Assembly (NCBI GenBank): GCA_044229975.1
Contig: JBGARZ010000009.1
Location: forward strand, 219,947-283,946
Direction of reading: 5' to 3'
Source of the DNA: Polyangiales bacterium
GTDB lineage: Bacteria; Myxococcota_A; Polyangia; Polyangiales; Ga0077539
Length of the DNA stretch: 64,000 nucleotides
The notes beneath the pieces are model-generated. The model did no database searches. It saw only the letters and a program-made list of their open reading frames with translations, and was not told the origin of the DNA. How positions within the stretch are numbered: position 1 is the first letter of the stretch; every line of letters begins with the position of its first letter. Positions 1-64,000 of this stretch are shown here, in pieces. The position numbers and the translations under genes were made by a program.

Positions 1-1148
1 ACGGATTGCTCGACCTGTCGGGGAACGTCGCCGAGTGGACTTCAGACTGGTATTTCCCGCGCTACGCGAGCGAACCCGCGATCAACCCGCTAGGGCCCGC
101 CTCTGGGACGGCCCGGGTGACGCGCGGCGGGAGTTGGCGCTCGTATGACGCGACGACCGTGCGGGTACGCGCCCGTGCGAGCGAGTCTCCCGCCGTGCGA
201 AGCGATAGGGTCGGCTTTCGGTGTGTCATCGGGTCCATCCCTGGTGCCGCACACGCGAACCTGACGAGTGCGGGCTCCGCGGAAGTCGTTGAGCCCGAAC
301 AGCGAGACGGTGGGACCGACGCGATGGCCACGGAACCCTCGGACGCCGGCAGTCGAGATGACGTCGTGCTCCCACCGGCGGGGAATGGAGTGCCGTTTGC
401 GGAGGATCTACGAAGCCTGGAGGCGCGTCTTGGCCGCATCATCCGCACGTGTGAGCCCGATGCGTCTCCTGCCGACATCGTTGGCTCGTTCGCCCTGGAA
501 GGCACAGGCCACATCGTCAATTCATCAATTTCGATACGATATCGGAATGGCCCGCGATATATGCAGGACGAGTGCATCCGGATATCGATGTACGGACTGA
601 GCGTCAGGCCGTTTGGCGGCCCGCTATATTGGACCAACCTGACGCCATACATGTCCAGATTAAGCTTGCACCATGGCGATAACTTGCAAGGCAGACCGGT
701 TGCGGATCCTACGGTTCGTGTGGGGACGACGCCCCGCATCTCGGGACTAGTTCCCGAGGAATCTATCGAGGTCGTCGTCGAACGGAACATGGGTCAGGTC
801 AATCATTGCATCGAGCAGGGCCGCGCGACCTCTCCGGAGTTGCAGGGCCGCGTCATGATCCGCTTCGTGATCGGCGGGACGGGTACGGTCATTGGTTCCA
901 GCGTGCTTGAAAGCTCCATCCCGGTTCCGAGCGTCGGAGAGTGCATCGCCAATGCGGTGCGGCGTTGGCCATTCCCTGTCCCGGCGGGGGGCGGTGTCAT
1001 CACCGTAAACTACCCGTTCCAGATTGCTGCGGGTGAGGCGCCTCGCCCTGGCTTTGATCCCTTGAATCGTGACTGCCAACGTCGTTGTGGATCGGACTCT
1101 AATTGCCTTGCAAGTTGCCTGATCGAGCCCGACGCCGGTCGGCCATAG
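1..1148 (+). CDS. FGE-sulfatase (formylglycine-generating enzyme) domain protein fused to a C-terminal TonB-C-like domain; 5' end outside the window
   Basis: Translation shows the FGE C-terminal signature (NVAEWT...RVTRGGSW...R..R.......RVGFRC), a Pro/Ala-rich linker, then a TonB_C-like fold (RVMIRFVIGGTGTV...ECIANAVRRWPFPVPAGGGVITVNYPFQIA). ORF is open from base 6 (TTG) with no start inside the window. Confidence 0.7.
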   Translation, partial: GLLDLSGNVAEWTSDWYFPRYASEPAINPLGPASGTARVTRGGSWRSYDATTVRVRARASESPAVRSDRVGFRCVIGSIPGAAHANLTSAGSAEVVEPEQRDGGTDAMATEPSDAGSRDDVVLPPAGNGVPFAEDLRSLEARLGRIIRTCEPDASPADIVGSFALEGTGHIVNSSISIRYRNGPRYMQDECIRISMYGLSVRPFGGPLYWTNLTPYMSRLSLHHGDNLQGRPVADPTVRVGTTPRISGLVPEESIEVVVERNMGQVNHCIEQGRATSPELQGRVMIRFVIGGTGTVIGSSVLESSIPVPSVGECIANAVRRWPFPVPAGGGVITVNYPFQIAAGEAPRPGFDPLNRDCQRRCGSDSNCLASCLIEPDAGRP

Positions 1149-1176
1149 CGCGAGTGCAAACCCCGTGGACCGTGGG

Positions 1177-1902
1177 CTACACGGACCATGGCGGGCGGCC
1201 TGAGCCGAGCGTCCTAACGCGATGAGACGGCAAGACGCGCGAGAACGGCAACAGTCGCTGCGACGTACTTGTTATCAACAAGGATCCACAATTCCACCGT
1301 AGGATTTGGGGGCTCATTTCATCGAGATTCCGATCGAGAAGTTCGGGAGGATAGAGCTTGCGATGGCACTCTTTGCATACCATCTCATAGTCCGGTCCTG
1401 ACGGCAGAGGCCCATCGAACACATGCTTTATCTGATTGTTATTACATCGCCAACTGAAGGACGACGCTGCCGTCCGAGCGGACGAGATTGAGGGCGCACT
1501 CGCTGGGCGAGCAGCCGGAATCGCCTCGGATTTCGGACGAAATGGCACATCCTCCAGCGTCACCGCCGTGGTGCGTTTTCGCACTAGAGCGCCGACCGCG
1601 ATGTTCGGGCAGCAGGAGCTCCGCCTCGGTAGCGCACACGATTTCGAATGGGGAGGGTGGTGAGATCTCGACCGAGAATTGAACGTAGAGTTTATGCCCT
1701 GAGATGACGGGGTGAAGTGGTGTGATGCGAACGTCCACCCAAACATCCCCTGCGTACCGAGTTCGAGCACGCCGAAGAACCCACCCCCGACGGGCGCGAC
1801 GCCAGCCGCACGCCTCGATCGATACAAGGGAAATTGATGAGCCTTCCAAATTTCACGGATCGAAGCCCGGTACCTCCGGCGGAAGTGACCGTGCGAGATC
1901 AC
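1177..1902 (-). CDS. Hypothetical ORF in a low-GC patch; the N-terminal part may be in another frame (1442..1849), so possibly frameshifted or a pseudogene
   Basis: Two minus-strand frames carry protein-like stretches: CKECHRKLYPPELLDRNLDEMSPQILRW in one frame, and ISPPSPFEIVCATEAELLLPEH...DSGCSPSECALNLV in the other. Local GC is clearly below the flanking ~70%. No recognisable domain. Confidence 0.2.
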   Translation of the reverse strand: MISHGHFRRRYRASIREIWKAHQFPLYRSRRAAGVAPVGGGFFGVLELGTQGMFGWTFASHHFTPSSQGINSTFNSRSRSHHPPHSKSCALPRRSSCCPNIAVGALVRKRTTAVTLEDVPFRPKSEAIPAARPASAPSISSARTAASSFSWRCNNNQIKHVFDGPLPSGPDYEMVCKECHRKLYPPELLDRNLDEMSPQILRWNCGSLLITSTSQRLLPFSRVLPSHRVRTLGSGRPPWSV

Positions 1903-2051
1903 GTCATCAACGGTCTCCCTCGGTAAGTCCTGTAATTCGCGTGTGTGGCATCGGGGGTGGCGGCAGTTCGACCTCCACGGGCACGACGTCCCGCTCGAAG
2001 TGCATGCGTCCCGACACCTTCATCGGCGCGCTCGCCCAGGAGTGACCTCCA

Positions 2052-2551
2052 CTACGCCCCGCCCCCACTCTCGCCGCGATGAAACACCTCGCTCCGCGCC
2101 GTGAGCCGCACCGCATACTCCTGCAGTTCCGCGCCGAGGATGCGCAGCGTCTCGCCCGCCGCGAAGGGTCCATGCACCACCGCCCCGTCGTCATCCCACA
2201 CCACAGGCAGCCGCCGCGCGCCCTGTGACGCCACGAACCCGTGCGCTCCGACGTCCTCGGGCACCCGCACCTCGACGTCGCCCCACCGCACCCCCACTCC
2301 CCGCAGCGCCTCTACGGACGGCAGCGCGCGCCAATGTTCGTCGCAGAACGGTCGCGTGTCGCACCAGGCACACTGGTCCCCCGTCCGCGTCGGCGCGGGT
2401 GTCTGTGCCACCGCCGCTCGCACGGCCTCGATGCGCGCCGCAAGGCGGTCTTCCAACGTCTCCAGCCGGGCCGCATCCACCCCGAAGACAGTGCTCCCCC
2501 GCGGGTGTCGCAGCGACAGCGCCACGGGCATGTCCCCCGTGCTGCGCCACC
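2052..2551 (-). pseudogene. C-terminal fragment of a Cas4-like PD-(D/E)XK nuclease, carrying the CxxCx5C cysteine cluster; separated from its N-terminal part by a transposon
   Basis: Translation RWRSTGDMPVALSL...TGDQCAWCDTRPFCDEHW. Reading frame continues exactly from the 6251..6934 fragment once the transposon and one TSD copy are removed. Confidence 0.65.
2545..2551. repeat. Target-site duplication CGCCACC, left copy
   Basis: Identical 7-mer CGCCACC directly flanks both transposon termini (2545-2551 and 6251-6257). Confidence 0.7.
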
Positions 2552-2576
2552 TGTTACCGGGCACGTTGGTTGATGG
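2552..2576. repeat. Left terminal inverted repeat of the transposon (TGTTACCGGGCACGTTGGTTGATGG)
   Basis: Matches the reverse complement of 6226-6250 at 19 of 25 positions, including the first 8 (TGTTACCG). Confidence 0.7.
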
Positions 2577-2750
2577 CGTAGTGCACCGGTTGGCTGATGG
2601 GCATCAACGGCGCGGCGCGATGACGCCCGTCGCTTGATGTCCATCGAGCCGACCGCGACTCGTTCGCCGTCTGCGCGATGGACATCATCGGGCGCGGCGG
2701 GGCGTCGCCGTAGGGCGATGGCCATCACCGTGGTGATGGAGTGGCAGCGA
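2566..2750. repeat. Subterminal array of transposase-binding-like repeats (motifs such as tgatggcgta, ctgatgggcatca, tgatgtccatcga, gatggacatcatcg, gatggccatcacc, gtgatggag)
   Basis: At least six copies of a GATGG(N)CATC-like motif within about 180 bp at the element end. Similar motifs recur at 5401-5428 and 6140-6200. Confidence 0.5.
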
Positions 2751-3052
2751 GCTTGAGGGAGATCAGAAAGGCAGGTCGTCGTGGTCGTCGTCGTGGCAGC
2801 GGCTCTCGCAGTCGACGGCGTCGCGGTAGCAGGCCAGCGCGCACAGCAGCGACTCCGCGTGCGCGATCACCAGGGTCGCCGCCTTCACCCGCAGCGCGCA
2901 GGCGACCGACCACGGCGCTGCGAGCTCGGGGTTGAGCGCCCGCGTCACCGCGATGGCGATGCGCAGCGTGTGCCCGAGGCCGTCCAGCACCGCGATCTCG
3001 GGCGACCCGCCGAGCACGGACGCCGACGCCCTGTCGTGGTCGCCACTCCCGT

Positions 3053-3880
3053 TCATCGATCGCCCTCCTCGCGCGAGGCGTCACTGGCCACCACCTGCCG
3101 CGCGACGGCGCGGTCCACCACGCGCTTGCCCTTGCGCGCCGCGGCGCGGAGCGCGTCGGTCGCCAGGCGATCGAGCTCGCGGTGTGCCCCCTGCGCCGCC
3201 TCGTGCAGCACGGCGATCGCGTCGTCGGCCAGGAGCTCGCTCGTGCACCCCACGCGCTCCAGCCGCAGCCGCAGGTAGGCCGCGCTGTCCTCGACGGTCA
3301 GCGGATCGATGCGTAGTCGGTGATGGAGGCGTGAGTAGAGCGAGCGGTTGATCCGTAGCGCGAGACGGTCGGCCAGCTCGGGCAGGCCCACGAGCACCAC
3401 CGAGAGCAGCGGGCGACGATCCCACTCGTAGTTGAGCAGGATGTGCAAGTGCGCGAGCGTGTCCTGGTGGAGCAGGTGGGCCTCGTCGAGGAGGAAGACC
3501 GGGTGCTGCCGCGACTCGCTCCCGAGCGCCTGCACGTCGGCGCTCACGGCGTGGAAGAGCGCCGCCGCGGTGGCCGACGGCGCGAGCCCGAGCGCGGTGC
3601 AGAGCTGGCGGTAGAAGTCGCGCCGGCCGAGCGTGGCGTTGTGGCAGTAGGTGAGCCGATAGCCCCGCTCGGGCAGCCGCGCCCGCATCGCCCGCAAGAG
3701 ACACGTCTTGCCCACGCCGGGCTCGCCCGTCAGCACCACCGAGGCGTGCTCGGAGACCGCCTCTTCGAGCGCCTGGCAGACCCCGAGCTTGGACGGCGGC
3801 AGCCACAGCGCGCGGTCGTCGAGGTCCTTGTGGAAGGGCGCCTCGCGCAACCCGAAGTGGCTCAGGTACGCGGGCGTCAC
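3053..3880 (-). CDS. Transposition ATPase, TniB/ExeA-like AAA (AAA_22)
   Basis: GTG start (VTPAYLSHFGLREAPF...) overlaps the TniA stop as GTGA. Walker A VLTGEPGVGKT, Walker B VFLLDEAH. The long N-terminal extension in the track ORF is a GC-rich open-frame artefact. Confidence 0.75.
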   Translation of the reverse strand: MTPAYLSHFGLREAPFHKDLDDRALWLPPSKLGVCQALEEAVSEHASVVLTGEPGVGKTCLLRAMRARLPERGYRLTYCHNATLGRRDFYRQLCTALGLAPSATAAALFHAVSADVQALGSESRQHPVFLLDEAHLLHQDTLAHLHILLNYEWDRRPLLSVVLVGLPELADRLALRINRSLYSRLHHRLRIDPLTVEDSAAYLRLRLERVGCTSELLADDAIAVLHEAAQGAHRELDRLATDALRAAARKGKRVVDRAVARQVVASDASREEGDR

Positions 3881-5289
3881 GAGCCCACCTCGGCGTCCAC
3901 GAGCGCCGCGTCGAGCGCGTCGCCGACGTCGTCGCCCAAGCTCGCGTTGGCCTTCGCGCGCGCCTGCTCCAGCAGGGCGCCCGCGGGGTCGAAGGGCACC
4001 CTCGCGCGCGGCGCCGTCGCGATGTGCTCGCGGCGCGCCGGACGCGGGCGCGTGGCGTTGGCCTTGGGGTCCACGCGGCGCAGGAGGTAGCGGTGCCCCT
4101 CGTGCTCGACCCACGGCGCCTCGGCGGGGTCGACCATGCAGCGCGCGACGGTCACCGTGCGCCCGGCGAGGAATCCCTGGTCGAGCTCCCAGGTGTGACC
4201 GGCCGCCGAGAGCGTGGTGTCCTTGCGCACGCGACGTGTCGAGCGGGCCGTGAGCGCCGTGCGCAGCGCCGCTTCGTCGAGGCGATCGACGGGACGCTCG
4301 GCGGTCGTCCACACGACGCCGGGCGAGCGGCCCATGAGCGAGGCGTGGGCGCTCGCGTGGTAGTGCTCCGAGAGGAAGGCGTTGAGCCTTGCCTGGAGGT
4401 CGTCGAGGGTCGCCAAGGCGCCGAGGTGGTCGAGGCAGCCCTGCCTCAGCGTGCGCCAGAAGCGCTCGATCTTGCCGCGCGCCTCGGGGTCGTAGGGCTT
4501 CGCGTGCACGAGCGTGATGCCCAGCCGGGCGCAGCACAGGCGCAGGATCTCGCCGCGGTAGGTCGACCCGTTGTCCAAATAAAGGACCTGTGGCGGGCCA
4601 TGGCGGCGCAGGGCGCGCACCAGCACGCCGAGCATGTCGACCTCGCGCTCGGTGGAGTGCACCTCCAGGGCGACGACGAAGCGCGAGGCGTCGTCGAGCA
4701 GGCCGTGCACCCGCACCGGCACCTTGTCGCCGCCGAGGGTGAGCGTGGGGCCGTGGCAGACGTCGCCGTGCCACAGGGCGCCGGGGCGCTCGGCCTCCCA
4801 GCGCAGCCGGGTGCGGGCGCCGGCGCCGTCGCGCATCGGGATGCGATCGAGCCCGTGGTCGGCGAGCAGCCGTCGCACGGTGGTCTCGGAGACCGCGCCC
4901 TCGGTGATGCGCCCGCTCGCGACGAGCTCGCGCAGGATGACGCTCGCGGTCGCCGCGGGGTGCTCGCGGCGGATGTCGAGCACCAGGTCACGCTGCGGCT
5001 CGGTGAGCTCGCGGGCGCGTCCGCGATCACTGCGCGGCTCGGGGCGCAGCGCTTCCAGGCCGCCCTCACGATGGGCGTACAGCCAGCGCTCCAAGGTCGG
5101 CAGACTGAAGGTGCGGGTGCGGGTCGCGCCCGGCGGGAGGAAGGTCTGCCTGGAGAGCGAGCGCATCTCGGCGCGCAGCTCGCCGCGGGCGAGGGTGCGC
5201 CGGGTGAGCGCGCCGATCACGCCGAAGCGGAAGAGGGCGATCTCTTCGCCGTGATCTCTGGGACGGATCTCGTGGTCATCGTTGGACAT
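3877..5289 (-). CDS. DDE transposase / integrase-core (rve) protein, TniA/Mu-like
   Basis: DDE triad context ALWHGDVCHG ... VLYLDNGSTYRG ... YDPEARGKIERFWRTL. Start MSNDDHEIRPRDHG at 5289; upstream in-frame extension judged spurious. Confidence 0.8.
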   Translation of the reverse strand: MSNDDHEIRPRDHGEEIALFRFGVIGALTRRTLARGELRAEMRSLSRQTFLPPGATRTRTFSLPTLERWLYAHREGGLEALRPEPRSDRGRARELTEPQRDLVLDIRREHPAATASVILRELVASGRITEGAVSETTVRRLLADHGLDRIPMRDGAGARTRLRWEAERPGALWHGDVCHGPTLTLGGDKVPVRVHGLLDDASRFVVALEVHSTEREVDMLGVLVRALRRHGPPQVLYLDNGSTYRGEILRLCCARLGITLVHAKPYDPEARGKIERFWRTLRQGCLDHLGALATLDDLQARLNAFLSEHYHASAHASLMGRSPGVVWTTAERPVDRLDEAALRTALTARSTRRVRKDTTLSAAGHTWELDQGFLAGRTVTVARCMVDPAEAPWVEHEGHRYLLRRVDPKANATRPRPARREHIATAPRARVPFDPAGALLEQARAKANASLGDDVGDALDAALVDAEVGS

Positions 5290-5413
5290 GGACGTCTCCT
5301 GCGCCGCGGCCGTGATGGGCGACGCGGAAGGAGCGGTAGCGGGGTCTGCCGCGCGGGGGAGGCGGCCCAACCGGGTGGGCCGCGGATCCCTCGGTGAATC
5401 AAGGCGATGGGCA

Positions 5414-6025
5414 TCATGGCGGGTGGCAGACGGCACGCGCGACGCGGGAGGGAATGGAGAGCGACTCGTCGGGGACGAGGGCCGCGAGGGTCATGGCGAC
5501 GCGCTCGGCGACGCGGCGCGAGGACCACTCGGCGGGCGACGGGCGCACGTCGGGGAAGAGCGTGGAGGCGATCGAGAGCCAGCGCAGGACCGAGTCCCAG
5601 CCGCGCGCCCCGTAGTTGCGAATGTGCGTTGGATTGAGCGCGCGGTAGACCGTGTCGAGCGACTGCCGAAGCGCGCCGTAGAGGGCGAACGCGAGGGCGA
5701 TGGTGACGGCGCCGAAGTGCTTGCGGGGGAGCACGTCGGCGGGCACGACGGTGGAGGTCGCGTCACACGCGGTGCAGCGGTAGCGGCGCGCGAAGAGCTC
5801 GTGGAAGGTCGCCGGCTCGTCGGGCGCGAGGACTCCGCGCACGGTGCGAGAGCGGAGCCCGTGACCATGGAGCACGAGAGGGCCGCCGGGCGGGGCGCTG
5901 GCGACGTGGCAGCACGGGGTGATGGGCGGTCGCGCGTCGTGGACGGTGGGGGGTCGGGCGATCCAGTCCTTGACGCAAAGCGCGAAGCGGACGACTCGTG
6001 GGGGGTCCCGGTGACTTTCTCCCAA
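5414..6025 (-). CDS. Hypothetical Cys-containing (zinc-ribbon-like) protein carried inside the transposon end region
   Basis: Strong GC3 codon bias on the minus strand. CCH...H ... CTAC motif (RRYRCTACDATSTV). No family assignment. Confidence 0.4.
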   Translation of the reverse strand: MGESHRDPPRVVRFALCVKDWIARPPTVHDARPPITPCCHVASAPPGGPLVLHGHGLRSRTVRGVLAPDEPATFHELFARRYRCTACDATSTVVPADVLPRKHFGAVTIALAFALYGALRQSLDTVYRALNPTHIRNYGARGWDSVLRWLSIASTLFPDVRPSPAEWSSRRVAERVAMTLAALVPDESLSIPSRVARAVCHPP

Positions 6026-6225
6026 GGCATCATCGGGGCCCGACGGGAGGGTGTTGGCGCACCGCTCCCGTCACCTTTTTCACTGGCCGACACAACGTCG
6101 CGGCCCGCTCCTGGGGCGCGACTACATCGCGGCGAGCGGCGAGCGCACGGGCAAACCGATGAGGGCCATCGTCGCGGTGGCGACCCCAGCACCATCAACG
6201 AGCCGGCGCGAAAGCGGGGCGCGAG

Positions 6226-6250
6226 ACCTCAACTCACGCGCTCGGTAACA
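6226..6250. repeat. Right terminal inverted repeat of the transposon
   Basis: Reverse complement TGTTACCGAGCGCGTGAGTTGAGGT matches the left TIR. Confidence 0.7.
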
Positions 6251-6257
6251 CGCCACC
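6251..6257. repeat. Target-site duplication CGCCACC, right copy
   Basis: See left copy. Confidence 0.7.
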
Positions 6258-6934
6258 AGAGCAGCGCATACAGTTGGAGCTGCTCTTCGTACTCGGGTCG
6301 CGGGTGACCCGTCTTGAAGTCCACCACGCAGGTACCTCCCGCGCCGAGCCGCAACATGTCGATCACGCCTCGCACCGGCAGTGTCGGGTGCGCCACCGAC
6401 CACTCCGTCAGCACGCCCTGCGCTCGCAGCCGCCGCAACGGGTCAACCTCTCCGCCGCCTCCCCCCTGGACCGAGACGATCGTCTCGGTCCCCTCGCGGT
6501 CGACGCTCGCGTACTCGCGCTGGAAGAGCGCGGCGACGCGGTTGTAAAGCGAGCGTGCGTCGTGGGGTAGCCGCAGCGCCGCGCGGCGCGGATGCCCGGC
6601 GAGCAGCGCGTTGGCCTCATCGATGCGCCGCTGGATCTCACCCATCACGTCGACCGCCCGCAGCGTGTGACGAAAGCCTTCGCTCCCCGGCGCCGGGAGC
6701 CCCGCGAAGGACAGCGCGCGGAACAGCCGGTCGAGCATCTCGTGCACGAGCGTTCCCTCTAGCGATGCCGCGTGCGGTCGCGTGGGGAAGCGCTCGAAGC
6801 CTGGCCACGACGAGCGCCGCAACTGCCACTGCCGCGGGCACTGCTCCAGTGTCCGCAGCGACGAGAAGCTCACGGTGCCGACGGTCGTCGCCCACGCCTC
6901 GGGCGCCGTCAGCCGGTGGAAGGGGTGGCTCACG
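6251..6934 (-). pseudogene. N-terminal fragment of a Cas4/RecB-like PD-(D/E)XK nuclease (motifs I-III and QxxxY), truncated by the transposon insertion
   Basis: LEQCPRQW (N-terminal Cys), GTLVHEMLD, GVIDML, VVDFKTG, QLQLYALL. GTG start overlaps the helicase stop (GTGA). The track ORF ends 6 codons into the transposon (..WWR|VTERVS*). Confidence 0.7.
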
Positions 6935-9900
6935 CGCTCCCTTCGAGCTTCGCCATCGCGGTCGGCAGCGCGTTCTCCAACGTCCACACGTCGAGCGTCA
7001 CCACCGGGAGCATGCGCGCCATGGCGGCGTCCATTACGGGCGTCGGCGAATGCTCGACGTCGACCAGTGGGTGATGGACCTCGACCCATGTCTCGCCGCC
7101 GTCTGGGAGGTCCACGATCAGCGGCACGTTGACCGTCCCGTCGCCCTCCGGCACGGCCTCCTCGCGATGGGCGATGCCGCGCAGCCGCAGCAGCTCACGC
7201 AGCGGCGCGATGGCCCGTTCCGCCGCGCCCACCTGCACGAGTGGGATCGCGCCTTCCGTGATCGCCGCGAGTAGCGAGAGCGCGAGTGTGCGATCGAGCT
7301 GCCCGTGGAGACGCTGGTTACCCCAATGGCGAAGGCAGCGGTAACACGACGCGGTGCAGTCGCAGCCAGCGAGCAGCTCACGGGTGGCGCCCAGCACCAG
7401 TGCGAGGTTCTCGCGGACCTGCCACGTGTAGCCCGCGCCGCCGGGAAGCAGGTCGTAGAAGTACACGTCGGCCTCGTAGGGGTCGCCGCTCGGGACGGGG
7501 TTCCAGTTGCCCGCGAGTTCACCCTCGTCGATCTGCAACGTGCGCGACGCGGCGAGGCCGATCGCCTCGACCAGCGACGTGAGTGCCGCCCGGCCCGCCG
7601 CACCCGATCGACCTGGCCGGTCCGCCACTGCGCAGTGCATCGGCGCCGTGAGCTTCACCCGCATGAGCAGAACGTCGGTCTTGAAGGTGTGCCCGAGGTA
7701 GAGCGGTCCGTCGCCCTGACCGCTGCACGTCACGCCCTCGCGGGTCGGGGGCGCGTGCACCTTCGAGGCGCCCTTGCCCGACAGCTTCGGGCTGCTGAAC
7801 CCGACACCCAGCGTGGGCTCGGCCAGTCCGCACGATCGGCAGATCATGAACCCGCGATCGCCGACACCCTTGTTCACCACGATGAGTTCACGAGCAGCGA
7901 CGCTCAGGCTCAGTCGTCCCGCGTAGCGGACCTCGTCCCAGTGATCGACGTGGGTCACCTCCAGCTTCGCGGGCGTGGTCTCGCCCGCGTACGAGACCGA
8001 GCCGCCGCGGTCGGGCTCGCGGCGCGCGTTGACGTCGGGCGCGAAGCCCTCCGGGCGCACGAAGGGGCGCTTGAGGAGGTCCGTGTTGCCGCACACCGGG
8101 CACGAGGCCAGCGCGCCCACCGCGAGTCCCCTGCCGACGTAGCCGCAGCCCCGACACGACGCGTACGGCGACTGCTTCGACAGGGTCTTCGCGACGTCGG
8201 GCTGGTAGGGGTTGTAGAGCGCCGCGGACACGAAGCGCTGGCCGTCGATGGTGAGGCTGCGGCCGGGCGCGTACTCGGTGAGCGCCACCTGGAGGTCGCG
8301 CTGCGGTTGATAGTCGAAGTCGAGCTTCCACTTCGGACCGCTCGCGCCCTTCTGCCGGTGCACCCAGAAGGCCACCGTGTCGGTCGGAAACGCGTAGCGC
8401 GGTAGGATCGCCCGCTCGATCAGCATCTGGAGGAGGTTCTCGTCGAGCCGGAGTTTGCGCGCCGTTTGCGCGGCCTCGTCCTGCGCCTCGTCCGCGGGTG
8501 CCTCCGTCGGTGGCAACGCGTCGCGCATCCGCAGCGTCAGCTCCTGAACCGCTCCGTCGAGCGCGGCATCAACGTCGAGCGCCTCGCGCGCGCCGTGCGA
8601 GAAGCTCGGCACCCACCGCCGCAGCTCCGCGAGCAGGCGCGCCTCGTGCGCGGCGAGCCAGGACTCCATCCGCACCAGGGAACACGGCTGCGCGGCGTCG
8701 AGGAAATCGCGCACCGTGCCCATGCTCTCGAAGAGCGCGTGCGCCGCCACCCCGCTCGGGACCTTCTCGTGGAAGAAGCGCTGCACCAGCCACGCGAAGG
8801 CGTGACGCCGCAGCACCCGGGTGTTCTCGACGTAGACCACGGGCGAGCGCACCGCGCCCGACACGATGCGCGTCGGGTCGTCGTAGTACCAGGCGTCGTG
8901 CGACCCGCCCTGCGCGTAGGTCACCACCGAGGCGATGGCGCGGCCCCGGCGGCCCGCGCGGCCGGCCCGCTGCTGGTAGTTGGCCACGTGCGGGGGGACG
9001 TTGCGCAGCGCCACACCGACAAGCGCGCCAATGTCGATGCCCACCTCCATGGTGGTCGTGCACGAGAGCACGTCGATGGGTGGCGCGTTGTCGATGCGGA
9101 GGTCCTGGAAGCGAAGCTCGTATCGCTCGGTGAGGTTGAAGGCCTGGTCGTCGTCGCCGAGACCAGTGAGCTGTGCGGTGTGCTCCTTCACCGTAAGGCC
9201 GAAGGGCTCGAGCGAGGTGCCGTCGAGCGCGCGCAGCACGGCGTCGCGGTAGTATCCGACCCGGGCTGAGAGCACCGCGCCGTCGGCAGGCAGGAGTTCG
9301 CCGCCGCAGTCGTCGCAGGCGCGGCCGAGGGTGTCGGCGTGCATGCGGTAGCAGCGCCCGCACATCCACCACGGACCTTCCGGGCGGAGGTTCATCGTGA
9401 GCAGTGAAGGCCCGAGGAAGTGCTGGTTGTTGATGAAGTGGAACATCCCGCTCCTGGGCAGGGACTCGAACCACTTCGTGACCGCGGCGCGCGCCGCTTC
9501 GTCCTCGACGAGAGTGCGGAGGTGCTCCTGGAAGCGCTGCGGGAGCAGGTCGAGCAGTTTGCCCGGGTTGATCCCGGCCGGCCTCTGGAACTCCTCGCCG
9601 AGACGCCCCGGCGACGCGCCCGGCGGCAGGAAGCAGCGGCGCTCGAGCTGCACGCGCATCCAACGATCGAGCAACGAACGGGTCTCGTCCGGCGAGAGCA
9701 CCCCCGCGGGGAATCCCTTGAGCAGCATCGCGGCCATGCGCGGGTCGACGATGTACTGCGCCACCCCGAGCTGCGAGAGCGACAGGAAGCGTTCGGTCAG
9801 CTCGCCGAAGAGCGCCTGCGCAAAGGCCTCGGGTTGCTGAAGCGAGTACGAGATCTGGAGGATTTGCGGGAGCGACATCGTCGCGGCGAGCACGAGGTGC

Positions 9901-12731
9901 CGGTGCCACTCGCCGGTCGGGTCGCCTTCCGGGAAGAGGTCGACGCTGCGCCTCGCACAGACATGCAGCACCGCCGGGTACAGGAGCCCGATTGAGGGCA
10001 CGTCGCCCTGCGACTCCAGGGTTCGCGCGGCGAGCACCAGCACCTGGCGGAAGGCATCTTGCGCGTGCCCGATGGCGAGCGCCGGCGCGAGGCGGGCGGC
10101 CTTCTGCCGACCATCGCTGAAGACCAGCACCTTGCGTCCGTGGTTGGGCAGGTCGGGTCGTGCGTCCTGCGGCGGCTGCTCGGCGAACTGCGTCTCCACC
10201 AGGGCGGTGAAGGGCTGTTCGCCGCGCGTGCGGTGGTCCTTGATGCGCCCCCGGCGCTGCGAGCCGGGCGGCTGACACGCCGGGCAGACCGGAAACTCCG
10301 CGGCCCGGCGGTCGTCGACCCGAGCCATCCACAGGTCGCGCACCTCCGCCGGCGGGAGCGTGTGCCCCGCATCGAGGAGCTTGCCCGTGCTGAGCTGTAC
10401 CGTGACCACCTCGGCGTCGTGCCCCGGCCGCGGGTCTCCCGGCAGTAGCTGCACCTGCACACCTTCCTCTTCGGCCGCCTCGCCCCAGAGGAAGTCCCAT
10501 TCGGACAGGTCGTGCGTCGGTGCATACGCGAGGCAGTACGCCCCGCCGCACTCGCGGCACGATGCGATCTCGAAGACCCGCGAGCGGCAGGCGTCGCAGA
10601 AGGTTCGCGCTGCCGTGAAGAGCTTGCCGAGCGGCGCGAACTCCCCGGGGTCGCACTGCCGACCCTCGCACCGCGGGTTCAGGCAGGCGTGCAGTCCGTC
10701 GATGCCACGGAACATCAGGTGGATGCGTGTCGGCAGCAGCCCCGGCTCGTCGGGCTGCGGGCGCGCGATGGCCCCAAGCGTAAGCAGGACTTCGGTAGCC
10801 TTGCGTGCGGTCGGCGCTCCCGGGAAGACCCGATCGGCGAGGGCGCCCAGCGCCACAGCCTGCGCCGAAGTCTCGTGAAGCACCTGCTGGAGAAAGGGCT
10901 GCGGCGAGAGCAGGCCGTGCAGCGACGCCACCAGCGCGGTCTCGTCGCCCGCTGGCATGGTGTGTCCGAGGTGCGCGAACAAGGGTGCAAGCACTGCCCC
11001 GAGCGCGTCGCTGGTGCGCGCGACGTGCAGTGCCTCCAGGTCGATGGCGGCGAGCACGTCGGCGGTTGCCGCGTCGCCGGGTCGCGGGCCCCTCGCCGCC
11101 TGGCGATGACCGGTGACGACCTCGAAGCCGTCGGGCGCGAGGCCGGTGAGGTCGGCCGCGAAGCGCCGCGCGACGTCCACCGCGTCGCCGCCGCCGAGCG
11201 AGGCGCTGGTGGCGATCATCGAGACCTTCTCGGGGCGGTCGATCACGCCGAGCCGGTCGAGGAGTCGGCGGATGAGGAACGCGACCTCCGCCCCCTTCGC
11301 CCCGCGGTACATGTGCGCCTCGTCCAGCACCAGCAGGAACCGGCTCCCCGGCTCTTCGAGCCAGCGCCGCGTCTCGTCGAAGATGGGCCGCTCGAAGGGG
11401 CGCATCAGCATGTACTCGAGCATCGAGTAGTTGGTGATGAGCACGTCGGGCGCGTTGCCCTGACCGGTCTCAGCGTCACAGACCATCTCCTGGCGAGTGA
11501 GCAGCTCGCGGTCGCCGTCGGCCGTGAGCAGCCGCCGCTCCCAGTTGTGCTTAGTGAACTTCTTCCCCTTCTTCTTGCCGCTCTTGTACTCGGCGGGCGC
11601 GGCCTGGTCGGCCGCGAGGAAGGCCGCGAGGTCCTTGGAGGGGTAGCGACCAAGGGTCTTCAGATGCGCCGCGAGCGCGGGCTCGTCGGTCTCCAGCGTG
11701 CGGTACCAGTTGAGCAGCGGAACCACGCGCTCGCGATCCTTGGTGGCGTCGCGCGGACCCGCGTAAGGCGTGCGGCCCGTATACATCCCGAAGGTCGGGT
11801 GACGGCCCGCGCCCGTGTCGTCGCGGAAGTCGCGCGCGAAGCCCTCGTCGCCGATCAGCCGTCGCAGGCGCGACACCTGGTCGTTCACCAGCGCGTTCAT
11901 CGGATACAGGATGAGCGCTCGGACGCCGCGCCTCTTCCAGGTCACTGGCGAGATGCGTGCCTCCTCATGGAGCTGCCCCACCATCGGCAGGAGGAAGCAC
12001 TCCGTCTTGCCCGACCCGGTGCCCGTCGCCACCACGAGGTTCTTCCGCGCGGGCCCGAGGAAGCCCTCGAGCGCCGCCGCCTGGTGCGCGTAGAGTGATG
12101 GGTAGATCAGCGCGCGGCGCCCCTCGGCGGCGCGAGAGAGCGAACCGAGGAAGGCCCTCGTCTTCGGGTCGATGCGCAGGTCGTCGAAGCCACCGCGAAA
12201 CTCCGTGTACCGCGGCGTGGTCTCGACGAAGGGCTCTTGCGCGAGGAGGTGCCCGTTGACGTCGGTCTCGAGCAGGGTGCGCCGCGCCTGCACGAGGCGC
12301 GGATCGTTGAGCGGCCACGCGGCCTCGAGGTAGCGCGTGAGCTGGCGCCGGAGCTGCGAGCTCAGCCGCGACGGCGTGTACCGCTCGTGCTTCGTGTCCA
12401 CGGACTCGAAGCGCAGCACCGGCGCCGGCGCCGCGGGCATCTTCTCGCGGGCAGCAGGGCGCGCGACCGGTGGTGCCGACGTCCGATCGAGCCAGCGCAC
12501 CATCGTGGCCTCGACGTCGGGGCACATCCCGCGGAAATCCATCTCGCCCAGCGACTCGGTCGAGCGCCCGCGCAGCAGCTCGTCGAGGAAGCCCAGCGTC
12601 ACGCTGACGACCCCGTCGAACTCCAGCGCGGTCGCGCCACCCATACGGTTCTCTCGCGCGAACGCGGCGTTCTTCACGTCGCGCAGCGTGTCGTCGTCGT
12701 CGGTAAACTTCGCCAGCTTCACGACGCTCAC
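6930..12731 (-). CDS. Giant SF2 DEAH-box helicase (about 1933 aa) with internal Zn ribbons and a C-terminal DUF1998/MrfA-like domain; DruE-like or fused DrmA-DrmB-like
   Basis: Walker A LVVATGTGSGKTECFLLP, DEAH box LVLDEAHMY, motif VI QRAGRAGRRG, multiple CxxC ribbons (CDACRS..CRECGG; CRGCGY..CPVCGN), terminal DUF1998-type CDCTASCYRCLRHWGNQ. Real start taken as GTG (VSVVKLAKF) overlapping the upstream stop; the first ~160 codons of the track ORF are a GC-frame artefact overlapping the UvrD-like gene. Confidence 0.8.
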   Translation of the reverse strand: MSVVKLAKFTDDDDTLRDVKNAAFARENRMGGATALEFDGVVSVTLGFLDELLRGRSTESLGEMDFRGMCPDVEATMVRWLDRTSAPPVARPAAREKMPAAPAPVLRFESVDTKHERYTPSRLSSQLRRQLTRYLEAAWPLNDPRLVQARRTLLETDVNGHLLAQEPFVETTPRYTEFRGGFDDLRIDPKTRAFLGSLSRAAEGRRALIYPSLYAHQAAALEGFLGPARKNLVVATGTGSGKTECFLLPMVGQLHEEARISPVTWKRRGVRALILYPMNALVNDQVSRLRRLIGDEGFARDFRDDTGAGRHPTFGMYTGRTPYAGPRDATKDRERVVPLLNWYRTLETDEPALAAHLKTLGRYPSKDLAAFLAADQAAPAEYKSGKKKGKKFTKHNWERRLLTADGDRELLTRQEMVCDAETGQGNAPDVLITNYSMLEYMLMRPFERPIFDETRRWLEEPGSRFLLVLDEAHMYRGAKGAEVAFLIRRLLDRLGVIDRPEKVSMIATSASLGGGDAVDVARRFAADLTGLAPDGFEVVTGHRQAARGPRPGDAATADVLAAIDLEALHVARTSDALGAVLAPLFAHLGHTMPAGDETALVASLHGLLSPQPFLQQVLHETSAQAVALGALADRVFPGAPTARKATEVLLTLGAIARPQPDEPGLLPTRIHLMFRGIDGLHACLNPRCEGRQCDPGEFAPLGKLFTAARTFCDACRSRVFEIASCRECGGAYCLAYAPTHDLSEWDFLWGEAAEEEGVQVQLLPGDPRPGHDAEVVTVQLSTGKLLDAGHTLPPAEVRDLWMARVDDRRAAEFPVCPACQPPGSQRRGRIKDHRTRGEQPFTALVETQFAEQPPQDARPDLPNHGRKVLVFSDGRQKAARLAPALAIGHAQDAFRQVLVLAARTLESQGDVPSIGLLYPAVLHVCARRSVDLFPEGDPTGEWHRHLVLAATMSLPQILQISYSLQQPEAFAQALFGELTERFLSLSQLGVAQYIVDPRMAAMLLKGFPAGVLSPDETRSLLDRWMRVQLERRCFLPPGASPGRLGEEFQRPAGINPGKLLDLLPQRFQEHLRTLVEDEAARAAVTKWFESLPRSGMFHFINNQHFLGPSLLTMNLRPEGPWWMCGRCYRMHADTLGRACDDCGGELLPADGAVLSARVGYYRDAVLRALDGTSLEPFGLTVKEHTAQLTGLGDDDQAFNLTERYELRFQDLRIDNAPPIDVLSCTTTMEVGIDIGALVGVALRNVPPHVANYQQRAGRAGRRGRAIASVVTYAQGGSHDAWYYDDPTRIVSGAVRSPVVYVENTRVLRRHAFAWLVQRFFHEKVPSGVAAHALFESMGTVRDFLDAAQPCSLVRMESWLAAHEARLLAELRRWVPSFSHGAREALDVDAALDGAVQELTLRMRDALPPTEAPADEAQDEAAQTARKLRLDENLLQMLIERAILPRYAFPTDTVAFWVHRQKGASGPKWKLDFDYQPQRDLQVALTEYAPGRSLTIDGQRFVSAALYNPYQPDVAKTLSKQSPYASCRGCGYVGRGLAVGALASCPVCGNTDLLKRPFVRPEGFAPDVNARREPDRGGSVSYAGETTPAKLEVTHVDHWDEVRYAGRLSLSVAARELIVVNKGVGDRGFMICRSCGLAEPTLGVGFSSPKLSGKGASKVHAPPTREGVTCSGQGDGPLYLGHTFKTDVLLMRVKLTAPMHCAVADRPGRSGAAGRAALTSLVEAIGLAASRTLQIDEGELAGNWNPVPSGDPYEADVYFYDLLPGGAGYTWQVRENLALVLGATRELLAGCDCTASCYRCLRHWGNQRLHGQLDRTLALSLLAAITEGAIPLVQVGAAERAIAPLRELLRLRGIAHREEAVPEGDGTVNVPLIVDLPDGGETWVEVHHPLVDVEHSPTPVMDAAMARMLPVVTLDVWTLENALPTAMAKLEGSA

Positions 12732-14826
12732 GCCGACACCTCCTGGATGTTCCAACCGCTTGCGTCGAGCGCACCGAGCGCGGGGTCGCTCCAGCCCTTC
12801 GGCTGCAATACCAGCAAGCCCCTCATCGCGCGGGTCATGCCCACGTACAGGAGCCTCCGGTGGGTGCGCATCGCCTCCTCGAACTCCTCCGTCGTCGCGA
12901 AGGCCTCCAGCACGGGGAAGCTCCCCGGGCGCAGGCCCGCGATCACCACCATCGGAAACTCCAGTCCCTTGGCCGAGTGCAGCGTGAGCACCTTCACGAC
13001 CGGCTCGCGCAGGTCGAGCTCGCGCCCCGGGAAGTACCGCGCCGCCACGCCCTCTCGCTGGAGCGCCGCTGCCAGCGCCGCGCCCGCCTCCGCGTCGGGC
13101 ACCAGCACCGCCGCGGTCTGTACCTGCAGCGCGAGGTGCTGCGCCATCTGCCGGAGAAAGCGCGCCGCCCATTTCCCCTCGTCGACGGGCGCGAGGCCCC
13201 TCGCGAGCACCGGCCACGGCCCCGACTTGGGGCTCTCCGACGCCTCCGGCGCGTCACCCGCATCGAGCAGCGCGAAGGCCGCCCGGTCGATCTCCGCTGT
13301 CGAGCGGTAGTTGCGAGCGAGCAGCGCCGTGCGCCCCTTGAACTGGAGCCGCGGGTGCGCGCTCGCGAAAGTGTAGTTGCGCGAGTAGAGCGACTGCTTG
13401 CTGTCGGCCGCGAGGAAGATCCCCTCCGGCGTCGCAGCTAGCTCGGCCAGGAGTGCGAGCGAGGCAGGCGACAGGTCCTGGGCCTCATCGACGACGACGT
13501 GGTCGTAACGACGCCCCCCGAGGCCAGCACGCACCCGTGCGAGCGCCTCTCTCCGCAGGTCGCTCCAGGTCTCCAGCTTCGCGAGCGCCAGGTCCTCCTG
13601 GAAGGCCACCCGCAGCGCCCACACCGTCGTGCGGAGCTTCTCGCCGAAGACGATCCCGCGGCCGGGTCGTGGCGCCGCCAGGTACTCGTCGAGCGTCGCC
13701 AGTTCGCGACCCTCGATCACCCACTCGAACTCGTCGAGCAGGTACTCGTCGGTGACGCCCGCCAGCGCCTTCGCCCGGAGCTTGCGCTCGAAGGCGCTCG
13801 GTCCGGGCGCCTCGAAGCTCGCGCGCAGGTCGCGCAGGCGTCGCCGCAGCACCGAAGCGTCCGCGAAGGGCCCCAGCGCCCGCGACGCCGCAACGATCTC
13901 ACGCGCGACGGTGTCGCAGGTCGCGACCCGCACCCGCTTGCGCTGATCGGGTGTCAGGAGCTGGTCGAGAAGCTGCCCGGTCGCCCGCTCGAGGGCCCGC
14001 GTGTACGTGGTGAAAAGCACCGTCTCGTCGCCGCGGGCGCCCTTCTGCTCGAGCACCGACTTCACACGGTAGAGGGCCACCGTGCTCTTGCCGGTGCCCG
14101 CGCCGCCCTTCACCAGCGTTGGGCCCTTGAGCGCCCAGCGGGTGAGCCGCTCCTGCTCGGGGTCGAGCTTCAGCAGGAACGCGATGAGCTCCCCCTCGGT
14201 GTACCGCACGAGGTCGTTCGAGTGCCGTACCACCAGGTCTGGCTGCGCGATCACCTCGTTGATCGGCCGGGGAAACAGCGCCTCCAGGACACGCTCGGCC
14301 ACGTCGGCGGGCACCAACGCGTCGAGGAGGTCGTCCTCGCTGCGACACCGCAGCAGCGCCGAGTGGTGGACCGGCTCAACCTTCAACTGCGCGAGCCACT
14401 CGGCGGTGACGGGCCGCGGCAGGGTGCGCCCCGCCTTCGTCGCCTTCGCATCGAAGTGGAACGTCGGCGCCTCGGCGCGGGCGAGCGCGGCGTCGAGGGC
14501 GTCATCGTCGACCTCGCGACCGGTGGGCTCTGGAGCGTCGGCCGTGACGCCGTCGATGCCGTCACGGTACGTGCGGTCGTCGCGCTTGCGGATCGCGAGC
14601 AACCGGATCCACGCCTCGCCGAAGGTGTAGAAGACGCGGTGATCGCCGACGCGCAGGCGGTAGATGTCGTCCTTGCCGACGAGCTTCTTCTTAAGCTTCC
14701 CATCGGGCAGCGGGTCGTCCGTGAGGAACCCGATCTTCTCCCAGAGCACCCCGGTCTTGTCGGGCGGAAAGGCGTTGAGCTCCCGCAGGAAACTCGGCTT
14801 CAGGTTCAGCTCTCGTCTCGTCGCAC
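12728..14826 (-). CDS. RelE/ParE-like toxin domain fused to a UvrD/Rep-type SF1 helicase
   Basis: N-terminus KPSFLRELNAFP...YRLRVGDHRVFYTF..IRLLAIRKRDDRTY (RelE/ParE fold signature). Then GGAGTGKST, DEAQD, NYRST, LTLHSAKGLEFPMVVIAG, LLYVGMTRA. GTG start overlaps the upstream stop (GTGA). Confidence 0.75.
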
Positions 14827-15831
14827 TCACGCCGTCACCCCCGACTCGTCCACTGCCATCCCCAACCGCGCGGACAACATCTCCCCCAACTCCGGCCAGG
14901 TCTCCGCCGGTACCGCGTAGCGCGCGATCCCATCGGCCGATTCGAGGCGATCGCCCACTCCCAACAGATACCGGTACTCCGCCCTCGGGATCCGACCGGG
15001 CACCGACACGGTGACCACATCGCCGGGCGTGGTCGTCGCCGTCACCGTGCGTCTCACCCCCGCCCTCGCCTCGACGGCCAGCATGGTGCGTGTCGCCTCG
15101 TCGCCCGTGAGCGCGCCCGTCCCCTCCTCGGTGCGCCACGCGTAGCGGTACCACCCACCGGGCTGTCGCAGCCGCTCGAGCCGCGGCAGCCCGACGTCGC
15201 TCCCTTCCGGGCGGCGCCACCGCCCGCGGTCGCCGTAGACCACGAACACTGCGAGATCCCGCTCATCGTCCCCCGCCGCCGCCTCGACCCGCCGCGACGC
15301 CAGCGTCTGCCACCATGCAGCCAGCGTCGGTGGCGCACGGTCGAGGCCCGCCCACACCGCGACCTCGATCACGCCACCACCGAGCGATGCCATGGCGCGC
15401 GCGAGCCCTACCCGGTCGTGGTGTCGCAGCATCATCTGCCTCACCCGCCCCCGCAGGATGTTCTCCTGAGGTAGCGCCGCCGCGAGCACCGAGGTCGGGA
15501 CGCTTCCCATGAGCAGCACGACCCGACTGTTGCCCACGACGGCTGCGCGCAGCGGGGCCGCCCCGACCAGCCCGCCGTCACCCACGAGCGCATCGCCCAC
15601 GCCGTCGAGCGCATCGATCACCTCGTGGATGCGCTCGCGCCGCGCGTCTTCGTCGGGCACGTCGTGCCAGCGCAGAACCCGATCGACCAGTGTGCGCCGA
15701 CGGATGCTGCCCTCAGCCGCGAGGTGCACGCGTATCGTCTCGCGCCATGCGTCGTCCTCGTCGGCGCCCATCCAGCAGACACCTGACGCCGCGGCCCGCT
15801 CGGTCAGCTCCTCCGCCGCCACGACCCTCAT
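14827..15831 (-). CDS. Hypothetical protein of the defence operon (334 aa)
   Basis: ATG 3 nt after the upstream stop; stop overlaps the next start. High GC3. No recognisable motif. Confidence 0.5.
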   Translation of the reverse strand: MRVVAAEELTERAAASGVCWMGADEDDAWRETIRVHLAAEGSIRRRTLVDRVLRWHDVPDEDARRERIHEVIDALDGVGDALVGDGGLVGAAPLRAAVVGNSRVVLLMGSVPTSVLAAALPQENILRGRVRQMMLRHHDRVGLARAMASLGGGVIEVAVWAGLDRAPPTLAAWWQTLASRRVEAAAGDDERDLAVFVVYGDRGRWRRPEGSDVGLPRLERLRQPGGWYRYAWRTEEGTGALTGDEATRTMLAVEARAGVRRTVTATTTPGDVVTVSVPGRIPRAEYRYLLGVGDRLESADGIARYAVPAETWPELGEMLSARLGMAVDESGVTA

Positions 15832-15834
15832 CGC

Positions 15835-18039
15835 CTACCTCCACGCCCCGTAGCGAACCAGGAACCCCTCCAGACCTTCATCCTCGTGGATGATCCCTTC
15901 GAGCGAATCCGCGAGAGGCGCGGCGGACCTTCGCACGTCGAGCGACCACCAGCGACGACCGTCCGAGACGATCGCGCGCGTGAGCCCCAGCGCCCCACAC
16001 AACGCCTCCAACGCCAATCGTACCGAGCCCTCCTCCCGCCCGCGCAGGCTCGCGTCCGATCGCACCAGCACCAGCAGCGCCGACGCCTGCACCCGGTACG
16101 CGCCCCCCTCCTCCAGGACGTCCTCCATGATCGCCGCGCACAGCTCCGGCGCCACGCGCCGCGCAGCCATCGGCAGTTCTCGCACGCCATAGCCCAGGGC
16201 CGCGCCGGCTGGGTGCGCCCACATCGCCAGCGCCAGGCTCGCGTCGAACGACCCCTGGGCGGCCAGCAGCGCGGCTGCGTCGAGCGACCGGCGCAGGCCG
16301 TCACGCGCCGTCGCGAGGGCGTGGTCGATCCGTTGGACGTGACGCAGCACCACCGTCCCTGATTCGCCGAGGTCGATGATCATCGCGCCCACGGGTGCCG
16401 CCTCGCGGAGGGAGCGCGTTCGCGCGATCACCACTGCGGTCGGCACCTCGCCACTCTCGTCGGCGCAGAGTGCCCCGGAGTCCCAGCGCAGCGCACCATC
16501 CCAGCGCACGCGCACTGTCGCCGCGGGCGGTGCGTGGATCGACCACGCAAGCATCCCCCCGAGCGCCGCGAGGTTCTCCTCGATCACGTCACCGCCACGC
16601 AGCGTGCGCCCGCCCAGGAGTACCGCCGGGGCCTCCGTCGGCCAGCGTCCCCGAGCTGCGTCCTCGATCGCGAACACGAGGCGCTCGGGCGACAGCGCGA
16701 GGTCCGCCGCGGTGACCTCCAGCAGATACCGCCCGGCCGCGAGTCCTTCCAACGCGAGCTCGGCGCGCGCGGTGGTCGCGAGCTCGAGCCGCTCCAGGTG
16801 ACCGTTTCCATGCAGAAAGACCACGAGGTCGTTGCGGGGGTTCGACGCCGACACCCGCACCACGGGAGGTGCCTCCGTTGTGAACACAGGGAAGCGCTGG
16901 CCCCGCGGCGTCGTGTCCCAGCGGACGGGCGGCGTGAGCACCCACTGCGCGCACAGCGCCTGCGCCGCGACTGAGAGCCCCACCGTCGCCAGCAACGCGA
17001 CCAGCGTCGCGTCGGGGGCCGCCGGGATCTGCACCGACCAGAGGCGCCACCCCTCGTCGAGCGCCGTCACTCCACCGTCCAACGTCAGCGCGAGCGACGG
17101 CGGAACCAGCACCGCATTGCGCCCGCCAGGAGACAGCATCGCGCCCGCGAGTCTCTGGGTCGGACCCTCCACGTCGCCCCGGAAAACCGTCGGCCGCTCG
17201 GAGACCAACCCCTCCGGCGTCATCGATGAGAGCAGCGCGGCGTAGGTGGCGTCGTCGTCTACATCCCCGGTGCTCCACGTCACCATTCCGCCTGGAGTGC
17301 CCACCGCGAGGCGCGCCCCGACACGCGCGAGGTTCTCCCGGCGCACCGCCCGATCGGCGCCCAACCCCTTCAGCGCGAGCGTCTTCACGAATGGCGCGAA
17401 GCCGTCGCACGGCGCGCAACACAGCCACAGCGCCAGCCCGCCATCGTCGCGTGCCGCGACCTCGTACCAGCCTCGCACCTCGGCCCCGGGTGGCTCCTCC
17501 CCTTCGCCGTCGACCGGAGGCTCGAGCGTCATGGTCCGCTCGTCGAAGGCCCGGGTGATGAGCAGCTCCAGCCGCCGCGCGACCCGCACCTCATCCAACG
17601 CCCGCAACCTCGTTGGCTCACGCAGGACCTCGACCTCGTCGTCCCCCCGCTCAGCGCTCGCGGACTGCCCGGCCTCGACGGGGCCAACCTCGCCCGCATC
17701 CGACGTCGGCAGCGCGCTGATTGTCACTGCCTCGCCCCGGGCCAACGCCGCGAGTTCGCGCATCCACTGGCCCCGCGCCGCGCGAATCGCCGCCTCTTCG
17801 CACCCGTCCAGGCGCGGCAGCACGAGCGCGCCGCCCTGCTGCATCACTTCCGCCACGACGGACGCCGTGAGTTCGCCATGCCGCGCCAGCAGGGCGACGC
17901 ACTCCTCCGCTCCGTGCCACATCAGCCGCGCCGGGCGCCCGCTGGCGCGGTGCAGCGCGAGCGCCCGGCGGCGGGCGAGCTCCCGCTCGGCGGAGGCCAG
18001 CCGGGTCACCAGCGTTCGCGCGACATCGTCAGAAGACAT
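15835..18039 (-). CDS. Hypothetical protein of the defence operon (734 aa)
   Basis: Long minus-strand ORF, 15 nt downstream of the DUF499 gene, tight coupling to the next gene. No recognisable catalytic motif. Confidence 0.5.
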   Translation of the reverse strand: MSSDDVARTLVTRLASAERELARRRALALHRASGRPARLMWHGAEECVALLARHGELTASVVAEVMQQGGALVLPRLDGCEEAAIRAARGQWMRELAALARGEAVTISALPTSDAGEVGPVEAGQSASAERGDDEVEVLREPTRLRALDEVRVARRLELLITRAFDERTMTLEPPVDGEGEEPPGAEVRGWYEVAARDDGGLALWLCCAPCDGFAPFVKTLALKGLGADRAVRRENLARVGARLAVGTPGGMVTWSTGDVDDDATYAALLSSMTPEGLVSERPTVFRGDVEGPTQRLAGAMLSPGGRNAVLVPPSLALTLDGGVTALDEGWRLWSVQIPAAPDATLVALLATVGLSVAAQALCAQWVLTPPVRWDTTPRGQRFPVFTTEAPPVVRVSASNPRNDLVVFLHGNGHLERLELATTARAELALEGLAAGRYLLEVTAADLALSPERLVFAIEDAARGRWPTEAPAVLLGGRTLRGGDVIEENLAALGGMLAWSIHAPPAATVRVRWDGALRWDSGALCADESGEVPTAVVIARTRSLREAAPVGAMIIDLGESGTVVLRHVQRIDHALATARDGLRRSLDAAALLAAQGSFDASLALAMWAHPAGAALGYGVRELPMAARRVAPELCAAIMEDVLEEGGAYRVQASALLVLVRSDASLRGREEGSVRLALEALCGALGLTRAIVSDGRRWWSLDVRRSAAPLADSLEGIIHEDEGLEGFLVRYGAWR

Positions 18040-18054
18040 CGCCCCCGCCCGCGC

Positions 18055-21000
18055 TCACTTCTCGAACGACGCGTCGGCGATGCCGAGCGTGCGGCAGTTC
18101 TCGCGTACGTTGCGAACGACCTCGGTGCTCGCCCCCTCGGGCATCTCTGCGTGCACCTCCAGCGTCACGGTCACCCTCGCCCCGGGCAGCGTCGCAAGGT
18201 GCTTCAGCACCTCCTTCGCGATGAGCTCCGCCCTGGCCGCGAGCTGGGTCGCTTCGACGTCGACGCTCGCGTGAAACCGCTTCGGCATCGCCTCTGGCGT
18301 CGGCGCCACCGCACCCGCCTTCGCCGCCCCACCGCGCGCGACCTCCACACCCGCTGGCGAGACCAGCGCGAAGGTACCCGACGGTGAGGCCTTCGGCACC
18401 GCCGTCCCCGCGCCCTCCGCCCGCGCCCGGTCGGCCTCCATCTGCGCTCGCGCGACCGCCGCCTTCACCAACACCGCGTCACCGTCCGCGCTCACCGCAG
18501 TGGAGGCAGTGCCCGCGCGCAGCCCCGCGTAGCGCCCCGTCTCGGCGTCGAGGCGCTCGGCCCAGGCGTAGGTCTCCGTCTCCCACGCGGTGTTGGCGAG
18601 CCCCTTGCCGATCGCGTCGATCAGCACCTTCGTACTCTGCAGCCGCGGGAGGTAGAGGTACTTCGCGAAGTCGTCCGCGAGCGTCTTCACCGGCACCGAA
18701 TCCCCGCGCCACAGCGGAACCCGGTCGAGGTGCATCTTCAGCATCGTCCCCCCGAGCTCGACGACCAGCAGGTCCTCCGCGCGCAGCTTCTTGCTCGCGC
18801 GCACCCCGAGGCCCTCGGCGCCGCCCGCTTGCAGTCGCAGCTCGCGCCACTCGCGCGCGGGCGGTGGGGCGCCGTCGTCCCCCCGTTCCTGCTCCGGGGC
18901 GAGCAGCAGACACCAGGTCTCGTGCAGGCGCAGTTGCACCGTCTCCCTCGCGGCCTTCTCCCGGGCCGTGGCCTGCGTCATCTGCGACGGTTGCAGATCG
19001 AGATCGTTCGCCTCCTTCACGATGCTCTTCCACGCGAGGAACTTCCGCACCGCCTCCTCCAGCTCCACCAGCCGCCGCCGGTCCGGCGCCAGGAACACCA
19101 CGCTGTTGCGATACGTCCGCGGCCCCGTCCCTCGGCCCTCAAGAATTTCCTCGGCGCGCAGCTTCCCCGGGCTGTCCGTCGCGTTGGGCGTGTGCGGATC
19201 GTCCGGGTCGAGCACCACCAGACCCGCCTCGCGCTCGTCAGGGACCTCCCCGCTCTTCCTCGGGGCCACGTACGTCGCGCGGAAGTCCCCGCGGTTCGCC
19301 GGGGTCTTGAAGTGCTCCTTCAGGCGCTCGACGATCTCCTGCGCGACCACGTCGGCCTTCCAGTCTGCAGCGCGGTCTTCCGCGAGGCGCGACACCGTCG
19401 CCTGGAGCCCGAGCCAGTAGCGCGAGCCCTCGGTGTAGAGGTGCGTGCCCCGCTCGACGAGCCGGCGCAGCGCGTCGCCGAAGGGCGCGATGGGCTCGCC
19501 GGGCTGCACGCACCCGAGGCGCACGCTCTTCTCGTCGATGCCGACGTGGGCCGCCCGCTGCACCGGCGCGGTCGCCATGAAGATGGTGCGCGCGACCCGC
19601 CGGGCGGCCGACACCTTGCCGAGGTTCACGTTCTCCTCGTCGATGCGCAGCGCGAGCGAACCCGGTCCGTCCACATCGCGCTCGATCACTGGACCCCACG
19701 GGTCGTCGAGGTAGCGGGCGAGCTCCGACTGCAGGTCCCGCGATGCCACCGGGATGCTCGCCGGGAGGATCATCAGCGTGCGGTCGCCCTCGTGGTAGAG
19801 GCGGTGCACCACCGTGGCCATGAAGCGCAGCACCCCGCGGGTGCGCTGGAAGCGCGGCAGGCTCGACCACTCCATCGACAGCCGATCGAAGAGCTCGGGG
19901 TGCAGCGGGTACGCCGCCTGGAGCTTGCGCTCGTAGTCCTTCTCCTTGCACTCCGCGGGGAACTCGTTCGGGTTCGAACGGTACAACTCCATGAACTTCC
20001 GGATCACCGTGTCGCGCGCCGCGAAGAGCGCGGGGTCGGTCACGGGCTGGAAGAGCCGACGCCGCACGATCTCGTAGCTCTCCTCCGACGAGGCGGCGCG
20101 CCAGGGCGACTCCACCCGCCCGATGGCGTTCTTCAGGCGCTCCAGGGCCTGGTGGCCGAAGGTGCCACCCACCTCGATGTCCTGCGCCTCGGTCTCCAGC
20201 CGCTGGCCCTTGCGGTCGCGCGCGACGAGGCTCTCAGACGCCGGGATGCTGACCACCAGCAGCGTGCGGGGGGCGGCCTTGGCGGCCTCGCTGAGCTGCT
20301 GCGCGAAGGTGAAGTGCGTGTCGAAGTTGCCGCCCGGCAGCTCCTTCGAGCCGAAGAGCTGGCGGGCGTAGGCGACCCACTCGTCGACCAGCACCACGCA
20401 CGGCGAGTAGCGCGCGAACACCTTGCGCAGCGCGTCGCCCGGGTTGGTCGCCGTCTCGTCGGACTCGCGCACCATCTCGTAGCCCTCGCGGCCGCCGAGC
20501 TGCCACGCGATCTCGCCCCAGAGCGTACGCACCTGGGTGCCGTCGTCCTTTCGCTCGGGCTGGCCCGGCGAGAGCTTGTTGCCCACGATCACCGCGCGGC
20601 GCACCGGCGGTAGGGACGAGACGCCCGCGCGTTCGAGCACCGGCTCCAGCCCCGGCAGGGTGGTCGGCGCCACGCCCGAGAACAGGTGATAGAGCGCCAA
20701 CATCGAGTGCGTCTTGCCGCCGCCGAAGGTTGTCTGGAGCTCGATCACCGGGTCGCCGCTGCCGCCACCAAGGCGCTGGAGCGCATTGGTCAGGAGCTGT
20801 TGCAATCCCTCGGTGAGGTAGGTGCGTCGGAAGAACTCCGCGGGGTCGCGGTACTCCTCGGAGGCGTCGCCAGTGACGACAGCCCAGAGGTCGGCCGCGA
20901 ACTGCGCGAGCTGGAAGGTGCCCTTCGCCACGTCGGCGTGCGGGAGCACGACCTCGCGCCACGGCTTGAGCCCGTCGCTCGGAGCGCCCTTGAGCTCGAC

Positions 21001-21399
21001 CTGGGAGTTCTTGCGCGACTCCTTGCGGGCCTCCTCCTCGAAGCGGGCGCGGAGGAGTTCCTGACGCAGGCGGTCGACCTCGGCCTCCTCGTCGCGCGCA
21101 GAGATGCCGGCGAGCAGGCGCGCGGCGTCGTCGAGCACCCGCCAGGTGGGGTCGGCGTCGAAGCGGGCGCGCTCGGAGATGCGCGCGCGGACCGCGCGGA
21201 GGTCTTCGACGAGGCGGCGGCCGGGCTCGCCGAGTACGCGCGCGGGGGCGGGCTCCCACTGGGCGAGGAGGTGGTCGAAGAGGCCGTCGGGCGATGCCGG
21301 GAGTTCGGCGGGGCCAAGCGCACGTTGGGCCCACGGGCGGAGCGCGGTGTCGATGAGGTCGAGGGCGCGGGTGACTCGTTCGAGGTTCGACAGGGACAT
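18055..21399 (-). CDS. DUF499 ATPase, BrxC/PglY-like, with an N-terminal Swt1-like HEPN domain
   Basis: Characteristic DUF499 P-loop ELQTTFGGGKTHSMLALYHLF and Walker-B-like VVLVDEWVAY. Size 1114 aa, typical of BrxC/PglY. Confidence 0.7.
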   Translation of the reverse strand: MSLSNLERVTRALDLIDTALRPWAQRALGPAELPASPDGLFDHLLAQWEPAPARVLGEPGRRLVEDLRAVRARISERARFDADPTWRVLDDAARLLAGISARDEEAEVDRLRQELLRARFEEEARKESRKNSQVELKGAPSDGLKPWREVVLPHADVAKGTFQLAQFAADLWAVVTGDASEEYRDPAEFFRRTYLTEGLQQLLTNALQRLGGGSGDPVIELQTTFGGGKTHSMLALYHLFSGVAPTTLPGLEPVLERAGVSSLPPVRRAVIVGNKLSPGQPERKDDGTQVRTLWGEIAWQLGGREGYEMVRESDETATNPGDALRKVFARYSPCVVLVDEWVAYARQLFGSKELPGGNFDTHFTFAQQLSEAAKAAPRTLLVVSIPASESLVARDRKGQRLETEAQDIEVGGTFGHQALERLKNAIGRVESPWRAASSEESYEIVRRRLFQPVTDPALFAARDTVIRKFMELYRSNPNEFPAECKEKDYERKLQAAYPLHPELFDRLSMEWSSLPRFQRTRGVLRFMATVVHRLYHEGDRTLMILPASIPVASRDLQSELARYLDDPWGPVIERDVDGPGSLALRIDEENVNLGKVSAARRVARTIFMATAPVQRAAHVGIDEKSVRLGCVQPGEPIAPFGDALRRLVERGTHLYTEGSRYWLGLQATVSRLAEDRAADWKADVVAQEIVERLKEHFKTPANRGDFRATYVAPRKSGEVPDEREAGLVVLDPDDPHTPNATDSPGKLRAEEILEGRGTGPRTYRNSVVFLAPDRRRLVELEEAVRKFLAWKSIVKEANDLDLQPSQMTQATAREKAARETVQLRLHETWCLLLAPEQERGDDGAPPPAREWRELRLQAGGAEGLGVRASKKLRAEDLLVVELGGTMLKMHLDRVPLWRGDSVPVKTLADDFAKYLYLPRLQSTKVLIDAIGKGLANTAWETETYAWAERLDAETGRYAGLRAGTASTAVSADGDAVLVKAAVARAQMEADRARAEGAGTAVPKASPSGTFALVSPAGVEVARGGAAKAGAVAPTPEAMPKRFHASVDVEATQLAARAELIAKEVLKHLATLPGARVTVTLEVHAEMPEGASTEVVRNVRENCRTLGIADASFEK

Positions 21400-21508
21400 C
21401 GGGGGGACTCCGAGAGGAGGGAGCTCAAGCGGTTACGTCGAGGAAGGCGCGGCGGTACATCAGCGGATGAAGGGAACGCTCTCTACCGGATTCGACATCC
21501 GCCCTCAT

Positions 21509-22960
21509 CTATCGGGTCTTTTCCATTCGCGCCTGTAACGCCGCCAGCCGAGCGTTCATCCCTTGATGGCGATCATCGAAATCACGATGAGCCTGCCCGA
21601 TACGAACGAGTTCTGCATTCATACGAACGCTCTGCACCTGCCAGGCTTGCGCGCTGACTGCAAACCGGTGTGCAAGCGCGTCCTGAGCGACGACCAGCCT
21701 GACAGCACCGTTGGCCGTCGCCTGCAAGGCCTCACCCACCGCGGCGATTTGGGTGATGAGCGCAACCTGGGCTTCCCATGCCTCGCGATTCTCCGCTCTC
21801 CGCACGCCCTTCTTGAGGCCGTCATAGCCCGCACTGCCCAACAAGGACCCGACAAACGATCCCACCAACGCGCCCACGACCGGGATGGGAATCAGCACCT
21901 GCCCCGCGGCCGCACCGTACATACCCGCCACACCGGCCACGCAGCCGCCTGCGGTTCTGTCGCCAAACTGGGTTGCCGAGATTTCCCCCTGCGACAACCT
22001 GTACGCGTCGACCATCGCGCGAAGCACGACAGCCGTCATCGCACCAACAACCCCCGGGGTGACTGTACGCGCGGCCTCCCCCAACACCCCCGTCCGGCAC
22101 ATCACTTGTACCCCCGACGCGACAGCGCCGCGAAGGAATCCAGCACCGCCGCCATTGATCCCTTCTCTCGCGGCGGCCTTCAACGACTGGGTTGCACGCT
22201 CGCGATCACCCTCATAGGCACTCCGAAGGGTCGCGATCACATGAGGAGCGGCGGCCATGGCGGCTGAAATCGCGACCGCGCTCAACCCAGCCTTGGCCGC
22301 CTCGCGCGCAACATCCAACGGTTCGATGACCTGGTCGATCGATACACCGTAGTCACGGAGGTTCGCGTCCCCACGCTGTCCGTCCCTGGCGAGGCGGATC
22401 GCATCTTGTTGGTCCAGTGCATGGGACCGAGCGCCCCCGCCTTCCAGATGGTCACTCACGACATCCGCGGTATCACGCAATTGTGCAGCCTGCTCAGGTC
22501 TGTGGCCGTGAATACGGGCAGCACGCGCCAACGCCTCGGCCTGCACTCCATCCAACTGATCCGCCGGAGCGACCTTTCCCATGCCAGCATACTGAGGGTC
22601 GCTCAAAGCCTTCGCGGTCGCACCCGCATCGCGATGGTATTTGACCTGGTAGTCGACATGGCTGTGGCCCACGTGCAGGCGAGCGTCCGCCGGACCGTTG
22701 CCTCCGAGGCGTTCAGCTCGAACTTCGTGCAGGCCACTGCGTGCCGCGTCGACGTTGAACGCGCCAACGTGAAAGACCTCCGCCAGGAAGCCTTTGGCCG
22801 AGTGAAGCGAGTTGTTCCGATACTGCGCAGCGACCTCGTCAAGCATCTTGGAGAAGACAGCGATCGCCCCATCTACCGCGTCGGCGTAGGCTGCCCCATG
22901 CATCGCTCCATCTTGTGCGCCCACATGATCGCGCGCTCTGTCCGCATGTTCGTCGTTCAT
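21509..22960 (-). CDS. Hypothetical protein with a C-proximal glycine-zipper membrane segment
   Basis: GGCVAGVAGMYGAAAGQVLIPIPVVGALVGSFVGSLLGSAGYDG (GxxxG repeats). Stop overlaps the upstream gene start (ATGA). Confidence 0.45.
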   Translation of the reverse strand: MNDEHADRARDHVGAQDGAMHGAAYADAVDGAIAVFSKMLDEVAAQYRNNSLHSAKGFLAEVFHVGAFNVDAARSGLHEVRAERLGGNGPADARLHVGHSHVDYQVKYHRDAGATAKALSDPQYAGMGKVAPADQLDGVQAEALARAARIHGHRPEQAAQLRDTADVVSDHLEGGGARSHALDQQDAIRLARDGQRGDANLRDYGVSIDQVIEPLDVAREAAKAGLSAVAISAAMAAAPHVIATLRSAYEGDRERATQSLKAAAREGINGGGAGFLRGAVASGVQVMCRTGVLGEAARTVTPGVVGAMTAVVLRAMVDAYRLSQGEISATQFGDRTAGGCVAGVAGMYGAAAGQVLIPIPVVGALVGSFVGSLLGSAGYDGLKKGVRRAENREAWEAQVALITQIAAVGEALQATANGAVRLVVAQDALAHRFAVSAQAWQVQSVRMNAELVRIGQAHRDFDDRHQGMNARLAALQARMEKTR

Positions 22961-23919
22961 CTTGCTCCTACACTCAAATAGACTTCCAGAACCAGAACCG
23001 ACACTGCAAGTCCAACTGCCGCGGCTAGCGCAACCACCTTCCGGGTTGTCATCGGTCGGACGCCCATCAGATGAGGAGCAGCCACTTCCATTGCCCCACG
23101 CAGACGGGCTATCTCACGAGCCTGAACGTCGTGATCAGATTCCCTCTGCGCAATCGATTGTCGCAGCAGGGCGAGCTCTTGCGAAGCGCGCCGAGTCTGA
23201 ATATCGTGATCAGACTCCTTTTGCGCAATCGATCGCCGCAGAAGAGCAAGCTCTTGCGAAGTGCGATCACGCTCTTCGTGCATGATCATCTGTTGCTCAG
23301 CGAGCAAGAGCATCTGGTCGACGGTTCCTTGCACCTGGAGCAGGCGATCTGCCTGACCCGACTGAGTCGTGATCGCACCACCGACGGTATGTCGAAACGC
23401 TTCAAGCTCGGCATGGATCACCTGCGTCATCGCCATACTACGGGCGTTCGCTGCAAGCGCGACCCGCACGAGATGCACGGTGACGGCCTGCATCTTGACG
23501 ACGTCTTGCATGGCCAGCGCGAGATCGCGAGTATTGTTAGCGAACATCCGTCCGAAGAATCCCCGTTCAGCGATCTCCCCCAATCGATCCTGCGTCGAGA
23601 GCACCAGCGACGACAGGTCGCGGAATGCAGTTCGGACCTCCTCGGCTCGCTGCATGATCTCGGAGCCGTGCGCAGCCTTCGCGAGGCTCGATGTCCATGG
23701 AACCATCGAGCCAGCGCCGTCCGAACCCGCCATGGCACCAAACCTCCCGGAACTCACATCAATCCGCGGTCGGACGCTGTCCGTTCCACTTCGGCCGCGG
23801 AGACTGCCAGCGAAGGGCCCTCGTGGGAAGGACCTTCTCGGACAGTCGAGCGTCAAAGGACGGACGACGATGTCGTTCCGTCGGTCGAACTCCCAGCGGA
23901 GCAGCTCGACCTCGCAGTT
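22957..23919 (-). CDS. Hypothetical coiled-coil protein with a C-terminal transmembrane helix; contains a 66-bp tandem repeat
   Basis: Two copies of SQELALLR.SIAQ.ESDHD.Q.R. C-terminus KVVALAAAVGLAVSVLVLEVYLSV. Lower GC than the surroundings. Start uncertain; I took the GTG after the upstream stop, and the track ORF extends to 24108. Confidence 0.4.
   Translation of the reverse strand, partial: NCEVELLRWEFDRRNDIVVRPLTLDCPRRSFPRGPFAGSLRGRSGTDSVRPRIDVSSGRFGAMAGSDGAGSMVPWTSSLAKAAHGSEIMQRAEEVRTAFRDLSSLVLSTQDRLGEIAERGFFGRMFANNTRDLALAMQDVVKMQAVTVHLVRVALAANARSMAMTQVIHAELEAFRHTVGGAITTQSGQADRLLQVQGTVDQMLLLAEQQMIMHEERDRTSQELALLRRSIAQKESDHDIQTRRASQELALLRQSIAQRESDHDVQAREIARLRGAMEVAAPHLMGVRPMTTRKVVALAAAVGLAVSVLVLEVYLSVGAR
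23110..23285. repeat. Intragenic tandem repeat, about 66 bp x 2.5
   Basis: cgtgatcagattccctctgcgcaatcgattgtcgcagcagggcgagctcttgcgaagcgcg and cgtgatcagactccttttgcgcaatcgatcgccgcagaagagcaagctcttgcgaagtgcg. Confidence 0.6.
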
Positions 23920-23947
23920 CACAGGGTGAATGGTCGCATGCGGACGC

Positions 23948-24478
23948 TCAACCCGCTCTTCGCCCGCCGTCGAGGCCGCCAGCACACTGCGCCTGCCAGC
24001 ACGCAACGGCCAGGGCGAGCGCCTCGTCGAGCGAGTCGCAGCGCCGCATGTGAGGATGGAGCTTCGCAGCGGCCCAGAGGTAGTTGCGGCCTTCGGTCGT
24101 GGGTGCAATCACGAAGAACGTCGGAATCCTCGCGCCGAGCAGGAAGCCGAACTCGCACCGGCTGGCGAGGGCCTTCGACGCCGCGTCCAGATGGAAGACC
24201 ACGCAGATGGCGTCGCGGAGGCCCGCGTGCTCTCGAGCGACGAGTGCGTCGACATCGGCCTGGCGAGCGTCCCCGTTGCTGGCATCGATGCCCGACCAGT
24301 CTGTGGCGGTCGGGTCGAAGCCGGGGACTCCCGCCTGATGGAGCGCCGCGAGCAATGGCAGACGCCACGGCGTCGATATGGAGCCATACAGTGCAACAAG
24401 ACCAGATCGTGATGCGACGGTGGACGAGGTTTCAGACTCAATCATTGGAGTCACGCGGGGAGGATGTTCGGCGAGCAC
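23948..24478 (-). CDS. Hypothetical protein (176 aa), possible Rossmann-like fold
   Basis: GC3-biased ORF directly downstream of the deaminase gene: LVALYGSISTPW...ICVVFHLD...FFVIAPTTEGRNYLW. No confident family. Confidence 0.4.
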   Translation of the reverse strand: MLAEHPPRVTPMIESETSSTVASRSGLVALYGSISTPWRLPLLAALHQAGVPGFDPTATDWSGIDASNGDARQADVDALVAREHAGLRDAICVVFHLDAASKALASRCEFGFLLGARIPTFFVIAPTTEGRNYLWAAAKLHPHMRRCDSLDEALALAVACWQAQCAGGLDGGRRAG

Positions 24479-24528
24479 TTCAACGCTCGGAAGATGGTAA
24501 ACGACGACGCCCGCGGATTGTACCGCTG

Positions 24529-27144
24529 TTAGGCCTTACGCCCACCCGTGGATGGTCGCGATGCAGTGCTCCACGGTGGCGGTAGCAGCTCCCGTAGTGC
24601 CTCCCGATCGGCGCTGGCCGCCAGCGTGAACCGTGCTCGCATCCCGTTGCGCCGCGCCTCGTCGAGCCACGCGAGCGCTTGCCGTGCCGAGAGGTCGCGC
24701 CGCGAGAGCGCGTGGAAGATGTGCGCGTACTCGTCCGAGAGGCAGCTCGCGAAGGTCGCGGGGTTGTCAGTGTTGATCGAGAGCAGTACGTCGGGTCCGA
24801 CCGCCGCCGTCGCCCCGCCCACGGCCTCCGGCAGCGGCTGCAACCTGAACGCGGGGTGGTGCTCCAACGAGTCCAGGTTGCCCAGCAGGAGGTTGCACGA
24901 GGGGTTCGCCTCGACGGTGATCTCCAGCTGCCCGAGCTTGCGCCGCAGCCACGCCTGCAGCCTCCCCGCGACTGCCGTCTCGGCCTCCGTCGAGACGACC
25001 TCGACGACGTCCTGACCGCGCGCGAAGACCTCGCCCTCGCGCAGGTAACGCCAGAGCAGCAGCTCCGCGCCCTTCAGCCCGTCCGAGGTCCGCCGCACGG
25101 GGTAGCCCAGCCTCCGCAGCACGCGCGGGTCGTGCCGCAGCCGCCGCGCCTCGCCGTGCTCGGCGAGTGAACGCTCCTCGTCATAGATCGCCTTCGCGAG
25201 CCTCGTCGCCTCAGCCCGCACGTACTCCACCCGGCCCGCGTCGCCACTGAGGTCGCCGGTGCCGTAGCGATCCAGTTCCCAGAGCAGATCGTCGAGGCGC
25301 TCCTCGGCGGGTTGCATCACCAGCGGGGCGGCCTGCGTGTGGCGGGCGACGTCGACCCCCAGCACCAGCGCGTGCCCGATGCGGTCGCCCGTGTGCAGCA
25401 CGTGAAACTCCACCAGTTCGTGCACTCGGCGCAGGCCCTCCATCGCCCGCCGCCAGTCCTCCCCGGCGTGCACCGAGGTGCGGAACAGCTCCGGCTTCCA
25501 CCGCGGCTGCCGCCGCGCCAGTACCCGCGCGACCTCCGACGAGGCCCTCCGCAGCTGGTCGAAGAGCGGAACCGTCACCCACGTCGGCACGGCGAGCTCG
25601 ACATTGCAGACGTCAACGCTCCGCAACAAAATCAGCAACTCGGGACGAAGTCGTAGCGCCGTCTCGATCGCCTGCACCCGTTGCCACTGGTCCCGAAACC
25701 ACGGACCGAAGCGGTAGCCGAAGGCGGCGTTGTCGGGGTCGCCCTGCATCCGCTGCTTGCCACCCTGCGTGCGCTCCCAGCGCTTTACGAAGTGGAAGAT
25801 GAGCCCGACCTCGGGGCGCACCCGCCCGATGAGCGGCTCGAAGTCATGCGCCTGCCGGGCGAGCGCCCGCACCTCGTTGCGCACCTTGAACCAGCGATTG
25901 GCTGGCGTCGTACGCATCTCCAGGGCGCGCAGGTTCAGGTCACGCGACTGGGACATCAGCGCCTCCGCGTAGTAGTCAAACGTGGCGAGGTCGCGCAGCG
26001 GCGCGAGCCGGTCGTAGCGCTGGGTGAACCAGTCGAGCCCGCCCGTTCCTGGTTCCTGCACCAGGAAGCGGAAGGTCAGGCTGCGCACCCGGGTGTATTG
26101 CCAGAAGAGCTGCGCGAAGGTCGTGTCGTCGCGTCCGTCGCGGAGGAGATATCCAATCGCGCGACTGGCGAATCGCGTCTCCGGCGAGACCGACTCGGTC
26201 GGCGGTAGCCACGCCTCCAGCGGATCACGCACCTTCGAGCGGGGACCCGGGCGATGGGAGAGGCTGATGTAGAAGCGCCGGAGGACGGCGTTAGGGTGAC
26301 GCTGGTCCTGGCCGAGGAGCAGGGAGTTGAGCACGCTGGAGAACAGCGAGCGGGCGCCCTCGCCCTGGAAGCGGCGCAGCGTAGCATCGAGTCTCGGCAG
26401 GAATCGACGGAGGTATTCGTCGAGGGTGCCGCGGATGGTCCCCTCCTCGCGTCCCTGGAGGAAGCCCGCGAGCACCAGCCGGGTGATCTGCGCCGCGAGG
26501 AGATGTCCGATGAAGACCTTCGCGCTGTCGAAAGGCACCCTACCGCCGCGGGCGAGCTTCTTCTCGTCGGGTAGCGCTTCGAGGAGGCCCCGTGCGAGCA
26601 GTCCCCAGAGGCAGCCGAAGGAGAGAGCGGCGCCGACGTGGAGATGGCCCTCCGCGCAACCCTCGTCGAGGACCTGGCGGAGCTGCGGAGTGACGAGGGT
26701 GACGTGTTCGGTGGCGGGGTCGCGCCGGTCGGCCGCCGCGAGGGCCGCGACGAGGAGGTCGGAGGGGAGCGCGAGGGTGATCCAGCGCCAGCACTCGGCG
26801 CGGGCGTGGAGGTCGGAGTCACGGTGGAGGCAGACGGTGGTCCCGTCGGCGGAGAGCCATTGGCAGGCGGTCGTGGCGAGCACCTCGGCGAGGGACGCCG
26901 ATCGCGCGGGGTGGGAGAGCCAGAGCTGGTTGCGCTGCTGGCGGAGGGCGTCGAGGGTGGTGCCGGAGGCGCGCGGGCGGAGCCAGTCCTCTAGGGACGT
27001 CCAGAGCCTGCCGGTGGACTTGTCGGGGACGCCGGCGGCGTCGCGGCCGAGGGTGACGGTCGCGGCGCGGAAGGCGGGCTCGGCGCCGAAGGGCCAGGCG
27101 ATGACCTCCGCGGCGGCGCGGTGGTGGTGGCTCGCGGGGTCCAT
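24529..27144 (-). CDS. rdrB: Large divergent adenosine deaminase (amidohydrolase fold), RADAR RdrB-like
   Basis: Adenosine/AMP-deaminase metal-binding signatures in order: HLHVG, SVHAGEDW, GDRIGHALVLG, SINTDNPATF. 871 aa. ATG 3 nt after the stop of the upstream ATPase. Confidence 0.6.
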   Translation of the reverse strand: MDPASHHHRAAAEVIAWPFGAEPAFRAATVTLGRDAAGVPDKSTGRLWTSLEDWLRPRASGTTLDALRQQRNQLWLSHPARSASLAEVLATTACQWLSADGTTVCLHRDSDLHARAECWRWITLALPSDLLVAALAAADRRDPATEHVTLVTPQLRQVLDEGCAEGHLHVGAALSFGCLWGLLARGLLEALPDEKKLARGGRVPFDSAKVFIGHLLAAQITRLVLAGFLQGREEGTIRGTLDEYLRRFLPRLDATLRRFQGEGARSLFSSVLNSLLLGQDQRHPNAVLRRFYISLSHRPGPRSKVRDPLEAWLPPTESVSPETRFASRAIGYLLRDGRDDTTFAQLFWQYTRVRSLTFRFLVQEPGTGGLDWFTQRYDRLAPLRDLATFDYYAEALMSQSRDLNLRALEMRTTPANRWFKVRNEVRALARQAHDFEPLIGRVRPEVGLIFHFVKRWERTQGGKQRMQGDPDNAAFGYRFGPWFRDQWQRVQAIETALRLRPELLILLRSVDVCNVELAVPTWVTVPLFDQLRRASSEVARVLARRQPRWKPELFRTSVHAGEDWRRAMEGLRRVHELVEFHVLHTGDRIGHALVLGVDVARHTQAAPLVMQPAEERLDDLLWELDRYGTGDLSGDAGRVEYVRAEATRLAKAIYDEERSLAEHGEARRLRHDPRVLRRLGYPVRRTSDGLKGAELLLWRYLREGEVFARGQDVVEVVSTEAETAVAGRLQAWLRRKLGQLEITVEANPSCNLLLGNLDSLEHHPAFRLQPLPEAVGGATAAVGPDVLLSINTDNPATFASCLSDEYAHIFHALSRRDLSARQALAWLDEARRNGMRARFTLAASADREALRELLPPPWSTASRPSTGGRKA

Positions 27145-27147
27145 GCG

Positions 27148-30100
27148 TCAGGGCTTGGCGGGCCGCTTCCGGGCGCCTCCCTTTGCCCCGGAGTCTTTCC
27201 GCGTAGTCGATGCGCGGGCGGAACGCTGCCCAACCTTCGGTGCTGCTACCTCATCAGAAGGCGCCTCGATCCGATCGACACGGTCATACCAGGGATGTTC
27301 TGGAAAGCTCGAGCGCAGATGAGTGAATATCGGGCGGATGGCATCTGGCGAGTCGCAGAATCGAGCGGCCCACTCCACTCGGAGAGCCTTGAGAGTGTCC
27401 ACCGTCTCGCCGCCGACACCTAGAACCGTGGTGAGAACATGGCCTGCAACGGCTGGTGACACGCCAAGTTCAGGGGTCGCGAAGAGACCAAGTTCCCGTC
27501 GGAAGGTAGCGTAGTCACCGTGGTCCACCATTTCCGGCTTAGACTTCTTCCATGTGACGAGATCGCGAAGGAGGGTCTGCCAGTTCTGCCCGGTTGGCTC
27601 ACCCGTAAAATGCGCCGTCTGAACGCTCGACTCCCCCAGCAACCGGCGCGTGTTCTGGAGACAGCTGTAGAGCATGGCATCTACACGCCACTGAGGATCT
27701 GACACAGACCGAAGCTCACGCTGGTCGATCTGCCGAAGCGCCTCGTTCCAGGCATCCTCAATCTCAGAAACGTCTCCATACTGAAACCAATACAGAGCAG
27801 GCCAATAGAACTCCGGTCCATTGTCTCCGACCATGCATCGGACACCCTCCCACGGAAAGAAACCTACCCTCCTCGGGGTTGGGATCACAGAATTCGACGC
27901 GGCGTAGTCTGTCGCAATGGAATACACTGCATCGCAAGGCGACTGAAGCCGTAGGTCGTCCACGGTGACTCGAATTTCCCCGATCTCGTAGGTCCCAACG
28001 ACCAGATCTCCAGGAAGTGCAACCTGCCTCGTCGGGTGCTCGACCGTTTCGCGCGTGAACCGAAGGCCGTTCGTCTCGATACGCTGTTCGTCGCCCGGGA
28101 CCACTCGAACGGCCTTTCCAAAACGCTGCTGCTTCGTCGCGGAGATCGAAGCGTGCCACAATTCTGCAATGATCCGAGCTGTCGGAACGCTGCCGAACCG
28201 GTTTTCCTCAAGCACCCTCCTCATGACGTCAACGGCGTTGCGCGGCGCGCGAGAGAGCCTCCGCCGAACGAAACCGCTCAGGCGGTTACTCCCAACCAGA
28301 TTTCCCAGGCTTTGAATGAGGTCGGCGACATCCTTGGTCGGCGCCCGTCCCGCAACTCCGACCCCAGCAAACTTCAACCATGGATGATCCGTGGCGGCCA
28401 CCTCGTCGATCGCGTTCCGATAAATCGCGATCTGCGCCTCGTCCGTCGGTCGCCTCCGCAACGGAACCATTCGATGCGCAACGCCACGTCGAATCATCTC
28501 ATTTCGCGCGATCACCAACTCATCACGCAACGCAGACGCCCAAAGTCTTTCTCCAAACTCCTTCCTGAGCAGTTTCAGCCAGGACATAGCTGACTCGGGA
28601 GGAAGTCCACATTCAGGTGCTCCCAGCAGAGCCACCCGGGAGCGGGCCCAGACGGCGAAGGACTTCGCTCGTGGTGTTGTCGCCCGTTGCACTCCTAACC
28701 TGGCAACGCGAGGCGCCAACTCGCTCCACTTCGGCGCCTGAGTTTCCGACTCGTTCAAACGAATAGTTGGATCAGCCAGCTCGGCCTGATCGAGAACTAA
28801 TCCGACCAGAGTCCGGGCGAGGTGGTCAATGTGTCCTGCCCCCCAGGCACTACCAAGGCATGATTCACGCCACCTTCTTTCGACAACAATCGCATCCAAC
28901 GGAGACACCCAATCCGGGACGGGCCACGAAATAGGCAACACATCATCCCAAATGGCACCCTCAGCGGTGTCCCGACTCTCGGCAGCACGAGACAAGAACC
29001 GAACACTCGAAATGCAGTACCGATCGAAGACTGAAACACTTCCAAATTCATTGAACGGCGGAAAAGGACCGTCGGTAAGTGCGTCCTCGTGCATCATCGC
29101 CACAAGTGCGGACGTCGATGCGCCAGACAAAGACGCCGCTTCCTGCGGACGGTCAGCGCTCAGACCCGACCCACCCGGCGGCTCGATCCACCAGTGCGCC
29201 AGGGTTTGGAATGTGAGATCCGTTCCGGATCCGCTGGATGACGTATGGATGCCACGCCAATCGGCCCGAAGTCGAAACTCGCCACTTCTGACTCGAATTG
29301 ATCCGTCATCGGTATCAAAGAGAACATCCCGGCTTCTGCTCCGGAGGGCCAAGGACTTCGCATCATCTTCAATCGCGTGTCTCCAGAGATCGCGGAGAGC
29401 TGCGGCGCGGTTTCGATCGCCGACCTTCAGCGTCGCCGCCCGTCGGGTGCGAGCAGTCGTGGTCCCTTCGGCGGATCGCGTCGGCATGATAGCTTCGGAC
29501 CAACCGAACCAAACCGAGTCCGCCCGCAAGACGCCTTCTTGGAGCTGTCGGAGATTGCCGGGTAGCGCAAGGAGAAGCTCCGGAAGAGCCTTCATATATC
29601 CGCTCAGAGGCAAGCGCCCGTCGTGCGTCAGGTCGTCAATGCGACAAACCAGGGAGTTCATGGATACTCGTGACGTTCCCCTTCCACTCTCCGCCCCGCG
29701 AACATCTGAGTCAAAGTGCACCTCCCATCGATCACGCACGGCAATCTCGCTCAACGCGAATCGCTGGCTTTCAGGCACCGACTTGCTGAAAATCTGCCTG
29801 GAGATCTTCGCCGCCTTTTCGAGGCTTCCGTCTTCGAACGCAGGCGTCCTTCCAGAGTCGGAGGCCGCACTACCCAGCCGAATGTCGCGCAGAACCGAAT
29901 GCCGCAAAACGAGCTCAAATAACTCGCTGTCACCGGCAAGGACGATAGCAAACCGAGGATGCCACAACATCCTGATAATATCGATCAACTCCGGTACTCT
30001 CATGACATTCATATCACCATCATCAATGGGCAATACAAACAGCGGCGCTCGATCCCTCCAGTGCATTGCGCTGGCAAAGTCCTTTGCGAAGCAGTCCATC

Positions 30101-30831
30101 AGCTTTCCGAAGGATGATCTCACATCCATTCGGTCCGCCTCAACCTGCTGAAGCTCGTCCACGTAGCTCTCGAGATCGAGTCCGCCGCTCCGCCCCTTCA
30201 TGACGTCGTCCCACCCGATCACGACGGTGCTCATAAAGCCCCTCCAGGCATCGAAGGCCCCTGATCGAGTGCCCATCGTTTGCCAGGCAGTTCGCTCGAT
30301 GGTCCCCTCACCCGGGAGCCCGCGCTGAATCGCCTCGGCGATCGGGCGAAGACGGGTGGCGATGTGCGCCAGAAGATGCGTCGACTTCGGCAAGGGCTGC
30401 AGATCGAGAATCTCAAGCGGCACCACTTGAGAGCCCGTATAGACCTTCTGGAGGCTCTCCGCGACGAGCTTGCTGTCGAGCATCGGCCCCTGCACCTTAG
30501 GCTGAGGACGGCCTCGAATTGCGTTATTCCAGTGACCGAGAATCGATAACAGTACCGCGGTCTTTCCCGTACCCCGATCGCCGTCGATTAGGGCAACGCG
30601 ATTCGATCGCGCCTGATCAATGCGAGGAAGCACCAATTCGATCACGCAATCGCGCGACTCTCCTTGGATGTTCCCGGCGGTCGTCTCCTTCGCCATCGCG
30701 TCGACTAGATCAAGGATTCGCCGCGTCGCCCACCGCTGGTCCTCAGTCATCTCGTGCCAGTCCAGCGGCCGCGCCTCCGCCCTCGGCCCGCCGCTCACCC
30801 GATTCTCCCCGCCGCCGTTCGCGCTCGTCAT
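27148..30831 (-). CDS. rdrA: Large P-loop NTPase (KAP/AAA-like, 1227 aa), RADAR RdrA-like
   Basis: Walker A ALIDGDRGTGKTAVLLSIL, Walker-B-like FVLPIDDGDM (KAP-type hhhhDDxD). GC about 57%, versus about 70% around it. Immediately precedes and is coupled to the deaminase gene. Confidence 0.5.
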   Translation of the reverse strand: MTSANGGGENRVSGGPRAEARPLDWHEMTEDQRWATRRILDLVDAMAKETTAGNIQGESRDCVIELVLPRIDQARSNRVALIDGDRGTGKTAVLLSILGHWNNAIRGRPQPKVQGPMLDSKLVAESLQKVYTGSQVVPLEILDLQPLPKSTHLLAHIATRLRPIAEAIQRGLPGEGTIERTAWQTMGTRSGAFDAWRGFMSTVVIGWDDVMKGRSGGLDLESYVDELQQVEADRMDVRSSFGKLMDCFAKDFASAMHWRDRAPLFVLPIDDGDMNVMRVPELIDIIRMLWHPRFAIVLAGDSELFELVLRHSVLRDIRLGSAASDSGRTPAFEDGSLEKAAKISRQIFSKSVPESQRFALSEIAVRDRWEVHFDSDVRGAESGRGTSRVSMNSLVCRIDDLTHDGRLPLSGYMKALPELLLALPGNLRQLQEGVLRADSVWFGWSEAIMPTRSAEGTTTARTRRAATLKVGDRNRAAALRDLWRHAIEDDAKSLALRSRSRDVLFDTDDGSIRVRSGEFRLRADWRGIHTSSSGSGTDLTFQTLAHWWIEPPGGSGLSADRPQEAASLSGASTSALVAMMHEDALTDGPFPPFNEFGSVSVFDRYCISSVRFLSRAAESRDTAEGAIWDDVLPISWPVPDWVSPLDAIVVERRWRESCLGSAWGAGHIDHLARTLVGLVLDQAELADPTIRLNESETQAPKWSELAPRVARLGVQRATTPRAKSFAVWARSRVALLGAPECGLPPESAMSWLKLLRKEFGERLWASALRDELVIARNEMIRRGVAHRMVPLRRRPTDEAQIAIYRNAIDEVAATDHPWLKFAGVGVAGRAPTKDVADLIQSLGNLVGSNRLSGFVRRRLSRAPRNAVDVMRRVLEENRFGSVPTARIIAELWHASISATKQQRFGKAVRVVPGDEQRIETNGLRFTRETVEHPTRQVALPGDLVVGTYEIGEIRVTVDDLRLQSPCDAVYSIATDYAASNSVIPTPRRVGFFPWEGVRCMVGDNGPEFYWPALYWFQYGDVSEIEDAWNEALRQIDQRELRSVSDPQWRVDAMLYSCLQNTRRLLGESSVQTAHFTGEPTGQNWQTLLRDLVTWKKSKPEMVDHGDYATFRRELGLFATPELGVSPAVAGHVLTTVLGVGGETVDTLKALRVEWAARFCDSPDAIRPIFTHLRSSFPEHPWYDRVDRIEAPSDEVAAPKVGQRSARASTTRKDSGAKGGARKRPAKP

Positions 30832-30895
30832 CTCGACACCCCTCTCTCGACTTAGCTCGACCCCTCGCCACCCGCCGCCCCCGCCCCTCGCCCGC

Positions 30896-33757
30896 TCACC
30901 CCATCCCCGGCAGTCCCCGTTGCGCCGGCGTCTCCGCCACGCTCGACGCCTCGCCCGCAGCCGCCGCCAGCTTCGCCACTTCGGGCCACGCGGTCACCAG
31001 CCCGTTGTAGGCCAGCGCCTCCGCCGCCCACTTCTTCCGTTCGCACAGGCTGTACAGCCGATAGGCCAGCTCGCGCGCCGCCTCGCCCTGCGCGCCTACC
31101 CGCGCCAGCAGCTCGCCCGCCGCCCGCTCGCCCTTCGCCTCCAGCGCGCGGATCAGGTGCTGCGCCACCTCCCACACCGTCCGCCGCGCGTCTGTCGCCG
31201 GGTCCCAGTCGGCCGACAGCTCCGCCCGCGTGAGCAGCGCCACCTTGCCGCGCGACGACCGCAGGACGCCCGCCTCCACCAGCCCCGCCACCGAGGTGTT
31301 CTTCGCCCGCGCCAGCGTGTCGGCACTCCCGAACTCCGCCTCGCCATACTGGTGCTGCTCGAACCACGCGAGGGCGCAGCGCGTGTCGGCGTCGAAGTCA
31401 CCCTCCTGCTCGGAGAGCACCTCGTCGAGCACCTGGTTGATGATCTGTAGCGCGGTGCGAACGCTCATCGCCGACCCGTCGGACTCCAGCACCTTCGCGT
31501 ACGACGAGAACACCGCCATCCCCGGTCCGATCGCCGCCTGCGCGAAGTCCACCGGGGCGATGTTGCCCTGCTGGAGCAGCTTGAGGTCCCGCGGGAGCGT
31601 GCGCTTCAGGGCGCGCAGGAAGTCCGATCGGGTCGCCGAGGGGGCGTCGTCCGCGCGCTTGCGGCAGACGAGTACGATCGAGGAGGCGAGGGCGTTGATG
31701 TGCTTCTTGATGTTACCGGTAAGCTCGGTCCTTACCGGCCAAGTCCCGTGCACGACGAATCCTGAACCCAATAGACTGGAAAGCATCGTCTCCCAACCAG
31801 ACGACGCAACCACGCCACCACCGGCATCGCCCTCGCCATCAGACTCAACCTGCTTGAATGCGTAGTAGACCGCGAGTGGATACCCTTCGACTTGACGCTC
31901 GTATATCCGACCGAATGCGATACGAATCTTCTCTTCGAAGAAGTCCTTCGCCCTCGCCAGATCGCCACCGTGTCGGTGCTGCGAAGCGACCAATTCCGAG
32001 TTCTTGGGGACGGTGATTGTGGCAAAAAGGTTCGGATACAACAGGCCCACCGAACGCCTGAGCCATACGTAGAAAAAATCCGAGAGGTCGGCGTAGCCGA
32101 TGTTGTCATAATACGGCGGATCGGTGCTCACCACGACCCCTTCGGGACCGCCCGGCTCACAGGCATCGGCTTGAAAGGCTCTCCCAAGGCATGTCAAATC
32201 GGCGGGAATTCTAAGCAGGTTCTGGTAGACACCGTCGACTTGGCTAATAAAATTTCCACTAGACTCGCTGAACGGATTCCCCTCGGCATAGTCCCACGTC
32301 ATCGTGAGCGCCTGCCTCGCAAACGTACTGGTGATCGTCTCGTACTTAGCTCCCGAGTGCCACGAGCACAGCATCGAAGAATAGTTCACCAGACGGTCAA
32401 CAGCGAATGACAAGAACACAGCAATCGCTTCCCCGTAACCAGCCTTGGCAGGATCACTCAACGGGCGGACGTCCTTCAATACCTCCGCTCGCACCTCTTC
32501 GACGAGACCGGAGAGGGTCGCGAGGGTGTTCAGTTGCCGAGGTGTGAAGGCGTCTGCCCATTCGTACATACCGTACATTGGCAACCGATCGACATCATGG
32601 CTCGGTGTCGTCACCCTCTCAGACGGACGCCAATGCGACTGTGCCGACGCTGCGATTGATGCGTGGCTATCGATGGACGACAGATATATCCTGGCCCTTT
32701 TGCCCTCGGCAACGATCGCGGTAGGAATCGATCCCATGCGTCCCGCCTGCGCCTCCTCGCGCACATAAGAGAGCTCAAATTCGTTCTTGCAGGCAAGGCA
32801 ATATGCGCTGCGAGCGCGAACGGTCCCCACTGACTCGCCAGCACCCTTTTCGACGCGAAATCCACCTCTACCTCCGAGCGCCTTGGGGTCGGCGACCAGG
32901 TGATATTCTTTGCCAGGCTTTGTCGCGAGGGATAGTGATCGAATCAGCGGCGCGGTGGCATTGCATGCGGGATTCGGACACTTCACCGTCCGAGCCCAAA
33001 GCCACGCGATGACCGTCGCCTCTCCGCCGCCGTGCTCCGTCGATAGTGTCACCTTCGGATACAGGTGTCCAATCCGCTTGAAGGCCTCATCCCTCATCCA
33101 CGTCCCGTAATACCGGACGTCCTCCGCGAGCCCCTCGGCGCCCTTCCACGTCCGCATCTTCTGGTTGCGCTGCGACTCCGGGTTCACCGGCGGCTGCCCC
33201 GCGAACTTCGGCGGAATCTCGATCAATGCCTTGTTGATCAGCACCGCCACCGGGTTGAGGTCCGTCGCGATGGCCCGCAGCCCGAGCCGCTGCGCCTCCA
33301 ATGGAATGGTCCCGCCCCCCGCGAAGGGGTCGTGCACCGGCGGCAGCGCCGTCGCGAGGTACTGATTGACCACCGCGGCCGCGGGCTTCTCCCCGAGGAT
33401 CACGTCGGCCCGCGGGTCGTCCCGGTGGAAGCGCGCGTGCGACTGCGCGATCTCCCGCCGCGCCTCGTTGATGATGGCCTCGTCGTGGCTCGCCTCCCAC
33501 GGCACCATCCGCTCGATCAGCCGGAACAGCCGCTCGCGCTCGCGCTTCTGCCCGGCCTCATCGCCCTGGAGTTCGGGCCAGGTGCTCGGGTCATCCACGA
33601 GTTGCGCGAACAGCACCGCGCGCGCCGCCGCCAGCGGTCGCCGCGCCCACCAGAGATGGAGCGTCGAGGGGTGCCCGTGGCGAATGGACTTCTCCCTCCC
33701 GGCGGCGGCGTTGATGGCTTCGAGCGGGAGCGCGACCTCGATGAGCTTCTTGGGCAT
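30896..33757 (-). CDS. DUF1156-type DNA methyltransferase (N6-adenine or N4-cytosine, DPPY class)
   Basis: N-terminus MPKKLIEVALPLEAINAAAGREKSIRHGHPSTLHLWWARRPLAAARAV (DUF1156 signature). Motif I DPFAGGGTIPLEA. Motif IV STDPPYYDNIGYADLSDFFYVWLRR. Confidence 0.75.
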   Translation of the reverse strand: MPKKLIEVALPLEAINAAAGREKSIRHGHPSTLHLWWARRPLAAARAVLFAQLVDDPSTWPELQGDEAGQKRERERLFRLIERMVPWEASHDEAIINEARREIAQSHARFHRDDPRADVILGEKPAAAVVNQYLATALPPVHDPFAGGGTIPLEAQRLGLRAIATDLNPVAVLINKALIEIPPKFAGQPPVNPESQRNQKMRTWKGAEGLAEDVRYYGTWMRDEAFKRIGHLYPKVTLSTEHGGGEATVIAWLWARTVKCPNPACNATAPLIRSLSLATKPGKEYHLVADPKALGGRGGFRVEKGAGESVGTVRARSAYCLACKNEFELSYVREEAQAGRMGSIPTAIVAEGKRARIYLSSIDSHASIAASAQSHWRPSERVTTPSHDVDRLPMYGMYEWADAFTPRQLNTLATLSGLVEEVRAEVLKDVRPLSDPAKAGYGEAIAVFLSFAVDRLVNYSSMLCSWHSGAKYETITSTFARQALTMTWDYAEGNPFSESSGNFISQVDGVYQNLLRIPADLTCLGRAFQADACEPGGPEGVVVSTDPPYYDNIGYADLSDFFYVWLRRSVGLLYPNLFATITVPKNSELVASQHRHGGDLARAKDFFEEKIRIAFGRIYERQVEGYPLAVYYAFKQVESDGEGDAGGGVVASSGWETMLSSLLGSGFVVHGTWPVRTELTGNIKKHINALASSIVLVCRKRADDAPSATRSDFLRALKRTLPRDLKLLQQGNIAPVDFAQAAIGPGMAVFSSYAKVLESDGSAMSVRTALQIINQVLDEVLSEQEGDFDADTRCALAWFEQHQYGEAEFGSADTLARAKNTSVAGLVEAGVLRSSRGKVALLTRAELSADWDPATDARRTVWEVAQHLIRALEAKGERAAGELLARVGAQGEAARELAYRLYSLCERKKWAAEALAYNGLVTAWPEVAKLAAAAGEASSVAETPAQRGLPGMG

Positions 33758-33977
33758 TGGGCGGCGCGCAGTCTGCGCCCCGACGCGTCCCGCCGGGAAG
33801 AGGGAACCACCCCGCGGCCTCGGCGCCGTTCCTCCATCGGGGGACTGCTTTGCCCCTGGTGGCGCTGACTATTCCTGACCGGTGGCTGCGGGCCGGTGCG
33901 CCACGAGTTCGGCACGAGCGCACCTGCATCAAGGAGCTTGCGTTCGCTCCCTTTTGTCCGCTCTCGGGGCGGTCCGC

Positions 33978-34502
33978 TCAGCTTGCGACACGCGGCGGAT
34001 CATGGCCCATGGTCACGCGGTAGAGGTCGCAGAGGTCCACGAGCTGGGCTGCGGCGATCGCGACCTGGCGCACATGGTACTGGGGTTCTCCCTCCCAGCC
34101 GTCCTTCCCTTCGTTGACGTCCACCCGGAAGTGCCGACGCGCCTCCTTCGCGCGCTCGGCGATCAGCCGTCCGAGACCCTCCATCGCGTCGAGCGCCACG
34201 CACGCCATTGTCTCGCCCTCGCCGTGCTCGCCCGGGTCGACCGCCATCGCGCCGCATTGCACGAAGACCACCTGGGCGAGCGCGAGCTCCGGGCACCAGA
34301 GATCGACCGACGCATCGAGGGCGTTCTGCGTGACCTCGGCCAGCACCGGGTGCGCCTCCAACCAGGTCAGCGGGCGGGTGAGAGCCGCACGATCCTTTCG
34401 GGCGCCACCAGCCTCCGTCGATGGAGGCACTTCAGCGGTGGACCTGGCGGACGAGCGGGCGGAACCCTCCGCCTCGGGGCGAGCCCTTCGCGGCGCGCTC
34501 AC
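33978..34502 (-). CDS. Hypothetical small protein (about 174 aa) of the operon
   Basis: GTG start overlaps the upstream stop (GTGA). GC3-biased. The track ORF's N-terminal 65 aa overlaps the upstream gene and is judged spurious. Confidence 0.4.
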   Translation of the reverse strand: MSAPRRARPEAEGSARSSARSTAEVPPSTEAGGARKDRAALTRPLTWLEAHPVLAEVTQNALDASVDLWCPELALAQVVFVQCGAMAVDPGEHGEGETMACVALDAMEGLGRLIAERAKEARRHFRVDVNEGKDGWEGEPQYHVRQVAIAAAQLVDLCDLYRVTMGHDPPRVAS

Positions 34503-35203
34503 GCGTCCGCCCCCGACCGGAACCACGTGCTTCCACGGTGGATCACGGGCACACCGCGTCTTGCCGCGAGCATCAGCCCATCGACTACCCGCCAGAGCCG
34601 CCGCAGGAGCAGGGCGATCTCCTGTTGGCGCTCGGACATCTCCATGATGTTCCCGGCGACCTTGCTCTCGTCCTCGGTTCCGATGGTCGCGTCGCACAGG
34701 CGGTCGACGATGCTGTCGATGTGGCGTCGCGCGGGCCTCGTGATTCGGCGGGCAACTCGCGCGAGCTGCTCGGCGTAGTCGAGCGGCCCGAGCCGGAAGA
34801 CCACACGCGTACCGAGATCGAACACCAGCAACTCTCGCGCGAGCTTCGGATCGCCGGCGTAGTAGGCGAAGAGCTTCAGGTCCCAGAGCAGCGAGGCCGG
34901 GACCTTCGTCCGGCGCGCTGGCGCGGCGGTCTTACTCGCGGGCGGCGGCGTGCGATGCGCTACGGCCGACGGCGATGTCGGTTGCAACTGGATGAGTTTC
35001 CCGCTGACGGGAGCGGCCTTCGTGGTCGTAGCCACGGGGACTCTCGGCTGTCCGATCGGCGGGCGAACGTCGCCCGCAGCGCCCAGTGGCGCGGCCTTGT
35101 TGTGCACGGTTCCCGTCTCCTGCGGCGCACGTTGGACAACCCCAGCGCCGTCGGAGCGACCCAACGATGGCTGCGTCGCGGATGTTCCACGGACAGTCGT
35201 CAC
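34499..35203 (-). CDS. Hypothetical protein (234 aa) between the SNF2 helicase and the methyltransferase; candidate DUF3780-type partner
   Basis: GC3-biased ORF 19 nt downstream of the SNF2 gene stop. DLKLFAYYAGDPKLARELLVFDLGTRVVF... No motif recognised; the DUF3780 idea comes only from known gene-neighbourhood context. Confidence 0.4.
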   Translation of the reverse strand: MTTVRGTSATQPSLGRSDGAGVVQRAPQETGTVHNKAAPLGAAGDVRPPIGQPRVPVATTTKAAPVSGKLIQLQPTSPSAVAHRTPPPASKTAAPARRTKVPASLLWDLKLFAYYAGDPKLARELLVFDLGTRVVFRLGPLDYAEQLARVARRITRPARRHIDSIVDRLCDATIGTEDESKVAGNIMEMSERQQEIALLLRRLWRVVDGLMLAARRGVPVIHRGSTWFRSGADA

Positions 35204-35222
35204 GAGCGGGTTCGGAGTGGGA

Positions 35223-38200
35223 TTATCCCAGCGCGACGACCACGACCGGCTCCTCGAAACCCGGCATCGCCCCAGCGAGTCCGTCGAGCACTACTGGAAT
35301 CCCGGTCGTCCCCTCGTCGTTGACCTCGACGACCACCAGCGCGACCCGCTCGGGCGCGTGCCGCAGCGCCATAGCCTCCGAGCGCCGCAGCGTCACCGAC
35401 GCGGCCCCCTCGGGCACCCCGCGCACGACCCAGAACCGCAGCGCCCCCGTCGCCGGTTCGCGCGCCTCGAGGTCCCACCCGGCCCGCTGCGCCCGCACGT
35501 CGCGCAGGTCGCGGCCGCGCAGCGCCTCGGCCCGCATCACCGCCGCGATCGCCACCTCGTCGCGCCCCCCGTCGAGCGCCAACCCACCTACGAGCCCGGC
35601 AGGGACCACCGGCACCACCGCGACGATATCCACGTCGCCCTCCGCCACGGCGCGCAACCCGGCGAGCTCGGCGCGGCGCTCGAACATCCGACCGCGCAGG
35701 GTCTTCTCCAGCTCGGACTGCTGCTGGGCCTTCTTGGCACCGTGGTGCCCACGCGCCTGCGCCTCGACCTTCAGCCGGTGGGCCTGCTGCGTCTCGGCCG
35801 AGAGCCGCGCCATCACCTCGCGCTCGATGACGTCGATCGCCTTCTCATGGCGCGTACGCACCGCCCGACGCCACGGCACGAGCAGCGCTTCATCGATCGC
35901 GGCGCGCAGGGAATCCGGCCGCGCCGGAAGCGCGGGGTCCATCGCCGCGAGGCACGCGCGCTCCTCGTCGGTGGTCGATCGAAGGTCGAGATGGGCGGGT
36001 CCCGCGAGGGGACGGACGGAGCCGTCGGCGCGGACGGCGACGAGCCACGCAGCTTCGTCGAGGCGCGCCCCTTCGCCGTGGGTGAGCGCCTGCGAGACGG
36101 CGACGAGCCACCAGGGCTCGCTCCCCCCGTCGAAGGGATCGACGTACGCCGCGGGCGTGTGCAGCGCGTCGCGGGCCACAGCGAGGGCGAGCGCGCGGGC
36201 CCACGGGTGTGCGGCGGTCAGGCGCACGACCTCGTCGCCAGCAAGGGGATCGAAGCCGATGGGAGGCGGCCGTTGCGGGAGGGTGGCGTCGTGCGCGCGC
36301 CACGCGGGCGGGGTGAAGTTGACGGCGTAGCGCCCTTCACTGCGGGGGAAGGCGCGGCCCTGTATCGACCCGAGCGCGGCGACGAACCAGGGCTCCAGGC
36401 AGGCGCGCCCGAGCTGCTGGCCGGCGGCGCGGTCCATGTCGTCGCGGAGGGCGCGTAGCTGGCGGGCAGCGGCCTCGCGCGCGGCGGTCTCATCGACGCG
36501 TCGCGAGAACTCGTGCTGGCGGGTGACGGCCTCATCCACCTGGCGGCCGACGGCGTCGCCGGCGCGGGCGGCCTCGTGGCGTCCGCCGCGCACCGCGTCG
36601 AGGAGGAAGTCCCGCAGCGGGCGCTCGCTGAAGGCCGCGCCGAGGACGTCGAAGACCTGTCCGCGGAGGGACTTCGACTCTTCTTCGAGGCGACGGCAGA
36701 GGGCCTGGAAGACCTCGGTCTCACGGGTGCCGTCGGCGACGAGGTTCCAGAGCTGGCAGGTCTCGGTCTGGCCGATGCGGTGCACGCGGCCGAAGCGCTG
36801 CTCGATGCGCGCGGGGCTCCAGGGGATGTCCCAATTGAGCACGAGCGAGGCGCACTGGAGGTTGATGCCCTCGCCCGCGGCGTCGGTCGCCACGAGGAAC
36901 TCCGTGCCCTCCTCGTCGGCGAAGGCACGCTGCGCGGCGAGGCGCTGGGCGCGGTCCATGGAGCCGTCGATGGTGACGACGCACTCGGCGCGGCCGCGCA
37001 GGTTGGCCAGGAAGTCGGCGACGTAGGTGAGGGTGTCGCGGTGCTCGGTGAAGACCACGAGCTTCCGCCGCCGGCCGAGGCGGTCGACCATGGCTGCGGA
37101 GGTGAGCAGCTCGGCGACGCGCTCGCGTTTGCAGTCCACCTTGGCCTGGAGCAGCGCGCGGCTCTCGACCTCGAGCTCGGCGAGGCGATCGACCTCGTCG
37201 GCGAGCTCGTCGATCGAGCGCGCCGCGGTGGCGCCTTCGGCGAGGGCGCTCTCTTCGGCTTCGGTCTCGGCGCCCGGGAGGTCGAGGGCGGACTCGAGCT
37301 CGTCGTCGGAGAGGCTCTCCTCCTCGGCGCGGAACGAGCGGGCGCGCAGGGCGGCGAGGCGCGCGGCGAGCTTCGCGCGGCGCGAGGAGAGCGAGCGGTG
37401 GATGGCGCTCGGGCTCGACGCGAGGCGGCGCTGGAGCACGGTGAGGGCGAAGCCGACGGTGCGTCCGCGGCCCTCGGTGGCCTCGGCACGGTCGAACTCG
37501 GTGCGCACATACTGGGTGACGGACTCGTAGAGGGACTTCTCCCGGGGTGAGAGCGCGAAGTTGACGGTGACCGCGCGGCGCGGGGGGAAGAGGGCCGAGC
37601 CGTCGAAGCGGACGAGGTCTTCCTTGAGGCGGCGGTGGATGAGGTCGTCGATGCGCGGGGTGTGGACGCCGTCGCGGAACTTGCCCGCGAAGCGGTCGCC
37701 GTCGACAAGCTGGAGGAAGGCCTGGAAGCGCTCCTCGCTGCCGTCGTGGGGAGTGGCACTCATCAGGAGGACGTCGCGAGCCTCGGCGGCGACGCGGCGC
37801 GCGAAGCTGAAGCGCTGGGTGGGGTCGAGGCGCTGGCCGTTCCAGCCGGTGGAGAGGCGGTGGGCCTCGTCGAAGACAGCGAGGTCCCAGTGCACGGCGG
37901 CGACGCGGGCGACGAAGGCCGGGTCGCGGGCGACCTGGTCGAGGCGCACGACGGCGAAGGGATGCTCGACGAACCACTCGTCGGCGCGGACGAGGTCGGT
38001 GCGCGTGGGGAGGTCGAAGCGGAGGTCGAAGCGGGTCCAGAGCTCGTCGCGCCACTGGTCAACGAGCGAGCCGGGCGCAACGACGACGCAGTTGCGGAGG
38101 AGACCACGGGCGCGCATCTCGGTGATGAGCAGGCCGGCCATGATGGTCTTGCCGGCGCCGGGGTCGTCGGCGAGCACGAAGCGCAGCGGGCGTTGTACGA

Positions 38201-38345
38201 GGAGGGTCTCGTAGACGGCGGAGACCTGGTGGGGCAGCGGATCGATGCGCGCGACGTGGACGGCGAGGCGCGGGTCGAAGAGCGCCGCGTGGAGGACGCG
38301 CCAGGACTCGAGGGCCAGTCGCACGGGGTCGGGGGTGGTTCCCAT
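35223..38345 (-). CDS. SNF2-family helicase (DrmD / MADS-helicase-like) with a long C-terminal extension
   Basis: LADDPGAGKT, DEAHRL, MSATPHDGS, helicase-C motifs FLVATDAAGEGINLQ and QRFGRVHRIGQ. 1040 aa. Confidence 0.8.
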   Translation of the reverse strand: MGTTPDPVRLALESWRVLHAALFDPRLAVHVARIDPLPHQVSAVYETLLVQRPLRFVLADDPGAGKTIMAGLLITEMRARGLLRNCVVVAPGSLVDQWRDELWTRFDLRFDLPTRTDLVRADEWFVEHPFAVVRLDQVARDPAFVARVAAVHWDLAVFDEAHRLSTGWNGQRLDPTQRFSFARRVAAEARDVLLMSATPHDGSEERFQAFLQLVDGDRFAGKFRDGVHTPRIDDLIHRRLKEDLVRFDGSALFPPRRAVTVNFALSPREKSLYESVTQYVRTEFDRAEATEGRGRTVGFALTVLQRRLASSPSAIHRSLSSRRAKLAARLAALRARSFRAEEESLSDDELESALDLPGAETEAEESALAEGATAARSIDELADEVDRLAELEVESRALLQAKVDCKRERVAELLTSAAMVDRLGRRRKLVVFTEHRDTLTYVADFLANLRGRAECVVTIDGSMDRAQRLAAQRAFADEEGTEFLVATDAAGEGINLQCASLVLNWDIPWSPARIEQRFGRVHRIGQTETCQLWNLVADGTRETEVFQALCRRLEEESKSLRGQVFDVLGAAFSERPLRDFLLDAVRGGRHEAARAGDAVGRQVDEAVTRQHEFSRRVDETAAREAAARQLRALRDDMDRAAGQQLGRACLEPWFVAALGSIQGRAFPRSEGRYAVNFTPPAWRAHDATLPQRPPPIGFDPLAGDEVVRLTAAHPWARALALAVARDALHTPAAYVDPFDGGSEPWWLVAVSQALTHGEGARLDEAAWLVAVRADGSVRPLAGPAHLDLRSTTDEERACLAAMDPALPARPDSLRAAIDEALLVPWRRAVRTRHEKAIDVIEREVMARLSAETQQAHRLKVEAQARGHHGAKKAQQQSELEKTLRGRMFERRAELAGLRAVAEGDVDIVAVVPVVPAGLVGGLALDGGRDEVAIAAVMRAEALRGRDLRDVRAQRAGWDLEAREPATGALRFWVVRGVPEGAASVTLRRSEAMALRHAPERVALVVVEVNDEGTTGIPVVLDGLAGAMPGFEEPVVVVALG

Positions 38346-38372
38346 CGGAGCGCGGAGGATGAGAGCGCGCGC

Positions 38373-40946
38373 CTAGACCACGATGGCCGCGAGAGTGGTC
38401 TCGACCTCGTCGAGGCCGGGCCGCGCTCCGGGCTCGTGGGTGGTGCATGCGCGCGAGAGCTTCACCCACGACGGCAGCATCACCTTGTCGACGTCGGTCT
38501 GGCCGGTGAGCAGATAGGCGAGCAGCTTGCCGAAGGCGTAGACGTCCGCGCTCGGGTGGGCCTCGGCGCCGTCGACCTGCTCGGGGGGCGCGAAGCCCGG
38601 CGTGCCGAGTCCTGCAAAGGTGCGGTGCTGCGTGACGAGGCGGCGGAGGTTCTTGGCGATGCCGAAGTCTCCGAGCTTCCAGCGGCCGCCTACGCAGAGC
38701 ACGTTCTCTGGCTTGAGGTCTCGGTGCACGACGTCGAGGGAGTGCAGCTCACGCAGGGCGGCGAGCACGGTGAGCGCGATGGCCTTCGACTCGGCAGGCG
38801 TGAGCGGCTCGGGCTTCGCGCGGACGAAGGCGTCGAGGGTGCCGCCATCGGCGAACTCGGTGAGCAGAGCCACGTGGGTGTCGTTGTGCTCGATGCCGAG
38901 CACCCGCAGCACGCCGTCGGAGTCGGCGCGGTGCAGCCGCGTGTAAACGTCGATCTCCCGGCGCAGCGCGTCGCCCGCGAGCCCGTCGACCGGGACCTTC
39001 TTCATGAACGCGATGGTGCCGTCGCGCCCGCGCACCTTGAAACCATCGGACATGCCGCCGCCGGGCATTCGCGCGAGCACCTCGTACTGATCGAAGAGCG
39101 TCTCGGTGGGGCGGCGGTCTTCGCTCACCACCGTCGGCAGCGGGCCGCCGAAGGTGCGACGGGTCTCCTCGGAGTCGCGGCCGTTGATGGGCTTGCCGGT
39201 CAGGCGCTCGACGCCGTCGAGGAGGCGTCGGGCGCGCTCGCGGTAGAAGGTCGCGAAGTCGTCCTGCCGCAGCGAGCGGGCGTCCATGCAGTGGGTGCGG
39301 AGGAGCTCGTCTAGGTCATTGGCCTTCACTCCGCCGCGCTCGACGCGCGCGAGGTACACCGATGGGTTGACCAGGCCGAGCCGCTTCCAGGTGCGCGAGG
39401 TGCGCGGCGTTTTGTTGAGGATCGACTTCTGGATCGACGGCGGAAACTGCCCCGTCTTCCCCGTGAACCACGAGTCGGGGAAGGCGTGGTGGAGGTCGAC
39501 GTCCTGGGCGAAGTAGGTCGACCGCTCGATCTCGTCGCCCGACAGAAGGTCGCGGGCGCCACGTTGCAGCAGCAGCGCCATGAAACCCTTGTAGGCGGCG
39601 CTGAGTCGCATCGAGAGGGTGGCGAGTCGCGACGGTGAGAAGTTGCAGTCGCGCACGGTGGATGGCTCAGGGCCGCCGTCGATCCAGAGCAGCACCTCGG
39701 AGATGTCCTTGCCGAAGCGCGTCTCGGTGGTTCCGCCGTAGAGCTCGCCGAAGACGCCGCACCAGTACCAGCGGAGGAGCTTCTCCCGCGCGGTGGGCTC
39801 GTCGACGCGCGGACCGAGCGCCGCCGCGATGGCCGCGAAGGGGATGAGCTGGCTCTTGTAGGGGAGGTACCGGGTGTCGAAGATGCGCTCGCGTTCGAGG
39901 AGCCGCGACGCGGTGACGAAGCCCTCGTACACGGCATCGGCGTGGACGTTGTACTCCTCCAGCGGGAGGTTGAGCATGTCGACGCGCCGGCAGCCGACGT
40001 GGATCCGGCGGTCGTTGGCGCCGCGCTTCCACGACGAGAGCAGGGAGATGGCCTGGAGGAAATCGGTGGCGATGATCTCACCGAGGATGCCGTGAGCGGC
40101 GAGCGCGCGCTGGCGCTTGTCCCACTCGACGCGCATGTCGACCGAGCGCGCGGCGTAGGTGGCGGTGACGAGTTCGAAGACGTCGAGGGGCTTGCCGCCG
40201 GTGTTCACCTTCTCGAAGACCATGCAGATGGCCTGTCGCGAGGTGGTGCGCCCGAGCTCGATGGAGGGCACGCGGTACTGCTGAATCGACTGGATCACCT
40301 CGCGCTCAAAGCGGTTCCAGAGTTTCGCGATCTCGGCCGCGTGCTGGTGAAAGTCGCTCAGCCCGTAGCGCCAGTCCTGACTCGCGGCGACGTCGAAGAC
40401 GGTGGCGACGGGAATGCAGAGGTTCTCGTAACACTTCTCCGGGGTCGACAGGTCGAGGTCGATGGTCCGATTGAAATTGCTCCGTACCTGCAAGGAAGGG
40501 TCGAGCGCGAGCACGGCTTCCTTCCGCTCGATGCCCTCGTCGAGGCACTTGCGGATGTCGAAGAAGTACACCCGCTTGATGGCGTTGCCCTTGGTGTCGA
40601 GAGTGGGCACCGGCACGCCCGCCCGGAAGGTCGAATAGAGGGCGGTGAGGCGCTGCTGCCCATCCAGGATGAGGCGCCGCTCCAGCCCCGGGTTTTCGGG
40701 CGCGCCCTCGACGGAGCGGGCCTTGAACTGCACGTCGCCCCCGCACTCGAGGAGCAACACCGCGCCGACAGGCCAGGCCTGCGACACCGACGCGACGAGG
40801 TCACTGATGCGATCGTCGTCCCAGACCCACGAGCGCTGGAAGTCGGGAAGCTGGAGCACCCCGCGGTGGATCTCTTCGAGGAGATCGCGGAGGGGCGTCT
40901 CGGCCGGACGAAAGGTCATCTGTGCGGGCATCGGGGCGCATGACAC
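38373..40946 (-). CDS. GmrSD-like type IV restriction enzyme (DUF262 ParB-like plus DUF1524 His-Me nuclease) fused to a C-terminal Ser/Thr protein kinase
   Basis: DUF262: LPDFQRSWVWDDDRISDL...LILDGQQRLTAL. DUF1524: DLHHAFPDSWF. Kinase: AFMK, HRDLKPENV, DFG, GTPGFAPPE. Confidence 0.7.
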   Translation of the reverse strand: MSCAPMPAQMTFRPAETPLRDLLEEIHRGVLQLPDFQRSWVWDDDRISDLVASVSQAWPVGAVLLLECGGDVQFKARSVEGAPENPGLERRLILDGQQRLTALYSTFRAGVPVPTLDTKGNAIKRVYFFDIRKCLDEGIERKEAVLALDPSLQVRSNFNRTIDLDLSTPEKCYENLCIPVATVFDVAASQDWRYGLSDFHQHAAEIAKLWNRFEREVIQSIQQYRVPSIELGRTTSRQAICMVFEKVNTGGKPLDVFELVTATYAARSVDMRVEWDKRQRALAAHGILGEIIATDFLQAISLLSSWKRGANDRRIHVGCRRVDMLNLPLEEYNVHADAVYEGFVTASRLLERERIFDTRYLPYKSQLIPFAAIAAALGPRVDEPTAREKLLRWYWCGVFGELYGGTTETRFGKDISEVLLWIDGGPEPSTVRDCNFSPSRLATLSMRLSAAYKGFMALLLQRGARDLLSGDEIERSTYFAQDVDLHHAFPDSWFTGKTGQFPPSIQKSILNKTPRTSRTWKRLGLVNPSVYLARVERGGVKANDLDELLRTHCMDARSLRQDDFATFYRERARRLLDGVERLTGKPINGRDSEETRRTFGGPLPTVVSEDRRPTETLFDQYEVLARMPGGGMSDGFKVRGRDGTIAFMKKVPVDGLAGDALRREIDVYTRLHRADSDGVLRVLGIEHNDTHVALLTEFADGGTLDAFVRAKPEPLTPAESKAIALTVLAALRELHSLDVVHRDLKPENVLCVGGRWKLGDFGIAKNLRRLVTQHRTFAGLGTPGFAPPEQVDGAEAHPSADVYAFGKLLAYLLTGQTDVDKVMLPSWVKLSRACTTHEPGARPGLDEVETTLAAIVV

Positions 40947-40978
40947 CCGATGGCCACCCGCAGCGTCAATGGCGGTGT

Positions 40979-41878
40979 TCAGGCCGCGCGCGAGAAGCGT
41001 TCGAAGCGTTGCGCGAGGAACTCTTCACGGGGCCGCACGCTCGACGGCCAGCGGACGCTCGCGCGGTCGAAGGGCTTGAGCGCTGCGTCGAGCACGGGCC
41101 CCGCACTCGGCGCCGCGGCGAGCGAGGGCGCGAGGTGGATGGTGCCCGCGTGCGAGACGCCCAGCAGGTCGAGGTCAAAGACGTCGCGGTGGAGGAGGCA
41201 GAGCGGGAGGGCGTTGTCCTCCTCGGGCGCTCCGCGGCGGGCGCCGTCAGGCCAGACCACCGAGGCGTCGAGGAGTGCCTGCGTTGAGAGCGAGCAGACG
41301 GCACAGCGATGCTCCCAGGCCGCGAGGGTGCGGTCGCGAAGGATGACGTGCTCCCAGCGGGGTTTGGCGACGACGGTGCGTCGGCGGAGTTCGGCGGTGG
41401 TGACGCGCGAGGCGAGGTCGTCGGCGGTACCGATGACGACCTCGGCGGTCAGCGCGCTCCGATCGATGCCGCTCGCATACGCCGGAAACAGGGCGAGGTA
41501 GCGGGCGGGTGCCACGCCAAAGAAGTAGATCATCGGCGCGTCGAGGCTCGCCGAGTATTCGAGTGCGTTGTTGTCGAAGGCGTCGGGATCGGTGCCCTGG
41601 AAGCGATAGACGAAGCCGCCCTCCACGGTGAGGTCGTCGTAGCGCGCGACTCGCCCCGCCTTCGGGATGGTCGACTTGATCGAGAGTGCGCCGGCGACCA
41701 TCTGCTTCGGCCGGAAGATGCCCCGCGCCCGATTGGCGAAGAGCACCCGCTCACCGCGGAACTGGAAGCCTTCCGCGATGACCTCCCACGGCAGGATCTC
41801 GCCGTATCGGCGGACCAGCGTGCGCAGTCCATCGAAGGCCGCGAGTCGAATCTCCAGATCGGGATCGGTGACGCTCAT
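40979..41878 (-). CDS. HNH endonuclease with an N-terminal uncharacterised (possibly modification-sensing) domain
   Basis: C-terminal HNH: HRCAVCS...WPDG...DNALPLCLLHRDVFD. Start chosen at MSVTDPD (41878); the upstream extension is in a GC-rich artefact frame. Confidence 0.55.
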   Translation of the reverse strand: MSVTDPDLEIRLAAFDGLRTLVRRYGEILPWEVIAEGFQFRGERVLFANRARGIFRPKQMVAGALSIKSTIPKAGRVARYDDLTVEGGFVYRFQGTDPDAFDNNALEYSASLDAPMIYFFGVAPARYLALFPAYASGIDRSALTAEVVIGTADDLASRVTTAELRRRTVVAKPRWEHVILRDRTLAAWEHRCAVCSLSTQALLDASVVWPDGARRGAPEEDNALPLCLLHRDVFDLDLLGVSHAGTIHLAPSLAAAPSAGPVLDAALKPFDRASVRWPSSVRPREEFLAQRFERFSRAA

Positions 41879-42114
41879 CGGACGCCAGGCTACCGGCGAG
41901 CAGGGCGACGTCAACGACTGGGCGGAAGGGTTGCGGTGCTGCCGGAGTACCGTGGCGATCTCGGTTCTCACTTCTCTCGACCTCGTCCGATGCGGCCGAG
42001 CCCACTGCCAATCGGTGGGCGAGATGTCAGATCGTTCACCGGAGGGGCGTCGAACCGGTGCTTTGTCCAAGAACACCGGTGGTGGGGCGCAGGCCCACCA
42101 AGGATGCTCGCCGC
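41879..42114. promoter_or_regulatory. Divergent intergenic region; likely promoter(s) for the minus-strand defence super-operon and the plus-strand enzyme cluster
   Basis: Only sizeable non-coding gap between the two oppositely oriented gene arrays. AAGGA is 10 nt upstream of the 42115 ATG. Confidence 0.35.
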
Positions 42115-44196
42115 ATGTCCAACTCGCTTCCACTGCCGCTCTCCCAGCAGATCATGGCGTGGCTCGTCCAGGCACTCGGTCTCGATACCGCGCCCTCGCG
42201 GAACCGCCGCCTGTCCTCCGGCACGCTCAAGGGTGCCCGGCTGGGCAAGATCATCGCGCGAAGCTGGCGCGATCTCGTGAAGGAAGTGACCGCGCTGCTC
42301 GGTCTTCCGCAGGTCGCACACGAACTGTGGCCGACTCTGCTCCGCCGTTGGGACGCCACCGTGAGCGCGATGCACGCTCCGGAGCTCGACCCTGGCGACG
42401 CGCTCCTCCCGGTGCTGCGCATGGCCGTCCCGCGGATCGGGATCCGACTGGGCGCGCTGGCCGCGCTCGCCTGCTCCGCGTCGGGAGCTTCGAAGGACCG
42501 ATGGGAGTGGCTCTGTGATCCCCTCGACCCGCACCTGCCGCGACGGGTGCTGGAGGGATTGCTCTCGGTGCATCGTCCCGAGTGGCGGACCTGGGAGCAG
42601 CGCTACGAAAAGCTCAGAGGCGCAGTCGACCAACGAACGATCGAGAGCTGGAACGCCGGGGCCATCCTGGGGCCCAAGGTCATCGCGAAGATCGCCGCAG
42701 CGGTGCACCCCAGAGTCGCAGCACCGCTCCGTTGGGCGCGGGCGGCGATGGTCTTGCGGCGCGACCTGGAAGAGTCGGTCGACGCCGCGGCGGTGGACTC
42801 CTGGCGGGACGCCGTCCGACAGGTCGCGTCCTCGACCCTGGCGACCCTCATGGATCCGATGGCGGTGTCCCGCGTCGCCGAACTCTGGACCGAAGAGATC
42901 GCCCACGCGAGCGGTCCAGAGGTCACGGTCCTCCTCGCCAACCTTGCACAGATGGCCGGCGTCGAAACGCGTGCGGACGACACGGCTCCGTGGCTCGAGC
43001 GAGCCGCAGCAGCGAAGTTCAGCGATCGCTCCCCGAGGCGGGCGGAGACCCATGCCGTACTCCTGCTGACGATCCTGCAGCCGCACGCCCGACTCGTCAG
43101 CGCGGCGATCGGACGCGACAACTCCCAGAACGCGGAGGCGCTGGCCTCGGCGGATCTCGGGCGCTGGCTGATGGGCGAGTGGGAGCTTCTGTCGATGCTC
43201 CGTCGCCTCGCGCGAGGGAAGCCGATCGCGTTGCAGCTTGACGGTCGCCTCAGGACGACCGGCCCGGTCCCCGACGAGGTGCGCGACGCCGCAACGATGG
43301 AGCTCGAGCGGGCGGCCCGTTTCGTCCAGAGTCGAGAAGACGTCGCACGGTCGGACGAGGCCGAGAGCACCGTGTTCTCCTTCCTCTTCGACGGAAACGG
43401 CGATGCGTACCGGGCGGCGCGCTCCGCCTCGATGTTGGAGTTTCCGCTCGCGGTGATCGATCGAGGCGTGGAGCGCTCGATGTCGGAAGAAGACGTGCGC
43501 GCGATCCCCGAACTCGCCTGCGCGCGGGCGCGTCGGCTGGCGGAGGGCGGCGATGTTATCGCCGCGATGGCCATGCTCGAATCTGTAGGCGTCCATGATC
43601 ATCTCCCGGATCGGTCGGCGCGACGCGATCTCTCTCGGGCACTGATCGCGGTCGCGCACGCGCAACTGGACCAACACTACGAGAGTGTTCGAGAGTGGCT
43701 GGAGGTAAGGGCGTCGTTCATCGTCGGGGATGACGCGCTGGCGATCGGTGACGCGCTCATGGCGCTCGCCGACCAGATCGTCTCCGCACTCTCCGCGCTG
43801 AGTTCACTGCACGACTCCGCGGCCTTCATGCTCGCCCTACCCGGTGTTGCCGAGCCACCCATCGACTCCTTTGTGATGTCCTTCCCGTTTGCCCTGCGAT
43901 GCGAAGGCGTCTTTCGAGCACTCGACCGCGAGAGCACGCTGCGGCCCGACTCGCGGACCTCCGCGGCGGTGCTTGCTTCTTGGGCAGAGAAGAACCCGAA
44001 CGACGGCGAAGTGGCCGCGCTCCTCGCCGTCTGGGCTCGATTCAACGGCAGCTCTCCGGCGACGCAAGCCAAGGCCGACAAGGGCTGTGAGCACCTCGGC
44101 ACCGCGCCGCTGCGTGACCAATGGATCAATCGCCTCAAGCGCGACCTCTCTTTGATGATGAACGCCGGTTCTGGGCTGAAGGCGGGGGAGGCATGA
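42115..44196 (+). CDS. Hypothetical alpha-helical protein (693 aa), first gene of the plus-strand cluster
   Basis: ATG with an upstream AAGGA. High GC3. No recognisable domain. Confidence 0.5.
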   Translation: MSNSLPLPLSQQIMAWLVQALGLDTAPSRNRRLSSGTLKGARLGKIIARSWRDLVKEVTALLGLPQVAHELWPTLLRRWDATVSAMHAPELDPGDALLPVLRMAVPRIGIRLGALAALACSASGASKDRWEWLCDPLDPHLPRRVLEGLLSVHRPEWRTWEQRYEKLRGAVDQRTIESWNAGAILGPKVIAKIAAAVHPRVAAPLRWARAAMVLRRDLEESVDAAAVDSWRDAVRQVASSTLATLMDPMAVSRVAELWTEEIAHASGPEVTVLLANLAQMAGVETRADDTAPWLERAAAAKFSDRSPRRAETHAVLLLTILQPHARLVSAAIGRDNSQNAEALASADLGRWLMGEWELLSMLRRLARGKPIALQLDGRLRTTGPVPDEVRDAATMELERAARFVQSREDVARSDEAESTVFSFLFDGNGDAYRAARSASMLEFPLAVIDRGVERSMSEEDVRAIPELACARARRLAEGGDVIAAMAMLESVGVHDHLPDRSARRDLSRALIAVAHAQLDQHYESVREWLEVRASFIVGDDALAIGDALMALADQIVSALSALSSLHDSAAFMLALPGVAEPPIDSFVMSFPFALRCEGVFRALDRESTLRPDSRTSAAVLASWAEKNPNDGEVAALLAVWARFNGSSPATQAKADKGCEHLGTAPLRDQWINRLKRDLSLMMNAGSGLKAGEA

Positions 44197-44218
44197 CGTC
44201 CGTGGAGGTCACTCATCC

Positions 44219-44542
44219 ATGGAACATCCCGATTCATCAGCACCCCAGGCCCGCGCGGGCCGCGTCGCCGTCTTCGGTGGAGACGCCCGACAGAAGCGCC
44301 GCTTCCAACACCTCGGCGAGGTCGCCTTCTACCCGGCCGCGGAGTGCGGTGGCCCCCACCACGCGCAGCGGCTCATCGATTCGATCCGGCATGGCGGTGT
44401 CGTGCGGGTCTTCATTCTCGCGCGGTGGAACGGCCACAGCACATCGGGCCGTGTCCGCGACGTCGCCCGACGACACGGCGTTCCCGTGACGATTCTCACG
44501 GGGGTACAGGCTCCCCGCATCGACGCTTCGAAGAAGGGATGA
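44219..44542 (+). CDS. Small conserved hypothetical protein (107 aa; DUF2325-like fold suspected)
   Basis: RVAVFGGDARQ...VRVFILARWNGHS...GVPVTILTG. GC3-biased. Confidence 0.4.
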   Translation: MEHPDSSAPQARAGRVAVFGGDARQKRRFQHLGEVAFYPAAECGGPHHAQRLIDSIRHGGVVRVFILARWNGHSTSGRVRDVARRHGVPVTILTGVQAPRIDASKKG

Positions 44543-44547
44543 CACGC

Positions 44548-44793
44548 ATGACCAGGCAGATTCTCATTGCGGGGTCGTGCGGCCTCGTCGAACGCGCTCG
44601 GCCCCCCTCGCTCACCGCCACGGGCTACGCCGTAGGTGGTTTCGACGTGGCGCCGCCGCGCACCTACGACGTCGCGCGCTTCGTGGGCAACCCGTCGCAC
44701 GCCCTCGACCGGCTCGACTGGCGCCCGACGACTCCGCTGTCCGAGAGCCTCGACCGACTGATCACGACGTTCCGCGAGGAGGGATCCCAATGA
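44548..44793 (+). CDS. Micro-ORF resembling the fused N- and C-termini of an NAD-dependent epimerase/dehydratase; gene remnant or small coupled ORF
   Basis: MTRQILIAGSCG resembles the Rossmann N-terminus; YDVARFVGNPSHALDRLDWRPTTPLSESLDRLITTF resembles the epimerase C-terminal tail. Stop overlaps the next ATG (ATGA). RBS AAGGGA. Confidence 0.3.
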   Translation: MTRQILIAGSCGLVERARPPSLTATGYAVGGFDVAPPRTYDVARFVGNPSHALDRLDWRPTTPLSESLDRLITTFREEGSQ

Positions 44794-47144
44794 AGGTGCT
44801 CCAGGTCATCCACGGCTACCCCATGCGCTACAACGCCGGGTCCGAGGTTTACACGCAGACTCTCTGTCACGGCCTCTCCGACGCAGGCCACGAGGTGCAC
44901 GTCTTCACCCGCGAGGAGGACTCTTTCGCCGAAGACTTCGCGATTCACCGCGAGCGCGACGCCGACGATTCGCGCGTAGCGCTCCACGTCATCAACAACC
45001 CGCGCAGCCGCGACCGCTACCGTCACGCCGGCATCGATGCCCGCTTTGTCGAGGTGCTCGAATCCCTCCGCCCCGACGTGGTGCACATCGGGCACCTCAA
45101 CCATCTGTCGACCTCGATCGTGCGCGAGGCAGCGGCCCGCGGTGTTCCGGTGGTGTTCACGCTGCACGACTACTGGGTGATGTGCCCGCGCGGACAGTTC
45201 ATGCAGATGCACCCCGCCGACGGAGGCGAACTCTGGGCCGCCTGCGACGGGCAGCAGGATCGCAAGTGCGCCGAGCGTTGCTACGCGCGCTACTTCTCGG
45301 GTGCCTCCGACGAGTACGAGGAGGACGTCCGCCACTGGGAGCGCTGGGTCGCGCGCCGGATGCAGGACCTCCGCGAGGTCGCCGATCTCGTCGATCTGTT
45401 CATCGCTCCGACCCGCTACCTCCACGACCGCTACCGCGACGAGTTCGGTCTGCCCGAGCGCAAGCTGGCTCATCTCGACTACGGCTTCGACCTCGCGCGA
45501 TTGCGCGGAAGACAGCGCCAACCCGGCGAGCCCTTCACCTTCGGCTACATCGGGACGCACATCCCGGCCAAAGGGATCCACCAGCTCATCGCGGCCTTCG
45601 GCGACGTGCGAGGCGACGTGCGTCTCCGCATCTGGGGGCGCCCGCGCGGGCAGGACACCGAAGCCCTGCGAGCGTTGGCGGCGGCGCTCCCCGGCGACGC
45701 GGCGAGCCGGGTCGAGTGGACCTCGGAGTATCGCAATCAGGACATCGTCGCCGAGGTCTTCGATCGGGTCGACGCCATCGTGGTCCCTTCGATCTGGGTC
45801 GAAAACTCGCCTCTCGTCATCCACGAGGCCCAGCAGTCGCGCGTGCCGGTCATCACCGCCGACGTCGGCGGGATGGCGGAGCTCGTTCACCACGAGGTCA
45901 ACGGCCTCCTCTTCGAACATCGCAACCCGCGAGCGCTCGCCGCGGCCATGCAGCGCCTGGCGGACGACCCCGCCCTCGCCCGCGAGCTCGGCGCGCACGG
46001 CTACGTCCATTCGAAGGACGGCGACGTGCCCGACCTGAACGAGCACGTCCGCGCGATCGAGGGGCTCTATCGTCGCGTGATCGCGCAGCGCGAATCGACC
46101 CGCGTGACGCACGCGGCGGGGCCGTGGCGCATCACCTTCGATACCAACCCCGATACCTGCAATATGAAGTGCGCGATGTGCGAGGAGCACTCGCCACACA
46201 GCCTGTCGCAGCTCGGGCGGAAGAAGGAGGCGCAGCCGCGGCGGGTGATGCCGATCGAACTGCTCGAGCGCATCGTCGTCGAGGCCGCGCCCAAAGGGCT
46301 GCGCGAGGTGATCCCTTCGACGATGGGTGAGCCACTGTTCTACGAGCACTTCGAGCGGATCATCGGGGTCTGCAAGGCCCATGGGGTGATGCTCAACCTC
46401 ACGACCAACGGCTCCTTCCCCCGGCTCGGCGCGCGGGCGTGGGCCGAGCGGCTCGTGCCCATTACCTCCGACATCAAGGTCTCCTGGAACGGCGCCACGA
46501 AGCACACCCACGAGGCGGTGATGATCGGCTCCAACTGGGAGCAGTGCCTGGCCAACGTCCGCACGCTCATCGAGGTGCGCGACGCCCACGCGGCGGCGGG
46601 CGGCAACCGCTGCCGCGTGACCTTCCAGATGACCTTCCTTGAGACCAACGTGGGCGAGCTCGCGGACATCGTCCGTCTCGCGGCGAAGTTGGGAGTCGAT
46701 CGACTCAAGGGACACCACCTCTGGGCGCACTTCGGGGAGATCGAGTCGCTCTCGATGCGACGCGACCTCGGGTCCATCCGCCGATGGAACGACGCCGTCC
46801 GCGACGCCCAGGCGGCCGCGCGCTCCGACCGCCTGCCCGATGGGCGCGAGGTGCTCCTGGAGAACATCTTCCCCCTCGCTGAGGACGCCACGCAAGATCT
46901 CGCGCCGGGCGGCCCGTGTCCCTTCCTCGGTCAGGAGGCATGGGTCAGCGCGCTCGGTCGCTTCGACCCGTGCTGTGCGCCCGACGCCCAGCGACGGACG
47001 CTCGGCGAGTTCGGATCGCTTCATGATCAGAGTCTCAACGCGGTCTGGCAGTCGGAGCCCTACCGCAAACTTGTCGCGACCTACCGCAACCGCGCTCTCT
47101 GCCTCTCCTGCAACATGCGCCGACCGGCCGCGGAGTCCCGATGA
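44790..47144 (+). CDS. Fusion protein: GT4-family glycosyltransferase (GT-B) plus radical SAM domain with a SPASM-like C-terminus
   Basis: GT4: EAQQSRVPVITADVGGMAELVHHEVNGLLFE. Radical SAM: CNMKCAMCEE (CxxxCxxC). Auxiliary Cys motifs: CPFLGQEAW, RFDPCCAPD, CLSCN. Strong RBS GAGGAGGG before the ATG at 44790. Confidence 0.7.
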   Translation: MKVLQVIHGYPMRYNAGSEVYTQTLCHGLSDAGHEVHVFTREEDSFAEDFAIHRERDADDSRVALHVINNPRSRDRYRHAGIDARFVEVLESLRPDVVHIGHLNHLSTSIVREAAARGVPVVFTLHDYWVMCPRGQFMQMHPADGGELWAACDGQQDRKCAERCYARYFSGASDEYEEDVRHWERWVARRMQDLREVADLVDLFIAPTRYLHDRYRDEFGLPERKLAHLDYGFDLARLRGRQRQPGEPFTFGYIGTHIPAKGIHQLIAAFGDVRGDVRLRIWGRPRGQDTEALRALAAALPGDAASRVEWTSEYRNQDIVAEVFDRVDAIVVPSIWVENSPLVIHEAQQSRVPVITADVGGMAELVHHEVNGLLFEHRNPRALAAAMQRLADDPALARELGAHGYVHSKDGDVPDLNEHVRAIEGLYRRVIAQRESTRVTHAAGPWRITFDTNPDTCNMKCAMCEEHSPHSLSQLGRKKEAQPRRVMPIELLERIVVEAAPKGLREVIPSTMGEPLFYEHFERIIGVCKAHGVMLNLTTNGSFPRLGARAWAERLVPITSDIKVSWNGATKHTHEAVMIGSNWEQCLANVRTLIEVRDAHAAAGGNRCRVTFQMTFLETNVGELADIVRLAAKLGVDRLKGHHLWAHFGEIESLSMRRDLGSIRRWNDAVRDAQAAARSDRLPDGREVLLENIFPLAEDATQDLAPGGPCPFLGQEAWVSALGRFDPCCAPDAQRRTLGEFGSLHDQSLNAVWQSEPYRKLVATYRNRALCLSCNMRRPAAESR

Positions 47145-48409
47145 GCTGGCGCGGCTTACTTCCCTCCGCCGACGGGACTCATCACGTCCGCGCGGGCGTC
47201 CCGGCCTACGCGGATCGCTTCGATGAGGTGCTGAAGTTCCATGAGCCCGGCCTCGCTCCGGTGCGGCGCGGCGCGGCGGCGTGGCACATCGACCCGGCTG
47301 GCGTGGCCGCGTACGTCCGTCGCTTCCAGCGCACCTTTGGCTTCTACGAAGGGCTCGCGGCGGTCGAGTCCGGCGACGGCTGGCACCACGTCGCCCCCGA
47401 TGGTGCCAACGCCTTCGATCAACGCTTCGCGTGGTGCGGCAACTTCCAGGGCGGACGGGCGACGGTGCGCGCGCGCGACGGGCGCTACCACCACATCCTC
47501 CCCGACGGCAGGCCCTGCTATGCCGAGCGCTGGTGCTACGCGGGTGACTACCGTGACGACGTCGCGGTGGTGAAGCGCCACGACGGGCTCGCCACCCACA
47601 TCGACCTGAACGGCCGTGCCTTGCACGACCGCTGGTTCGTCGACCTCGACGTGTTCCACAAGGGGCACGCAAGGGCCCGCGACCGCGAGGGCTGGTTCCA
47701 CATCGACGCCCGCGGCGAGGCCCTTTATGGACGGCGTTTCGCGAGCGTCGAACCCTTCTACAACGAGCAGGCCTTCGCAGAACTCCACGACGGCAGCCAG
47801 GCGGTCATCGGCCACGACGGGGTCGGCCTCGTGCAGGTGTCGGCGCCCTGGTCGGGAGGGCGCGCTCCGGGCGGGCGCACAGGCGGGCGACGCCTGCTGC
47901 TCGTGGGGCTTGCCGCCGCGGGCAAGACGACGGTCGGCCGCGCGCTCGCGGCACGTTGGGGCGTCGAGCTGGTGAGCCTCGACGACTGCCGACGACGCTG
48001 GGGCGATGGGACGACGGCGGGCGACCACCTCGCGCGGGCTATGTTCCTGCGCACCTGCGCGACCCTCGACGCCGGAGTGTTCGAGACCTCTGGCGCGGGC
48101 CCGTATCGACACGCTACGCGCGCAGCGCTGGCCGAGCGCCGAGGGCCACTCGTGGTCTGCTGGCTCGACGCGCCCGCCAACGTCCGCCGCGCGCGCCGCG
48201 ATGCGCCCCCGCGCGACATCCCCCATCCCCCGGCGGCGACGGGCGGGTGGAGCGAGGCCGACGCCGAGGCCGCGCTGACCGACGACATCGCGCACGGGTG
48301 GTGGACGCTGCTCGATGATTGGCGAGCGCATCGGGTCGACGCGACGGTCCCGGCCGATGAGCTCGCGTCAACAATCGACGCGCTGGTGTCAGGAACCCGG
48401 GACCCGTGA
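47141..48409 (+). CDS. WG-repeat domain protein fused to a P-loop kinase (AAA_33-like)
   Basis: Six repeats of the WHxDxxG type (WHIDPAG, WHHVAPDG, YHHILPDG, ATHIDLNG, WFHIDARG, IGHDGVG). Then LLLVGLAAAGKTTVGRALA. ATG overlaps the upstream stop. Confidence 0.6.
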   Translation: MSWRGLLPSADGTHHVRAGVPAYADRFDEVLKFHEPGLAPVRRGAAAWHIDPAGVAAYVRRFQRTFGFYEGLAAVESGDGWHHVAPDGANAFDQRFAWCGNFQGGRATVRARDGRYHHILPDGRPCYAERWCYAGDYRDDVAVVKRHDGLATHIDLNGRALHDRWFVDLDVFHKGHARARDREGWFHIDARGEALYGRRFASVEPFYNEQAFAELHDGSQAVIGHDGVGLVQVSAPWSGGRAPGGRTGGRRLLLVGLAAAGKTTVGRALAARWGVELVSLDDCRRRWGDGTTAGDHLARAMFLRTCATLDAGVFETSGAGPYRHATRAALAERRGPLVVCWLDAPANVRRARRDAPPRDIPHPPAATGGWSEADAEAALTDDIAHGWWTLLDDWRAHRVDATVPADELASTIDALVSGTRDP

Positions 48410-49251
48410 GCGTCTTCCCTGACGTGAACCCCGAGTCGGTGCTGCTGGTTACGCTCGACTCGTGCCGCTACGACACCGCGGCGTTGGCCGACACGCCCAC
48501 GCTCCGCACGCTGGGCGAACCCCTACGGGCGATGGCACCGTCGTACTTCACCCTCGCGTCGCACGCGGCCATCTGGGTCGGCGCGACGCCGGGCGTCCCC
48601 GGGCTCCGCGCGCCGTGGCTCAACCCAAAGTGGCGTCGGCTCTTCCGCCTGGAGACGGGCTCTATCAAGGCGCGCGACGACGAGGCCTTCGCGCTGCCCG
48701 GGCGCACGATCATCGACGGCTTCAACCGGCTCGGGTACGCGACGATCGGAACCGGTGCGGTCGACTGGTTCGACCCGCAGACGGCGGCGGGGCGATCGCT
48801 CTGCGAGGACTTCTCGGAGTTCCATTACGTCCGAGGCGAGGGCGCGAATCGGCAGGTCGCGTGGCTCGCCGATCGGGCGCGCGCGGCCGGAGGGCGGCCG
48901 GTGTTCGCCTTCCTGAACGCTGGTGAGACGCACGTCCCGTACTGGCACGAGGGCGCGACGTGGCCCCGCGACGACAACCCCTGCGTGCCCTTCGGCGAGG
49001 CGAACCGACGCGCCGACTGCGAGTCGCGACAGCGTGCGTGCCTGGAGCACGTCGACCGTGCGCTCGCCCCGTTGCTCGACGCGTACCGCAACGCGACGGT
49101 GCTGGTCACCGCCGACCACGGCGACTGCTGGGGCGAGGACGGCCTCTGGGAGCACGGCGTCTGGCACGCCAAGGCGATGGAGGTCCCGCTATGGCTGCGC
49201 GTGCGCGGCCGGGTCGTGCGCGACGATCGGCGCGCAACGCCGGAGATCTGA
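48406..49251 (+). CDS. Alkaline-phosphatase-superfamily metalloenzyme (phosphodiesterase/NPP- or phosphomutase-like)
   Basis: LLVTLDSCRYD and VLVTADHGDCWGEDGLWEHG. GTG start overlapping the upstream stop (GTGA). Confidence 0.55.
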   Translation: MSVFPDVNPESVLLVTLDSCRYDTAALADTPTLRTLGEPLRAMAPSYFTLASHAAIWVGATPGVPGLRAPWLNPKWRRLFRLETGSIKARDDEAFALPGRTIIDGFNRLGYATIGTGAVDWFDPQTAAGRSLCEDFSEFHYVRGEGANRQVAWLADRARAAGGRPVFAFLNAGETHVPYWHEGATWPRDDNPCVPFGEANRRADCESRQRACLEHVDRALAPLLDAYRNATVLVTADHGDCWGEDGLWEHGVWHAKAMEVPLWLRVRGRVVRDDRRATPEI

Positions 49252-49294
49252 AGAGCGAGCGCTGGTGCGCGAGGGGAGAGGGAGCCAGGGAGTC

Positions 49295-49969
49295 ATGGGA
49301 GAAGATCGGTCGTATCCACCCGGGGAGATCCCCGCGTCGTTGGTCGATAGCTGGGCGCTGGTGCCGGAGGGCGTCCACGCGGCGCTCTTCATGCGGCACT
49401 CGTATCGACCATCGATCCCGCGAGAAGGTCCCGACGAGGTCGACCTCACCGAGGAGGGCGTGCGGCTGGCGCGAGAGCTGGGCGCCCTATTCCGCTCGCG
49501 CCCGGTGGGCCGACTGCTCGCGAGCAAGGTGCCGCGCTGCATGACGACGGCACGCGCGCTCGCCGAGGGTGCAGGCTGGTCGGCCGAGCCCGTCGTGGAC
49601 GAGCGACTGCGAAACCCGTGGACCGCCGATGAGGCGGGCAAGCGGCTCGCACACGGCTACTGGAGCACGCGCCCGCGCACGATCGACGCGCTTCGGCTCG
49701 CGATGGCGGAGGGTATCCCCGGCTGGAGGCCCTTCGGCGAGGCCGTGGCGGTGATGGTCGACGCGATGATCGAGGCGCCCGTCCCCGGCGCGCTCGACGT
49801 GCTCGTGACACACGACCTGATGGTGGGTGCCGTCGTCGAGTGGCTGCTGCGGCCCGGACTCGAGCGGGTGCCGCGCTTCCTGGAAGGTGTGTTCGTATGG
49901 AAGACCGGGTCCGGCATCGCGGTCGCCTGGCGCGGCGAGACACGGGAGCTGCCGTGGCCTCCGCGCTGA
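49295..49969 (+). CDS. Histidine phosphatase (phosphoglycerate-mutase-like) family protein
   Basis: ALFMRHSYR (RHG-type) and LVTHDLMVG. RBS GGGAG before the ATG. Confidence 0.55.
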   Translation: MGEDRSYPPGEIPASLVDSWALVPEGVHAALFMRHSYRPSIPREGPDEVDLTEEGVRLARELGALFRSRPVGRLLASKVPRCMTTARALAEGAGWSAEPVVDERLRNPWTADEAGKRLAHGYWSTRPRTIDALRLAMAEGIPGWRPFGEAVAVMVDAMIEAPVPGALDVLVTHDLMVGAVVEWLLRPGLERVPRFLEGVFVWKTGSGIAVAWRGETRELPWPPR

Positions 49970-50613
49970 GCGAGGAGGCCGTCGCACGTTGCGGCGAGGC
50001 GCTGATCGGTGAGGCGCTGGGGCGGGACTTCGACGGCGAGGTCTTCCTCGCGGGCGGGGCGTTCCGTACCCTGCTGACCGGCGAGGCTCCGCGCGACCTC
50101 GACCTTTGGGCGCCCGACGAGGCCAACCGCACCGCGCTCATCGCGTGGCTCGCTCGGCGCGGCGCGACGATCGAGCGGGACCACCCGCCGTTCCAAACGA
50201 TGTTCCGCTGCGGTCACCATCGGGTCGACGTTCCCTATGCGTTGGGAACCACGCGCCTGGCCGACCGGCTCGCGCGCTTCGACCTGGGGCTCTCGGCGGT
50301 CGGAGTCAGTTGGCGGGACGGGCGCATCGTCGAAGCGGTCATCGACCCGTGCGCAGTGCGCTCTGTCGAGGCGCGGGCGGTGCTCGTACTTCGCCCACTG
50401 CGCAACGCCTCGTACCTGCTCAACACCGTCGAGCGAGCGCGCCGCTACGCGCGTGAACTGGGCTTTGCGCTCCCTGACGCCGAGGAGGAGTTTCTCTGGG
50501 AGACCTACGCGTCGATGCCGCGCGACCGTCGCGAGAAGGTCCTCGCCAACTTCACCTGGGCCGGAGGCGCGGACGGGCAGATTGCCGCCCACGCACGAGA
50601 GCTGGTTGGGTGA
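49897..50613 (+). CDS. Minimal nucleotidyltransferase-like protein (pol-beta/CCA-head fold)
   Basis: FLAGGAFRTLLTGEAPRDLDLWAPD matches the GG..R..L.G....D.D NTase signature. Start uncertain (ATG 49897 or GTG about 49950). Confidence 0.4.
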   Translation: MEDRVRHRGRLARRDTGAAVASALSEEAVARCGEALIGEALGRDFDGEVFLAGGAFRTLLTGEAPRDLDLWAPDEANRTALIAWLARRGATIERDHPPFQTMFRCGHHRVDVPYALGTTRLADRLARFDLGLSAVGVSWRDGRIVEAVIDPCAVRSVEARAVLVLRPLRNASYLLNTVERARRYARELGFALPDAEEEFLWETYASMPRDRREKVLANFTWAGGADGQIAAHARELVG

Positions 50614-50668
50614 GGGCGGTGCGCCGAGGGCGCTTCGATCGCAGGGACGGTGCGCGCGTCGATCCGGC

Positions 50669-52486
50669 TCAAGATGAGAACGGCAGGGCGAGAAACCGCC
50701 CGAGCATCGCGGGCGCATCGAGCGCCAGCGCCCGTTTGATGGCGTCGACTGCTACACGTTCAAGCGGCGCTGCGGTTCGCCCGTGGGCGACGGCATTGCG
50801 AACCTCCACCAGGCTGAAAGGTGCCCCCGACACTGGCGCGATCGACCTCGCCGCGCCCGCGACCGAAGCGAGGGCGTCGAGCGTCGGCCCGTCGACCACT
50901 TTATCGATGCACGCGCGCGCCGCGCCCGGCCTGCTCACCAACTCCATCACCTGCAGCAGCGTACTGAGCGTCGGTTCCTTCGTGGGCTTCAGGAGGAGGG
51001 CCCACTCGCCCTTCGGCTTGAAGGCGTGGACGTTGTCCTCGGCGACCTTGCGCAGGGGCGTGAGGACACGCTCTCGCAGCTCGCGCTCAAGCGTGATCGC
51101 CAGTAGATGAGCGCTGCGCCCGAGATCATCGACGGCGCCGTGATAGGTGATCTCCGAGCGCACGAGGTCGGTTTGTGATTCGGGATGCAAGCTCCCGAAG
51201 GCGTCCCCCAGGATCAGCGCCCAGCGTCGCTGGGACTGCTCGCGGAGCCGGTCGTGCCATCGCCAGGGATCCACCGCGGCCGACGTCGCGAGGGGTCTGA
51301 CATCGGCGCCGAGGATGCCCTCGATCCTGACGAAGAGCGCGTCGAACGTCTCCCGCTCAGCCGCGTCGCGCGGCAGCAAATACGCCTCGGCCTGCAGCTC
51401 GTTCGCCAGGGAACGCAGTTGCTCGACCCACGCCCCTGCCATGCCGCGCACGCGATCGTTCTTGAGGCCCGCGATGACCTCGACCCGTCGCCCCGTGGCC
51501 CGCTCCAGATACCAGAGCGCCTCGCCGTGGAGACCTGCGTCGGCGCAGACCCTCGCGCGCAGCTGATACAGCTTGGGGGTCAGCACCGGATGGTCCAGCG
51601 CCTCAGCCATCGGGCTCACTTCGCCGAGTACGGCGTGCGCCTCCGCGATGCGACCGCGGCCTCGATAGAACTCGGCGCGCCTCATCGCGATGCGCACGCG
51701 GACCTTCCGATCGTCGCCCGCGTCACTCTCGGCCCACGCCGCAGCGAGCGCCTCTTCTGCTTCCTTGGAGTGTCGTTCGATGTCCTTCGGATCTCCGCCC
51801 ACCGTACGTCCGAGGCGCGCGATCGCCAGCTCAGCGCGATGCTTCTGCGCGCTGCATCGACGGCGGCGGTCGTCGAGCACCGCGCCGGCTTTCAGCTCGT
51901 CGTCGAAGCGCCACGCCGCCCCGTCGAGGTCGCCCCGGAGCAGCGCCGCCCGGCCTGCGAGGGCGCGAGCGTTGGCCAGGCGCCGCGGATCCCCGACGTT
52001 CTCCAGCAACTCCTCGTAGCGCGCGTAGCAGTCATCAGCGCTGGCCCTCTGATCGAGCTCATCGAAGAGCGCTCCGAGGTTCCCCAACAGTCGAGCGCGC
52101 ACCCCGACGAGCGCAGGCCCGACCGCATCGCGCAACGCCTCGCGGAACAGGTCGTACGCCTCATCGTGGCGACCGAGGTCCCGGAGCGTCGCGCCGAGGT
52201 GGTTGCTCACCGCGAGCCGTAGCTCCTTGTCGTCGGACTGACGTGCAAGGTCGAGTGCTCGTCGGAAGTAAACCTCCGAGCGGGCCAGGGCAGCCGCTCC
52301 ACCGGCGCGATAGCAGGACAATCCGACGAAGCGCTGGCAGACCGCCTCCGCGCTTGTGTCGCCGCTCTCCTCCGCGAGTGCGAGCGCCCGCTCGTTGCAC
52401 GCGAGCGCCGCCGTCCAGTCCTGGCGCAGATACGCTTCCTTCCCTCGCGCCAGGTGTGCCTCGACCTCGCCCGCCGCGGTCGCCAT
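50669..52486 (-). CDS. TPR-repeat protein (605 aa)
   Basis: Repeated TPR-like helical hairpins in the N-terminal half (AYDLFREAL, CYARYEELL, and similar). Coupled to an upstream small ORF. Confidence 0.55.
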   Translation of the reverse strand: MATAAGEVEAHLARGKEAYLRQDWTAALACNERALALAEESGDTSAEAVCQRFVGLSCYRAGGAAALARSEVYFRRALDLARQSDDKELRLAVSNHLGATLRDLGRHDEAYDLFREALRDAVGPALVGVRARLLGNLGALFDELDQRASADDCYARYEELLENVGDPRRLANARALAGRAALLRGDLDGAAWRFDDELKAGAVLDDRRRRCSAQKHRAELAIARLGRTVGGDPKDIERHSKEAEEALAAAWAESDAGDDRKVRVRIAMRRAEFYRGRGRIAEAHAVLGEVSPMAEALDHPVLTPKLYQLRARVCADAGLHGEALWYLERATGRRVEVIAGLKNDRVRGMAGAWVEQLRSLANELQAEAYLLPRDAAERETFDALFVRIEGILGADVRPLATSAAVDPWRWHDRLREQSQRRWALILGDAFGSLHPESQTDLVRSEITYHGAVDDLGRSAHLLAITLERELRERVLTPLRKVAEDNVHAFKPKGEWALLLKPTKEPTLSTLLQVMELVSRPGAARACIDKVVDGPTLDALASVAGAARSIAPVSGAPFSLVEVRNAVAHGRTAAPLERVAVDAIKRALALDAPAMLGRFLALPFSS

Positions 52487-52487
52487 C

Positions 52488-52794
52488 TCAGCTCCCTGAT
52501 CTCACGACGTCCTCAACGACGGTCGGCATCTGGAGGTCGCGGTGCAGCTCATCGAGGTCGAGCATCCTTCCGCTGGGCCCGTACGCAGCCTGGCCTCGCA
52601 GATCGAGTCCCTGCAGACACGACTCGACCGCGGCACGCCCCTCCTCCGTCGTCATCTGCCGTCGCCGAACGCCGCCCACCGCGGCAAGCCGCCTATCGAG
52701 CGAGTCGCGCAGCGAGGGCGCCGTGAGCTTCGCCGCGATGGCCATCGCCTCCTCTGACGAGCCCACGACCACCGGGTGGTTGGAGATCACCATG
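52488..52794 (-). CDS. Small hypothetical protein (about 102 aa)
   Basis: GC3-biased. ATG start MVISNHPVVVGSSEEAMAIAAKL. Stop 1 nt before the TPR gene ATG. The track ORF extends further upstream in an artefact frame. Confidence 0.35.
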
Positions 52795-53125
52795 GTCTCG
52801 TCGGCTTCTGTCTTCGTCCGGGCGACGTTGTGGGTCGTCCTTGCACGGCGACGTTGTGGGAGCGGGCCGAGCCGCGTCGCGAGCCGCACGCCGACCCATT
52901 CGACCGACGCTCGGAAGTGCGACGACGCGACGCGGAGGGGAATGACCGGAGGAACCTTTGCGTGGCGTCCCATGGACGACGACGCTCGCATGGTCGGCGC
53001 GCACGATTCAATCTCTCGAAGCGGCCCGCGATGCGGCGCGATGTGGCGGCGCTCCCCGCTATGACTCGCGTCGGCCCGACAGCGGCGCCATGGACCTGCG
53101 CCTCGCAGTCCTGCCGCCGCGGCTG

Positions 53126-54334
53126 CTACTGCGGTCGCAGCGTGAAGTTCCACCGCCCGCTACCGCAGGCTCGCGAGCCACCGCCAGCGACGAAGGTCTC
53201 TCGCGTGAACCCCAAGGTGATGTCTTCGCAGATCGCGTCGGAGCCTGCGACGTCGCGGTCTCGGAATGTCGTCGGCACGCCGGCCATCAACATTCCGGCG
53301 GTCACTACGGGCAGCGCGTAGTTCCAGTTCGGCGCGACGGTGTCGCTCGCCTCCGGCGTGCAGTTCTGCCGCCCGTTGAAGGTGACGCACACGAACGGGT
53401 CCGGCGCTCCACCCAACGAGTCCCACGAGGCGCCGGTTCCCGTGCGCTCGGCGACCGTTCCGCTCGTCACGGTGATGACCCACCCCGAGCCCGGCACGAC
53501 GTTGCAGGTTCCAGCACTACCGCATGCGAATCCACGCCCACACTCGGCGCCGCATGTCCCGCCGCAACCATCCGAGCCGCAGGTGCGCCCGGCGCAATTC
53601 GGCGTACAGACGCAACGCCCCGCCGCTGAACACGGCTGCCCCGATGGGCAAGCCCCACAGGTCCCACCGCATCCGTCGGAGCCGCAGGTTCGTCCTGCAC
53701 ACCGCGGGCTGCAGACGCAGCGTCCCAGCATGCAGCTCGACCCCGCAGGACAAGCACCACCGAGCGACCCACAGCTGCGACCTTCGCAGTAGAGGCCCGG
53801 ATCGGCGCCGCACTCCCGGCCCGTGCACTCCGAGCGGCAGACCATCGTGGGCGTCACGCACTGCCCCTGCCCGTTGCAAGACTGCCCGCTCGGACAGCCT
53901 CCACCGTTCGCCCCGCAGACGCGCCCACCGCAGCCAACACCTGGGTCGGCTCCGCATTGGCGACCGCCACAACCCGACTGGCAAGTCAGTGCAGTTCGCA
54001 GACATACGCCGAGCACGCAGTCACCGCCGTCGGAGCAGGTGCCACACGATGTGACCGACCCGTCGGCGCCGCAGGTCCCGCGGCTGCAATCTCCGGCGCC
54101 GCAGCTGCCGCAGCCACTCCATGACCCTGGGAGGCCGGCGCATTCCTGAAGACCCTGTGTGCCGTTGTCGCAGCGACAGAGACGTGCCTGTCCTTCGAAG
54201 CACGGGTCGTCCTGCGACCCGTCGATGCTCGTCGTTCCCGAGTCCACCCTGAGCAGCGGGTCCGGGCGGGGACTGCATGCCAGCGTCCCCACGACCAACA
54301 CCCCCGCGAGCACCCACCCGTTCCGCCCTGCCAT
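53126..54334 (-). CDS. Secreted lipoprotein with Myxococcus-type cysteine-rich repeats
   Basis: Signal peptide plus lipobox MAGRNGWVLAGVLVVGTLAC. About 10 tandem repeats CxxxCGxDxCGGxCGxCxxGxxC. Confidence 0.65.
   Translation of the reverse strand: MAGRNGWVLAGVLVVGTLACSPRPDPLLRVDSGTTSIDGSQDDPCFEGQARLCRCDNGTQGLQECAGLPGSWSGCGSCGAGDCSRGTCGADGSVTSCGTCSDGGDCVLGVCLRTALTCQSGCGGRQCGADPGVGCGGRVCGANGGGCPSGQSCNGQGQCVTPTMVCRSECTGRECGADPGLYCEGRSCGSLGGACPAGSSCMLGRCVCSPRCAGRTCGSDGCGGTCGACPSGQPCSAAGRCVCTPNCAGRTCGSDGCGGTCGAECGRGFACGSAGTCNVVPGSGWVITVTSGTVAERTGTGASWDSLGGAPDPFVCVTFNGRQNCTPEASDTVAPNWNYALPVVTAGMLMAGVPTTFRDRDVAGSDAICEDITLGFTRETFVAGGGSRACGSGRWNFTLRPQ
53390..54160. repeat. Tandem coding repeats (Cys-rich repeat units) inside the lipoprotein gene
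   Basis: Repeated nucleotide units encoding the ...CGSDGCGGTCGAC... modules. Confidence 0.5.
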
Positions 54335-54471
54335 CGCGCGCTCCTGACGTTGCACCGCGAGCAGCGGAAGCATCAGAAACGCCTCATGCGCCGATGTTCA
54401 CGCTGCCCGCGAGGGGCAACCATATGCCAGGGCGTCTGTTACGCAATAACTCTTTGTAGCCACGATCGAGC

Positions 54472-55257
54472 GTGCGGCGGAAAGCCACCTTGCGTGACCC
54501 GCTGTATCGCTCGCCCGAGTACCTGGACCTTATCGGCCGGGTCGCGACCAACGTCCGAAACCTGCGGCAAGGCCACGGGTGGACGCAGGAGGAAGCCGCG
54601 ACCCGCTGCGGCCAGTTGTCGGTCTACGTACTGCGGCAGATCGAGAGCGCGCAGACCAACGTCACGGCCGTGACCCTGGCCCGTCTCAGCGCCGGCTTCG
54701 GAGTCGATGTCGCGACCTTCCTGGTTCCGGCTCCCACTCCCACTCGACGCACACCCGGACGACCAGCGCTGATTCCCCAGGTCGTTGCCCCGGGTCCGCT
54801 CCCACGACGACAAAACGGAAGCGCTGAAGAGAGAACGACCGGAGACACCTCAACGGCCCAGAGCGACCCGACCGCTCGCATTGGGAGCGTCGAGACTCAG
54901 CCAGCCTCCTCGACTGTCCCCGTCCATGTGGGCACTTCCACTCGGCTCGTCGCCACGGACGTCGTCGTACCGACCTATCCCTCAGCGCAGACCCAGACCT
55001 TCACCCTGCCCGAGCTCCGCGACTTCATCGCGACGGTTCTGGCGGCGAACCCCGCGGGACTCACGGCGAGCGAACTCCTCCATGTCGCCCGCTCCGCTGG
55101 TCAGGAACGCCTGGTCGCCAACAGCCTCCACTACGCCCTCCACCACCTCGTGCGCAGCGGCTACGTCCAGCGGACGGGCGCTCGCGGCAGCTACCTGCAC
55201 CGGTGGTTGGGCGGGAAGACTTCTGCCGTCTCGGATCGTCAACCGTTGCAGGACTGA
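54472..55257 (+). CDS. XRE-family HTH transcriptional regulator with a C-terminal winged-helix-like domain
   Basis: HTH_3: LRQGHGWTQEEAATRCGQLSVYVLRQIESAQTNVTAVTLARLSAGFGV. Confidence 0.6.
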   Translation: MRRKATLRDPLYRSPEYLDLIGRVATNVRNLRQGHGWTQEEAATRCGQLSVYVLRQIESAQTNVTAVTLARLSAGFGVDVATFLVPAPTPTRRTPGRPALIPQVVAPGPLPRRQNGSAEERTTGDTSTAQSDPTARIGSVETQPASSTVPVHVGTSTRLVATDVVVPTYPSAQTQTFTLPELRDFIATVLAANPAGLTASELLHVARSAGQERLVANSLHYALHHLVRSGYVQRTGARGSYLHRWLGGKTSAVSDRQPLQD

Positions 55258-55347
55258 CCCGGCCGCCACCACGACAACCGGACACCTCGTCATCACCAGC
55301 AGGGTAGGCGAAGGGGCGGGATGGGTCCGGCCACCTTCGTGCACTCG

Positions 55348-55392
55348 AAGAGTCACTTGCTTTGACTGTCACTTCTGTCACGATTGTCATGT
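55348..55392. promoter_or_regulatory. Operator-like cluster of TGTCAC repeats upstream of the 55384 gene
   Basis: gagtcacttgc tttgactgtcacttctgtcacgattgtcatg: four GTCAC half-sites in 45 bp. Confidence 0.3.
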
Positions 55393-57051
55393 TCACCGAC
55401 GATGCCCTCACGCAAACCATCACCTCCAAAACCTCCGGTATCCAAGAGATCTCCGGGCGTCTCTCCAGGTCATCGGCCTCGGCGGCGACCTCTGCGAGCC
55501 CCACCGGTCGGCCCGTCGAACACCGACGCGCCAACAACGGTCCGCGAGATCGTCGTCGGCTTCGACGAGGAGGCCGTAGCCAACGCCGGCATCGCGGCAC
55601 TCGCAGCGTGCCCCGAGCTGTTCACCCACGCCGGACAGCTCGTCACGCTGGTGCCCCGCTCAATTCCTGGCGCCGCGCTCGACCGCTCTCCGCAGACCCT
55701 GCGTATCGAGCGCCTGCCCACGCCTCGCCTGCGCGAACTCTTGAGTCGCTCAGCGCGTTGGCTGGTCCCCCGGACCGACGACCCCCAGGACCACATCGTC
55801 AGTCACGTTCCGCAGTGGGTCGTGGCCGGCATCGCCGCGCGCCGTGAATGGCCCGGTCTGCGCCCGCTCGCGGGCCTCATCCACACGCCCGTGCTGCGAT
55901 CCGACGGGACGGTTCTGGAGACCCCCGGCTACGATCCGGCGACAGGGCTCTATCTCACCCCCAACGCCGAGTACCCGCGGATCGCTGCCCGGCCGACTCT
56001 CTCCGACGCACGTGCTGCCGCTGATCTCCTCGTCGAGACCGTGACTCACGTCCCCTTTGCGACGGCGGCCGATCGGGCCGCGTGGCTCACGATCGTGCTC
56101 ACGATCTTCGCGCGCTTCGCCGTCGGCGCCGCCTCTCCGCTCTACGTGGTCGAGGACTCGCGCCCCGCGAGTTGGACCAACGAGCTGGTGGACCATACCG
56201 CCTCCATCGTCGGCCTCGGCCCCGTCGCTGCGGTTGAAGCCGACGATTTCATTCCGGCGCCCCGTCGATGGATCGACCTCCTGCTGGCGCAGGGTGAGTC
56301 CCTCGTCGTCTTGCGCAACCCCTCCGTCCAAACGCCGACCGGCTGGCGACGGATTCGCGAGGTACTTGAGCGCTCTCACGCCACCAGTGGATTGACCTGG
56401 TGCACGACGCTTGTTCGGGCGCAGCGCGACCTCGACCTGCTCCGTACGGGGCTGTCCATCCGCTGCGAAAGCAGCGACGGACTCGCACGCATCGGACCGC
56501 AAGAAACACCTCACCGAGGGCTCCGCCAAGGGCCGACGCCGCGGCTCGCGGTCGCGGCGCTAACGATGCTCCGCGCCTATCAGGCCGCCGGAGTCCCTGA
56601 CCAGCATCTCGTACCGTGGTCGGGCTTCGAGCGCTGGTCGCACTTCATTCGCTCGGCAGTGGTCTGGTGCGGCTACCCCGACCCGGTTCTGACGAACGTC
56701 CCCTCGTCGGAGCCGACGACGTCGGCGCTCGCGACGGACGCCGCTGCCGCTGATCTCGTCCTGGGTTGGGCGGACCTGATGGTCGACCACCCTGGGGGGT
56801 GCAGCGCCAGGCAAGCGCTCGATGCGTTGAGTCTCGAACCGACGAAGTACCCGCGTCTCCAAGCAGCGTTGAAAGTCTTCGCCCCGGGCCCCCTAAACGA
56901 TCGCAGTACGGCCGACCGCCTGGGCCGCTGCTTGACCCGGCTCCGCGACGTCGAACACGAGGGATACGCCCTCGTCTTCGTGACCAGCGGAAACCAGGGC
57001 AACCGATGGACGGTGCGACCGACGACGACGGCCCGGGGGCGCGAAAGGTGA
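55384..57051 (+). CDS. Hypothetical protein of the integrative element (555 aa); start uncertain
   Basis: Long GC3-biased ORF with no P-loop. N-terminal ~45 aa are Pro/Arg-rich and may be non-coding. Confidence 0.45.
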   Translation: MSCSPTMPSRKPSPPKPPVSKRSPGVSPGHRPRRRPLRAPPVGPSNTDAPTTVREIVVGFDEEAVANAGIAALAACPELFTHAGQLVTLVPRSIPGAALDRSPQTLRIERLPTPRLRELLSRSARWLVPRTDDPQDHIVSHVPQWVVAGIAARREWPGLRPLAGLIHTPVLRSDGTVLETPGYDPATGLYLTPNAEYPRIAARPTLSDARAAADLLVETVTHVPFATAADRAAWLTIVLTIFARFAVGAASPLYVVEDSRPASWTNELVDHTASIVGLGPVAAVEADDFIPAPRRWIDLLLAQGESLVVLRNPSVQTPTGWRRIREVLERSHATSGLTWCTTLVRAQRDLDLLRTGLSIRCESSDGLARIGPQETPHRGLRQGPTPRLAVAALTMLRAYQAAGVPDQHLVPWSGFERWSHFIRSAVVWCGYPDPVLTNVPSSEPTTSALATDAAAADLVLGWADLMVDHPGGCSARQALDALSLEPTKYPRLQAALKVFAPGPLNDRSTADRLGRCLTRLRDVEHEGYALVFVTSGNQGNRWTVRPTTTARGRER

Positions 57052-57054
57052 ACC

Positions 57055-57165
57055 CCAGATGGAAGTGGAAGTGCTTGAATTGAAGCGCTTCCACGAAGCT
57101 TCCACGACGTGAAACCACTTTCACAGAGCTTCCACGAGTTTCCTGTGGAAGTGACGATCCTCCGC
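57055..57165. repeat. Iteron-like cluster A: GTGGAAG / CTTCCACGA(G) motifs in both orientations
   Basis: ggaagtggaagtg, gcttccacgaagcttccacgacg, ctttcacag, gcttccacgag, tgtggaagtgacg. Confidence 0.55.
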
Positions 57166-57244
57166 CCATGAACCGGTCGTGGACCCACGCGAACGACGCC
57201 GGAGGCTCTCCGCCCCTCGCGTCCGCACTCATCCTACCGGGTCC

Positions 57245-58801
57245 CTACAGCCGAACGACCTTCACCGCGCGCCCGCCCGCCGTGGTGACCGCCTCGACGG
57301 CCTGTCGCTCGGGCAGCGCGGGGACGTTCTTCCGCTGATCGAAGAGCACCAACCACCCCTCCGCCACGCCCAGTCGCGCGAGGTATCCGTCGAGCTGCGT
57401 GAGTCCATCGACCGTCGGGTCCTTCGCCTTGTCGGCGTCGCGCCAGGTCTTGACCTCAATGCCCAGCCGCTCGCCGCGATACGCCACGCAGAGGTCGAGC
57501 CGCTTGGAGCCGATGGCGTACTCGCGCTCAATCCTCCCGCCGCCGTTCACCACCCGGTGCAGGAAGGCCATCATCACCAGCTGCGGTGCCGCCTCGTTGT
57601 ACGGCGAGCTCGCGAGCAACGCCTCGCCGTGCTGCACCCAGAACGCGATGAAGGCCTCCAGCAGCCGGTCGAAGTCCATGCGCCCGTCCGCCGCGAGCCA
57701 CGTCGGCGTCATCACTGGCAGCGACGCGCGCATCGTCACCGTGAGCTGCCGCGCGATGATCTCCCGGTAGATCGGGTTCGCCACCTCGACACCGCCGTCG
57801 GCGCGCTCGCGCACCAGCCCGAGGTCGAGCACGAAGCGAAGGTCGTCGGGCGCGAGCGCCGCCAGCGATTCCCCCTGGATCATCGGCTCGATCACCGCGC
57901 GCACCCGCGGGTCGCGCAGCCGCTCGGCCAGCGAGTCCAGGTGCGTGTCCTGCCGATCGACGAGGACATCGCGGGCGCGGTCGATGTCGGCGACGGTGAT
58001 CGACGTCGCGCGGTCGGGCTTCAGCTCCGTCGTCACGACGTACGCGAGCGCGTTGACCAGCCATGGCTGCCCCTGGGTGTGGGCGAAGGCCTGCCGAAGC
58101 GCGTCGTCCTCGAACCGCTGCCCCGTGTCGGCGGTGTGCTGCCCGTAGAGCTCGCCGACCTCGTCGGCCGTGAACTCGCGCATCGTCAGCGAGCGCACCT
58201 TGATGTTGAACGGCGACGCCGTGTGCAGGTGCTCGCTACCGCCCGAGGCGACCTTGTAGTCGCGCACGTCCCGCAGCCCCACGAGTCCCAGCGCCCACGG
58301 GAAGCCCGCTGGCCTCGAGCGGTGCCCCGCGCGGAGCTGTCGCAGCACCGACAGCAGCACGTTGTCCCGCAGCGCGTCGATCTCGTCGAGGAAGAGCACC
58401 AGCGGCCGCACGCTCGCCTCCGACCACGCCTCGAGCGCCGAGCCGATGCGCGAACCCGCCTGCGTGTCGGGCCACGGCGGCGGCTGCAGGTCGGCCGGGA
58501 GCTGGTGTCGCGCCGACCGACGCCACTCGGCGAGGATCGCGTGCTCGGCGGCGCCCACGTCGTCAGGGAAGGCGGCCCCGGTCTCCATCGACACGAGCAA
58601 CGCTGCGTACCGGCCCTCGGCCGTCAGCGCTGCGCCAAGCGAGAGCAGCGCGGTGGTCTTGCCCACCTGCCGCGGCGCATGCAGGACGAAGTAGCCTTGC
58701 TGGTCGATCAACTCCCTGACCCCGGGAAGCCGTCGATCCGGCGGCAGCATGAAGTGCAGGTCCGGCTTGCACGGCCCGGCGGTGTTGAAGTGGCGGCTCA
58801 T
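57245..58801 (-). CDS. AAA ATPase (Orc1/AAA_14-like) with a C-terminal PD-(D/E)XK-like domain
   Basis: MSRHFNTAGPCKPDLHFMLPP...FVLHAPRQVGKTTAL...LVLFLDEID. C-terminal IGSKRLDLCV...GIEVKTW. Start chosen at 58801. Confidence 0.65.
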   Translation of the reverse strand: MSRHFNTAGPCKPDLHFMLPPDRRLPGVRELIDQQGYFVLHAPRQVGKTTALLSLGAALTAEGRYAALLVSMETGAAFPDDVGAAEHAILAEWRRSARHQLPADLQPPPWPDTQAGSRIGSALEAWSEASVRPLVLFLDEIDALRDNVLLSVLRQLRAGHRSRPAGFPWALGLVGLRDVRDYKVASGGSEHLHTASPFNIKVRSLTMREFTADEVGELYGQHTADTGQRFEDDALRQAFAHTQGQPWLVNALAYVVTTELKPDRATSITVADIDRARDVLVDRQDTHLDSLAERLRDPRVRAVIEPMIQGESLAALAPDDLRFVLDLGLVRERADGGVEVANPIYREIIARQLTVTMRASLPVMTPTWLAADGRMDFDRLLEAFIAFWVQHGEALLASSPYNEAAPQLVMMAFLHRVVNGGGRIEREYAIGSKRLDLCVAYRGERLGIEVKTWRDADKAKDPTVDGLTQLDGYLARLGVAEGWLVLFDQRKNVPALPERQAVEAVTTAGGRAVKVVRL

Positions 58802-58974
58802 CGGCGGCGCAGCATAGCCGACGAGCCCGGGGGCTCGCGCTGGTTCGGCGGTCGATGGCGACGGCAGGTCACGATCGTCGCGACCACCCCGCGAGAGGAT
58901 CGCCTCGGACATGGGCAGCTCGTGGAAGTACCCGCGGGACGACACCATCCGTAAGCTATTGAAACCAGGCAGCT

Positions 58975-59280
58975 TACACTTCTCGTGAAAGTCATCTGTA
59001 CGTACCCGCACTCAGCTTTCACGTCGCGCATGTGAAAGTGGGTGGCCGACTTTCACGAGCGGGTGACCTCGAAGGCGCGGTGGCCCTCGACGGCCAACGC
59101 GGGCTGGTGGTCGAGGACGTGGCCGCGGTCCCGGGAGCGAGATAGCGAACGCGAGCAAACGGCTTGCGGGCAGAGCGATCGCGCACTTGTGCGACGGCCC
59201 GCGTGGCTCCGATCGGGCGAACGTAAGCCCTCGTGAAAGCCCTCGTGAAAGCCCTCGTGAAAGTCGTGGAAGTCGTCCTT
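58975..59280. repeat. Iteron-like cluster B: CTCGTGAAAG / CTTTCACG motifs, including 3 perfect tandem 12-mers (gccctcgtgaaa x3) followed by gtcgtggaagtcgtcc
   Basis: tctcgtgaaagtc, gctttcacgtcg, tgtgaaagtgg, gactttcacgagc. Tandem array at about 59226-59275. Confidence 0.6.
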
Positions 59281-59409
59281 CAAGCGCCACCTCTTCGAGG
59301 GCCCTGCAGCGGACGACACCGGCGCGGCCGGCCGCCCTGATCCCCGCTATCGGCGGCACCGTGCCCATCAAGTTGGCACCCTGGGATTCGTCGGTCAGGA
59401 AGAGGGACC

Positions 59410-60384
59410 ATGCCGAAACCCTCGCGTGACTCTCAACCTCCGACGACCTCAACCTCGGAACCCAGACGGCGCCTCCGCTTGAACGCGAAGTTGTCGTCGA
59501 TGGGTGCCGCCCCAGCGCTGGGTGTGCCTGCGCCTGTCGATGAGGCCTTCTCCGAGACGCTGCAGCTCACCGCGGAGTCGCGCCTCGTGATGAGTACGAC
59601 CGGCAACCTGTCGTCCTGGTGGACGCGGATTGAAAAGCTCCGACCGGACGGCAGCTGGCAGGTGGATCCATCTCCTGGTCTGCGGCTCGAGGACGTTCAT
59701 GTGGATCAGTACCGCGATCTGCTGGAGGCGCGCTTGCTGAGGGCCGGCGCCCTTCCACCCCCGGTCCCGTTGATCGCCCTCGCAGAACGTCACGAGTGGG
59801 ATGCTCGCACTGGTGACCCGGACGCTCTCGTCATCGCGAGGGTGCTGCAGGCGCTGGCCTACGCCCTGCGAGACGATCCGGAGGTGGTCACTGAGTTACT
59901 CAACTTCGCGCACGCCTACATGCTCCAGCGGCGCCCAGGCCACGTTCCACTGGGGTCGGGAGACCCGCGGATCAAGCGTTCGGGGCGACGACCCGTCGCG
60001 GCGCTCCGCCTCCTCAAGTGCGCCCGCAACGCGATGCGTGATCTGCCTCCACTTCGGCGAGAAGGTCCAACCGAGGAGGAGAACGATGAGTACCTCGACG
60101 AAGCCGAGCACCTCGCCTGGGAGGTCGAACATCTGTACCCGGCCGTCTACCCGAAGAAGTTCTCCGAGCAGCAGTCGGCCATCACGGCGCTCAGCGAGGA
60201 GCTGATGGCCATGCGGAAACGTGAGCCGGATCGCATCGCCAAGGCAGCGCTGCGAGCGTGCGGGATGTCCTCGAGGCAGGCGTCCGACACGTTCGCCTTC
60301 CTCGACAAGAAGTCGAAGCGCAAGGCGGAGACAGAGCCCGGAGCATCGGCTGGTCGCGTTTCGCCCTCGGAGAATTCTCGGTGA
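59410..60384 (+). CDS. Hypothetical protein of the integrative element (324 aa)
   Basis: GC3-biased ORF divergent from the ATPase gene. No recognisable domain. Confidence 0.45.
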   Translation: MPKPSRDSQPPTTSTSEPRRRLRLNAKLSSMGAAPALGVPAPVDEAFSETLQLTAESRLVMSTTGNLSSWWTRIEKLRPDGSWQVDPSPGLRLEDVHVDQYRDLLEARLLRAGALPPPVPLIALAERHEWDARTGDPDALVIARVLQALAYALRDDPEVVTELLNFAHAYMLQRRPGHVPLGSGDPRIKRSGRRPVAALRLLKCARNAMRDLPPLRREGPTEEENDEYLDEAEHLAWEVEHLYPAVYPKKFSEQQSAITALSEELMAMRKREPDRIAKAALRACGMSSRQASDTFAFLDKKSKRKAETEPGASAGRVSPSENSR

Positions 60385-60434
60385 GAGTCCGATGACCGTG
60401 GTGGAGGCGTAACGCGTCTGCTCCGCTGCGGGTC

Positions 60435-60890
60435 GTGAGATCTCGGTCAGCGATCACTGCACGACCCACCGGCCCCGTCGCCGAGTCGTCCCTCCACGCA
60501 TCCCAAGGACACACTGTTGGCGATGCCGCCCGTGAGGCCGTCGAACTCCCGCGCCACCTCACGGCGCGCGAGATCTTCGTGCAGTTGCCTGGCCGAAGTC
60601 TCCGCTGGATCTACGATCACATGCACAAGGCCGGGGGCGCACGCGGACTGGTCCGCGCTGACCTCTGGGCCCGACACCTGGAGCAACTCACCTCATGGCA
60701 ACCCTCCGACGCAAAGGCCGCTACTGGTACCTCCGCGACCGCTCCGGCGGCACCGACACCGAGGTCGGGACCGGCTGTACCGACCGCAAAGCCGCCGAAG
60801 CGTGGCAACGCCAGTGGGAGCGTGACCGCGCCGATCCCGAAGGTGCCGCCCGTCGCACGGCGGCGGCGACCACGCTCCAACGCGCCGTAG
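60435..60890 (+). CDS. Excisionase/AlpA-like small HTH protein (Xis candidate); 3' end uncertain
   Basis: LTAREIFVQLPGRSLRWIYDHMHKAGGARGL resembles AlpA/Xis HTH_17. Lies directly upstream of the integrase; the tail overlaps the integrase frame. Confidence 0.35.
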   Translation: MRSRSAITARPTGPVAESSLHASQGHTVGDAAREAVELPRHLTAREIFVQLPGRSLRWIYDHMHKAGGARGLVRADLWARHLEQLTSWQPSDAKAATGTSATAPAAPTPRSGPAVPTAKPPKRGNASGSVTAPIPKVPPVARRRRPRSNAP

Positions 60891-61894
60891 ACCTCGAGCA
60901 CGACCGGCACCTCGCCGAGGAGAGCGCGGGGAAGCTCGCGAGCAACACGGTCGCCTTCTACAAGAGCAAGCTTGGCGTGGTGCTCGACGTGATCGGCGGC
61001 GAGACCCCGATCGTCGAGGTGAGCTCCGCGACCGTGGACCAGTACATCCAAACCCGCCGCGACGACGGCGCCTCGGACCACACCATCGCCAAGGAGCTAC
61101 ACGCGCTGAAGGGTGTCCTCGCGACAGCCCGACGCGCGAAGCTCTGGTACGGCCGCGTCGATGAGGTGATGCCCGAGCGCTTCTCGCCCAACTATCGACC
61201 GCGGACGCGCTTCCTGACGGTCGCTGAGGTCCTCAAGGTGATCGGCGAGCTCACGCACGACCGGGCCGCGTGGGTTGCTCTCGCCGTCGGGGCAGGTGCC
61301 GAGCTCTCGGCGCTGCAACGCGCCGAGCGCGGCGACCTCGACCTCAAGCGCGGCCTCGTTCGCGTGCGCGGCACCAAGAACGAGCGGCGCGACCGTGAGG
61401 TGCCCATCGTCCTGCCCGAGTGCGAGCAGCTCGTCGAGCTTGCGTTCAAGTGGGGACAGGGAACCGACGGCAAGCTCCTGCGCCCTTGGGGCAAGAACTG
61501 GCGCGACCTCGACGACGTCGCGACCGACCTCGGCATCGAGCCCTTCTCGCTGCACTCGCTGCGGCACACCTTCGCTACGTGGCACCTCGCCGCGGGCATC
61601 CCCTGGGACGAAGTCGCCCGCGCGATGGGGCACGCGGACACGACGATGCTCCACCGAATCTACGGGCACATCAGCGGGGACGAGCTGCGCAACCGCCTGC
61701 TCCGCGCGCTCAACGAGAGCAAACCGACTTCCCCGGATGTTCCCCGCGACGGGGCGCAAGAGGCGCATTCGGCGCGCCCGGCGCGCGACCCCAGAAATGA
61801 CGAAAGCCCTTCTCTCGAAGGGCTTTCTGGGTACCGGCGGTCGGACTTGAACCAACGACCTGAGGATTATGATTCCCCTGCTCTAACCAGCTGA
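60695..61894 (+). CDS. int: Tyrosine recombinase / phage-type integrase whose ORF reads into the adjacent tRNA gene
   Basis: Catalytic residues in context: R (VRVRGTKNERRDREV), HSLRHTFATW, GHADTTMLHRIYGH (R..H..R..Y). The ORF's last ~20 codons overlap tRNA-CAT. Confidence 0.8.
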   Translation: MATLRRKGRYWYLRDRSGGTDTEVGTGCTDRKAAEAWQRQWERDRADPEGAARRTAAATTLQRAVDLEHDRHLAEESAGKLASNTVAFYKSKLGVVLDVIGGETPIVEVSSATVDQYIQTRRDDGASDHTIAKELHALKGVLATARRAKLWYGRVDEVMPERFSPNYRPRTRFLTVAEVLKVIGELTHDRAAWVALAVGAGAELSALQRAERGDLDLKRGLVRVRGTKNERRDREVPIVLPECEQLVELAFKWGQGTDGKLLRPWGKNWRDLDDVATDLGIEPFSLHSLRHTFATWHLAAGIPWDEVARAMGHADTTMLHRIYGHISGDELRNRLLRALNESKPTSPDVPRDGAQEAHSARPARDPRNDESPSLEGLSGYRRSDLNQRPEDYDSPALTS

Positions 61895-61905
61895 GCTACA
61901 CCGGC
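61832..61905 (-). tRNA. tRNA-Met(CAT): tRNA with anticodon CAT (elongator Met or Ile2/lysidine type)
   Basis: Minus strand: GCCGGTG-TA-GCTC-AGCTGGTTA-GAGC-A-GGGGA-ATCATAA-TCCTC-AGGTC-GTTGG-TTCAAGT-CCGAC-CGCCGGT-A, then CC. Clean cloverleaf, U33, A37. T-arm resembles tRNA-Ile2. Confidence 0.8.
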
Positions 61906-62036
61906 GTGGGGCGCGGACTCTACTGATCGGCGCTTCGCTGTCAACCCTTTCCTCCCGCCGTCCTCCGCTTCCGTCGGTCCGCTTCGCACCTTCCGGCGCC
62001 GCGGGCGATGGGGATATAACCGCGCCCAACCCACCG

Positions 62037-62696
62037 ATGAGCGACATCTCCCCCAACGAACGCGATCGCCTGCTCGAACACTTCGGCCGGCGCTACGCCA
62101 ACGGCGAGGTGATCTTCCGCGAGGGCGACGCCGCGCGCGAGGTGTTCATGCTACAGGAGGGCCGCGTGCGCGTCGCCAAGCGCGTGCGCAACGTCGAGCG
62201 CTCGATGCACATCCTCAAGCCCGGCGACCTCTTCGGCGAGGTGGCCCTCGTGCCCGGATCGCTCCGCAACGGCAGCGCCTTCGCCCTCTCCGACGTCGTC
62301 GTCCTCGCCCTCGACCCCGACACCTTCACGCAGCTCCTCTCCGGCTCGCCCGCCGTCGCCACGCGCCTCGTGCAGCAGCTCGTTCGGCGCCTGCGCGACT
62401 CCGAAGACCAGCTCGAAAACGTCCTCCTCCGCGACCCCACCTCCAAGGTCGTCAACACGCTCCTCAAGCTCGCCGCCGAGACCGGCCGCACCTCCGGCGG
62501 CGCGCAGATCGCCGTCTCGCCCCTCGAGCTCTCCGCCCGCGCGTCCCTCGACGTCGACGCCGTGAAGCGCGCCGTGCTCCAGCTCCGCGAGCTGCAGTAC
62601 ATCCGCATCGCCGAGGAGAAGGTCGCCATCGACGACATCGACGCCCTCCGCCGCCTCTACACGCTCCTTGGCATGCAGGAGCAGGTGCGCGGCTGA
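62037..62696 (+). CDS. Crp/Fnr-family transcriptional regulator (cNMP-binding domain plus C-terminal HTH)
   Basis: GEVIFREGD...FMLQEGRVRV...GDLFGEVAL and a C-terminal HTH (TSGGAQIAVSPLELSARASL). Confidence 0.65.
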   Translation: MSDISPNERDRLLEHFGRRYANGEVIFREGDAAREVFMLQEGRVRVAKRVRNVERSMHILKPGDLFGEVALVPGSLRNGSAFALSDVVVLALDPDTFTQLLSGSPAVATRLVQQLVRRLRDSEDQLENVLLRDPTSKVVNTLLKLAAETGRTSGGAQIAVSPLELSARASLDVDAVKRAVLQLRELQYIRIAEEKVAIDDIDALRRLYTLLGMQEQVRG

Positions 62697-62790
62697 CCCA
62701 CCGCGGCCCAGGGCAGTCAAGTTCCTGGTTGACCGACCGCGGACCCTTCGGTTAGATGCGGCGCTCTACGGCTCGCGGAAACGTGACGAG

Positions 62791-63615
62791 ATGCCCCTCC
62801 CCGACATCAGTCGCCCCCGCGGCTTCGCTTGCTTGATCGTCGGTTGGCTTGCGGTCGCAGGGTGGTCCTGCACCGGCGTCAGTGAAGAAGCACGACTGCA
62901 ATCACAGGCGGACTTGAACCTGGGACGAGCCATGTTTGCGGAGGAGCACAACGCCGAAGGGGCCCTCGTCCCCTTGGAGCGCGCCATCCGCCTCGACCCC
63001 GAAAACGCCGACGCCAACGCCACCCTCGGCCTGGTGCTGGGGCAGCTCGGGTTCTTCGACCGCGCCGAGGCCCCGCTCCGCCGCGCGGTCGAGCTCTTCG
63101 CCGTGCAGTCCGTCAACAACGAGAGCCTGCGCGCCTCGCTCGCCGACGCCCGCAACTCCCTCGGCGTCGTGCTGATGAACCTCAACCGCTACGACGACGC
63201 GCTCCCGCTGCTTCGCCTGGCCACCGAGGAGATCACCTACGGCAGCCAGCACCTCGCCCTCGGCAACCTCGGCCGCGTGTACATCCAACTGCGCCGCTAT
63301 CCCGAGGCCATCGAGGTGCTCCAGCGCGCCATCCGCCGCCAGCCCAACTTCTGCGTCGGCAACGCCCGCCTCGGCGAAGCCTTCGCCCGCTCGGGTGACC
63401 CCACCCACGCCGTCGAAGCCCTCGACCGCGCCATCGGCACCCAGGTCGCAGGGTGCGATCAGTTTCAAGAAGCCTTCCTCTGGCGCGCCCGCGCGCGCAT
63501 CGAGCTTCATCAGCCAGACCAGGCGCGGGAAGACATCCAGCGCTGCATCGCCCTCGGCGCGCGAACCCCCGAAGGCCAGGAGTGCACGACGCTCGGGAGG
63601 TCCGTCGCCCCATGA
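62791..63615 (+). CDS. TPR-repeat (lipo)protein
   Basis: N-terminal hydrophobic signal MPLPDISRPRGFACLIVGWLAVAGWSC, then TPR motifs (ALGNLGRVYIQLRRYPEAIEVLQRAI and similar). Confidence 0.5.
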   Translation: MPLPDISRPRGFACLIVGWLAVAGWSCTGVSEEARLQSQADLNLGRAMFAEEHNAEGALVPLERAIRLDPENADANATLGLVLGQLGFFDRAEAPLRRAVELFAVQSVNNESLRASLADARNSLGVVLMNLNRYDDALPLLRLATEEITYGSQHLALGNLGRVYIQLRRYPEAIEVLQRAIRRQPNFCVGNARLGEAFARSGDPTHAVEALDRAIGTQVAGCDQFQEAFLWRARARIELHQPDQAREDIQRCIALGARTPEGQECTTLGRSVAP

Positions 63616-63673
63616 GCGCGCGTCACCACAACCATCCAACAGCCCAGCGGGCTGCTGCCCGCTCCGAGGTGTA

Positions 63674-64000
63674 GATGGAACCCATCGGGACATTCCTCCG
63701 ACGCGAGCGCGAAGACCGCGGCCTCTCCCTCGACGAGATCGCCGACGTCACCCGCATCCCGTCGACGTCCCTGAGCCTCCTCGAAGAGGGCCGCTTCGAA
63801 GCCCTCCCCGGCGACCCCTTCGTCCGCGGCTTCCTCCGCGCCTACGCCCGCGCCCTCGGCGTGAAGACCGACGACGTCCTCGCCCGCTACTCCATCGAGG
63901 TGCGCCTCCGCGACGTGCTCCCGCTCCCGCCGCGCATGCTCGATGACGGCGACGCCCGCGGCCGCCGCTTCGGCCTCGCCATCGCCCTCGTCGTGTTCGC
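63674..64000 (+). CDS. RodZ-like HTH (XRE) cytoskeleton protein; 3' end outside the window
   Basis: MEPIGTFLRREREDRGLSLDEIADVTRIPSTSLSLLEEGRFEALPGDPFVRGFLRAYARALGV is the conserved RodZ N-terminus. No stop before the window end. Confidence 0.55.

Follow-up and report, generated by a model that had tools for sequence, protein, structure and literature searches.

A 3.7 kb transposable element within a Cas4/AddB-like nuclease gene of a Druantia type I-like operon

Results

The operon and its terminal nuclease gene

The window (the whole stretch of DNA analysed, 64 kb in length) includes an anti-phage defence operon that encodes, in order, a 734 aa protein, DruD, a UvrD-like helicase, DruE and a nuclease. 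The same order was found in three relatives (L001, L002 and L094), and in all three the run of co-directional genes ends with the nuclease gene, which follows that for DruE. DruE contains the DEAD, Helicase_C and MZB Pfam domains and no internal stop codons, its orthologue in L094 is 1933 aa long, and its stop codon overlaps the start codon of the nuclease gene, so that translation of the two is coupled. The genes for DruD, UvrD and DruE, upstream of the nuclease gene, are all intact. A gene for an HmaC-like ATPase lies directly upstream of the operon.

The nuclease matched the PADLOC DruK models (PD-(D/E)XK) at about 1e-12 and the match of DruD to the PADLOC DruD1 model was weak (1.5e-8), while none of the upstream ORFs matched the PADLOC models for DruA, DruB or DruC. 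The DruE1 match, the weak DruD1 match and a nuclease recognised by the DruK models are features shared with Druantia type I, but here a UvrD-like helicase is found between DruD and DruE. On these sequence matches, the operon is best described as Druantia type I-like and not as a canonical Druantia type I. A preprint has predicted that the nuclease domain inside the type I DruE is inactive (10.1101/2025.09.15.676423), and because of this a separate nuclease gene is plausible in a Druantia-like operon.

The nuclease gene is in two pieces, with the transposable element between them (Table 1). The N-terminal fragment holds C32, D192, D205-x-K207 and Q218xxxY222 and now runs into the element (...WWRVTERVS*, stop codon at 6229–6231). 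It was annotated in the source as a protein of 234 aa (P0002), the last six residues of which are derived from the element. The C-terminal fragment, annotated in the source as a protein of 159 aa (P0052), holds the cysteines of a CxxCx5C motif (C286, C289 and C295). A first-pass annotation had placed the catalytic motifs and QxxxY in one piece and the cysteines in the other, and alignment with homologues agreed with this. It had also started the N-terminal fragment at 6934; the fragment is real, but its start is the GTG at 6933–6931, in a GTGA overlap with the DruE stop codon.

Table 1. Features of the interrupted locus (positions in the window)
Feature	Position	Strand	Details
Nuclease, C-terminal fragment	2052..2551	-	Codons 229–391 and stop codon (2052–2054); left copy of the target-site duplication in its top 7 nt
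Target-site duplication, copy 1	2545..2551	.	CGCCACC (coding strand GGTGGCG); single in L094 and L095
Transposable element, complete	2552..6250	-	3699 bp; genes oriented as the operon
Terminal inverted repeat, ATPase-proximal end	2552..2576	+	TGTTACCGGGCACGTTGGTTGATGG
Palindromic sites, four	2596..2726	.	GATGNNCATC; at 2596, 2636, 2677 and 2717; spacing 40–41 bp
ORF, 97 aa	2763..3056	-	No family match
AAA+ ATPase, ExeA/AAA_22 type, 275 aa	3053..3880	-	Pfam AAA_22, 1.7e-24
DDE transposase, 470 aa	3877..5289	-	HTH_32 and rve domains; IS481 is the best family model
DUF6431-like protein, 203 aa	5414..6025	-	Pfam DUF6431, 5.5e-5, under cut-off
Terminal inverted repeat, transposase-upstream end	6226..6250	-	TGTTACCGAGCGCGTGAGTTGAGGT (minus strand)
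Target-site duplication, copy 2	6251..6257	.	CGCCACC
Nuclease, N-terminal fragment	6251..6933	-	Codons 1–227 and two bases of R228
DruE-like helicase, ~1933 aa, intact	6930..12731	-	PADLOC DruE1, 1495 bits

The in-silico excision that the first-pass annotation had suggested was performed by deleting bases 2552–6257, and produced one 391 aa minus-strand ORF that reads ...QLQLYALLWW-R-STGDMPVALSL... across the junction. This reconstructed protein matched Pfam PDDEXK_1 (PF12705) with 77.6 bits (cut-off 22) over residues 20–296 and profile positions 1–247 of 247, and the match runs across the junction at residue 228. Intact homologues are 381–397 aa long and gapless at the junction. Among them W226, W227, R228, C32, D192, D205, K207 and Q218 are invariant, Y222 is nearly so, and for C286, C289 and C295 conservation is 90% or more. 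The cluster cysteine pattern C32...C286xxC289x5C295 is found in the reconstructed protein, and the insertion parts C32 from the other three. The domain, the catalytic motifs and the cysteine pattern are shared with the Cas4/AddB-type 4Fe-4S PD-(D/E)XK nucleases. The score with the Cas4 equivalog model TIGR00372 was 29.4 bits, under the cut-off of 65, and, unlike Cas4, this nuclease adjoins DruE and not cas genes, in the window as in L001, L002 and L094. It also differs from the Cas4 and AddB types in having an additional conserved domain, about 90 aa long, at its C-terminus.

The empty site in relatives

The search of related genomes for an uninterrupted locus, also suggested earlier, found the intact gene in L094, with the same gene order, and one copy of the target in both L094 and L095. 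The route to the empty site was the protein cluster to which the N-terminal fragment belongs. The orthologue, P0051, is a single gene product of 391 aa that is 93% identical to the reconstructed nuclease and aligns with it gaplessly. L094 aligned to bases 16933–6251 and 2551–2020 of the window, the two alignments overlapping by exactly 7 nt in L094, and a single GGTGGCG is present in L094 where the window has two copies. L095 gave the same result. The C-terminal fragment and the L094 orthologue share 93% nucleotide identity. When the JGI metagenomes were scanned with the reconstituted 26-nt junction, no match was found.

In this sequence comparison, the uninterrupted orthologue is the decisive evidence for insertion. 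With the in-frame reconstruction and the gapless intact homologues, it upholds the earlier claim that a transposon has split the terminal Cas4-like nuclease gene, and we regard it as close to certain that the 3699 bp element inserted in codon 226–228 (W-W-R) of the 391 aa Cas4/AddB-like nuclease gene of the Druantia type I-like operon.

Ends of the element

The extent of the element, its imperfect terminal inverted repeats and the CGCCACC on both sides, as described in the first-pass annotation, were re-read from the sequence and are correct. The termini are TGT...ACA and the inverted repeats match at 19 of 25 positions; a repeat search returned inverted ends of 22 nt with 82% complementarity. 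At the ATPase-proximal end, the consensus TGTTACCG...GTTGATG is common to the relatives of the element. The termini were confirmed independently, because near-identical copies from other samples (L083, L084 and L085) show homology that stops exactly at TGT and ACA. L083 and L085 are 99.2–99.4% identical to the element and have the same termini with other flanks, and L084 is a contig of 3700 nt that is 100% identical to it. No second copy was found within the 64 kb window. A duplication of 6 bp accompanied by one chance base was considered and rejected, as the termini are fixed by the independent copies and only 7 bp abuts both ends. It is also excluded by the reading frame, which, together with the invariant WWR, is restored only when 7 bp is removed.

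At the ATPase side, the four palindromes lie 45, 85, 126 and 166 nt inward of the tip. Relatives with proteins that are only about 58–60% identical keep these positions. There are 10 matches to GATGNNCATC in the window, compared with 1.0 expected; five of the 10 are on the element and represent the four sites, as one palindrome was counted on both strands. The palindromes are presumed to be putative protein-binding sites. A scan of bases 1500–7000 for promoters and terminators returned no sites and was uninformative at a G+C content of about 70%.

Genes of the element

The DDE triad of the transposase is intact (D176, D239 and E275). The best NCBIfam match was IS481 (NF033577), with 190.2 bits against a cut-off of 224 over profile positions 22–280 of 284, and the next-best family was IS3. 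The protein is extended by about 150 aa at its C-terminus, and a sequence search of solved structures found only retroviral integrase cores (E ~3e-4). It had been called TniA-like, but no TniA/TnsB-type domain was seen and the IS481 model fits best, though under its cut-off.

The ATPase gene begins with a GTG that overlaps the stop codon of the transposase gene. The protein contains a Walker A motif (GEPGVGKT) and a Walker B motif (FLLDEAH) and has more than 3136 homologues. The first-pass annotation had compared it to both TniB and ExeA. The AAA_22/ExeA-type match agrees with the latter, but there was no match to the TniB Pfam family (PF05621) at E <= 0.01. A structure model (pLDDT 83) has the AAA+ fold, and ShCAST TnsC (7m99_A) was among its top matches, with a full-length alignment, E = 2e-8 and TM-scores of 0.60 and 0.63; in this predicted model the likeness to the folds of Cdc6/Orc1, RuvB and ShCAST TnsC is about equal. 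A sequence search of solved structures with the ATPase returned nothing useful.

The 203 aa protein scored 23.4 bits with DUF6431 (PF20020; gathering score 26.6). Its close homologues carry precomputed PF20020 matches, and a relative from Cupriavidus is annotated as DUF6431 in a plasmid (PLSDB) record. Four cysteines form a zinc-ribbon signature in the protein (..C..C.. LHGHG .. RRYRCxxC), its C-terminal part is helical, and its model matched no TniQ structure. The 97 aa ORF, for which there is a gene call in the Logan copies, was found in 4 of 80 related loci, in the closest relatives only.

The element family

The element belongs to an abundant family with three genes, found mainly in Myxococcota. 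A search of GTDB representative genomes, a set that does not include the source genome, found 158 related loci in genome contigs, and family members are 3.1–3.7 kb long. Over 80 related loci, the transposase gene was present in all 80, the ATPase gene in 79 and the gene for the DUF6431 protein in 72. If the last is the Cys-rich passenger ORF of the first-pass annotation, it is a core gene instead. Seven other contigs also contain the exact transposase; where these were compared, the termini are identical and the flanks differ. In metagenomes, the element is multi-copy and mostly assembled as its own contig of about 3.7 kb.

The duplications flanking family members range from 4 to 8 bp with a mode of 6 bp. 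Five full copies in Sorangium sp. So ce1335 each have their own 6 bp duplication, and a sixth copy there lacks the upstream end. A copy that is 92% identical to the element (L099) has a flank repeat of only 4 bp. The 7 bp duplication reported earlier is real at the present site but atypical for the family. The insertion places of relatives are varied and include an IS66 transposase gene (L090), and no obvious consensus was seen by eye in the duplicated target sequences.

The public labels of the family genes are generic ('DDE-type integrase', 'general secretion pathway protein A' and 'DUF6431'). Full-text literature searches (DUF6431, ExeA with IS481, AAA_22 with rve) returned no publication on an element of this kind, and the nearest mention was of an 'exeA-int' gene pair in mcr-9 contexts. 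It is possible, if somewhat doubtful, that the element represents an abundant IS or transposon family without formal description, and ISfinder may already list the family. Such a family may be defined by a DUF6431 zinc-ribbon protein with an HTH-like part, a long-tailed DDE transposase related to IS481 and an ExeA-type AAA+ ATPase. Its ends may be asymmetric, the ATPase-side end having four palindromes phased at about 40 bp.

Discussion

Alternative explanations

The source annotates two proteins, P0002 and P0052, which might suggest that the two pieces of the nuclease are naturally separate genes with the element merely between them. However, every full-length homologue is a single protein with no gap at the junction, the Pfam domain crosses the junction and the tail of P0002 comes from the element end. 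The 93%-identical orthologue is one gene with the target found once. Separate genes are refuted by the empty site of L094 and of L095, and we give them practically no credence. The element is also the kind of repeat that could be misplaced in a contig, being multi-copy and usually assembled on its own in metagenomes. An assembly artefact is nonetheless very improbable, as misassembly makes no perfect 7 bp direct repeat abutting both exact termini, nor does it leave a reading frame restored precisely at the invariant W-W-R, and the source contig is 432 kb in length. A further proposal accepts the insertion and holds that it was adaptive, loss of a costly or self-toxic nuclease having been selected for. 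A defence nuclease can impose a cost on its cell, and only the terminal gene was struck while all of the upstream genes are intact. Against this, it is a single event, from which selection and chance are indistinguishable, and the relatives of the element insert in varied places, such as the IS66 transposase gene. Adaptive loss is considered unlikely.

The remaining alternative concerns the element itself, which could be a TniA-TniB-TniQ transposon of the Tn5053/Tn402 type or a Tn7-like one, with directed targeting that selected the nuclease gene. A DDE enzyme paired with an AAA+ ATPase, the full-length alignment of the ATPase model to ShCAST TnsC and asymmetric ends with multiple sites are all in keeping with this, and the zinc-binding third protein could be thought an analogue of TniQ. 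However, the fold scores for Cdc6/Orc1 and RuvB equal that for TnsC, the TniB Pfam family was not matched at the threshold used, the transposase shows no Mu-transposase C-terminal domain and its best families are IS481 and then IS3. No resolvase, TnsA or TniQ homologue appeared in the list of ORFs or in the family scans of the element, and the DUF6431 model matches no TniQ structure. The usual duplication in the family is 6 bp rather than 5 bp, and the duplicated sequences have no obvious consensus on inspection. This origin is judged quite unlikely.

Mechanism, consequence and timing of the insertion

The transposase presumably works with its AAA+ partner, by analogy with IS21, Mu and Tn7-type systems. 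The duplication of GGTGGCG would be the product of target cuts staggered by 7 bp and then repaired. The DUF6431 zinc-ribbon protein probably binds DNA as an accessory or regulatory factor. Binding sites are probably provided by the four phased palindromes of the ATPase-side end.

The nuclease gene now encodes two separate pieces: 227 N-terminal residues, with read-through into the element, and the C-terminal part. By analogy with Cas4 and AddB the nuclease is very probably inactive, because the catalytic motifs are retained in the N-terminal piece but three of the four cluster cysteines are lost from it.

Neither fragment contains a stop codon or frameshift. In comparison with L094, dN/dS was 0.17 for the N-terminal and 0.34 for the C-terminal fragment, and values for the neighbouring genes were 0.08–0.36. 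The insertion had been described as recent and datable. The halves free of stops and frameshifts, dN/dS below 1 and the 100% identical copy elsewhere bear out the former, and from these sequence data the insertion is probably recent. The description as datable goes too far, as the only bound on its date is that it occurred after the split from the L094 lineage, which still has the empty site. The insertion might occur in only part of the sampled population.

Significance

This is a gene disruption of an ordinary kind that is cleanly documented, and it does not overturn current understanding. Bases 6251–6933 and 2052–2551 should be treated as one pseudogene, and the 'hypothetical', 'ExeA' and 'integrase' genes between the nuclease halves should be annotated as a mobile element. 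The locus represents a natural knock-out of an accessory Cas4-like nuclease in a Druantia type I-like operon, in a setting where the nuclease domain of DruE has been reported as probably inactive. Comparison of this strain with a relative that has the intact gene could reveal the contribution of the nuclease. The event supplies exact ends, a duplication and an empty site for one member of a transposon family that is very common and poorly labelled in myxobacteria, and these are what the definition and annotation of the family need.

Comparison with known mobile elements

The pairing of a DDE enzyme with an AAA+ ATPase is shared with Tn5053/Tn402 (TniA, TniB, TniQ and TniR) and with the Tn7-like and CAST elements (TnsB, TnsC and TniQ). 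ShCAST TnsC is the same size as the ATPase described here and has a similar fold, and asymmetric ends with several sites are a further shared feature. Unlike Tn5053/Tn402, the present element has no PF05621 match, TniQ or TniR resolvase and the family has duplications of 4–8 bp, mostly 6 bp rather than 5 bp. Unlike the Tn7-like and CAST elements, it has no TnsA or TniQ and target specificity was not seen.

Classical IS481 members are about 1–1.3 kb long and contain a single ORF, whereas the present element is about 3.7 kb with three conserved genes. It also differs from them in the C-terminal extension of its transposase and the four phased palindromes at one end, and its transposase scored under the curated IS481 cut-off. 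It shares with IS481 the best transposase model, the TGT...ACA termini and the modal duplication of 6 bp (7 bp at the site in the window). The IS481 members in the ISfinder data, as summarised elsewhere (PMC10045372), mostly have 6 bp duplications, with a range of 2–15 bp.

The order of transposase gene then AAA+ ATPase gene, with overlapping stop and start codons, is shared with IS21, as are ends that start with TG and include multiple subterminal repeats and a variable duplication length. The duplications of IS21 are 4–8 bp. In contrast to IS21, the present element includes a DUF6431 gene, and scores with the IS21 models were far from their cut-offs (43.5 bits against 160 for IstA, NF033546, and 23.6 against 200 for IstB, NF038214). 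By analogy, IS21, with its IstA and IstB proteins, offers the best functional parallel for how the element probably works.

Structure of the insertion and the empty site

The heptamer CGCCACC was found at 2545-2551 and again at 6251-6257 when the sequence from 1900 to 7100 was inspected, bracketing a segment of 3699 bp (2552..6250). The ends of this segment, TGTTACCGGGCACGTTGGTTGATGG and TGTTACCGAGCGCGTGAGTTGAGGT, are mutually inverted and match at 19 of 25 positions, and a repeat search on them returned 22 nt with 82% complementarity. A degenerate search of the 64-kb window found no occurrence of the terminus beyond the two ends of the element. The first-pass annotation had proposed a transposon insertion with a 7-bp target duplication that split a nuclease gene, and excision in silico agreed with this: removal of 2552..6257 joined the two minus-strand pieces into a single frame of 391 codons (...QLQLYALLWWRSTGDMPVALSL...). 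The reading frame begins with a GTG at 6933..6931, one base away from the start first given, and this codon and the stop of the preceding gene overlap as GTGA. As the termini, TGT and ACA, are fixed by three independent near-identical copies (L083, L084 and L085), and 7 bp alone both abuts the two ends and restores the frame, the 7-bp duplication is genuine.

The uninterrupted gene was found in related genomes. P0051, a protein of 391 aa from another assembly, falls in the same 90%-identity cluster as P0002, the N-terminal piece as annotated in the source genome, and aligns with the reconstructed ORF at 93% identity, without gaps and at equal length. It is encoded at two loci, L094 (GCA_044228995.1) and L095 (SRR28480390), in the gene order seen in the window (genes for a 734-aa protein, a 334-aa DruD-like, a 700-aa UvrD-like and a 1933-aa DruE-like protein and the 391-aa nuclease). 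The L094 DNA aligned with 16933..6251 at 94.8% identity and with 2551..2020 at 93.0%, and in L094 exactly 7 nt belong to both alignments. Both loci read ...gcactgctct GGTGGCG ccgcacggggg..., with the heptamer present once, in place of the one on each flank in the window. By classical criteria this empty site proves both the transposition event and the 7-bp duplication. Had the two fragments been naturally separate genes, relatives would be expected to carry them apart, and L094 and L095 show the opposite, a single intact nuclease gene. The insertion finding is thus correct and unusually well supported.

SRR28480386, the source of a contig 100% identical to the element (L084), and SRR28480390, the source of the empty site in L095, are neighbouring run accessions, so the samples of one study may contain both strains that carry the element in the nuclease gene and strains that do not.

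Coordinates of genes and gene pieces in the window
Feature	Position	Strand	Remarks
HNH protein	40979-42133	-	defence island
GmrSD_N + Ser/Thr-kinase fusion	38373-40946	-	defence island
HmaA	35223-38345	-	defence island
HmaB	30896-33757	-	defence island
RdrA-like ORF	27148-30831	-	defence island; weak
RdrB-like ORF	24529-27144	-	defence island
383-aa ORF	22957-24108	-	no match in Pfam or PADLOC
483-aa ORF	21509-22960	-	no match in Pfam; weak PADLOC match, PDC-M09B
HmaC (DUF499 ATPase)	18055-21399	-	defence island
734-aa ORF	15835-18039	-	no match in Pfam or PADLOC
700-aa UvrD-like helicase	12728-14830	-	also matches GajB models
Nuclease, N-terminal piece	6251..6933	-	
203-aa protein	5414..6025	-	element; weak DUF6431 match (family scan)
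470-aa transposase	3877..5289	-	element; HTH_32 + rve (family scan)
275-aa ATPase	3053..3880	-	element; AAA_22/ExeA-type (family scan), Walker A and B motifs visible
97-aa ORF	2763..3056	-	element; no family match
Nuclease, C-terminal piece	2052..2551	-	

The reconstructed nuclease

Residues 20-296 of the reconstructed ORF matched Pfam PDDEXK_1 over the complete profile (1-247 of 247; 77.6 bits, cut-off 22), so that residue 228, at which the two pieces join, falls within the match. Intact homologues of 381-397 aa (37-66% identity, 97-99% coverage) were recovered from 5.8 billion proteins, together with P0002 (234 aa, 99% identical), the last six residues of which, VTERVS, are translated from the terminus of the element. 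The alignment of the homologues is gapless at the junction, and W226, W227 and R228 are invariant, as are D192, D205, K207, Q218 and C32, while conservation is 90% or more at C286, C289 and C295. The C...CxxCx5C pattern formed by these cysteines is shared with nucleases of the Cas4/AddB type. In PADLOC the nuclease matched PD-(D/E)XK models named DruK (approximately 1e-12), with Cas4 models weaker, and the score of the NCBIfam Cas4 equivalog was only 29.4 bits (cut-off 65). The earlier term Cas4-like is consequently apt as a description and does not extend to membership.

A Druantia-like operon at the end of a defence island

PADLOC identified the ORF upstream of the nuclease as DruE1 (1495 bits) and found a weak DruD1 match in the 334-aa ORF, and no matches to the DruA, DruB or DruC models were found upstream. 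The UvrD-like helicase lies between DruD and DruE, a position kept in all three relatives examined (L001, L002 and L094). In the same three loci the nuclease is the final co-directional gene after DruE, its start overlapping the DruE stop, and more distant nuclease homologues (39% identity) likewise lie downstream of an MZB-domain helicase. Given the missing DruA, DruB and DruC matches and the placement of the UvrD-like gene, the system is not canonical, and the operon is a variant that resembles Druantia type I and has UvrD and the nuclease as two additional genes. The DruE of type I is reported to carry a Vsr nuclease domain that is predicted to be inactive (preprint on YprA-family helicases, 10.1101/2025.09.15.676423), which makes it plausible that a separate nuclease serves as a functional partner in the operon. 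At L088 and L089 (ERR14835622, ERZ27280297) a 39%-identical nuclease homologue follows a pair of short ORFs (536 aa with Helicase_C and 327 aa with MZB) rather than a full DruE, and is next to two genes, one encoding APH and TCAD9 domains, the other SMC_N-like and AAA_21 domains. The helicase there may be reduced, or split by the gene calls.

The operon forms the last part of a long defence island whose genes share one direction (18055-42133, minus strand). The Hma genes in this island are separated by approximately 9 kb of other genes. HmaC, which has an N-terminal Swt1-like HEPN domain (Pfam, 1.9e-6), is directly upstream of the 734-aa gene that opens the Druantia-like block.

Age and consequences of the insertion

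Neither half of the nuclease gene contains a stop codon or frameshift, and there is no sign of a long pseudogene phase in them. Relative to L094, dN/dS was 0.17 for the N-terminal piece and 0.34 for the C-terminal piece, compared with 0.36 for DruD, 0.10 for DruE and 0.08 for UvrD, with dS between 0.13 and 0.20 throughout. Most of the divergence therefore accrued under purifying selection. The insertion is younger than the split from the L094 lineage. An identical 3700-nt copy of the element was found in another sample, and copies 99.2-99.6% identical have different flanks. With the open halves and the identical copy, it is reasonable to call the insertion recent. The further claim that it can be dated was not borne out, as the mismatches between the inverted ends are part of their design and no clock is available.

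The N-terminal product retains C32 and the catalytic motifs, and is cut off from C286, C289, C295 and a C-terminal domain of approximately 90 aa. In Cas4 and AddB the iron-sulfur cluster is needed for both stability and activity. Since the cluster cysteines have been severed, the interrupted nuclease is predicted to be non-functional. Every upstream gene in the operon is still open. The element has the same orientation as the operon, so that transcription of the operon could read through into the genes of the element. The event itself, disruption of a gene by a transposon, is ordinary. Less ordinary are its two by-products, a natural nuclease knock-out within a Druantia-like variant operon and the exact delimitation of a three-gene transposon family that is common and poorly labelled.

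The transposon family

The transposase ORF has no internal stop and includes the catalytic triad D176, D239 and E275. The only matches among the sequences of solved structures were retroviral integrase cores. NCBIfam ranked IS481 first (190 bits, cut-off 224), followed by IS3, ISNCY, IS630 and IS21, leaving the first-pass label TniA-like unsupported. The ATPase had been called TniB/ExeA-like, and the ExeA part is correct. It fell far under the IstB cut-off and had no TniB match in Pfam, and the matches of an AlphaFold model (pLDDT 83) to Cdc6/Orc1, to RuvB and to the filament subunit of ShCAST TnsC were about equally significant (E = 2e-8 and TM-scores 0.60 and 0.63 for TnsC, 7m99_A), so the TniB likeness holds only at the level of the general AAA+ fold.

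A scan of one genome per species detected 158 related loci, overwhelmingly in Myxococcota (Sorangium, Archangium, Corallococcus, Haliangium, Kofleriaceae and Polyangiales MAGs). Many are on contigs of 3.3-3.8 kb, as is usual when short reads from a multi-copy repeat are assembled. Of 80 loci searched with tblastn, all had the transposase, 79 had the ATPase and 72 the DUF6431 protein, against only four with the 97-aa ORF. Seven of the eight loci with no DUF6431 match end before the expected place of the gene, the exception being L038. The DUF6431 protein, first taken for a passenger, is accordingly a core component and not cargo. In the alignment of this protein, a zinc-ribbon signature (CxxC or PCC, LHGHG, RRYRCxxC) precedes a set of helices.

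The three-gene module is also found in the Cupriavidus necator plasmid pBB2, labelled "DUF6431 domain-containing protein", "DDE-type integrase/transposase/recombinase" and "ATP-binding protein", and Rhodococcus plasmids have a helix-turn-helix protein at the first position. More than 3000 ATPase homologues are in the protein collection, and the label "general secretion pathway protein A" that they commonly bear is almost certainly a mis-annotation. Several element-length contigs (L007, L009, L010, L032, L033 and others), with transposases 58-64% identical to that in the window, were binned into MAGs labelled Chloroflexota, Gemmatimonas, Solirubrobacteraceae, Mucilaginibacter or Burkholderiales. 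Their presence there may reflect real horizontal spread, or a multi-copy myxobacterial repeat that contaminated the bins.

Target duplications and ends of the family

Sorangium sp. So ce1335 contains five full copies of 3589 bp with common ends (TGTTACCG.../...CGGCAACA), each with its own 6-bp duplication, and a sixth (L052) lacking the upstream end. Duplications of 6 bp were also found at seven other loci (L013, L018, L027, L040, L042, L062 and L082), at L091 and at L090, where a relative of the element (DUF6431 protein 88% identical) lies inside an IS66 transposase gene. Three loci have 5 bp and one 8 bp, and the flank repeat of L099, a full copy 92% identical, is only 4 bp. The 7-bp duplication in the window is genuine but off the family norm, for which the mode is 6 bp. 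On the 109-kb L090 contig (JGI 3300056831), other fragments of the IS66 transposase gene flank an IstA/IstB pair of the IS21 type, and the arrangement resembles a transposon graveyard with nested insertions. Two JGI metagenome contigs (L098 and L102) have an exact 30-nt terminus, TGTTACCGAGCGCGTGAGTTGAGGCTTCGCG, followed by DNA unrelated to the element, and may represent solo ends, deletion derivatives or non-autonomous relatives.

The palindrome GATGNNCATC, with 10 matches in the window compared with 1.0 expected from shuffles, is found at 2596, 2636, 2677 and 2717 (spacing 40-41 bp) and once at 5406. The first four sites are 45, 85, 126 and 166 nt from the ATPase-side tip, positions that are kept in L051, L090 and L091, the proteins of which are only approximately 58-60% identical, and partly in L013 and L040. 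The fifth copy (GATGGGCATC, 5406-5415) is inside the element, just past the stop of the DUF6431 gene and in the 124-bp gap preceding the transposase start codon, and may be a regulatory operator. No palindrome array was present at the other, transposase-upstream end.

According to ISfinder, as summarised in PMC10045372, the IS481 family has TGT...ACA ends and a modal duplication of 6 bp, and the family described here agrees with it in both. The asymmetric ends, with their multiple putative sites, recall those of Mu, Tn7 and IS21.

Follow-up and report, generated by a model that had tools for sequence, protein, structure and literature searches.

[quoted passage not shown] ARMADA was described only in 2025, and Druantia type I has no known mechanism. 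All four genes of ARMADA II, including armD, are needed for defence, which is abolished by the ArmD Walker A change K266A and is non-abortive, with no growth arrest or membrane damage (PMC12458937). In Druantia type III, DruE unwinds dsDNA with 3'-5' polarity, and 3' overhangs activate it (10.64898/2026.05.12.722862). Bell et al. predict an inactivated Vsr nuclease domain in type I and II DruE and ascribe an 'inactivated McrB/CnuB-like' component to Druantia I/II; YprA helicases of the ARMADA clade are characterized by an active C-terminal Vsr nuclease. RelE toxins cleave A-site mRNA (PMC11980606), and helicase fusions go unmentioned in Gerdes' 2025 survey of multidomain RelE/ParE proteins.

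The window, a 64,000-nt stretch of Polyangiales DNA, contains two adjacent helicase genes. The first-pass annotation had presented them as a tandem on its own, one member of which carried a RelE/ParE fusion not recognized from any described system. Neither point stands. The fusion is already known, having the architecture of ArmD from ARMADA type II, and the pair forms the middle of a conserved cassette with a DruD homolog, a 734-aa protein (p734) and a Cas4-like nuclease. With moderate confidence, we propose that the two helicase genes occupy positions three and four in a conserved anti-phage cassette of five genes, a Druantia variant related to Druantia type I and ARMADA. The cassette context appears undescribed, as no description of it was found in the literature searched.

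The helicase gene pair

Both helicase genes are confirmed, back to back on the same strand (Table 1). The span first given for them, 6930-14826, starts correctly and ends 4 nt short of 14830, because the start of the UvrD-like gene overlaps the stop of the gene upstream. The peptides that had been quoted are present, YRLRVGDHRVFY...IRLLAIRKRDDRTY on the RelE/ParE side of the UvrD-like protein and CDCTASCYRCLRHW in the giant helicase. The reported GTGA coupling is likewise found, at 12728-12731 (gcGTGAgc) with AGGAGG 8 nt upstream, so that the pair is translationally coupled. GTGA overlaps also join the DruD-like gene to the RelE-UvrD gene (14827-14830) and DruE to the Cas4-like gene (6930-6933), for three such overlaps in the cassette of the window. 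The giant 1933-aa ORF is one gene, whose homologs in at least 30 loci align from residue 1 to ~1930. We rejected the possibilities that it is two genes or an assembly artefact, given these homologs of equal length and an independent Logan contig that has the same gene order and encodes an identical 700-aa RelE-UvrD protein.

Table 1. The cassette, its inserted transposon and the upstream Hma genes, by position in the window
Feature	Position	Strand	Remarks
HmaA, SNF2 helicase, DrmD/BrxHII/ArmA-like	35223..38345	(-)	PADLOC HmaA 849 bits, DrmD 303 bits
HmaB, DUF1156 N6-adenine DNA methyltransferase	30896..33757	(-)	PADLOC HmaB 1127 bits; Pfam DUF1156
HmaC, HEPN_Swt1 + DUF499 ATPase	18055..21399	(-)	PADLOC 993 bits; Pfam DUF499, HEPN_Swt1; 15 nt from gene 1, co-directional
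Gene 1, 734-aa protein, p734 family	15835..18039	(-)	15 nt downstream of HmaC
Gene 2, DruD homolog, 334 aa	14827..15831	(-)	PADLOC DruD1 E=1.5e-8 (weak but consistent)
Gene 3, RelE-UvrD helicase, ArmD-like	12728..14830	(-)	700 aa; GTG start overlapping DruD-like stop
RelE/ParE-fold domain, aa 1-95 of gene 3	14546..14830	(-)	
Conserved helical middle domain, ~aa 125-200 of gene 3	14231..14458	(-)	between RelE domain and helicase core
UvrD/SF1A helicase core, aa 220-700 of gene 3	12728..14173	(-)	motifs intact
Gene 4, DruE, YprA-family SF2 helicase	6930..12731	(-)	1933 aa; GTG start; DEAH + DUF1998/MZB four-cysteine domain
Gene 5, 5' fragment, Cas4/AddB-like PD-(D/E)xK nuclease	6251..6933	(-)	GTG start overlapping DruE stop
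3.7-kb transposon in gene 5	2552..6250	.	terminal inverted repeats TGTTACCG.../...CGGTAACA
DUF6431 protein, transposon-borne	5414-6025	(-)	
rve transposase, transposon-borne	3877-5436	(-)	
AAA_22 TniB-like ATPase, transposon-borne	in ORF 3053-4774	(-)	
Gene 5, 3' fragment, nuclease C-terminal part	2052..2551	(-)	CX2CX5C iron-sulfur cysteines (CAWCDTRPFC)

The RelE-UvrD protein

The assignment of the first helicase to SF1 as a UvrD-like protein holds. Pfam hits its core with UvrD-helicase (1.9e-17) and UvrD_C (1.6e-17), the best structural matches from Foldseek are UvrD, PcrA and Rep (E ~1e-21), and the PADLOC GajB models also match the core (E=5e-27). Its motifs are GGAGTGKS (K248), VVVDEAQD (D448/E449), KQSLYS, NYRST, HSAKGLEFP and YVGMTRA, and the motif residues, including those of Walker A and B, are invariant in 103 sequences. 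An AF2 model of the full-length protein reached pLDDT 89 and pTM 0.86. Its middle domain has no Pfam match; it is modeled at pLDDT >90 with helices at 143-194, and ArmD and the cyanobacterial relatives stay in register across it in a MAFFT alignment. The family yielded 984 database hits and, among the matches listed, 120 of 120 were 680-720 aa; this ~700-aa protein is conserved end to end (alignments A1 and A6). JGI names homologs 'superfamily I helicase / RelE'. The family is patchily spread over at least eight phyla with varying flanks, and also occurs on plasmids.

For the N-terminal domain the first-pass annotation had named a profile search as the check, and the RelE/ParE match is borne out: against PDB sequences, the family profile (A5) hit aRelE 1wmi (E=1.2e-6) and RelE3 3bpq (0.031). 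Pfam PF05016 scores 22.8 bits on the isolated domain, just below its 23-bit cutoff, and is on record for several RelE-UvrD homologs. Residues R58, R60, R65 and Y68 are invariant across the 103 sequences, down to 32% identity, while K47, K48 and R83 are conserved in at least 90% of them. The conserved basic residues align with aRelE R58, R65 and R85, whose functional importance was reportedly demonstrated by Takagi et al. in 2005. Alignment to K52, R61, R81, R83 and Y87 of E. coli RelE is weak (E=0.003, probability 10%). The N-terminal domain alone is found in only 367 representative clusters, many of them ~690-710 aa and many others short proteins, and is therefore a specialized subfamily.

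No cognate antitoxin gene or domain was found beside RelE-UvrD, whose neighbors are the DruD homolog upstream and DruE downstream; because both overlap it by GTGA, no room is left for a small antitoxin ORF. The missing antitoxin is equally compatible with a non-toxic domain and with control exerted within the molecule.

For comparison with ArmD, we took its sequence by coordinates from SpLE6 of E. coli Sakai; tblastn of plasmids did not recover it. An hhalign comparison of the ArmD N-terminus with the RelE-UvrD family profile was not significant, the RelE domains being too diverged, and we take the two N-terminal domains to be homologous because of their shared position, the fold evidence here and the HHpred hit reported for ArmD in the ARMADA paper. 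Several of the basic positions are not kept in E. coli ArmD (R58 is replaced by S and R81 by D), and the ArmD RelE domain was left unmutated in that paper, so the sole tested relative does not support a catalytic role.

DruE, the DruD homolog and p734

The giant protein had been called DruE-like, and PADLOC agrees over its full length (DruE1, 1495.8 bits, profile positions 4-1771 of 1776), with the DruE3 models scoring far lower. Pfam detects DEAD (1.7e-18), Helicase_C and MZB (DUF1998, 1.8e-12), and the motifs GTGSGKTE, DEAH and CDCTASCYRC are seen; the joining of a DEAH core and DUF1998/MZB in one polypeptide is a YprA/MrfA feature. It is 35% identical over 1846 columns to the canonical type I DruE of pUW163a, from which it differs by an N-terminal extension of ~115 aa (canonical residue 18 aligns at ~aa 126). 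The N-terminus is conserved in Druantia-like loci. The extension gave only a DUF4325/STAS-like hint (E=0.22, not significant), and Pfam matches nothing in the last 110 aa of DruE.

The DruD assignment is weak but consistent across the family. The L004 ortholog hits PADLOC DruD1 at 6e-13, and the family profile (A3) aligns with DruD of Ralstonia solanacearum pUW163a by hhalign with a probability of 94% (E=1.2e-7, 259 columns). Nearly every Druantia-like locus has the homolog upstream of RelE-UvrD. The same family profile gave only Kelch matches among PDB sequences, which we judged spurious.

The first gene of the cassette encodes p734, homologs of which occupy the equivalent position in those related loci whose DNA extends that far. 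We found no match for it in Pfam, PADLOC, NCBIfam or a profile search of PDB sequences, and only three word-sharing homologs in a database of 5.8 billion proteins. DruB and DruC were rejected as identities, the hhalign comparisons with the canonical proteins being negative. Because it has no recognizable fold or family, any role given to p734 is a guess.

A conserved five-gene cassette

In 31 Druantia-like loci, as far as their DNA extends, the gene order is p734-family protein, DruD homolog, RelE-UvrD, DruE and Cas4-like Fe-S nuclease. A YprA helicase follows RelE-UvrD directly in 38 of the 39 related loci with room for it, and is absent downstream in L041. The distance from the end of RelE-UvrD to the start of the YprA helicase is 0-9 nt in every Druantia-like locus except L026 (51 nt); in cyanobacterial loci the helicase is within ~0.5 kb. 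The Cas4-like nuclease is downstream in 24 of 25 loci, with L012 lacking the gene. Ramlibacter cellulosilyticus USB13, Myxococcus sp. 1LA and Sorangium sp. So ce176 are among the bacteria with an intact cassette.

Canonical DruA, DruB and DruC queries found nothing by TBLASTN in the window or in 72 loci, and PADLOC and Pfam gave no match to DruA (DUF4338), DruB or DruC among neighboring proteins. As a positive control, the PADLOC models for these three proteins score 674-854 bits on the canonical pUW163a system. What the cassette has in common with type I is DruD and DruE; DruA, DruB and DruC are missing from it, and its RelE-UvrD partner is of the ARMADA type. At such loci PADLOC 2.0 would recognize DruE alone, with a weak call for DruD, so they are likely filed as incomplete Druantia.

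The nuclease gene is interrupted in the window

Gene 5 is split by a transposon flanked by a 7-bp target duplication (CGCCACC at 2545-2551 and 6251-6257). The 5' fragment, recovered by TBLASTN with intact homologs, retains the first Cys and the DFK and QLQLY motifs and hits Pfam PDDEXK_1 (6e-16); the 3' fragment hits PADLOC DruK (2e-5). Deletion of 2552-6257 in silico restores a single ORF, whose product shares 62% identity with the L002 homolog across 419 aa. Because the insertion splits the nuclease gene, the copy of the cassette in the window is probably non-functional or impaired.

Upstream modules

The cassette is found downstream of varying modification or restriction modules, Hma in the window and McrBC or type III R-M elsewhere. 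HmaC also lies directly upstream of the cassette in L002 and L028. In the window HmaA and HmaB are 17-25 kb upstream, with other genes between; E. coli ArmA matches HmaA by TBLASTN with 29% identity (E=8e-23). Altogether ~36 kb of co-directional defence genes (Hma, RdrA/B-like, PDC-M09B) surround the cassette. Because the upstream module differs among genomes in this way, we infer that the earlier suggestion of a helicase pair serving as the effector arm of the system is plausible.

Proposed function and alternatives

The function of the cassette is most likely DNA-targeting helicase-nuclease defence. By analogy with type III DruE, the DruE here would load on phage DNA ends or forks and unwind 3'-to-5', and the SF1A motor of RelE-UvrD may be an indispensable second ATPase working alongside it, the part that ArmD plays in ARMADA II. 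DNA cleavage would come from the Cas4-like nuclease; the need for a separate nuclease fits the predicted inactivation of the Vsr domain in type I/II DruE (Bell et al.). DruD and p734 could be adaptors or sensors. Discrimination of self from non-self would be left to the co-directional upstream module, here the SNF2 helicase, adenine methylase and DUF499 ATPase of Hma, and elsewhere McrBC or a type III R-M system. A finding in EHEC, that deletion of armD has the mildest phenotype among the four genes, goes against this explanation. The RelE domain is its least certain step. We lean, from residue conservation, toward a module that engages RNA and is conditionally active as an RNase, and away from an inert scaffold, because the domain retains basic residues with which RelE toxins act on RNA.

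A reading nearer to that of the first-pass annotation would make RelE the effector of an abortive system, a ribosome-dependent mRNA endonuclease released when the helicases sense phage DNA, with translation shutdown and death or arrest to follow. The RelE/ParE fold with its basic cluster conserved at RelE-toxin positions, the A-site cleavage known for RelE toxins and the presence of a HEPN RNase domain in the same array (the HmaC N-terminus) are in its favor, but we consider it unlikely. The proposed toxin activity is not supported, there being no adjacent antitoxin gene, and ARMADA II, the sole tested system with this fusion, protects its host without growth arrest or membrane damage. Moreover, the domain is part of an SF1 DNA helicase, the Walker A motif of which is essential in ArmD. 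The cassette also conserves a gene for a dedicated DNA nuclease, a sign that its main output is the degradation of DNA.

Another possibility, which we regard as open to considerable doubt, is that the domain has been exapted for a non-catalytic role, as a clamp on nucleic acid or a surface on which DruE or DruD docks, leaving the protein as a GajB/UvrD-type motor subunit. Such a role would suit a domain that is permanently fused and lacks an antitoxin, and one that forms a specialized subfamily; the compact full-length model is consistent with a fixed structural part. ArmD, moreover, is required despite its loss of several basic residues, and the failure of its N-terminus to align significantly with the family suggests that divergence is tolerated. 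On the other hand, the best-conserved residues are not those of the core alone but surface-type Arg and Lys at RelE active-site positions, suggesting at least binding of the phosphate backbone; binding and catalysis are inseparable in silico. It is very improbable, finally, that the genes serve housekeeping DNA repair with no defence role, as a UvrD paralog beside a repair helicase of the MrfA/YprA family. The structural matches to UvrD, PcrA and Rep and the repair function of that family would agree with this, but the giant helicase has the architecture of the defence branch and its high DruE1 score, the genes are embedded in the array of defence genes, and the family is patchy in distribution, variable in its flanks and present on plasmids.

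Returning to the helicase-nuclease reading, we tentatively extend it as follows. The cassette may be an unnamed Druantia subtype linking ARMADA and type I, in which RelE-UvrD is an ancient, recurrent partner of the ARMADA-Druantia YprA clade; the product would be a two-motor SF1+SF2 machine with an Fe-S nuclease and exchangeable front ends (Hma, McrBC, type III R-M), and RelE would link the sensing of DNA to RNA or the ribosome. RelE-UvrD follows ArmC in ARMADA II and precedes the helicase in cyanobacterial ARMADA and at DruE here. The RelE-UvrD motor is therefore not peculiar to ARMADA II, being coupled tightly and translationally to a DruE like that of type I in at least eight phyla. The cassette offers a natural minimal set for studying DruD/DruE function, the source of nuclease activity and the use of RelE as an RNase in a DNA-targeting system, and suggests that such cassettes are exchangeable back ends for different self/non-self modules.

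Comparison with known systems

The RelE/ParE type II toxins (aRelE 1wmi, RelE3 3bpq, HigB, YafQ, YoeB) belong to two-gene toxin-antitoxin modules; here there is no such module and no antitoxin, and the domain, of a distinct subfamily, is fused to a 600-aa helicase. Gabija GajB likewise puts a UvrD-type SF1A motor to use in defence, although neighboring proteins scanned gave no match to the GajA/OLD nuclease. AddAB and AdnAB, which are among the Foldseek hits, combine an SF1A motor with an iron-sulfur RecB-family nuclease, as this cassette appears to; unlike in AddAB, RecBCD and AdnAB, the nuclease is a separate small protein and the second motor is SF2 (YprA) rather than SF1. We treat these likenesses, to GajB and to AddAB/RecBCD/AdnAB, as functional analogy only. 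DruH of Druantia type III had no model match among the proteins scanned around DruE.

Druantia type I (pUW163a, L076) resembles the cassette in its DruE1 subtype, in the placement of DruD upstream of DruE and in its multigene co-directional operon. It differs in having DruA, DruB and DruC where the cassette has the unrelated p734, and the cassette has in addition RelE-UvrD between DruD and DruE and the Cas4-like nuclease after DruE. The 367-aa protein that follows canonical pUW163a DruE has no PADLOC match, and as a TBLASTN query it gave no hits in the window or the loci.

In cyanobacterial ARMADA (L033, L036, L043, L075), RelE-UvrD is 35-36% identical over its full length to the protein of the window and lies immediately upstream of a YprA helicase, as here. 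These loci have ArmA-like SNF2 and ArmB-like genes and an ARMADA-clade helicase, and lack the DruD-like, p734 and Cas4-like genes. The Table S1 entries of Bell et al. for two cyanobacterial loci list the helicases as 'ARMADA Type I'.

The closest counterpart of RelE-UvrD itself is ArmD of ARMADA type II (E. coli WP_000218177.1; 10.1101/2025.09.15.676423), with 704 aa to the 700 aa here and the same order of RelE-like domain, helical linker and GajB-like UvrD core. The helicase cores are 28% identical (E=1e-45) and have the same PADLOC hit profile, and both genes adjoin, co-directionally, a giant YprA-family helicase. Upstream, both systems have an SNF2 helicase and an adenine methylase (ArmA/ArmB in ARMADA, HmaA/HmaB here). 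The methylase here, however, is of the DUF1156 type and lies apart from the cassette, whereas that of ARMADA II is PglX-like; TBLASTN with ArmB across the window found nothing, and there is no PglX-like gene. The partner helicase here is of the DruE1 type, outside the ARMADA clade and 24% identical to ArmC in local stretches only. Gene order differs as well, running BrxHII-like helicase, PglX-like methylase, YprA helicase and ArmD in ARMADA II and DruD-like, RelE-UvrD and DruE here. Beyond the ARMADA II gene set, the cassette has the DruD homolog, p734 and a separate Cas4-like nuclease.

Two coupled helicase genes of known kinds

Two back-to-back helicase genes had been proposed at 6930-14826, and ORFs, motifs, Pfam and PADLOC all confirm them; the lower coordinate stands, while the upper one was 4 nt short and is corrected to 14830. 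All cassette-related genes discussed here lie on the minus strand, in a window of ~70% G+C. The translational coupling proposed for the pair is likewise borne out by an overlap: the RelE-UvrD stop overlaps the DruE start as GTGA, with AGGAGG 8 nt upstream, and GTGA overlaps also join the 334-aa DruD-like gene to the RelE-UvrD gene and the DruE gene to the next gene downstream. RelE-UvrD is hit by the Pfams UvrD-helicase, UvrD_C and AAA_19 (with a sub-threshold ParE_toxin match) and by the PADLOC models GajB and 'NERD+UvrD'. DruE combines a DEAH core with several CxxC pairs and a C-terminal CDCTASCYRC cluster; it is hit by the Pfams DEAD, Helicase_C and MZB/DUF1998, and scores 1495.8 bits against PADLOC DruE1, covering the whole model. 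Both genes are of known kinds, an ArmD-like RelE-UvrD helicase and DruE.

Features of the cassette and its surroundings, in window coordinates
Feature	Position	Strand	Remarks
Transposon, 3.7 kb	2552-6250		terminal inverted repeats TGTTACCG.../...CGGTAACA (TGT...ACA ends)
DruE giant helicase	6930-12731	minus	1933 aa; GTG start at 12731, stop at 6930
DruE aa 1-115	12387-12731	minus	clade-specific N-terminal extension; conserved in Druantia-like loci, absent from canonical type I DruE
RelE-UvrD	12728-14830	minus	700 aa; GTG start; complete SF1 helicase motifs and the RelE-like strings quoted in the first-pass annotation
HmaC	18055-21399	minus	N-terminal Swt1-like HEPN (RNase) domain (HEPN_Swt1) and DUF499 ATPase
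Two overlapping genes	21509-24108	minus	383 and 483 aa; just upstream of HmaC; second matches PADLOC candidate PDC-M09B (E=7e-14)
RdrA-like ATPase and RdrB-like protein	24529-30831	minus	1227 aa, weak match (E=6e-9); 871 aa (E=1.5e-26)
857-aa protein and 384-aa HNH protein	38373-42133	minus	857-aa protein: C-terminal protein-kinase-like region, PADLOC mad6 and PD-T4-6

The RelE-UvrD family and ArmD

A database search with RelE-UvrD gave 984 matches; the 120 listed, from Myxococcota, Proteobacteria, Chloroflexota and others, were all of 680-720 aa, with 97-100% query coverage and 51-100% identity. Some homologs carry the JGI name 'superfamily I DNA/RNA helicase / mRNA-degrading endonuclease RelE'. 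A survey of multidomain RelE/ParE proteins (Gerdes 2025) does not mention helicase fusions, and the first-pass annotation took this one to be unknown from described systems. The same architecture is, however, that of ArmD in the defence system ARMADA type II, which comprises ArmA (a BrxHII-like SNF2 helicase), ArmB (a PglX-like methylase), ArmC (a YprA helicase) and ArmD (Bell et al., bioRxiv 2025, PMC12458937); the claim of novelty is out of date only since that one preprint. All four genes are required for the defence, which acts directly; the ATPase of ArmD is essential, as K266A abolishes protection (PMC12458937). We retrieved ArmD from E. coli O157:H7 Sakai as a reference; it is 704 aa long and shares 28% identity with the window protein in the core (E=1e-45). 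Its N-terminus and linker are in register with the family in a MAFFT alignment; the ArmD N-terminus alone gave no significant similarity to the family profile with hhalign.

The RelE domain

The N-terminal domain of RelE-UvrD has a RelE/ParE fold. A search of PDB sequences with the single N-terminal sequence found archaeal RelE (aRelE, 1wmi) as its sole match, at E=0.055; with a profile of 19 family N-termini the match reached E=1.2e-6, and weaker matches followed to RelE3 (3bpq, E=0.031) and M. tuberculosis RelE1 (E=0.18), in agreement with the first-pass assignment. The domain had pLDDT 80-87 in one predicted model and 89-95 in a full-length model (overall pLDDT 89, pTM 0.86). It is connected to the helicase by a helical middle domain (~aa 125-200, pLDDT >90) for which no Pfam match was found. 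By Pfam, PADLOC and fold evidence, the first-pass reading of a RelE-like N-terminus on a UvrD helicase beside a DruE-like giant was right at the domain level.

In 103 family members with identities as low as 32%, P40, R58, R60, R65 and Y68 of the domain are invariant, and conservation is 90% or more at K47, K48 and R83. In a HMMER alignment the conserved basic residues fall on R58, R65 and R85 of aRelE, which are reportedly residues needed for its activity. An hhalign comparison with an approximate sequence of E. coli RelE was weak (E=0.003, probability 10%), pairing R58, R65, R81, R83 and Y88 with K52, R61, R81, R83 and Y87. A search of 1.84 billion representatives with the domain alone matched just 367 clusters (E<=1e-3); many of these are of ~690-710 aa, and many of the remainder are short proteins. 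It therefore represents a specialised subfamily rather than an ordinary toxin of toxin-antitoxin modules.

The domain could serve as a conditional RNase, as a clamp on RNA or ssDNA, or as a docking module. We tentatively favor a domain that engages RNA and is possibly catalytic, a reading to which we give slightly less than an even chance; a domain that only binds is nearly as likely. The cluster of invariant basic residues speaks against a role as scaffold only. A classic suicide toxin is argued against by ArmD, which diverges at several of the basic positions conserved in the RelE-UvrD family, by the non-abortive phenotype of ARMADA II (PMC12458937), and by the milder phenotype of the armD deletion in EHEC.

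A conserved five-gene cassette

Scanning one genome per species yielded 72 loci, of which L001-L046 carry RelE-UvrD relatives. In tblastn searches with the window proteins, a DruE/YprA helicase directly follows RelE-UvrD at 38 of the 39 loci where the downstream DNA extends for 2 kb or more (the exception is L041). We define a Druantia-like group (L001-L031, L040, L042 and L044), whose taxa include Myxococcota, Beta- and Gammaproteobacteria, Desulfobacterota, Acidobacteriota and Planctomycetota. Here the gap between RelE-UvrD and DruE is 0-9 nt, except at L026 (51 nt), compared with ~0.4-0.5 kb to the helicase in cyanobacterial loci. Druantia-like loci have homologs of the window's 734-aa protein (p734) and 334-aa protein upstream, and a Cas4-like PD-(D/E)xK nuclease (~390 aa, with a CX2CX5C cysteine cluster) follows DruE in 24 of the 25 with room for it. 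By hhalign, the 334-aa family shares homology with canonical DruD (probability 94%, E=1.2e-7). The p734 family is unrelated to DruB and DruC by hhalign, and had no match to known families, including in a profile search of PDB sequences. The cassette of five genes seems not to have been described so far, either in the literature consulted or in PADLOC 2.0.

At some loci (L007 at 1895-9015, and L008, L011, L012 and L040) a p734-like region occurs twice, one copy in an 864-aa protein and the other in a ~1500-aa protein, where it occupies the C-terminal half and sacsin/TmtA-like models match the N-terminus. The differing N-termini of these duplicates indicate a mobile domain, the p734 core (aa 204-570), to which varying N-terminal segments are added.

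The window copy of the cassette is disrupted, whereas candidate intact copies are those of Ramlibacter cellulosilyticus USB13 contig13 (L007), Myxococcus sp. 1LA (L011), Sorangium sp. So ce176 (L006) and a marine proteobacterial MAG (L004). Alignments of intact Cas4-like homologs to the window break into two segments (6927-6244 and 2549-2076) on either side of a transposon. This element carries genes for an rve-family transposase, an AAA_22 (TniB-like) ATPase and a DUF6431 protein; the 7-bp direct repeat at its flanks, CGCCACC (2545-2551 and 6251-6257), is the target duplication. When the transposon and one copy of the repeat are removed in silico, the two segments join into a single ORF, 62% identical over 419 aa to the homolog at L002. 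The insertion cuts three of the four Fe-S cysteines off from the catalytic core (DFK/QLQLY), and in this genome the nuclease very probably lacks activity.

Upstream modules and a possible mechanism

In the window the cassette begins 15 nt after HmaC, whose HEPN domain adds a second predicted RNase domain to the array besides the RelE fold. HmaB (a DUF1156 methylase) and HmaA (an SNF2 helicase like DrmD, BrxHII and ArmA) lie further upstream on the same strand. Between HmaB and HmaC are the PDC-M09B-like gene, whose 383-aa neighbor product had no family match, and the RdrA/RdrB-like genes, a pair that resembles RADAR, nested within the Hma system. The 857-aa and HNH genes beyond HmaA extend the defence island past that gene. 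Hma genes are directly upstream of the cassette also at L002 and L028; L004, L018, L007 and L011 have McrB/McrC genes in their place, and at L006 there are a type III methylase and a helicase that weakly resembles type III restriction enzymes. These variable upstream modules fit a reading, drawn from gene order, of the cassette as an exchangeable 'back end' behind varying self/non-self modules. The earlier suggestion that the helicase tandem is an effector arm agrees with this reading, likewise at the level of gene order.

The DruE of type III unwinds dsDNA in the 3'-to-5' direction, and 3' overhangs activate it (10.64898/2026.05.12.722862); type I and II DruE have a predicted inactive Vsr domain (Bell et al., PMC12458937). 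We infer that the cassette may be a DNA-targeting helicase-nuclease machine: the upstream module would mark self or recognise modified DNA, DruD and p734 would act as adaptors or sensors, DruE and RelE-UvrD as two cooperating motors, and the Cas4-like protein as the nuclease.

Comparison with ARMADA and Druantia type I

Cyanobacterial RelE-UvrD relatives (35-36% identity) lie between ArmA/ArmB-like genes and a YprA-family helicase; Bell et al. (PMC12458937) enter these neighboring helicases as 'ARMADA Type I'. With ARMADA II, cyanobacterial ARMADA and the Druantia-like contexts, RelE-UvrD thus accompanies three clades of the ARMADA-Druantia helicase lineage. On a plasmid of Pseudanabaena sp. 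ABRG5-3 (L075, 21795-30112, minus strand), a second giant DEAD/DEAH helicase (2082 aa) is convergent to the ARMADA-like operon; preceded by 310-aa and ~900-aa hypothetical proteins and having no UvrD gene of its own, it may belong to a DruD/DruE-type cassette without the fusion helicase.

As the canonical Druantia type I reference we used R. solanacearum pUW163a, annotated with DruA, whose DruA-DruD score 508-854 bits on PADLOC type I models. Neither PADLOC nor tblastn with the canonical proteins detected DruA, DruB or DruC in the window or any locus. Over its full length the pUW163a DruE is 35% identical to the window DruE, but it has no counterpart of the latter's first ~110 aa. The sole hint for this extension was a DUF4325/STAS-like match below significance (E=0.22); the extension might be a docking site for RelE-UvrD. 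The cassette shares DruD and DruE with Druantia type I, but lacks DruA-C, has an ArmD-like helicase inserted before DruE, and adds a Cas4-like nuclease of its own. We do not regard it as a new category of system; what is new is the genomic context. The cassette is useful for dissecting Druantia type I and ARMADA.

Follow-up and report, generated by a model that had tools for sequence, protein, structure and literature searches.

The closest described relatives of the gene pair considered here are the RADAR systems from E. coli P0304799.3, C. rodentium and S. suis (PDB 8fnt, 8fnv, 8fnw, 8hr7; PMC9994260), in which the gene for the ATPase RdrA is followed, in close juxtaposition, by that for the giant deaminase RdrB. 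Validated RADAR systems show conservation in two regions only, the ATPase domain, at 22-25% identity, and the C-terminal part of RdrB, at 24-28%. The active site of E. coli RdrB comprises a zinc-binding histidine tetrad (H152, H154, H498 and H530) and the catalytic E501 (PMC9994260). Other ADA-fold enzymes making ITP or dITP in infection are Cad1, the CARF-ADA protein of type III CRISPR, and KomA of Kongming, a system in which dITP from the defence deaminase activates an NAD+-depleting effector (bioRxiv 10.1101/2024.12.20.629578). The embedding of genes in Hma has likewise already been described: Payne et al. 2024 (bioRxiv 10.1101/2024.01.29.577857) found that 62.7% of Hma systems carry embedded genes and observed that the embedded systems occur outside Hma too, the Hma-embedded share of Septu systems, for example, being just 0.7%. 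RADAR is named in neither the main text nor the supplementary text of that study.

In this context we describe a window, that is, the whole stretch of 64,000 nucleotides analysed from a Polyangiales bacterium, in which a RADAR-like pair lies between the genes of an Hma operon. The principal features are the following.

35223-38345, minus strand: HmaA, SNF2-type helicase (PADLOC HmaA, 849 bits), further upstream of the pair
30896-33757, minus strand: HmaB, DUF1156 DNA methyltransferase (PADLOC HmaB, 1127 bits), upstream of the pair
27148-30831, minus strand: RdrA-like AAA+ ATPase, 1227 aa; Walker A GDRGTGKT at aa 84-91, Walker B IDDGD at aa 269-273, two tandem C-terminal modules
24529-27144, minus strand: RdrB-like giant adenosine deaminase, 871 aa; histidine tetrad H167/H169/H559/H591, catalytic E562, and D793
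18055-21399, minus strand: HmaC, DUF499 ATPase carrying HEPN_Swt1 at its N-terminus (PADLOC HmaC, 993 bits; Pfam DUF499 and HEPN_Swt1)

The coordinates, strand, gene order and motifs of the pair, as given in the initial annotation, were confirmed from the translations: both frames start with ATG, the ATPase stop codon and the deaminase ATG are 3 bases apart (27145-27147), and the deaminase carries the motifs H167-L-H169, H559-A-G-E562, R588-I-G-H591 and S789-INTDNP795. In family alignments the motif residues of both proteins are invariant or at least 90% conserved. Because homologues exist (22 full-length sequences for the deaminase; 970 cluster representatives at E<=1e-3 for the ATPase), the two frames are real genes and not chance open reading frames of GC-rich DNA. 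The pair is best read as a distant, highly divergent member of the RADAR family, composed of an RdrA-like ATPase, the putative sensor and activator, and an RdrB-like, presumed nucleotide deaminase.

Sequence profile and predicted fold place the deaminase in the RdrB family. It matches PADLOC RdrB at E 1.5e-26 and, as a single sequence, the RdrB structures 8fnw/8hr7 at E 3.5e-14, while its family profile aligns with E. coli RdrB in the PDB over 495 positions at E 1.9e-46, ordinary ADAs giving E values of at least 1e-6. The AlphaFold (AF2) model (pLDDT 88) matches RdrB in Foldseek at E 2e-25 over about 900 columns, with a TM-score of 0.67 (query) or 0.74 (target), as against 0.27 for ordinary ADA and 0.22-0.26 for Cad1; Foldseek and profile agree that the whole RdrB architecture, the ADA barrel together with the additional domains of RdrB (~800 aa), is present. 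H167, H169, H559, H591 and E562 are invariant in an alignment of 23 deaminase sequences and correspond to RdrB H152, H154, H498, H530 and E501, the last three histidine and glutamate positions of our protein (H559, H591, E562) by direct alignment; the conserved zinc ligands and catalytic glutamate accompany the full ADA signature noted initially. Divergence from RADAR proper is nevertheless considerable. Identity to RdrB is ~18%, and both proteins score far below the curated NCBIfam equivalog cut-offs, which are set for close orthologues and not for the wider family (110.9 bits against 800 for RdrB NF041744; 34.1 bits against 600 for RdrA NF041743). From Cad1 and Kongming the pair differs in having no CARF domain, no cyclic-oligoadenylate or kinase-dependent logic and an AAA+ ATPase as partner; for Kongming the comparison was one of Pfam domains, and the genes nearby gave neither a SIR2 nor a HAM1 match.

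The same data bear on the substrate. That the deaminase edits adenosines in RNA rather than free nucleotides would accord with the original model of RADAR, proposed by Gao et al. 2020 (summarised in PMC9994260), and with the titles of PDB entries 8hra and 8hrb, which describe RdrA rings in an 'RNA-loading state'. Yet the protein has the fold and the active site of a mononucleotide deaminase, it has no added RNA-binding domain detected by Pfam, and E. coli RADAR converts ATP to ITP robustly with RNA editing undetected in vitro (PMC9994260), such that we consider RNA editing extremely improbable here.

The ATPase, judged by its sequence, has only the N-terminal AAA+ core in common with RdrA. RdrA is its only significant match across PADLOC (32.7 bits, E 6e-9), NCBIfam and, with the family profile, the PDB (8hr7_A/8fnt_B, E 5e-4); the top 19 Foldseek matches of its low-confidence model are likewise all RdrA, over ~300-350 columns. 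As in RADAR, Walker A and Walker B are set apart in the core by a long helical insert, and G87, G89, K90, D270, D271 and D273 are invariant in 69 sequences. Over the ~850 aa of the C-terminus, comparison of the family profile with the PDB detects no similarity to RdrA; this region is predicted to be helical, but bears no sequence similarity to RdrA's alpha-helical lobe at the C-terminus, which forms the heptamer's second layer, and the full-length model (pLDDT 49) is unreliable, particularly beyond aa ~350. The protein is ~300 aa longer than RdrA and contains a C-terminal module in two tandem copies (aa ~628-826 and ~1002-1189; hhalign probability 99.8%, E 2e-29), which is specific to the family and has the pattern WPxPxW...AAPESGL...HPW. 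No match to the KAP NTPase domain was found, there being no Pfam family at E<=0.01 and the best HMM and structural matches being RdrA. Thus of the initial proposals the RADAR-like pairing is borne out by comparison of profiles and structures, RdrB being matched whole and RdrA over the AAA+ core, whereas the KAP-like reading of its Walker B motif has to be abandoned in favour of an RdrA-type core. What is conserved relative to RADAR is limited to the regions conserved among the validated systems themselves.

A search for relatives returned 46 loci, almost all in Myxococcota, of which 37 hold both genes. In every one of these 37 the ATPase gene lies upstream of the deaminase gene on the same strand, in most with a gap of no more than ~30 nt, and the identities of the ATPase N-domain and the deaminase co-vary across loci (r = 0.86). 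RdrC or RdrD, the small membrane proteins that may accompany RADAR, were not recognised with the pair. In RADAR a heptamer of RdrA docks on a dodecamer of RdrB, and protection from phage depends on the active sites of both proteins. By analogy with E. coli RADAR (PMC9994260), the AAA+ ATPase would oligomerise and dock on an RdrB-like oligomer, infection would be sensed by the fast-evolving C-terminal region of the ATPase, here two copies of one module, and the deaminase would then turn ATP and dATP into ITP and dITP, so that the nucleotide pool is poisoned and the infection aborted. Assembly, substrate, trigger and defence phenotype are thus presumed to follow the E. coli precedent.

The initial placement of the pair within a methylation-based operon also held good. 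The three Hma proteins (helicase, methylase and ATPase) are encoded in the same orientation and matched over nearly the full lengths of their models (Pfam SNF2/Helicase_C, DUF1156 and DUF499); the pair, co-oriented with them, lies between hmaB, from which the ATPase gene is separated by 64 nt, and hmaC, which forms the downstream boundary of the embedded cargo. This arrangement, together with the retention of the pair at the same Hma site in a sister genome, might suggest that the pair functions within this Hma system, for instance as an Hma-triggered effector arm, and is not independent cargo. We regard such a role as highly improbable. Hma is absent within 10 kb in all 37 other both-gene loci, which makes residence inside Hma a feature of this lineage; one related Hma locus (L052) holds different cargo, LeoA/LeoBC-like dynamins, at the corresponding site, and another (L051) has extra genes; the sister ATPase appears disrupted while its Hma genes are 96-99% identical; and known Hma-embedded defence systems occur elsewhere too, as the figure for Septu illustrates. 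The pair is accordingly swappable cargo, occurring outside Hma at a site whose contents vary between related Hma loci, as do the embedded defence genes of Payne et al. 2024. The locus departs from that description in having five genes (two cassettes and one gene) between hmaB and hmaC, where the study allowed three per gap, and in the swapped central segment of its methyltransferase. What the analysis demonstrates is homology, conservation of the active site, the order and embedding of the genes, and breakpoints of both composition and similarity.

The composition of the operon is discordant, though not quite as first reported. The contrast between a GC-poor ATPase gene and a GC-rich deaminase gene stands (59.7% against 70.8%), the earlier value of about 57% for the ATPase being inexact, but it is not the case that the rest of the operon is uniformly near 70%, since GC is low too in the centre of HmaB (GC3 0.64-0.71) and in three small downstream genes (GC3 0.65-0.75). 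Windowed GC3 delimits the discordant part of the ATPase gene:

27181-30684, minus strand: compositionally foreign ATPase body, codons ~50-1217, flanked by the host-like first 49 and last 10 codons

GC3 is 0.88 in codons 1-49, 0.60-0.75 in the body and 0.90 in the last 10 codons, with a mean of ~0.65 over codons 50-1217 against 0.89 for the deaminase, whose codon composition is host-like. Comparison with the sister genome gives similar limits: nucleotide similarity of the ATPase gene extends only over codons 1-49 (83%) and from 27175 downstream, and the body has no nucleotide match and 35% amino acid identity. Since the sister's own ATPase is rearranged, the similarity breakpoint at codon 49 is partly of the sister's making. 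The surrounding frame is far closer (HmaC and downstream 95.6% and HmaA 95.8% in nucleotides; 98.7% and 96%, respectively, in amino acids), whereas the deaminase gene is 80.4% identical in nucleotides and only 0.5-0.88 at third positions, compared with 95-97% for the flanking hma genes, from which it follows that the cassette has a history different from that of its frame. HmaB, 96-100% identical in amino acids to the sister's HmaB at both ends, falls to 24-60% in aa ~250-700, and its centre (nt ~31697-32983) is a swapped low-GC segment.

Could the low GC of the ATPase simply reflect rapid, family-wide diversification of a sensor under AT-biased mutation, in an operon inherited vertically as a unit? 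In 33 other loci the GC3 of the ATPase C-region is indeed below that of the deaminase (mean 0.072, p 1.8e-5) and of its own N-domain (p 6e-9), and the 36% identity between window and sister C-regions, though low, lies inside the family range, because C-regions reach only 35-54% identity between loci whose deaminases share 70-79%. A C-region that is hypervariable and GC3-poor throughout the family thus accounts for part of the discordance, and the sister's ATPase is moreover the top match of the window ATPase among 1.84 billion representatives. The slowly evolving N-domain, however, does not differ in GC3 from the deaminase elsewhere in the family (-0.016 +/- 0.043, maximum 0.067), but is 0.20 lower in the window, a gap ~5 SD outside the family that supports a chimeric operon; the changes in GC3 at codons ~50 and ~1217 are abrupt, and the third-position divergence of the deaminase stands apart from its frame. 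Vertical inheritance with no horizontal replacement therefore appears rather unlikely. The nearest neighbours of the two window proteins also differ, those of the deaminase being paired with short one-module ATPases; neighbour-joining placed the ATPase N-domain with at most 13% bootstrap. Recombination from another sub-lineage is the most likely origin of the GC-poor ATPase body, and the gene has the look of a recent arrival from a different lineage, as the initial annotation had suspected in proposing a recombined partner.

Downstream of the pair lie three further genes.

23948-24478, minus strand: nucleoside-2-deoxyribosyltransferase-like (NDT-like) protein, 176 aa, conserved Glu109 (29.2 bits to Pfam PF15891, whose gathering cut-off is 30)
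22957-24108, minus strand: coiled-coil protein with a C-terminal transmembrane helix (maximal ORF 383 aa, from the translation; GC3 0.65)
21509-22960, minus strand: PDC-M09B-like membrane protein, 483 aa (PADLOC PDC-M09B, 49 bits, E 7e-14; GC3 0.69)

The coiled-coil gene probably starts near 23736 (~259 aa), and its stop overlaps the start of the PDC-M09B-like gene by 4 nt. PDC-M09 is an untested two-gene candidate system (Payne et al. 2024, bioRxiv 10.1101/2024.01.29.577857), which the two membrane-protein genes resemble in the PDC-M09B match, in translational coupling to the upstream gene and in being embedded in a defence system; they differ in that the upstream 383-aa ORF matches no PDC-M09A, other PADLOC or Pfam family, and they are not part of the RADAR-like pair. 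An accessory role like that of RdrC/D, suggested initially for all three, was rejected: the sister locus keeps the pair with all three absent, only the NDT-like gene recurs (in one of the 37 both-gene loci), and no RADAR-named PADLOC model is matched, in a library that may lack RdrC/D models.

A related possibility is that (d)ITP is a signal and not a poison, the NDT-like and membrane proteins being responsive effectors as in Kongming. Signalling by dITP from a defence deaminase has been described (bioRxiv 10.1101/2024.12.20.629578), a 42% identical NDT-like homologue divergently adjoins the RADAR-like pair in locus L011, and a metagenomic homologue has a Ham1 ITPase gene 1.8 kb away. Set against this are the absence of the three genes from the sister locus, the occurrence of the two membrane-protein genes in none of the 37 loci and of the NDT-like gene in L011 alone, three metagenome NDT-like homologues with no RADAR-like neighbour, the match of the membrane pair to a separate candidate system and a GC3 unlike that of the deaminase, all of which make a signalling role very unlikely. 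The three small genes are instead a second, independent cargo insertion, in which the NDT-like gene is separate or optional cargo.

Taken as a whole, we think it probable that a divergent RADAR-family pair sits between hmaB and hmaC as exchangeable cargo, that the operon is chimeric and that the small genes are a second independent insertion. More speculatively, and with considerable doubt, RADAR may be modular, such that the sensor ATPase of a sub-lineage recombines against a resident, conserved deaminase effector, the conserved first ~49 and last ~10 codons of the ATPase gene serving as homology arms; the specificity region of HmaB would have been exchanged by the same route, and the recurring NDT-like enzyme could act on inosine nucleotides as a facultative accessory.

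Every gene in the region around the pair lies on the minus strand, and PADLOC calls the surrounding operon as an Hma (helicase/methylase/ATPase) defence system, with an RdrA-like ATPase and an RdrB-like deaminase, the counterparts of the two proteins of the anti-phage system RADAR, placed between HmaB and HmaC. Both open reading frames of the pair and the motifs reported in the initial annotation were read directly in the translations, namely Walker A GDRGTGKT (residues 84-91) and Walker B IDDGD (269-273) in the ATPase, and HLH (167-169), HAGE (559-562), RIGH (588-591) and SINTDNP (789-795) in the deaminase. The family alignments of both proteins show little or no variation at these residues.

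Genes of the Hma operon and of the segment embedded in it
35223-38345, minus: HmaA (PADLOC 849 bits)
30896-33757, minus: HmaB (PADLOC 1127 bits)
27148-30831, minus: RdrA-like ATPase, 1227 aa
24529-27144, minus: RdrB-like deaminase, 871 aa, starting 3 nt after the ATPase reading frame
23948-24478, minus: NDT-like (nucleoside-2-deoxyribosyltransferase-like) protein (PF15891, 29.2 bits against a cut-off of 30)
22957-24108, likely start ~23736, minus: coiled-coil protein with a C-terminal membrane helix
21509-22960, minus: PDC-M09B-like protein (PADLOC 49 bits; PDC-M09B is an untested candidate system component), overlapping the preceding stop by 4 nt
18055-21399, minus: HmaC (PADLOC 993 bits)

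Judged by sequence and predicted fold, the deaminase is a member of the RdrB family. It is matched by RdrB in PADLOC (E 1.5e-26) and in NCBIfam, the latter at 111 bits against an equivalog cut-off of 800, and E. coli RdrB is its sole PDB match by phmmer (E 3.5e-14). With a family profile of 23 sequences the match to RdrB, across 495 positions, has E 1.9e-46, compared with 1e-6 or worse for ordinary adenosine deaminases. Similarly, the AlphaFold model, which is confident (pLDDT 88, pTM 0.89), superimposes on whole RdrB chains (TM 0.67/0.74, ~900 columns, 18% identity); ordinary adenosine deaminases, Cad1 and AMP deaminases cover the barrel alone, at TM 0.22-0.27. The metal site proposed from the motifs is borne out on alignment, where all positions of the RdrB zinc tetrad and catalytic glutamate (H152, H154, H498, H530 and E501; PMC9994260) are present, as H167, H169, H559, H591 and E562.

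The ATPase is RdrA-type, as far as profile and model comparisons tell, in its N-terminal ~350 residues, no other part being recognisable. RdrA is matched in PADLOC at E 6e-9 and in NCBIfam at E 1e-8 (34 bits, equivalog cut-off 600), and for a 69-sequence ATPase profile RdrA (8hr7_A, 8fnt_B) is the only significant PDB match (E 5e-4), with the Walker A and Walker B region aligned colinearly. The full-length AlphaFold model, made from a 10-sequence alignment, is poor (pLDDT 49) and usable only for the N-terminal ~350 residues, but its best 19 Foldseek matches are RdrA chains, the next being BrxC at E 0.015. Taken together, the PADLOC, NCBIfam, PDB and Foldseek matches support the RADAR-like identity first suggested for the pair. 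The KAP-like character ascribed to the ATPase does not hold, a Pfam search having matched neither KAP nor any other family. In the C-terminal ~850 residues no similarity to RdrA is detectable, and this part contains an internal duplication (residues ~628-826 against ~1002-1189; profile-level probability 99.8%, E 2e-29), the two copies sharing WPxPxW, AAPESGL and HPW; it is visible at the profile level only, BLASTP between the two halves being not significant. The lengths of the family's ATPases are bimodal, ~760 and ~1150 aa, which fits one-module and two-module forms, the modules having been counted in the ATPase of the window. Even between validated RADAR systems, conservation is limited to the ATPase domain (22-25% identity) and to a C-terminal portion of RdrB (24-28%), so that divergence such as that of the pair has precedents inside RADAR.

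A word-indexed protein search gave 10 relatives of the ATPase, from which it could be taken for an orphan; this reading was overturned by an exhaustive HMMER search, which returned 970 cluster representatives at E<=1e-3, 200 of them at E<=1e-30. A scan with the deaminase profile, covering one genome per species, yielded 46 loci, nearly all in Myxococcota (Polyangiaceae, Archangium, Myxococcus, Sorangium and Cystobacter); in the literature searched no mention of RADAR in myxobacteria was found. Polyangiales is likewise the label of the relatives of the window's HmaB, and the window's gene content includes TonB_C, FGE-sulfatase and WG repeats. Both point to a probable myxobacterial host and not to the Streptomyces-like one that the 70% GC might suggest. 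Both genes are held by 37 loci (within L004-L048, loci of related genomes), always co-oriented and with the ATPase first; in most of these loci no more than ~30 nt separate the two. Hma genes occur within 10 kb of the pair in none of the 37, and the identities of the ATPase N-domain and of the deaminase co-vary (Pearson r = 0.86). Because order and strand are constant, Hma genes are not nearby and the identities co-vary, the pair is a self-contained two-gene module.

Embedded genes are found in 62.7% of 1,485 Hma systems, and 22.8% of those genes belong to known defence systems (Payne et al. 2024); RADAR is not named in the main text or supplementary text of that study. In the sister, the related genome GCA_044228995.1 (L001 and L051), two blocks, kinase-HmaA and HmaC-to-UvrD, share 95.6-95.8% nucleotide identity with the window. 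Between HmaA and HmaB the sister has a three-gene cassette with a CHAT protease, HmaB is followed by two extra genes, and the RADAR-like pair is kept. At a further locus (L052, GCA_963851735.1, 13266-23243) HmaB is followed by LeoA/LeoBC-like dynamin GTPases (Eleos-like) instead of the pair. The site between HmaB and HmaC is thus, per these two related Hma loci, a cargo slot.

The three small genes between the deaminase and HmaC had been thought possible RdrC/D-like accessories. Their GC3 (third-codon-position GC) is low, 0.65-0.75 in all three, and they are missing at the sister locus (window 21407-24583). They represent cargo of their own and not RdrC/D, with one possible exception, the NDT-like gene. 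A homologue of this gene, 42% identical, is the divergently oriented neighbour of the pair in L011 (7033-7524, minus); three metagenome homologues have no RADAR-like neighbours. Its absence from the sister locus and those metagenome neighbourhoods led us to reject it as an obligatory accessory. One of the three metagenome homologues lies 1.8 kb from a gene for Ham1, an ITP/XTP pyrophosphatase (L053 8001-8441, 10200-10961), a weak hint that the NDT-like gene may be linked to inosine-nucleotide metabolism.

The composition of the pair is discordant: GC is 59.7% in the ATPase and 70.8% in the deaminase, and GC3 is 0.65 and 0.89 respectively, with 0.86-0.93 in neighbouring genes. Along the ATPase, GC3 is 0.88 in codons 1-49, 0.60-0.75 in codons 50-1217 and 0.90 in the last ten, and it is 0.97 at the start of the deaminase. 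Against the sister, the deaminase is 80.4% identical in nucleotides (third-position identity 0.5-0.88) and the Hma frame ~96%, whereas the ATPase body has no detectable nucleotide identity and 35% amino acid identity. We do not take the 35% for the ATPase against 77% for the deaminase as proof of a swap. The C-region is hypervariable family-wide (35-54% identity where deaminases are 70-79%) and its rate of divergence is about double, which would be expected for a putative sensor under diversifying selection. In the sister, the ends of two contigs each hold part of the RdrA-like gene (L001 1-135, L051 14850-15401; the deaminase is intact). Past codon ~49 its sequence is unlike any family member, and the contig with its C-terminal part opens with a transposase gene's 3' end. 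The sister ATPase is thus probably an IS-disrupted copy without the P-loop domain, and the similarity breakpoint at codon 49 is partly due to its rearrangement.

Given this variability, the argument for a swap rests on the GC3 of the N-domain and on the GC3 steps. The main alternative is that the low GC of the ATPase is an extreme case of a family-wide trend, and such a trend exists: the C-region lies below the deaminase in GC3 (mean deficit 0.072, p 1.8e-5) and below its own N-domain (p 6e-9). The family N-domain, calibrated on 33 loci other than the window, differs from the deaminase by -0.016 +/- 0.043, at most 0.067; in the window its deficit is 0.20. This outlier and the steps support the recombined ATPase partner proposed initially, and we consider it likely that recombination brought the ATPase body into an operon in which the deaminase was a long-standing resident. 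The nearest relatives of the deaminase (L004, L005, L011, L008 and L007, mostly with short ATPases) are a different set from those of the ATPase N-domain (L010, L026, L033, L042 and L040, tending to lower GC3). In separate neighbour-joining trees the deaminase groups with L004 at 64% bootstrap and the ATPase is left unplaced at <=13%. Promoters and terminators predicted in 21000-35500 were no more frequent than in shuffled sequence.

HmaB is also a mosaic. Its centre (31697-32983, residues ~250-700) has GC3 0.64-0.71 and 24-60% amino acid identity to the sister HmaB, its ends 0.92-0.95 and 96-100%; the centre may correspond to a specificity region of the enzyme that has been swapped. The gap between HmaA and HmaB (33758-35222, 1.46 kb) contains no confident gene; in L051 (5233-9745) and L052 (4154-9947) it holds an opposite-strand cassette of three to four genes, including a CHAT protease of ~960-980 aa. 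HmaC carries an N-terminal Swt1-like HEPN domain at residues 40-100 (Pfam 28.6 bits, cut-off 27.5), annotated in the sister HmaC too. A neighbour that seems to resemble Druantia type I adjoins HmaC directly downstream (6930-18039, minus): genes for an unassigned protein of 734 aa, a DruD-like protein of 334 aa, a UvrD-like helicase and a DruE1 of 2095 aa (PADLOC 1495 bits), with 91-96% conservation in the sister. Upstream of HmaA (38373-42133, minus) a GmrSD N-terminal (DUF262)-Ser/Thr protein kinase fusion of 857 aa is kept in three related loci, with an HNH-like 384-aa gene beyond it. The window's single tRNA gene is tRNA-Met (CAT), 61830-61905, minus.

By homology to E. coli RADAR, from which the whole mechanism is inferred, ATPase rings would dock on the deaminase oligomer and, on infection, license conversion of ATP/dATP to ITP/dITP, leading to abortive infection, with the variable C-terminal modules of the ATPase as candidate sensor. 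The pair represents a clade of RADAR that is divergent and had not been annotated before; both the system and the type of genomic context were known, and the known logic of RADAR and of Hma embedding is left as it is. Its interest is moderate, and lies in the duplicated putative sensor module, the probably chimeric operon and the cargo-swapping Hma frame with its apparently swapped methyltransferase centre. The operon is a concrete case for Hma operons as platforms, with cargo exchange at two sites and a methyltransferase core that appears to be exchanged as well; for annotation it matters that most tools permit a smaller gap than one of five embedded genes. Ultimately, RADAR is extended to a Myxococcota-centred clade missed by curated models, a natural experiment with one- and two-module candidate sensors, a fast-evolving, GC-poor C-region and at least one operon in which sensor and effector would have different histories, and the ~970 ATPase representatives provide a large and diverse set in which to study what is sensed by the C-terminal region of RdrA, the chief question still open for this system.
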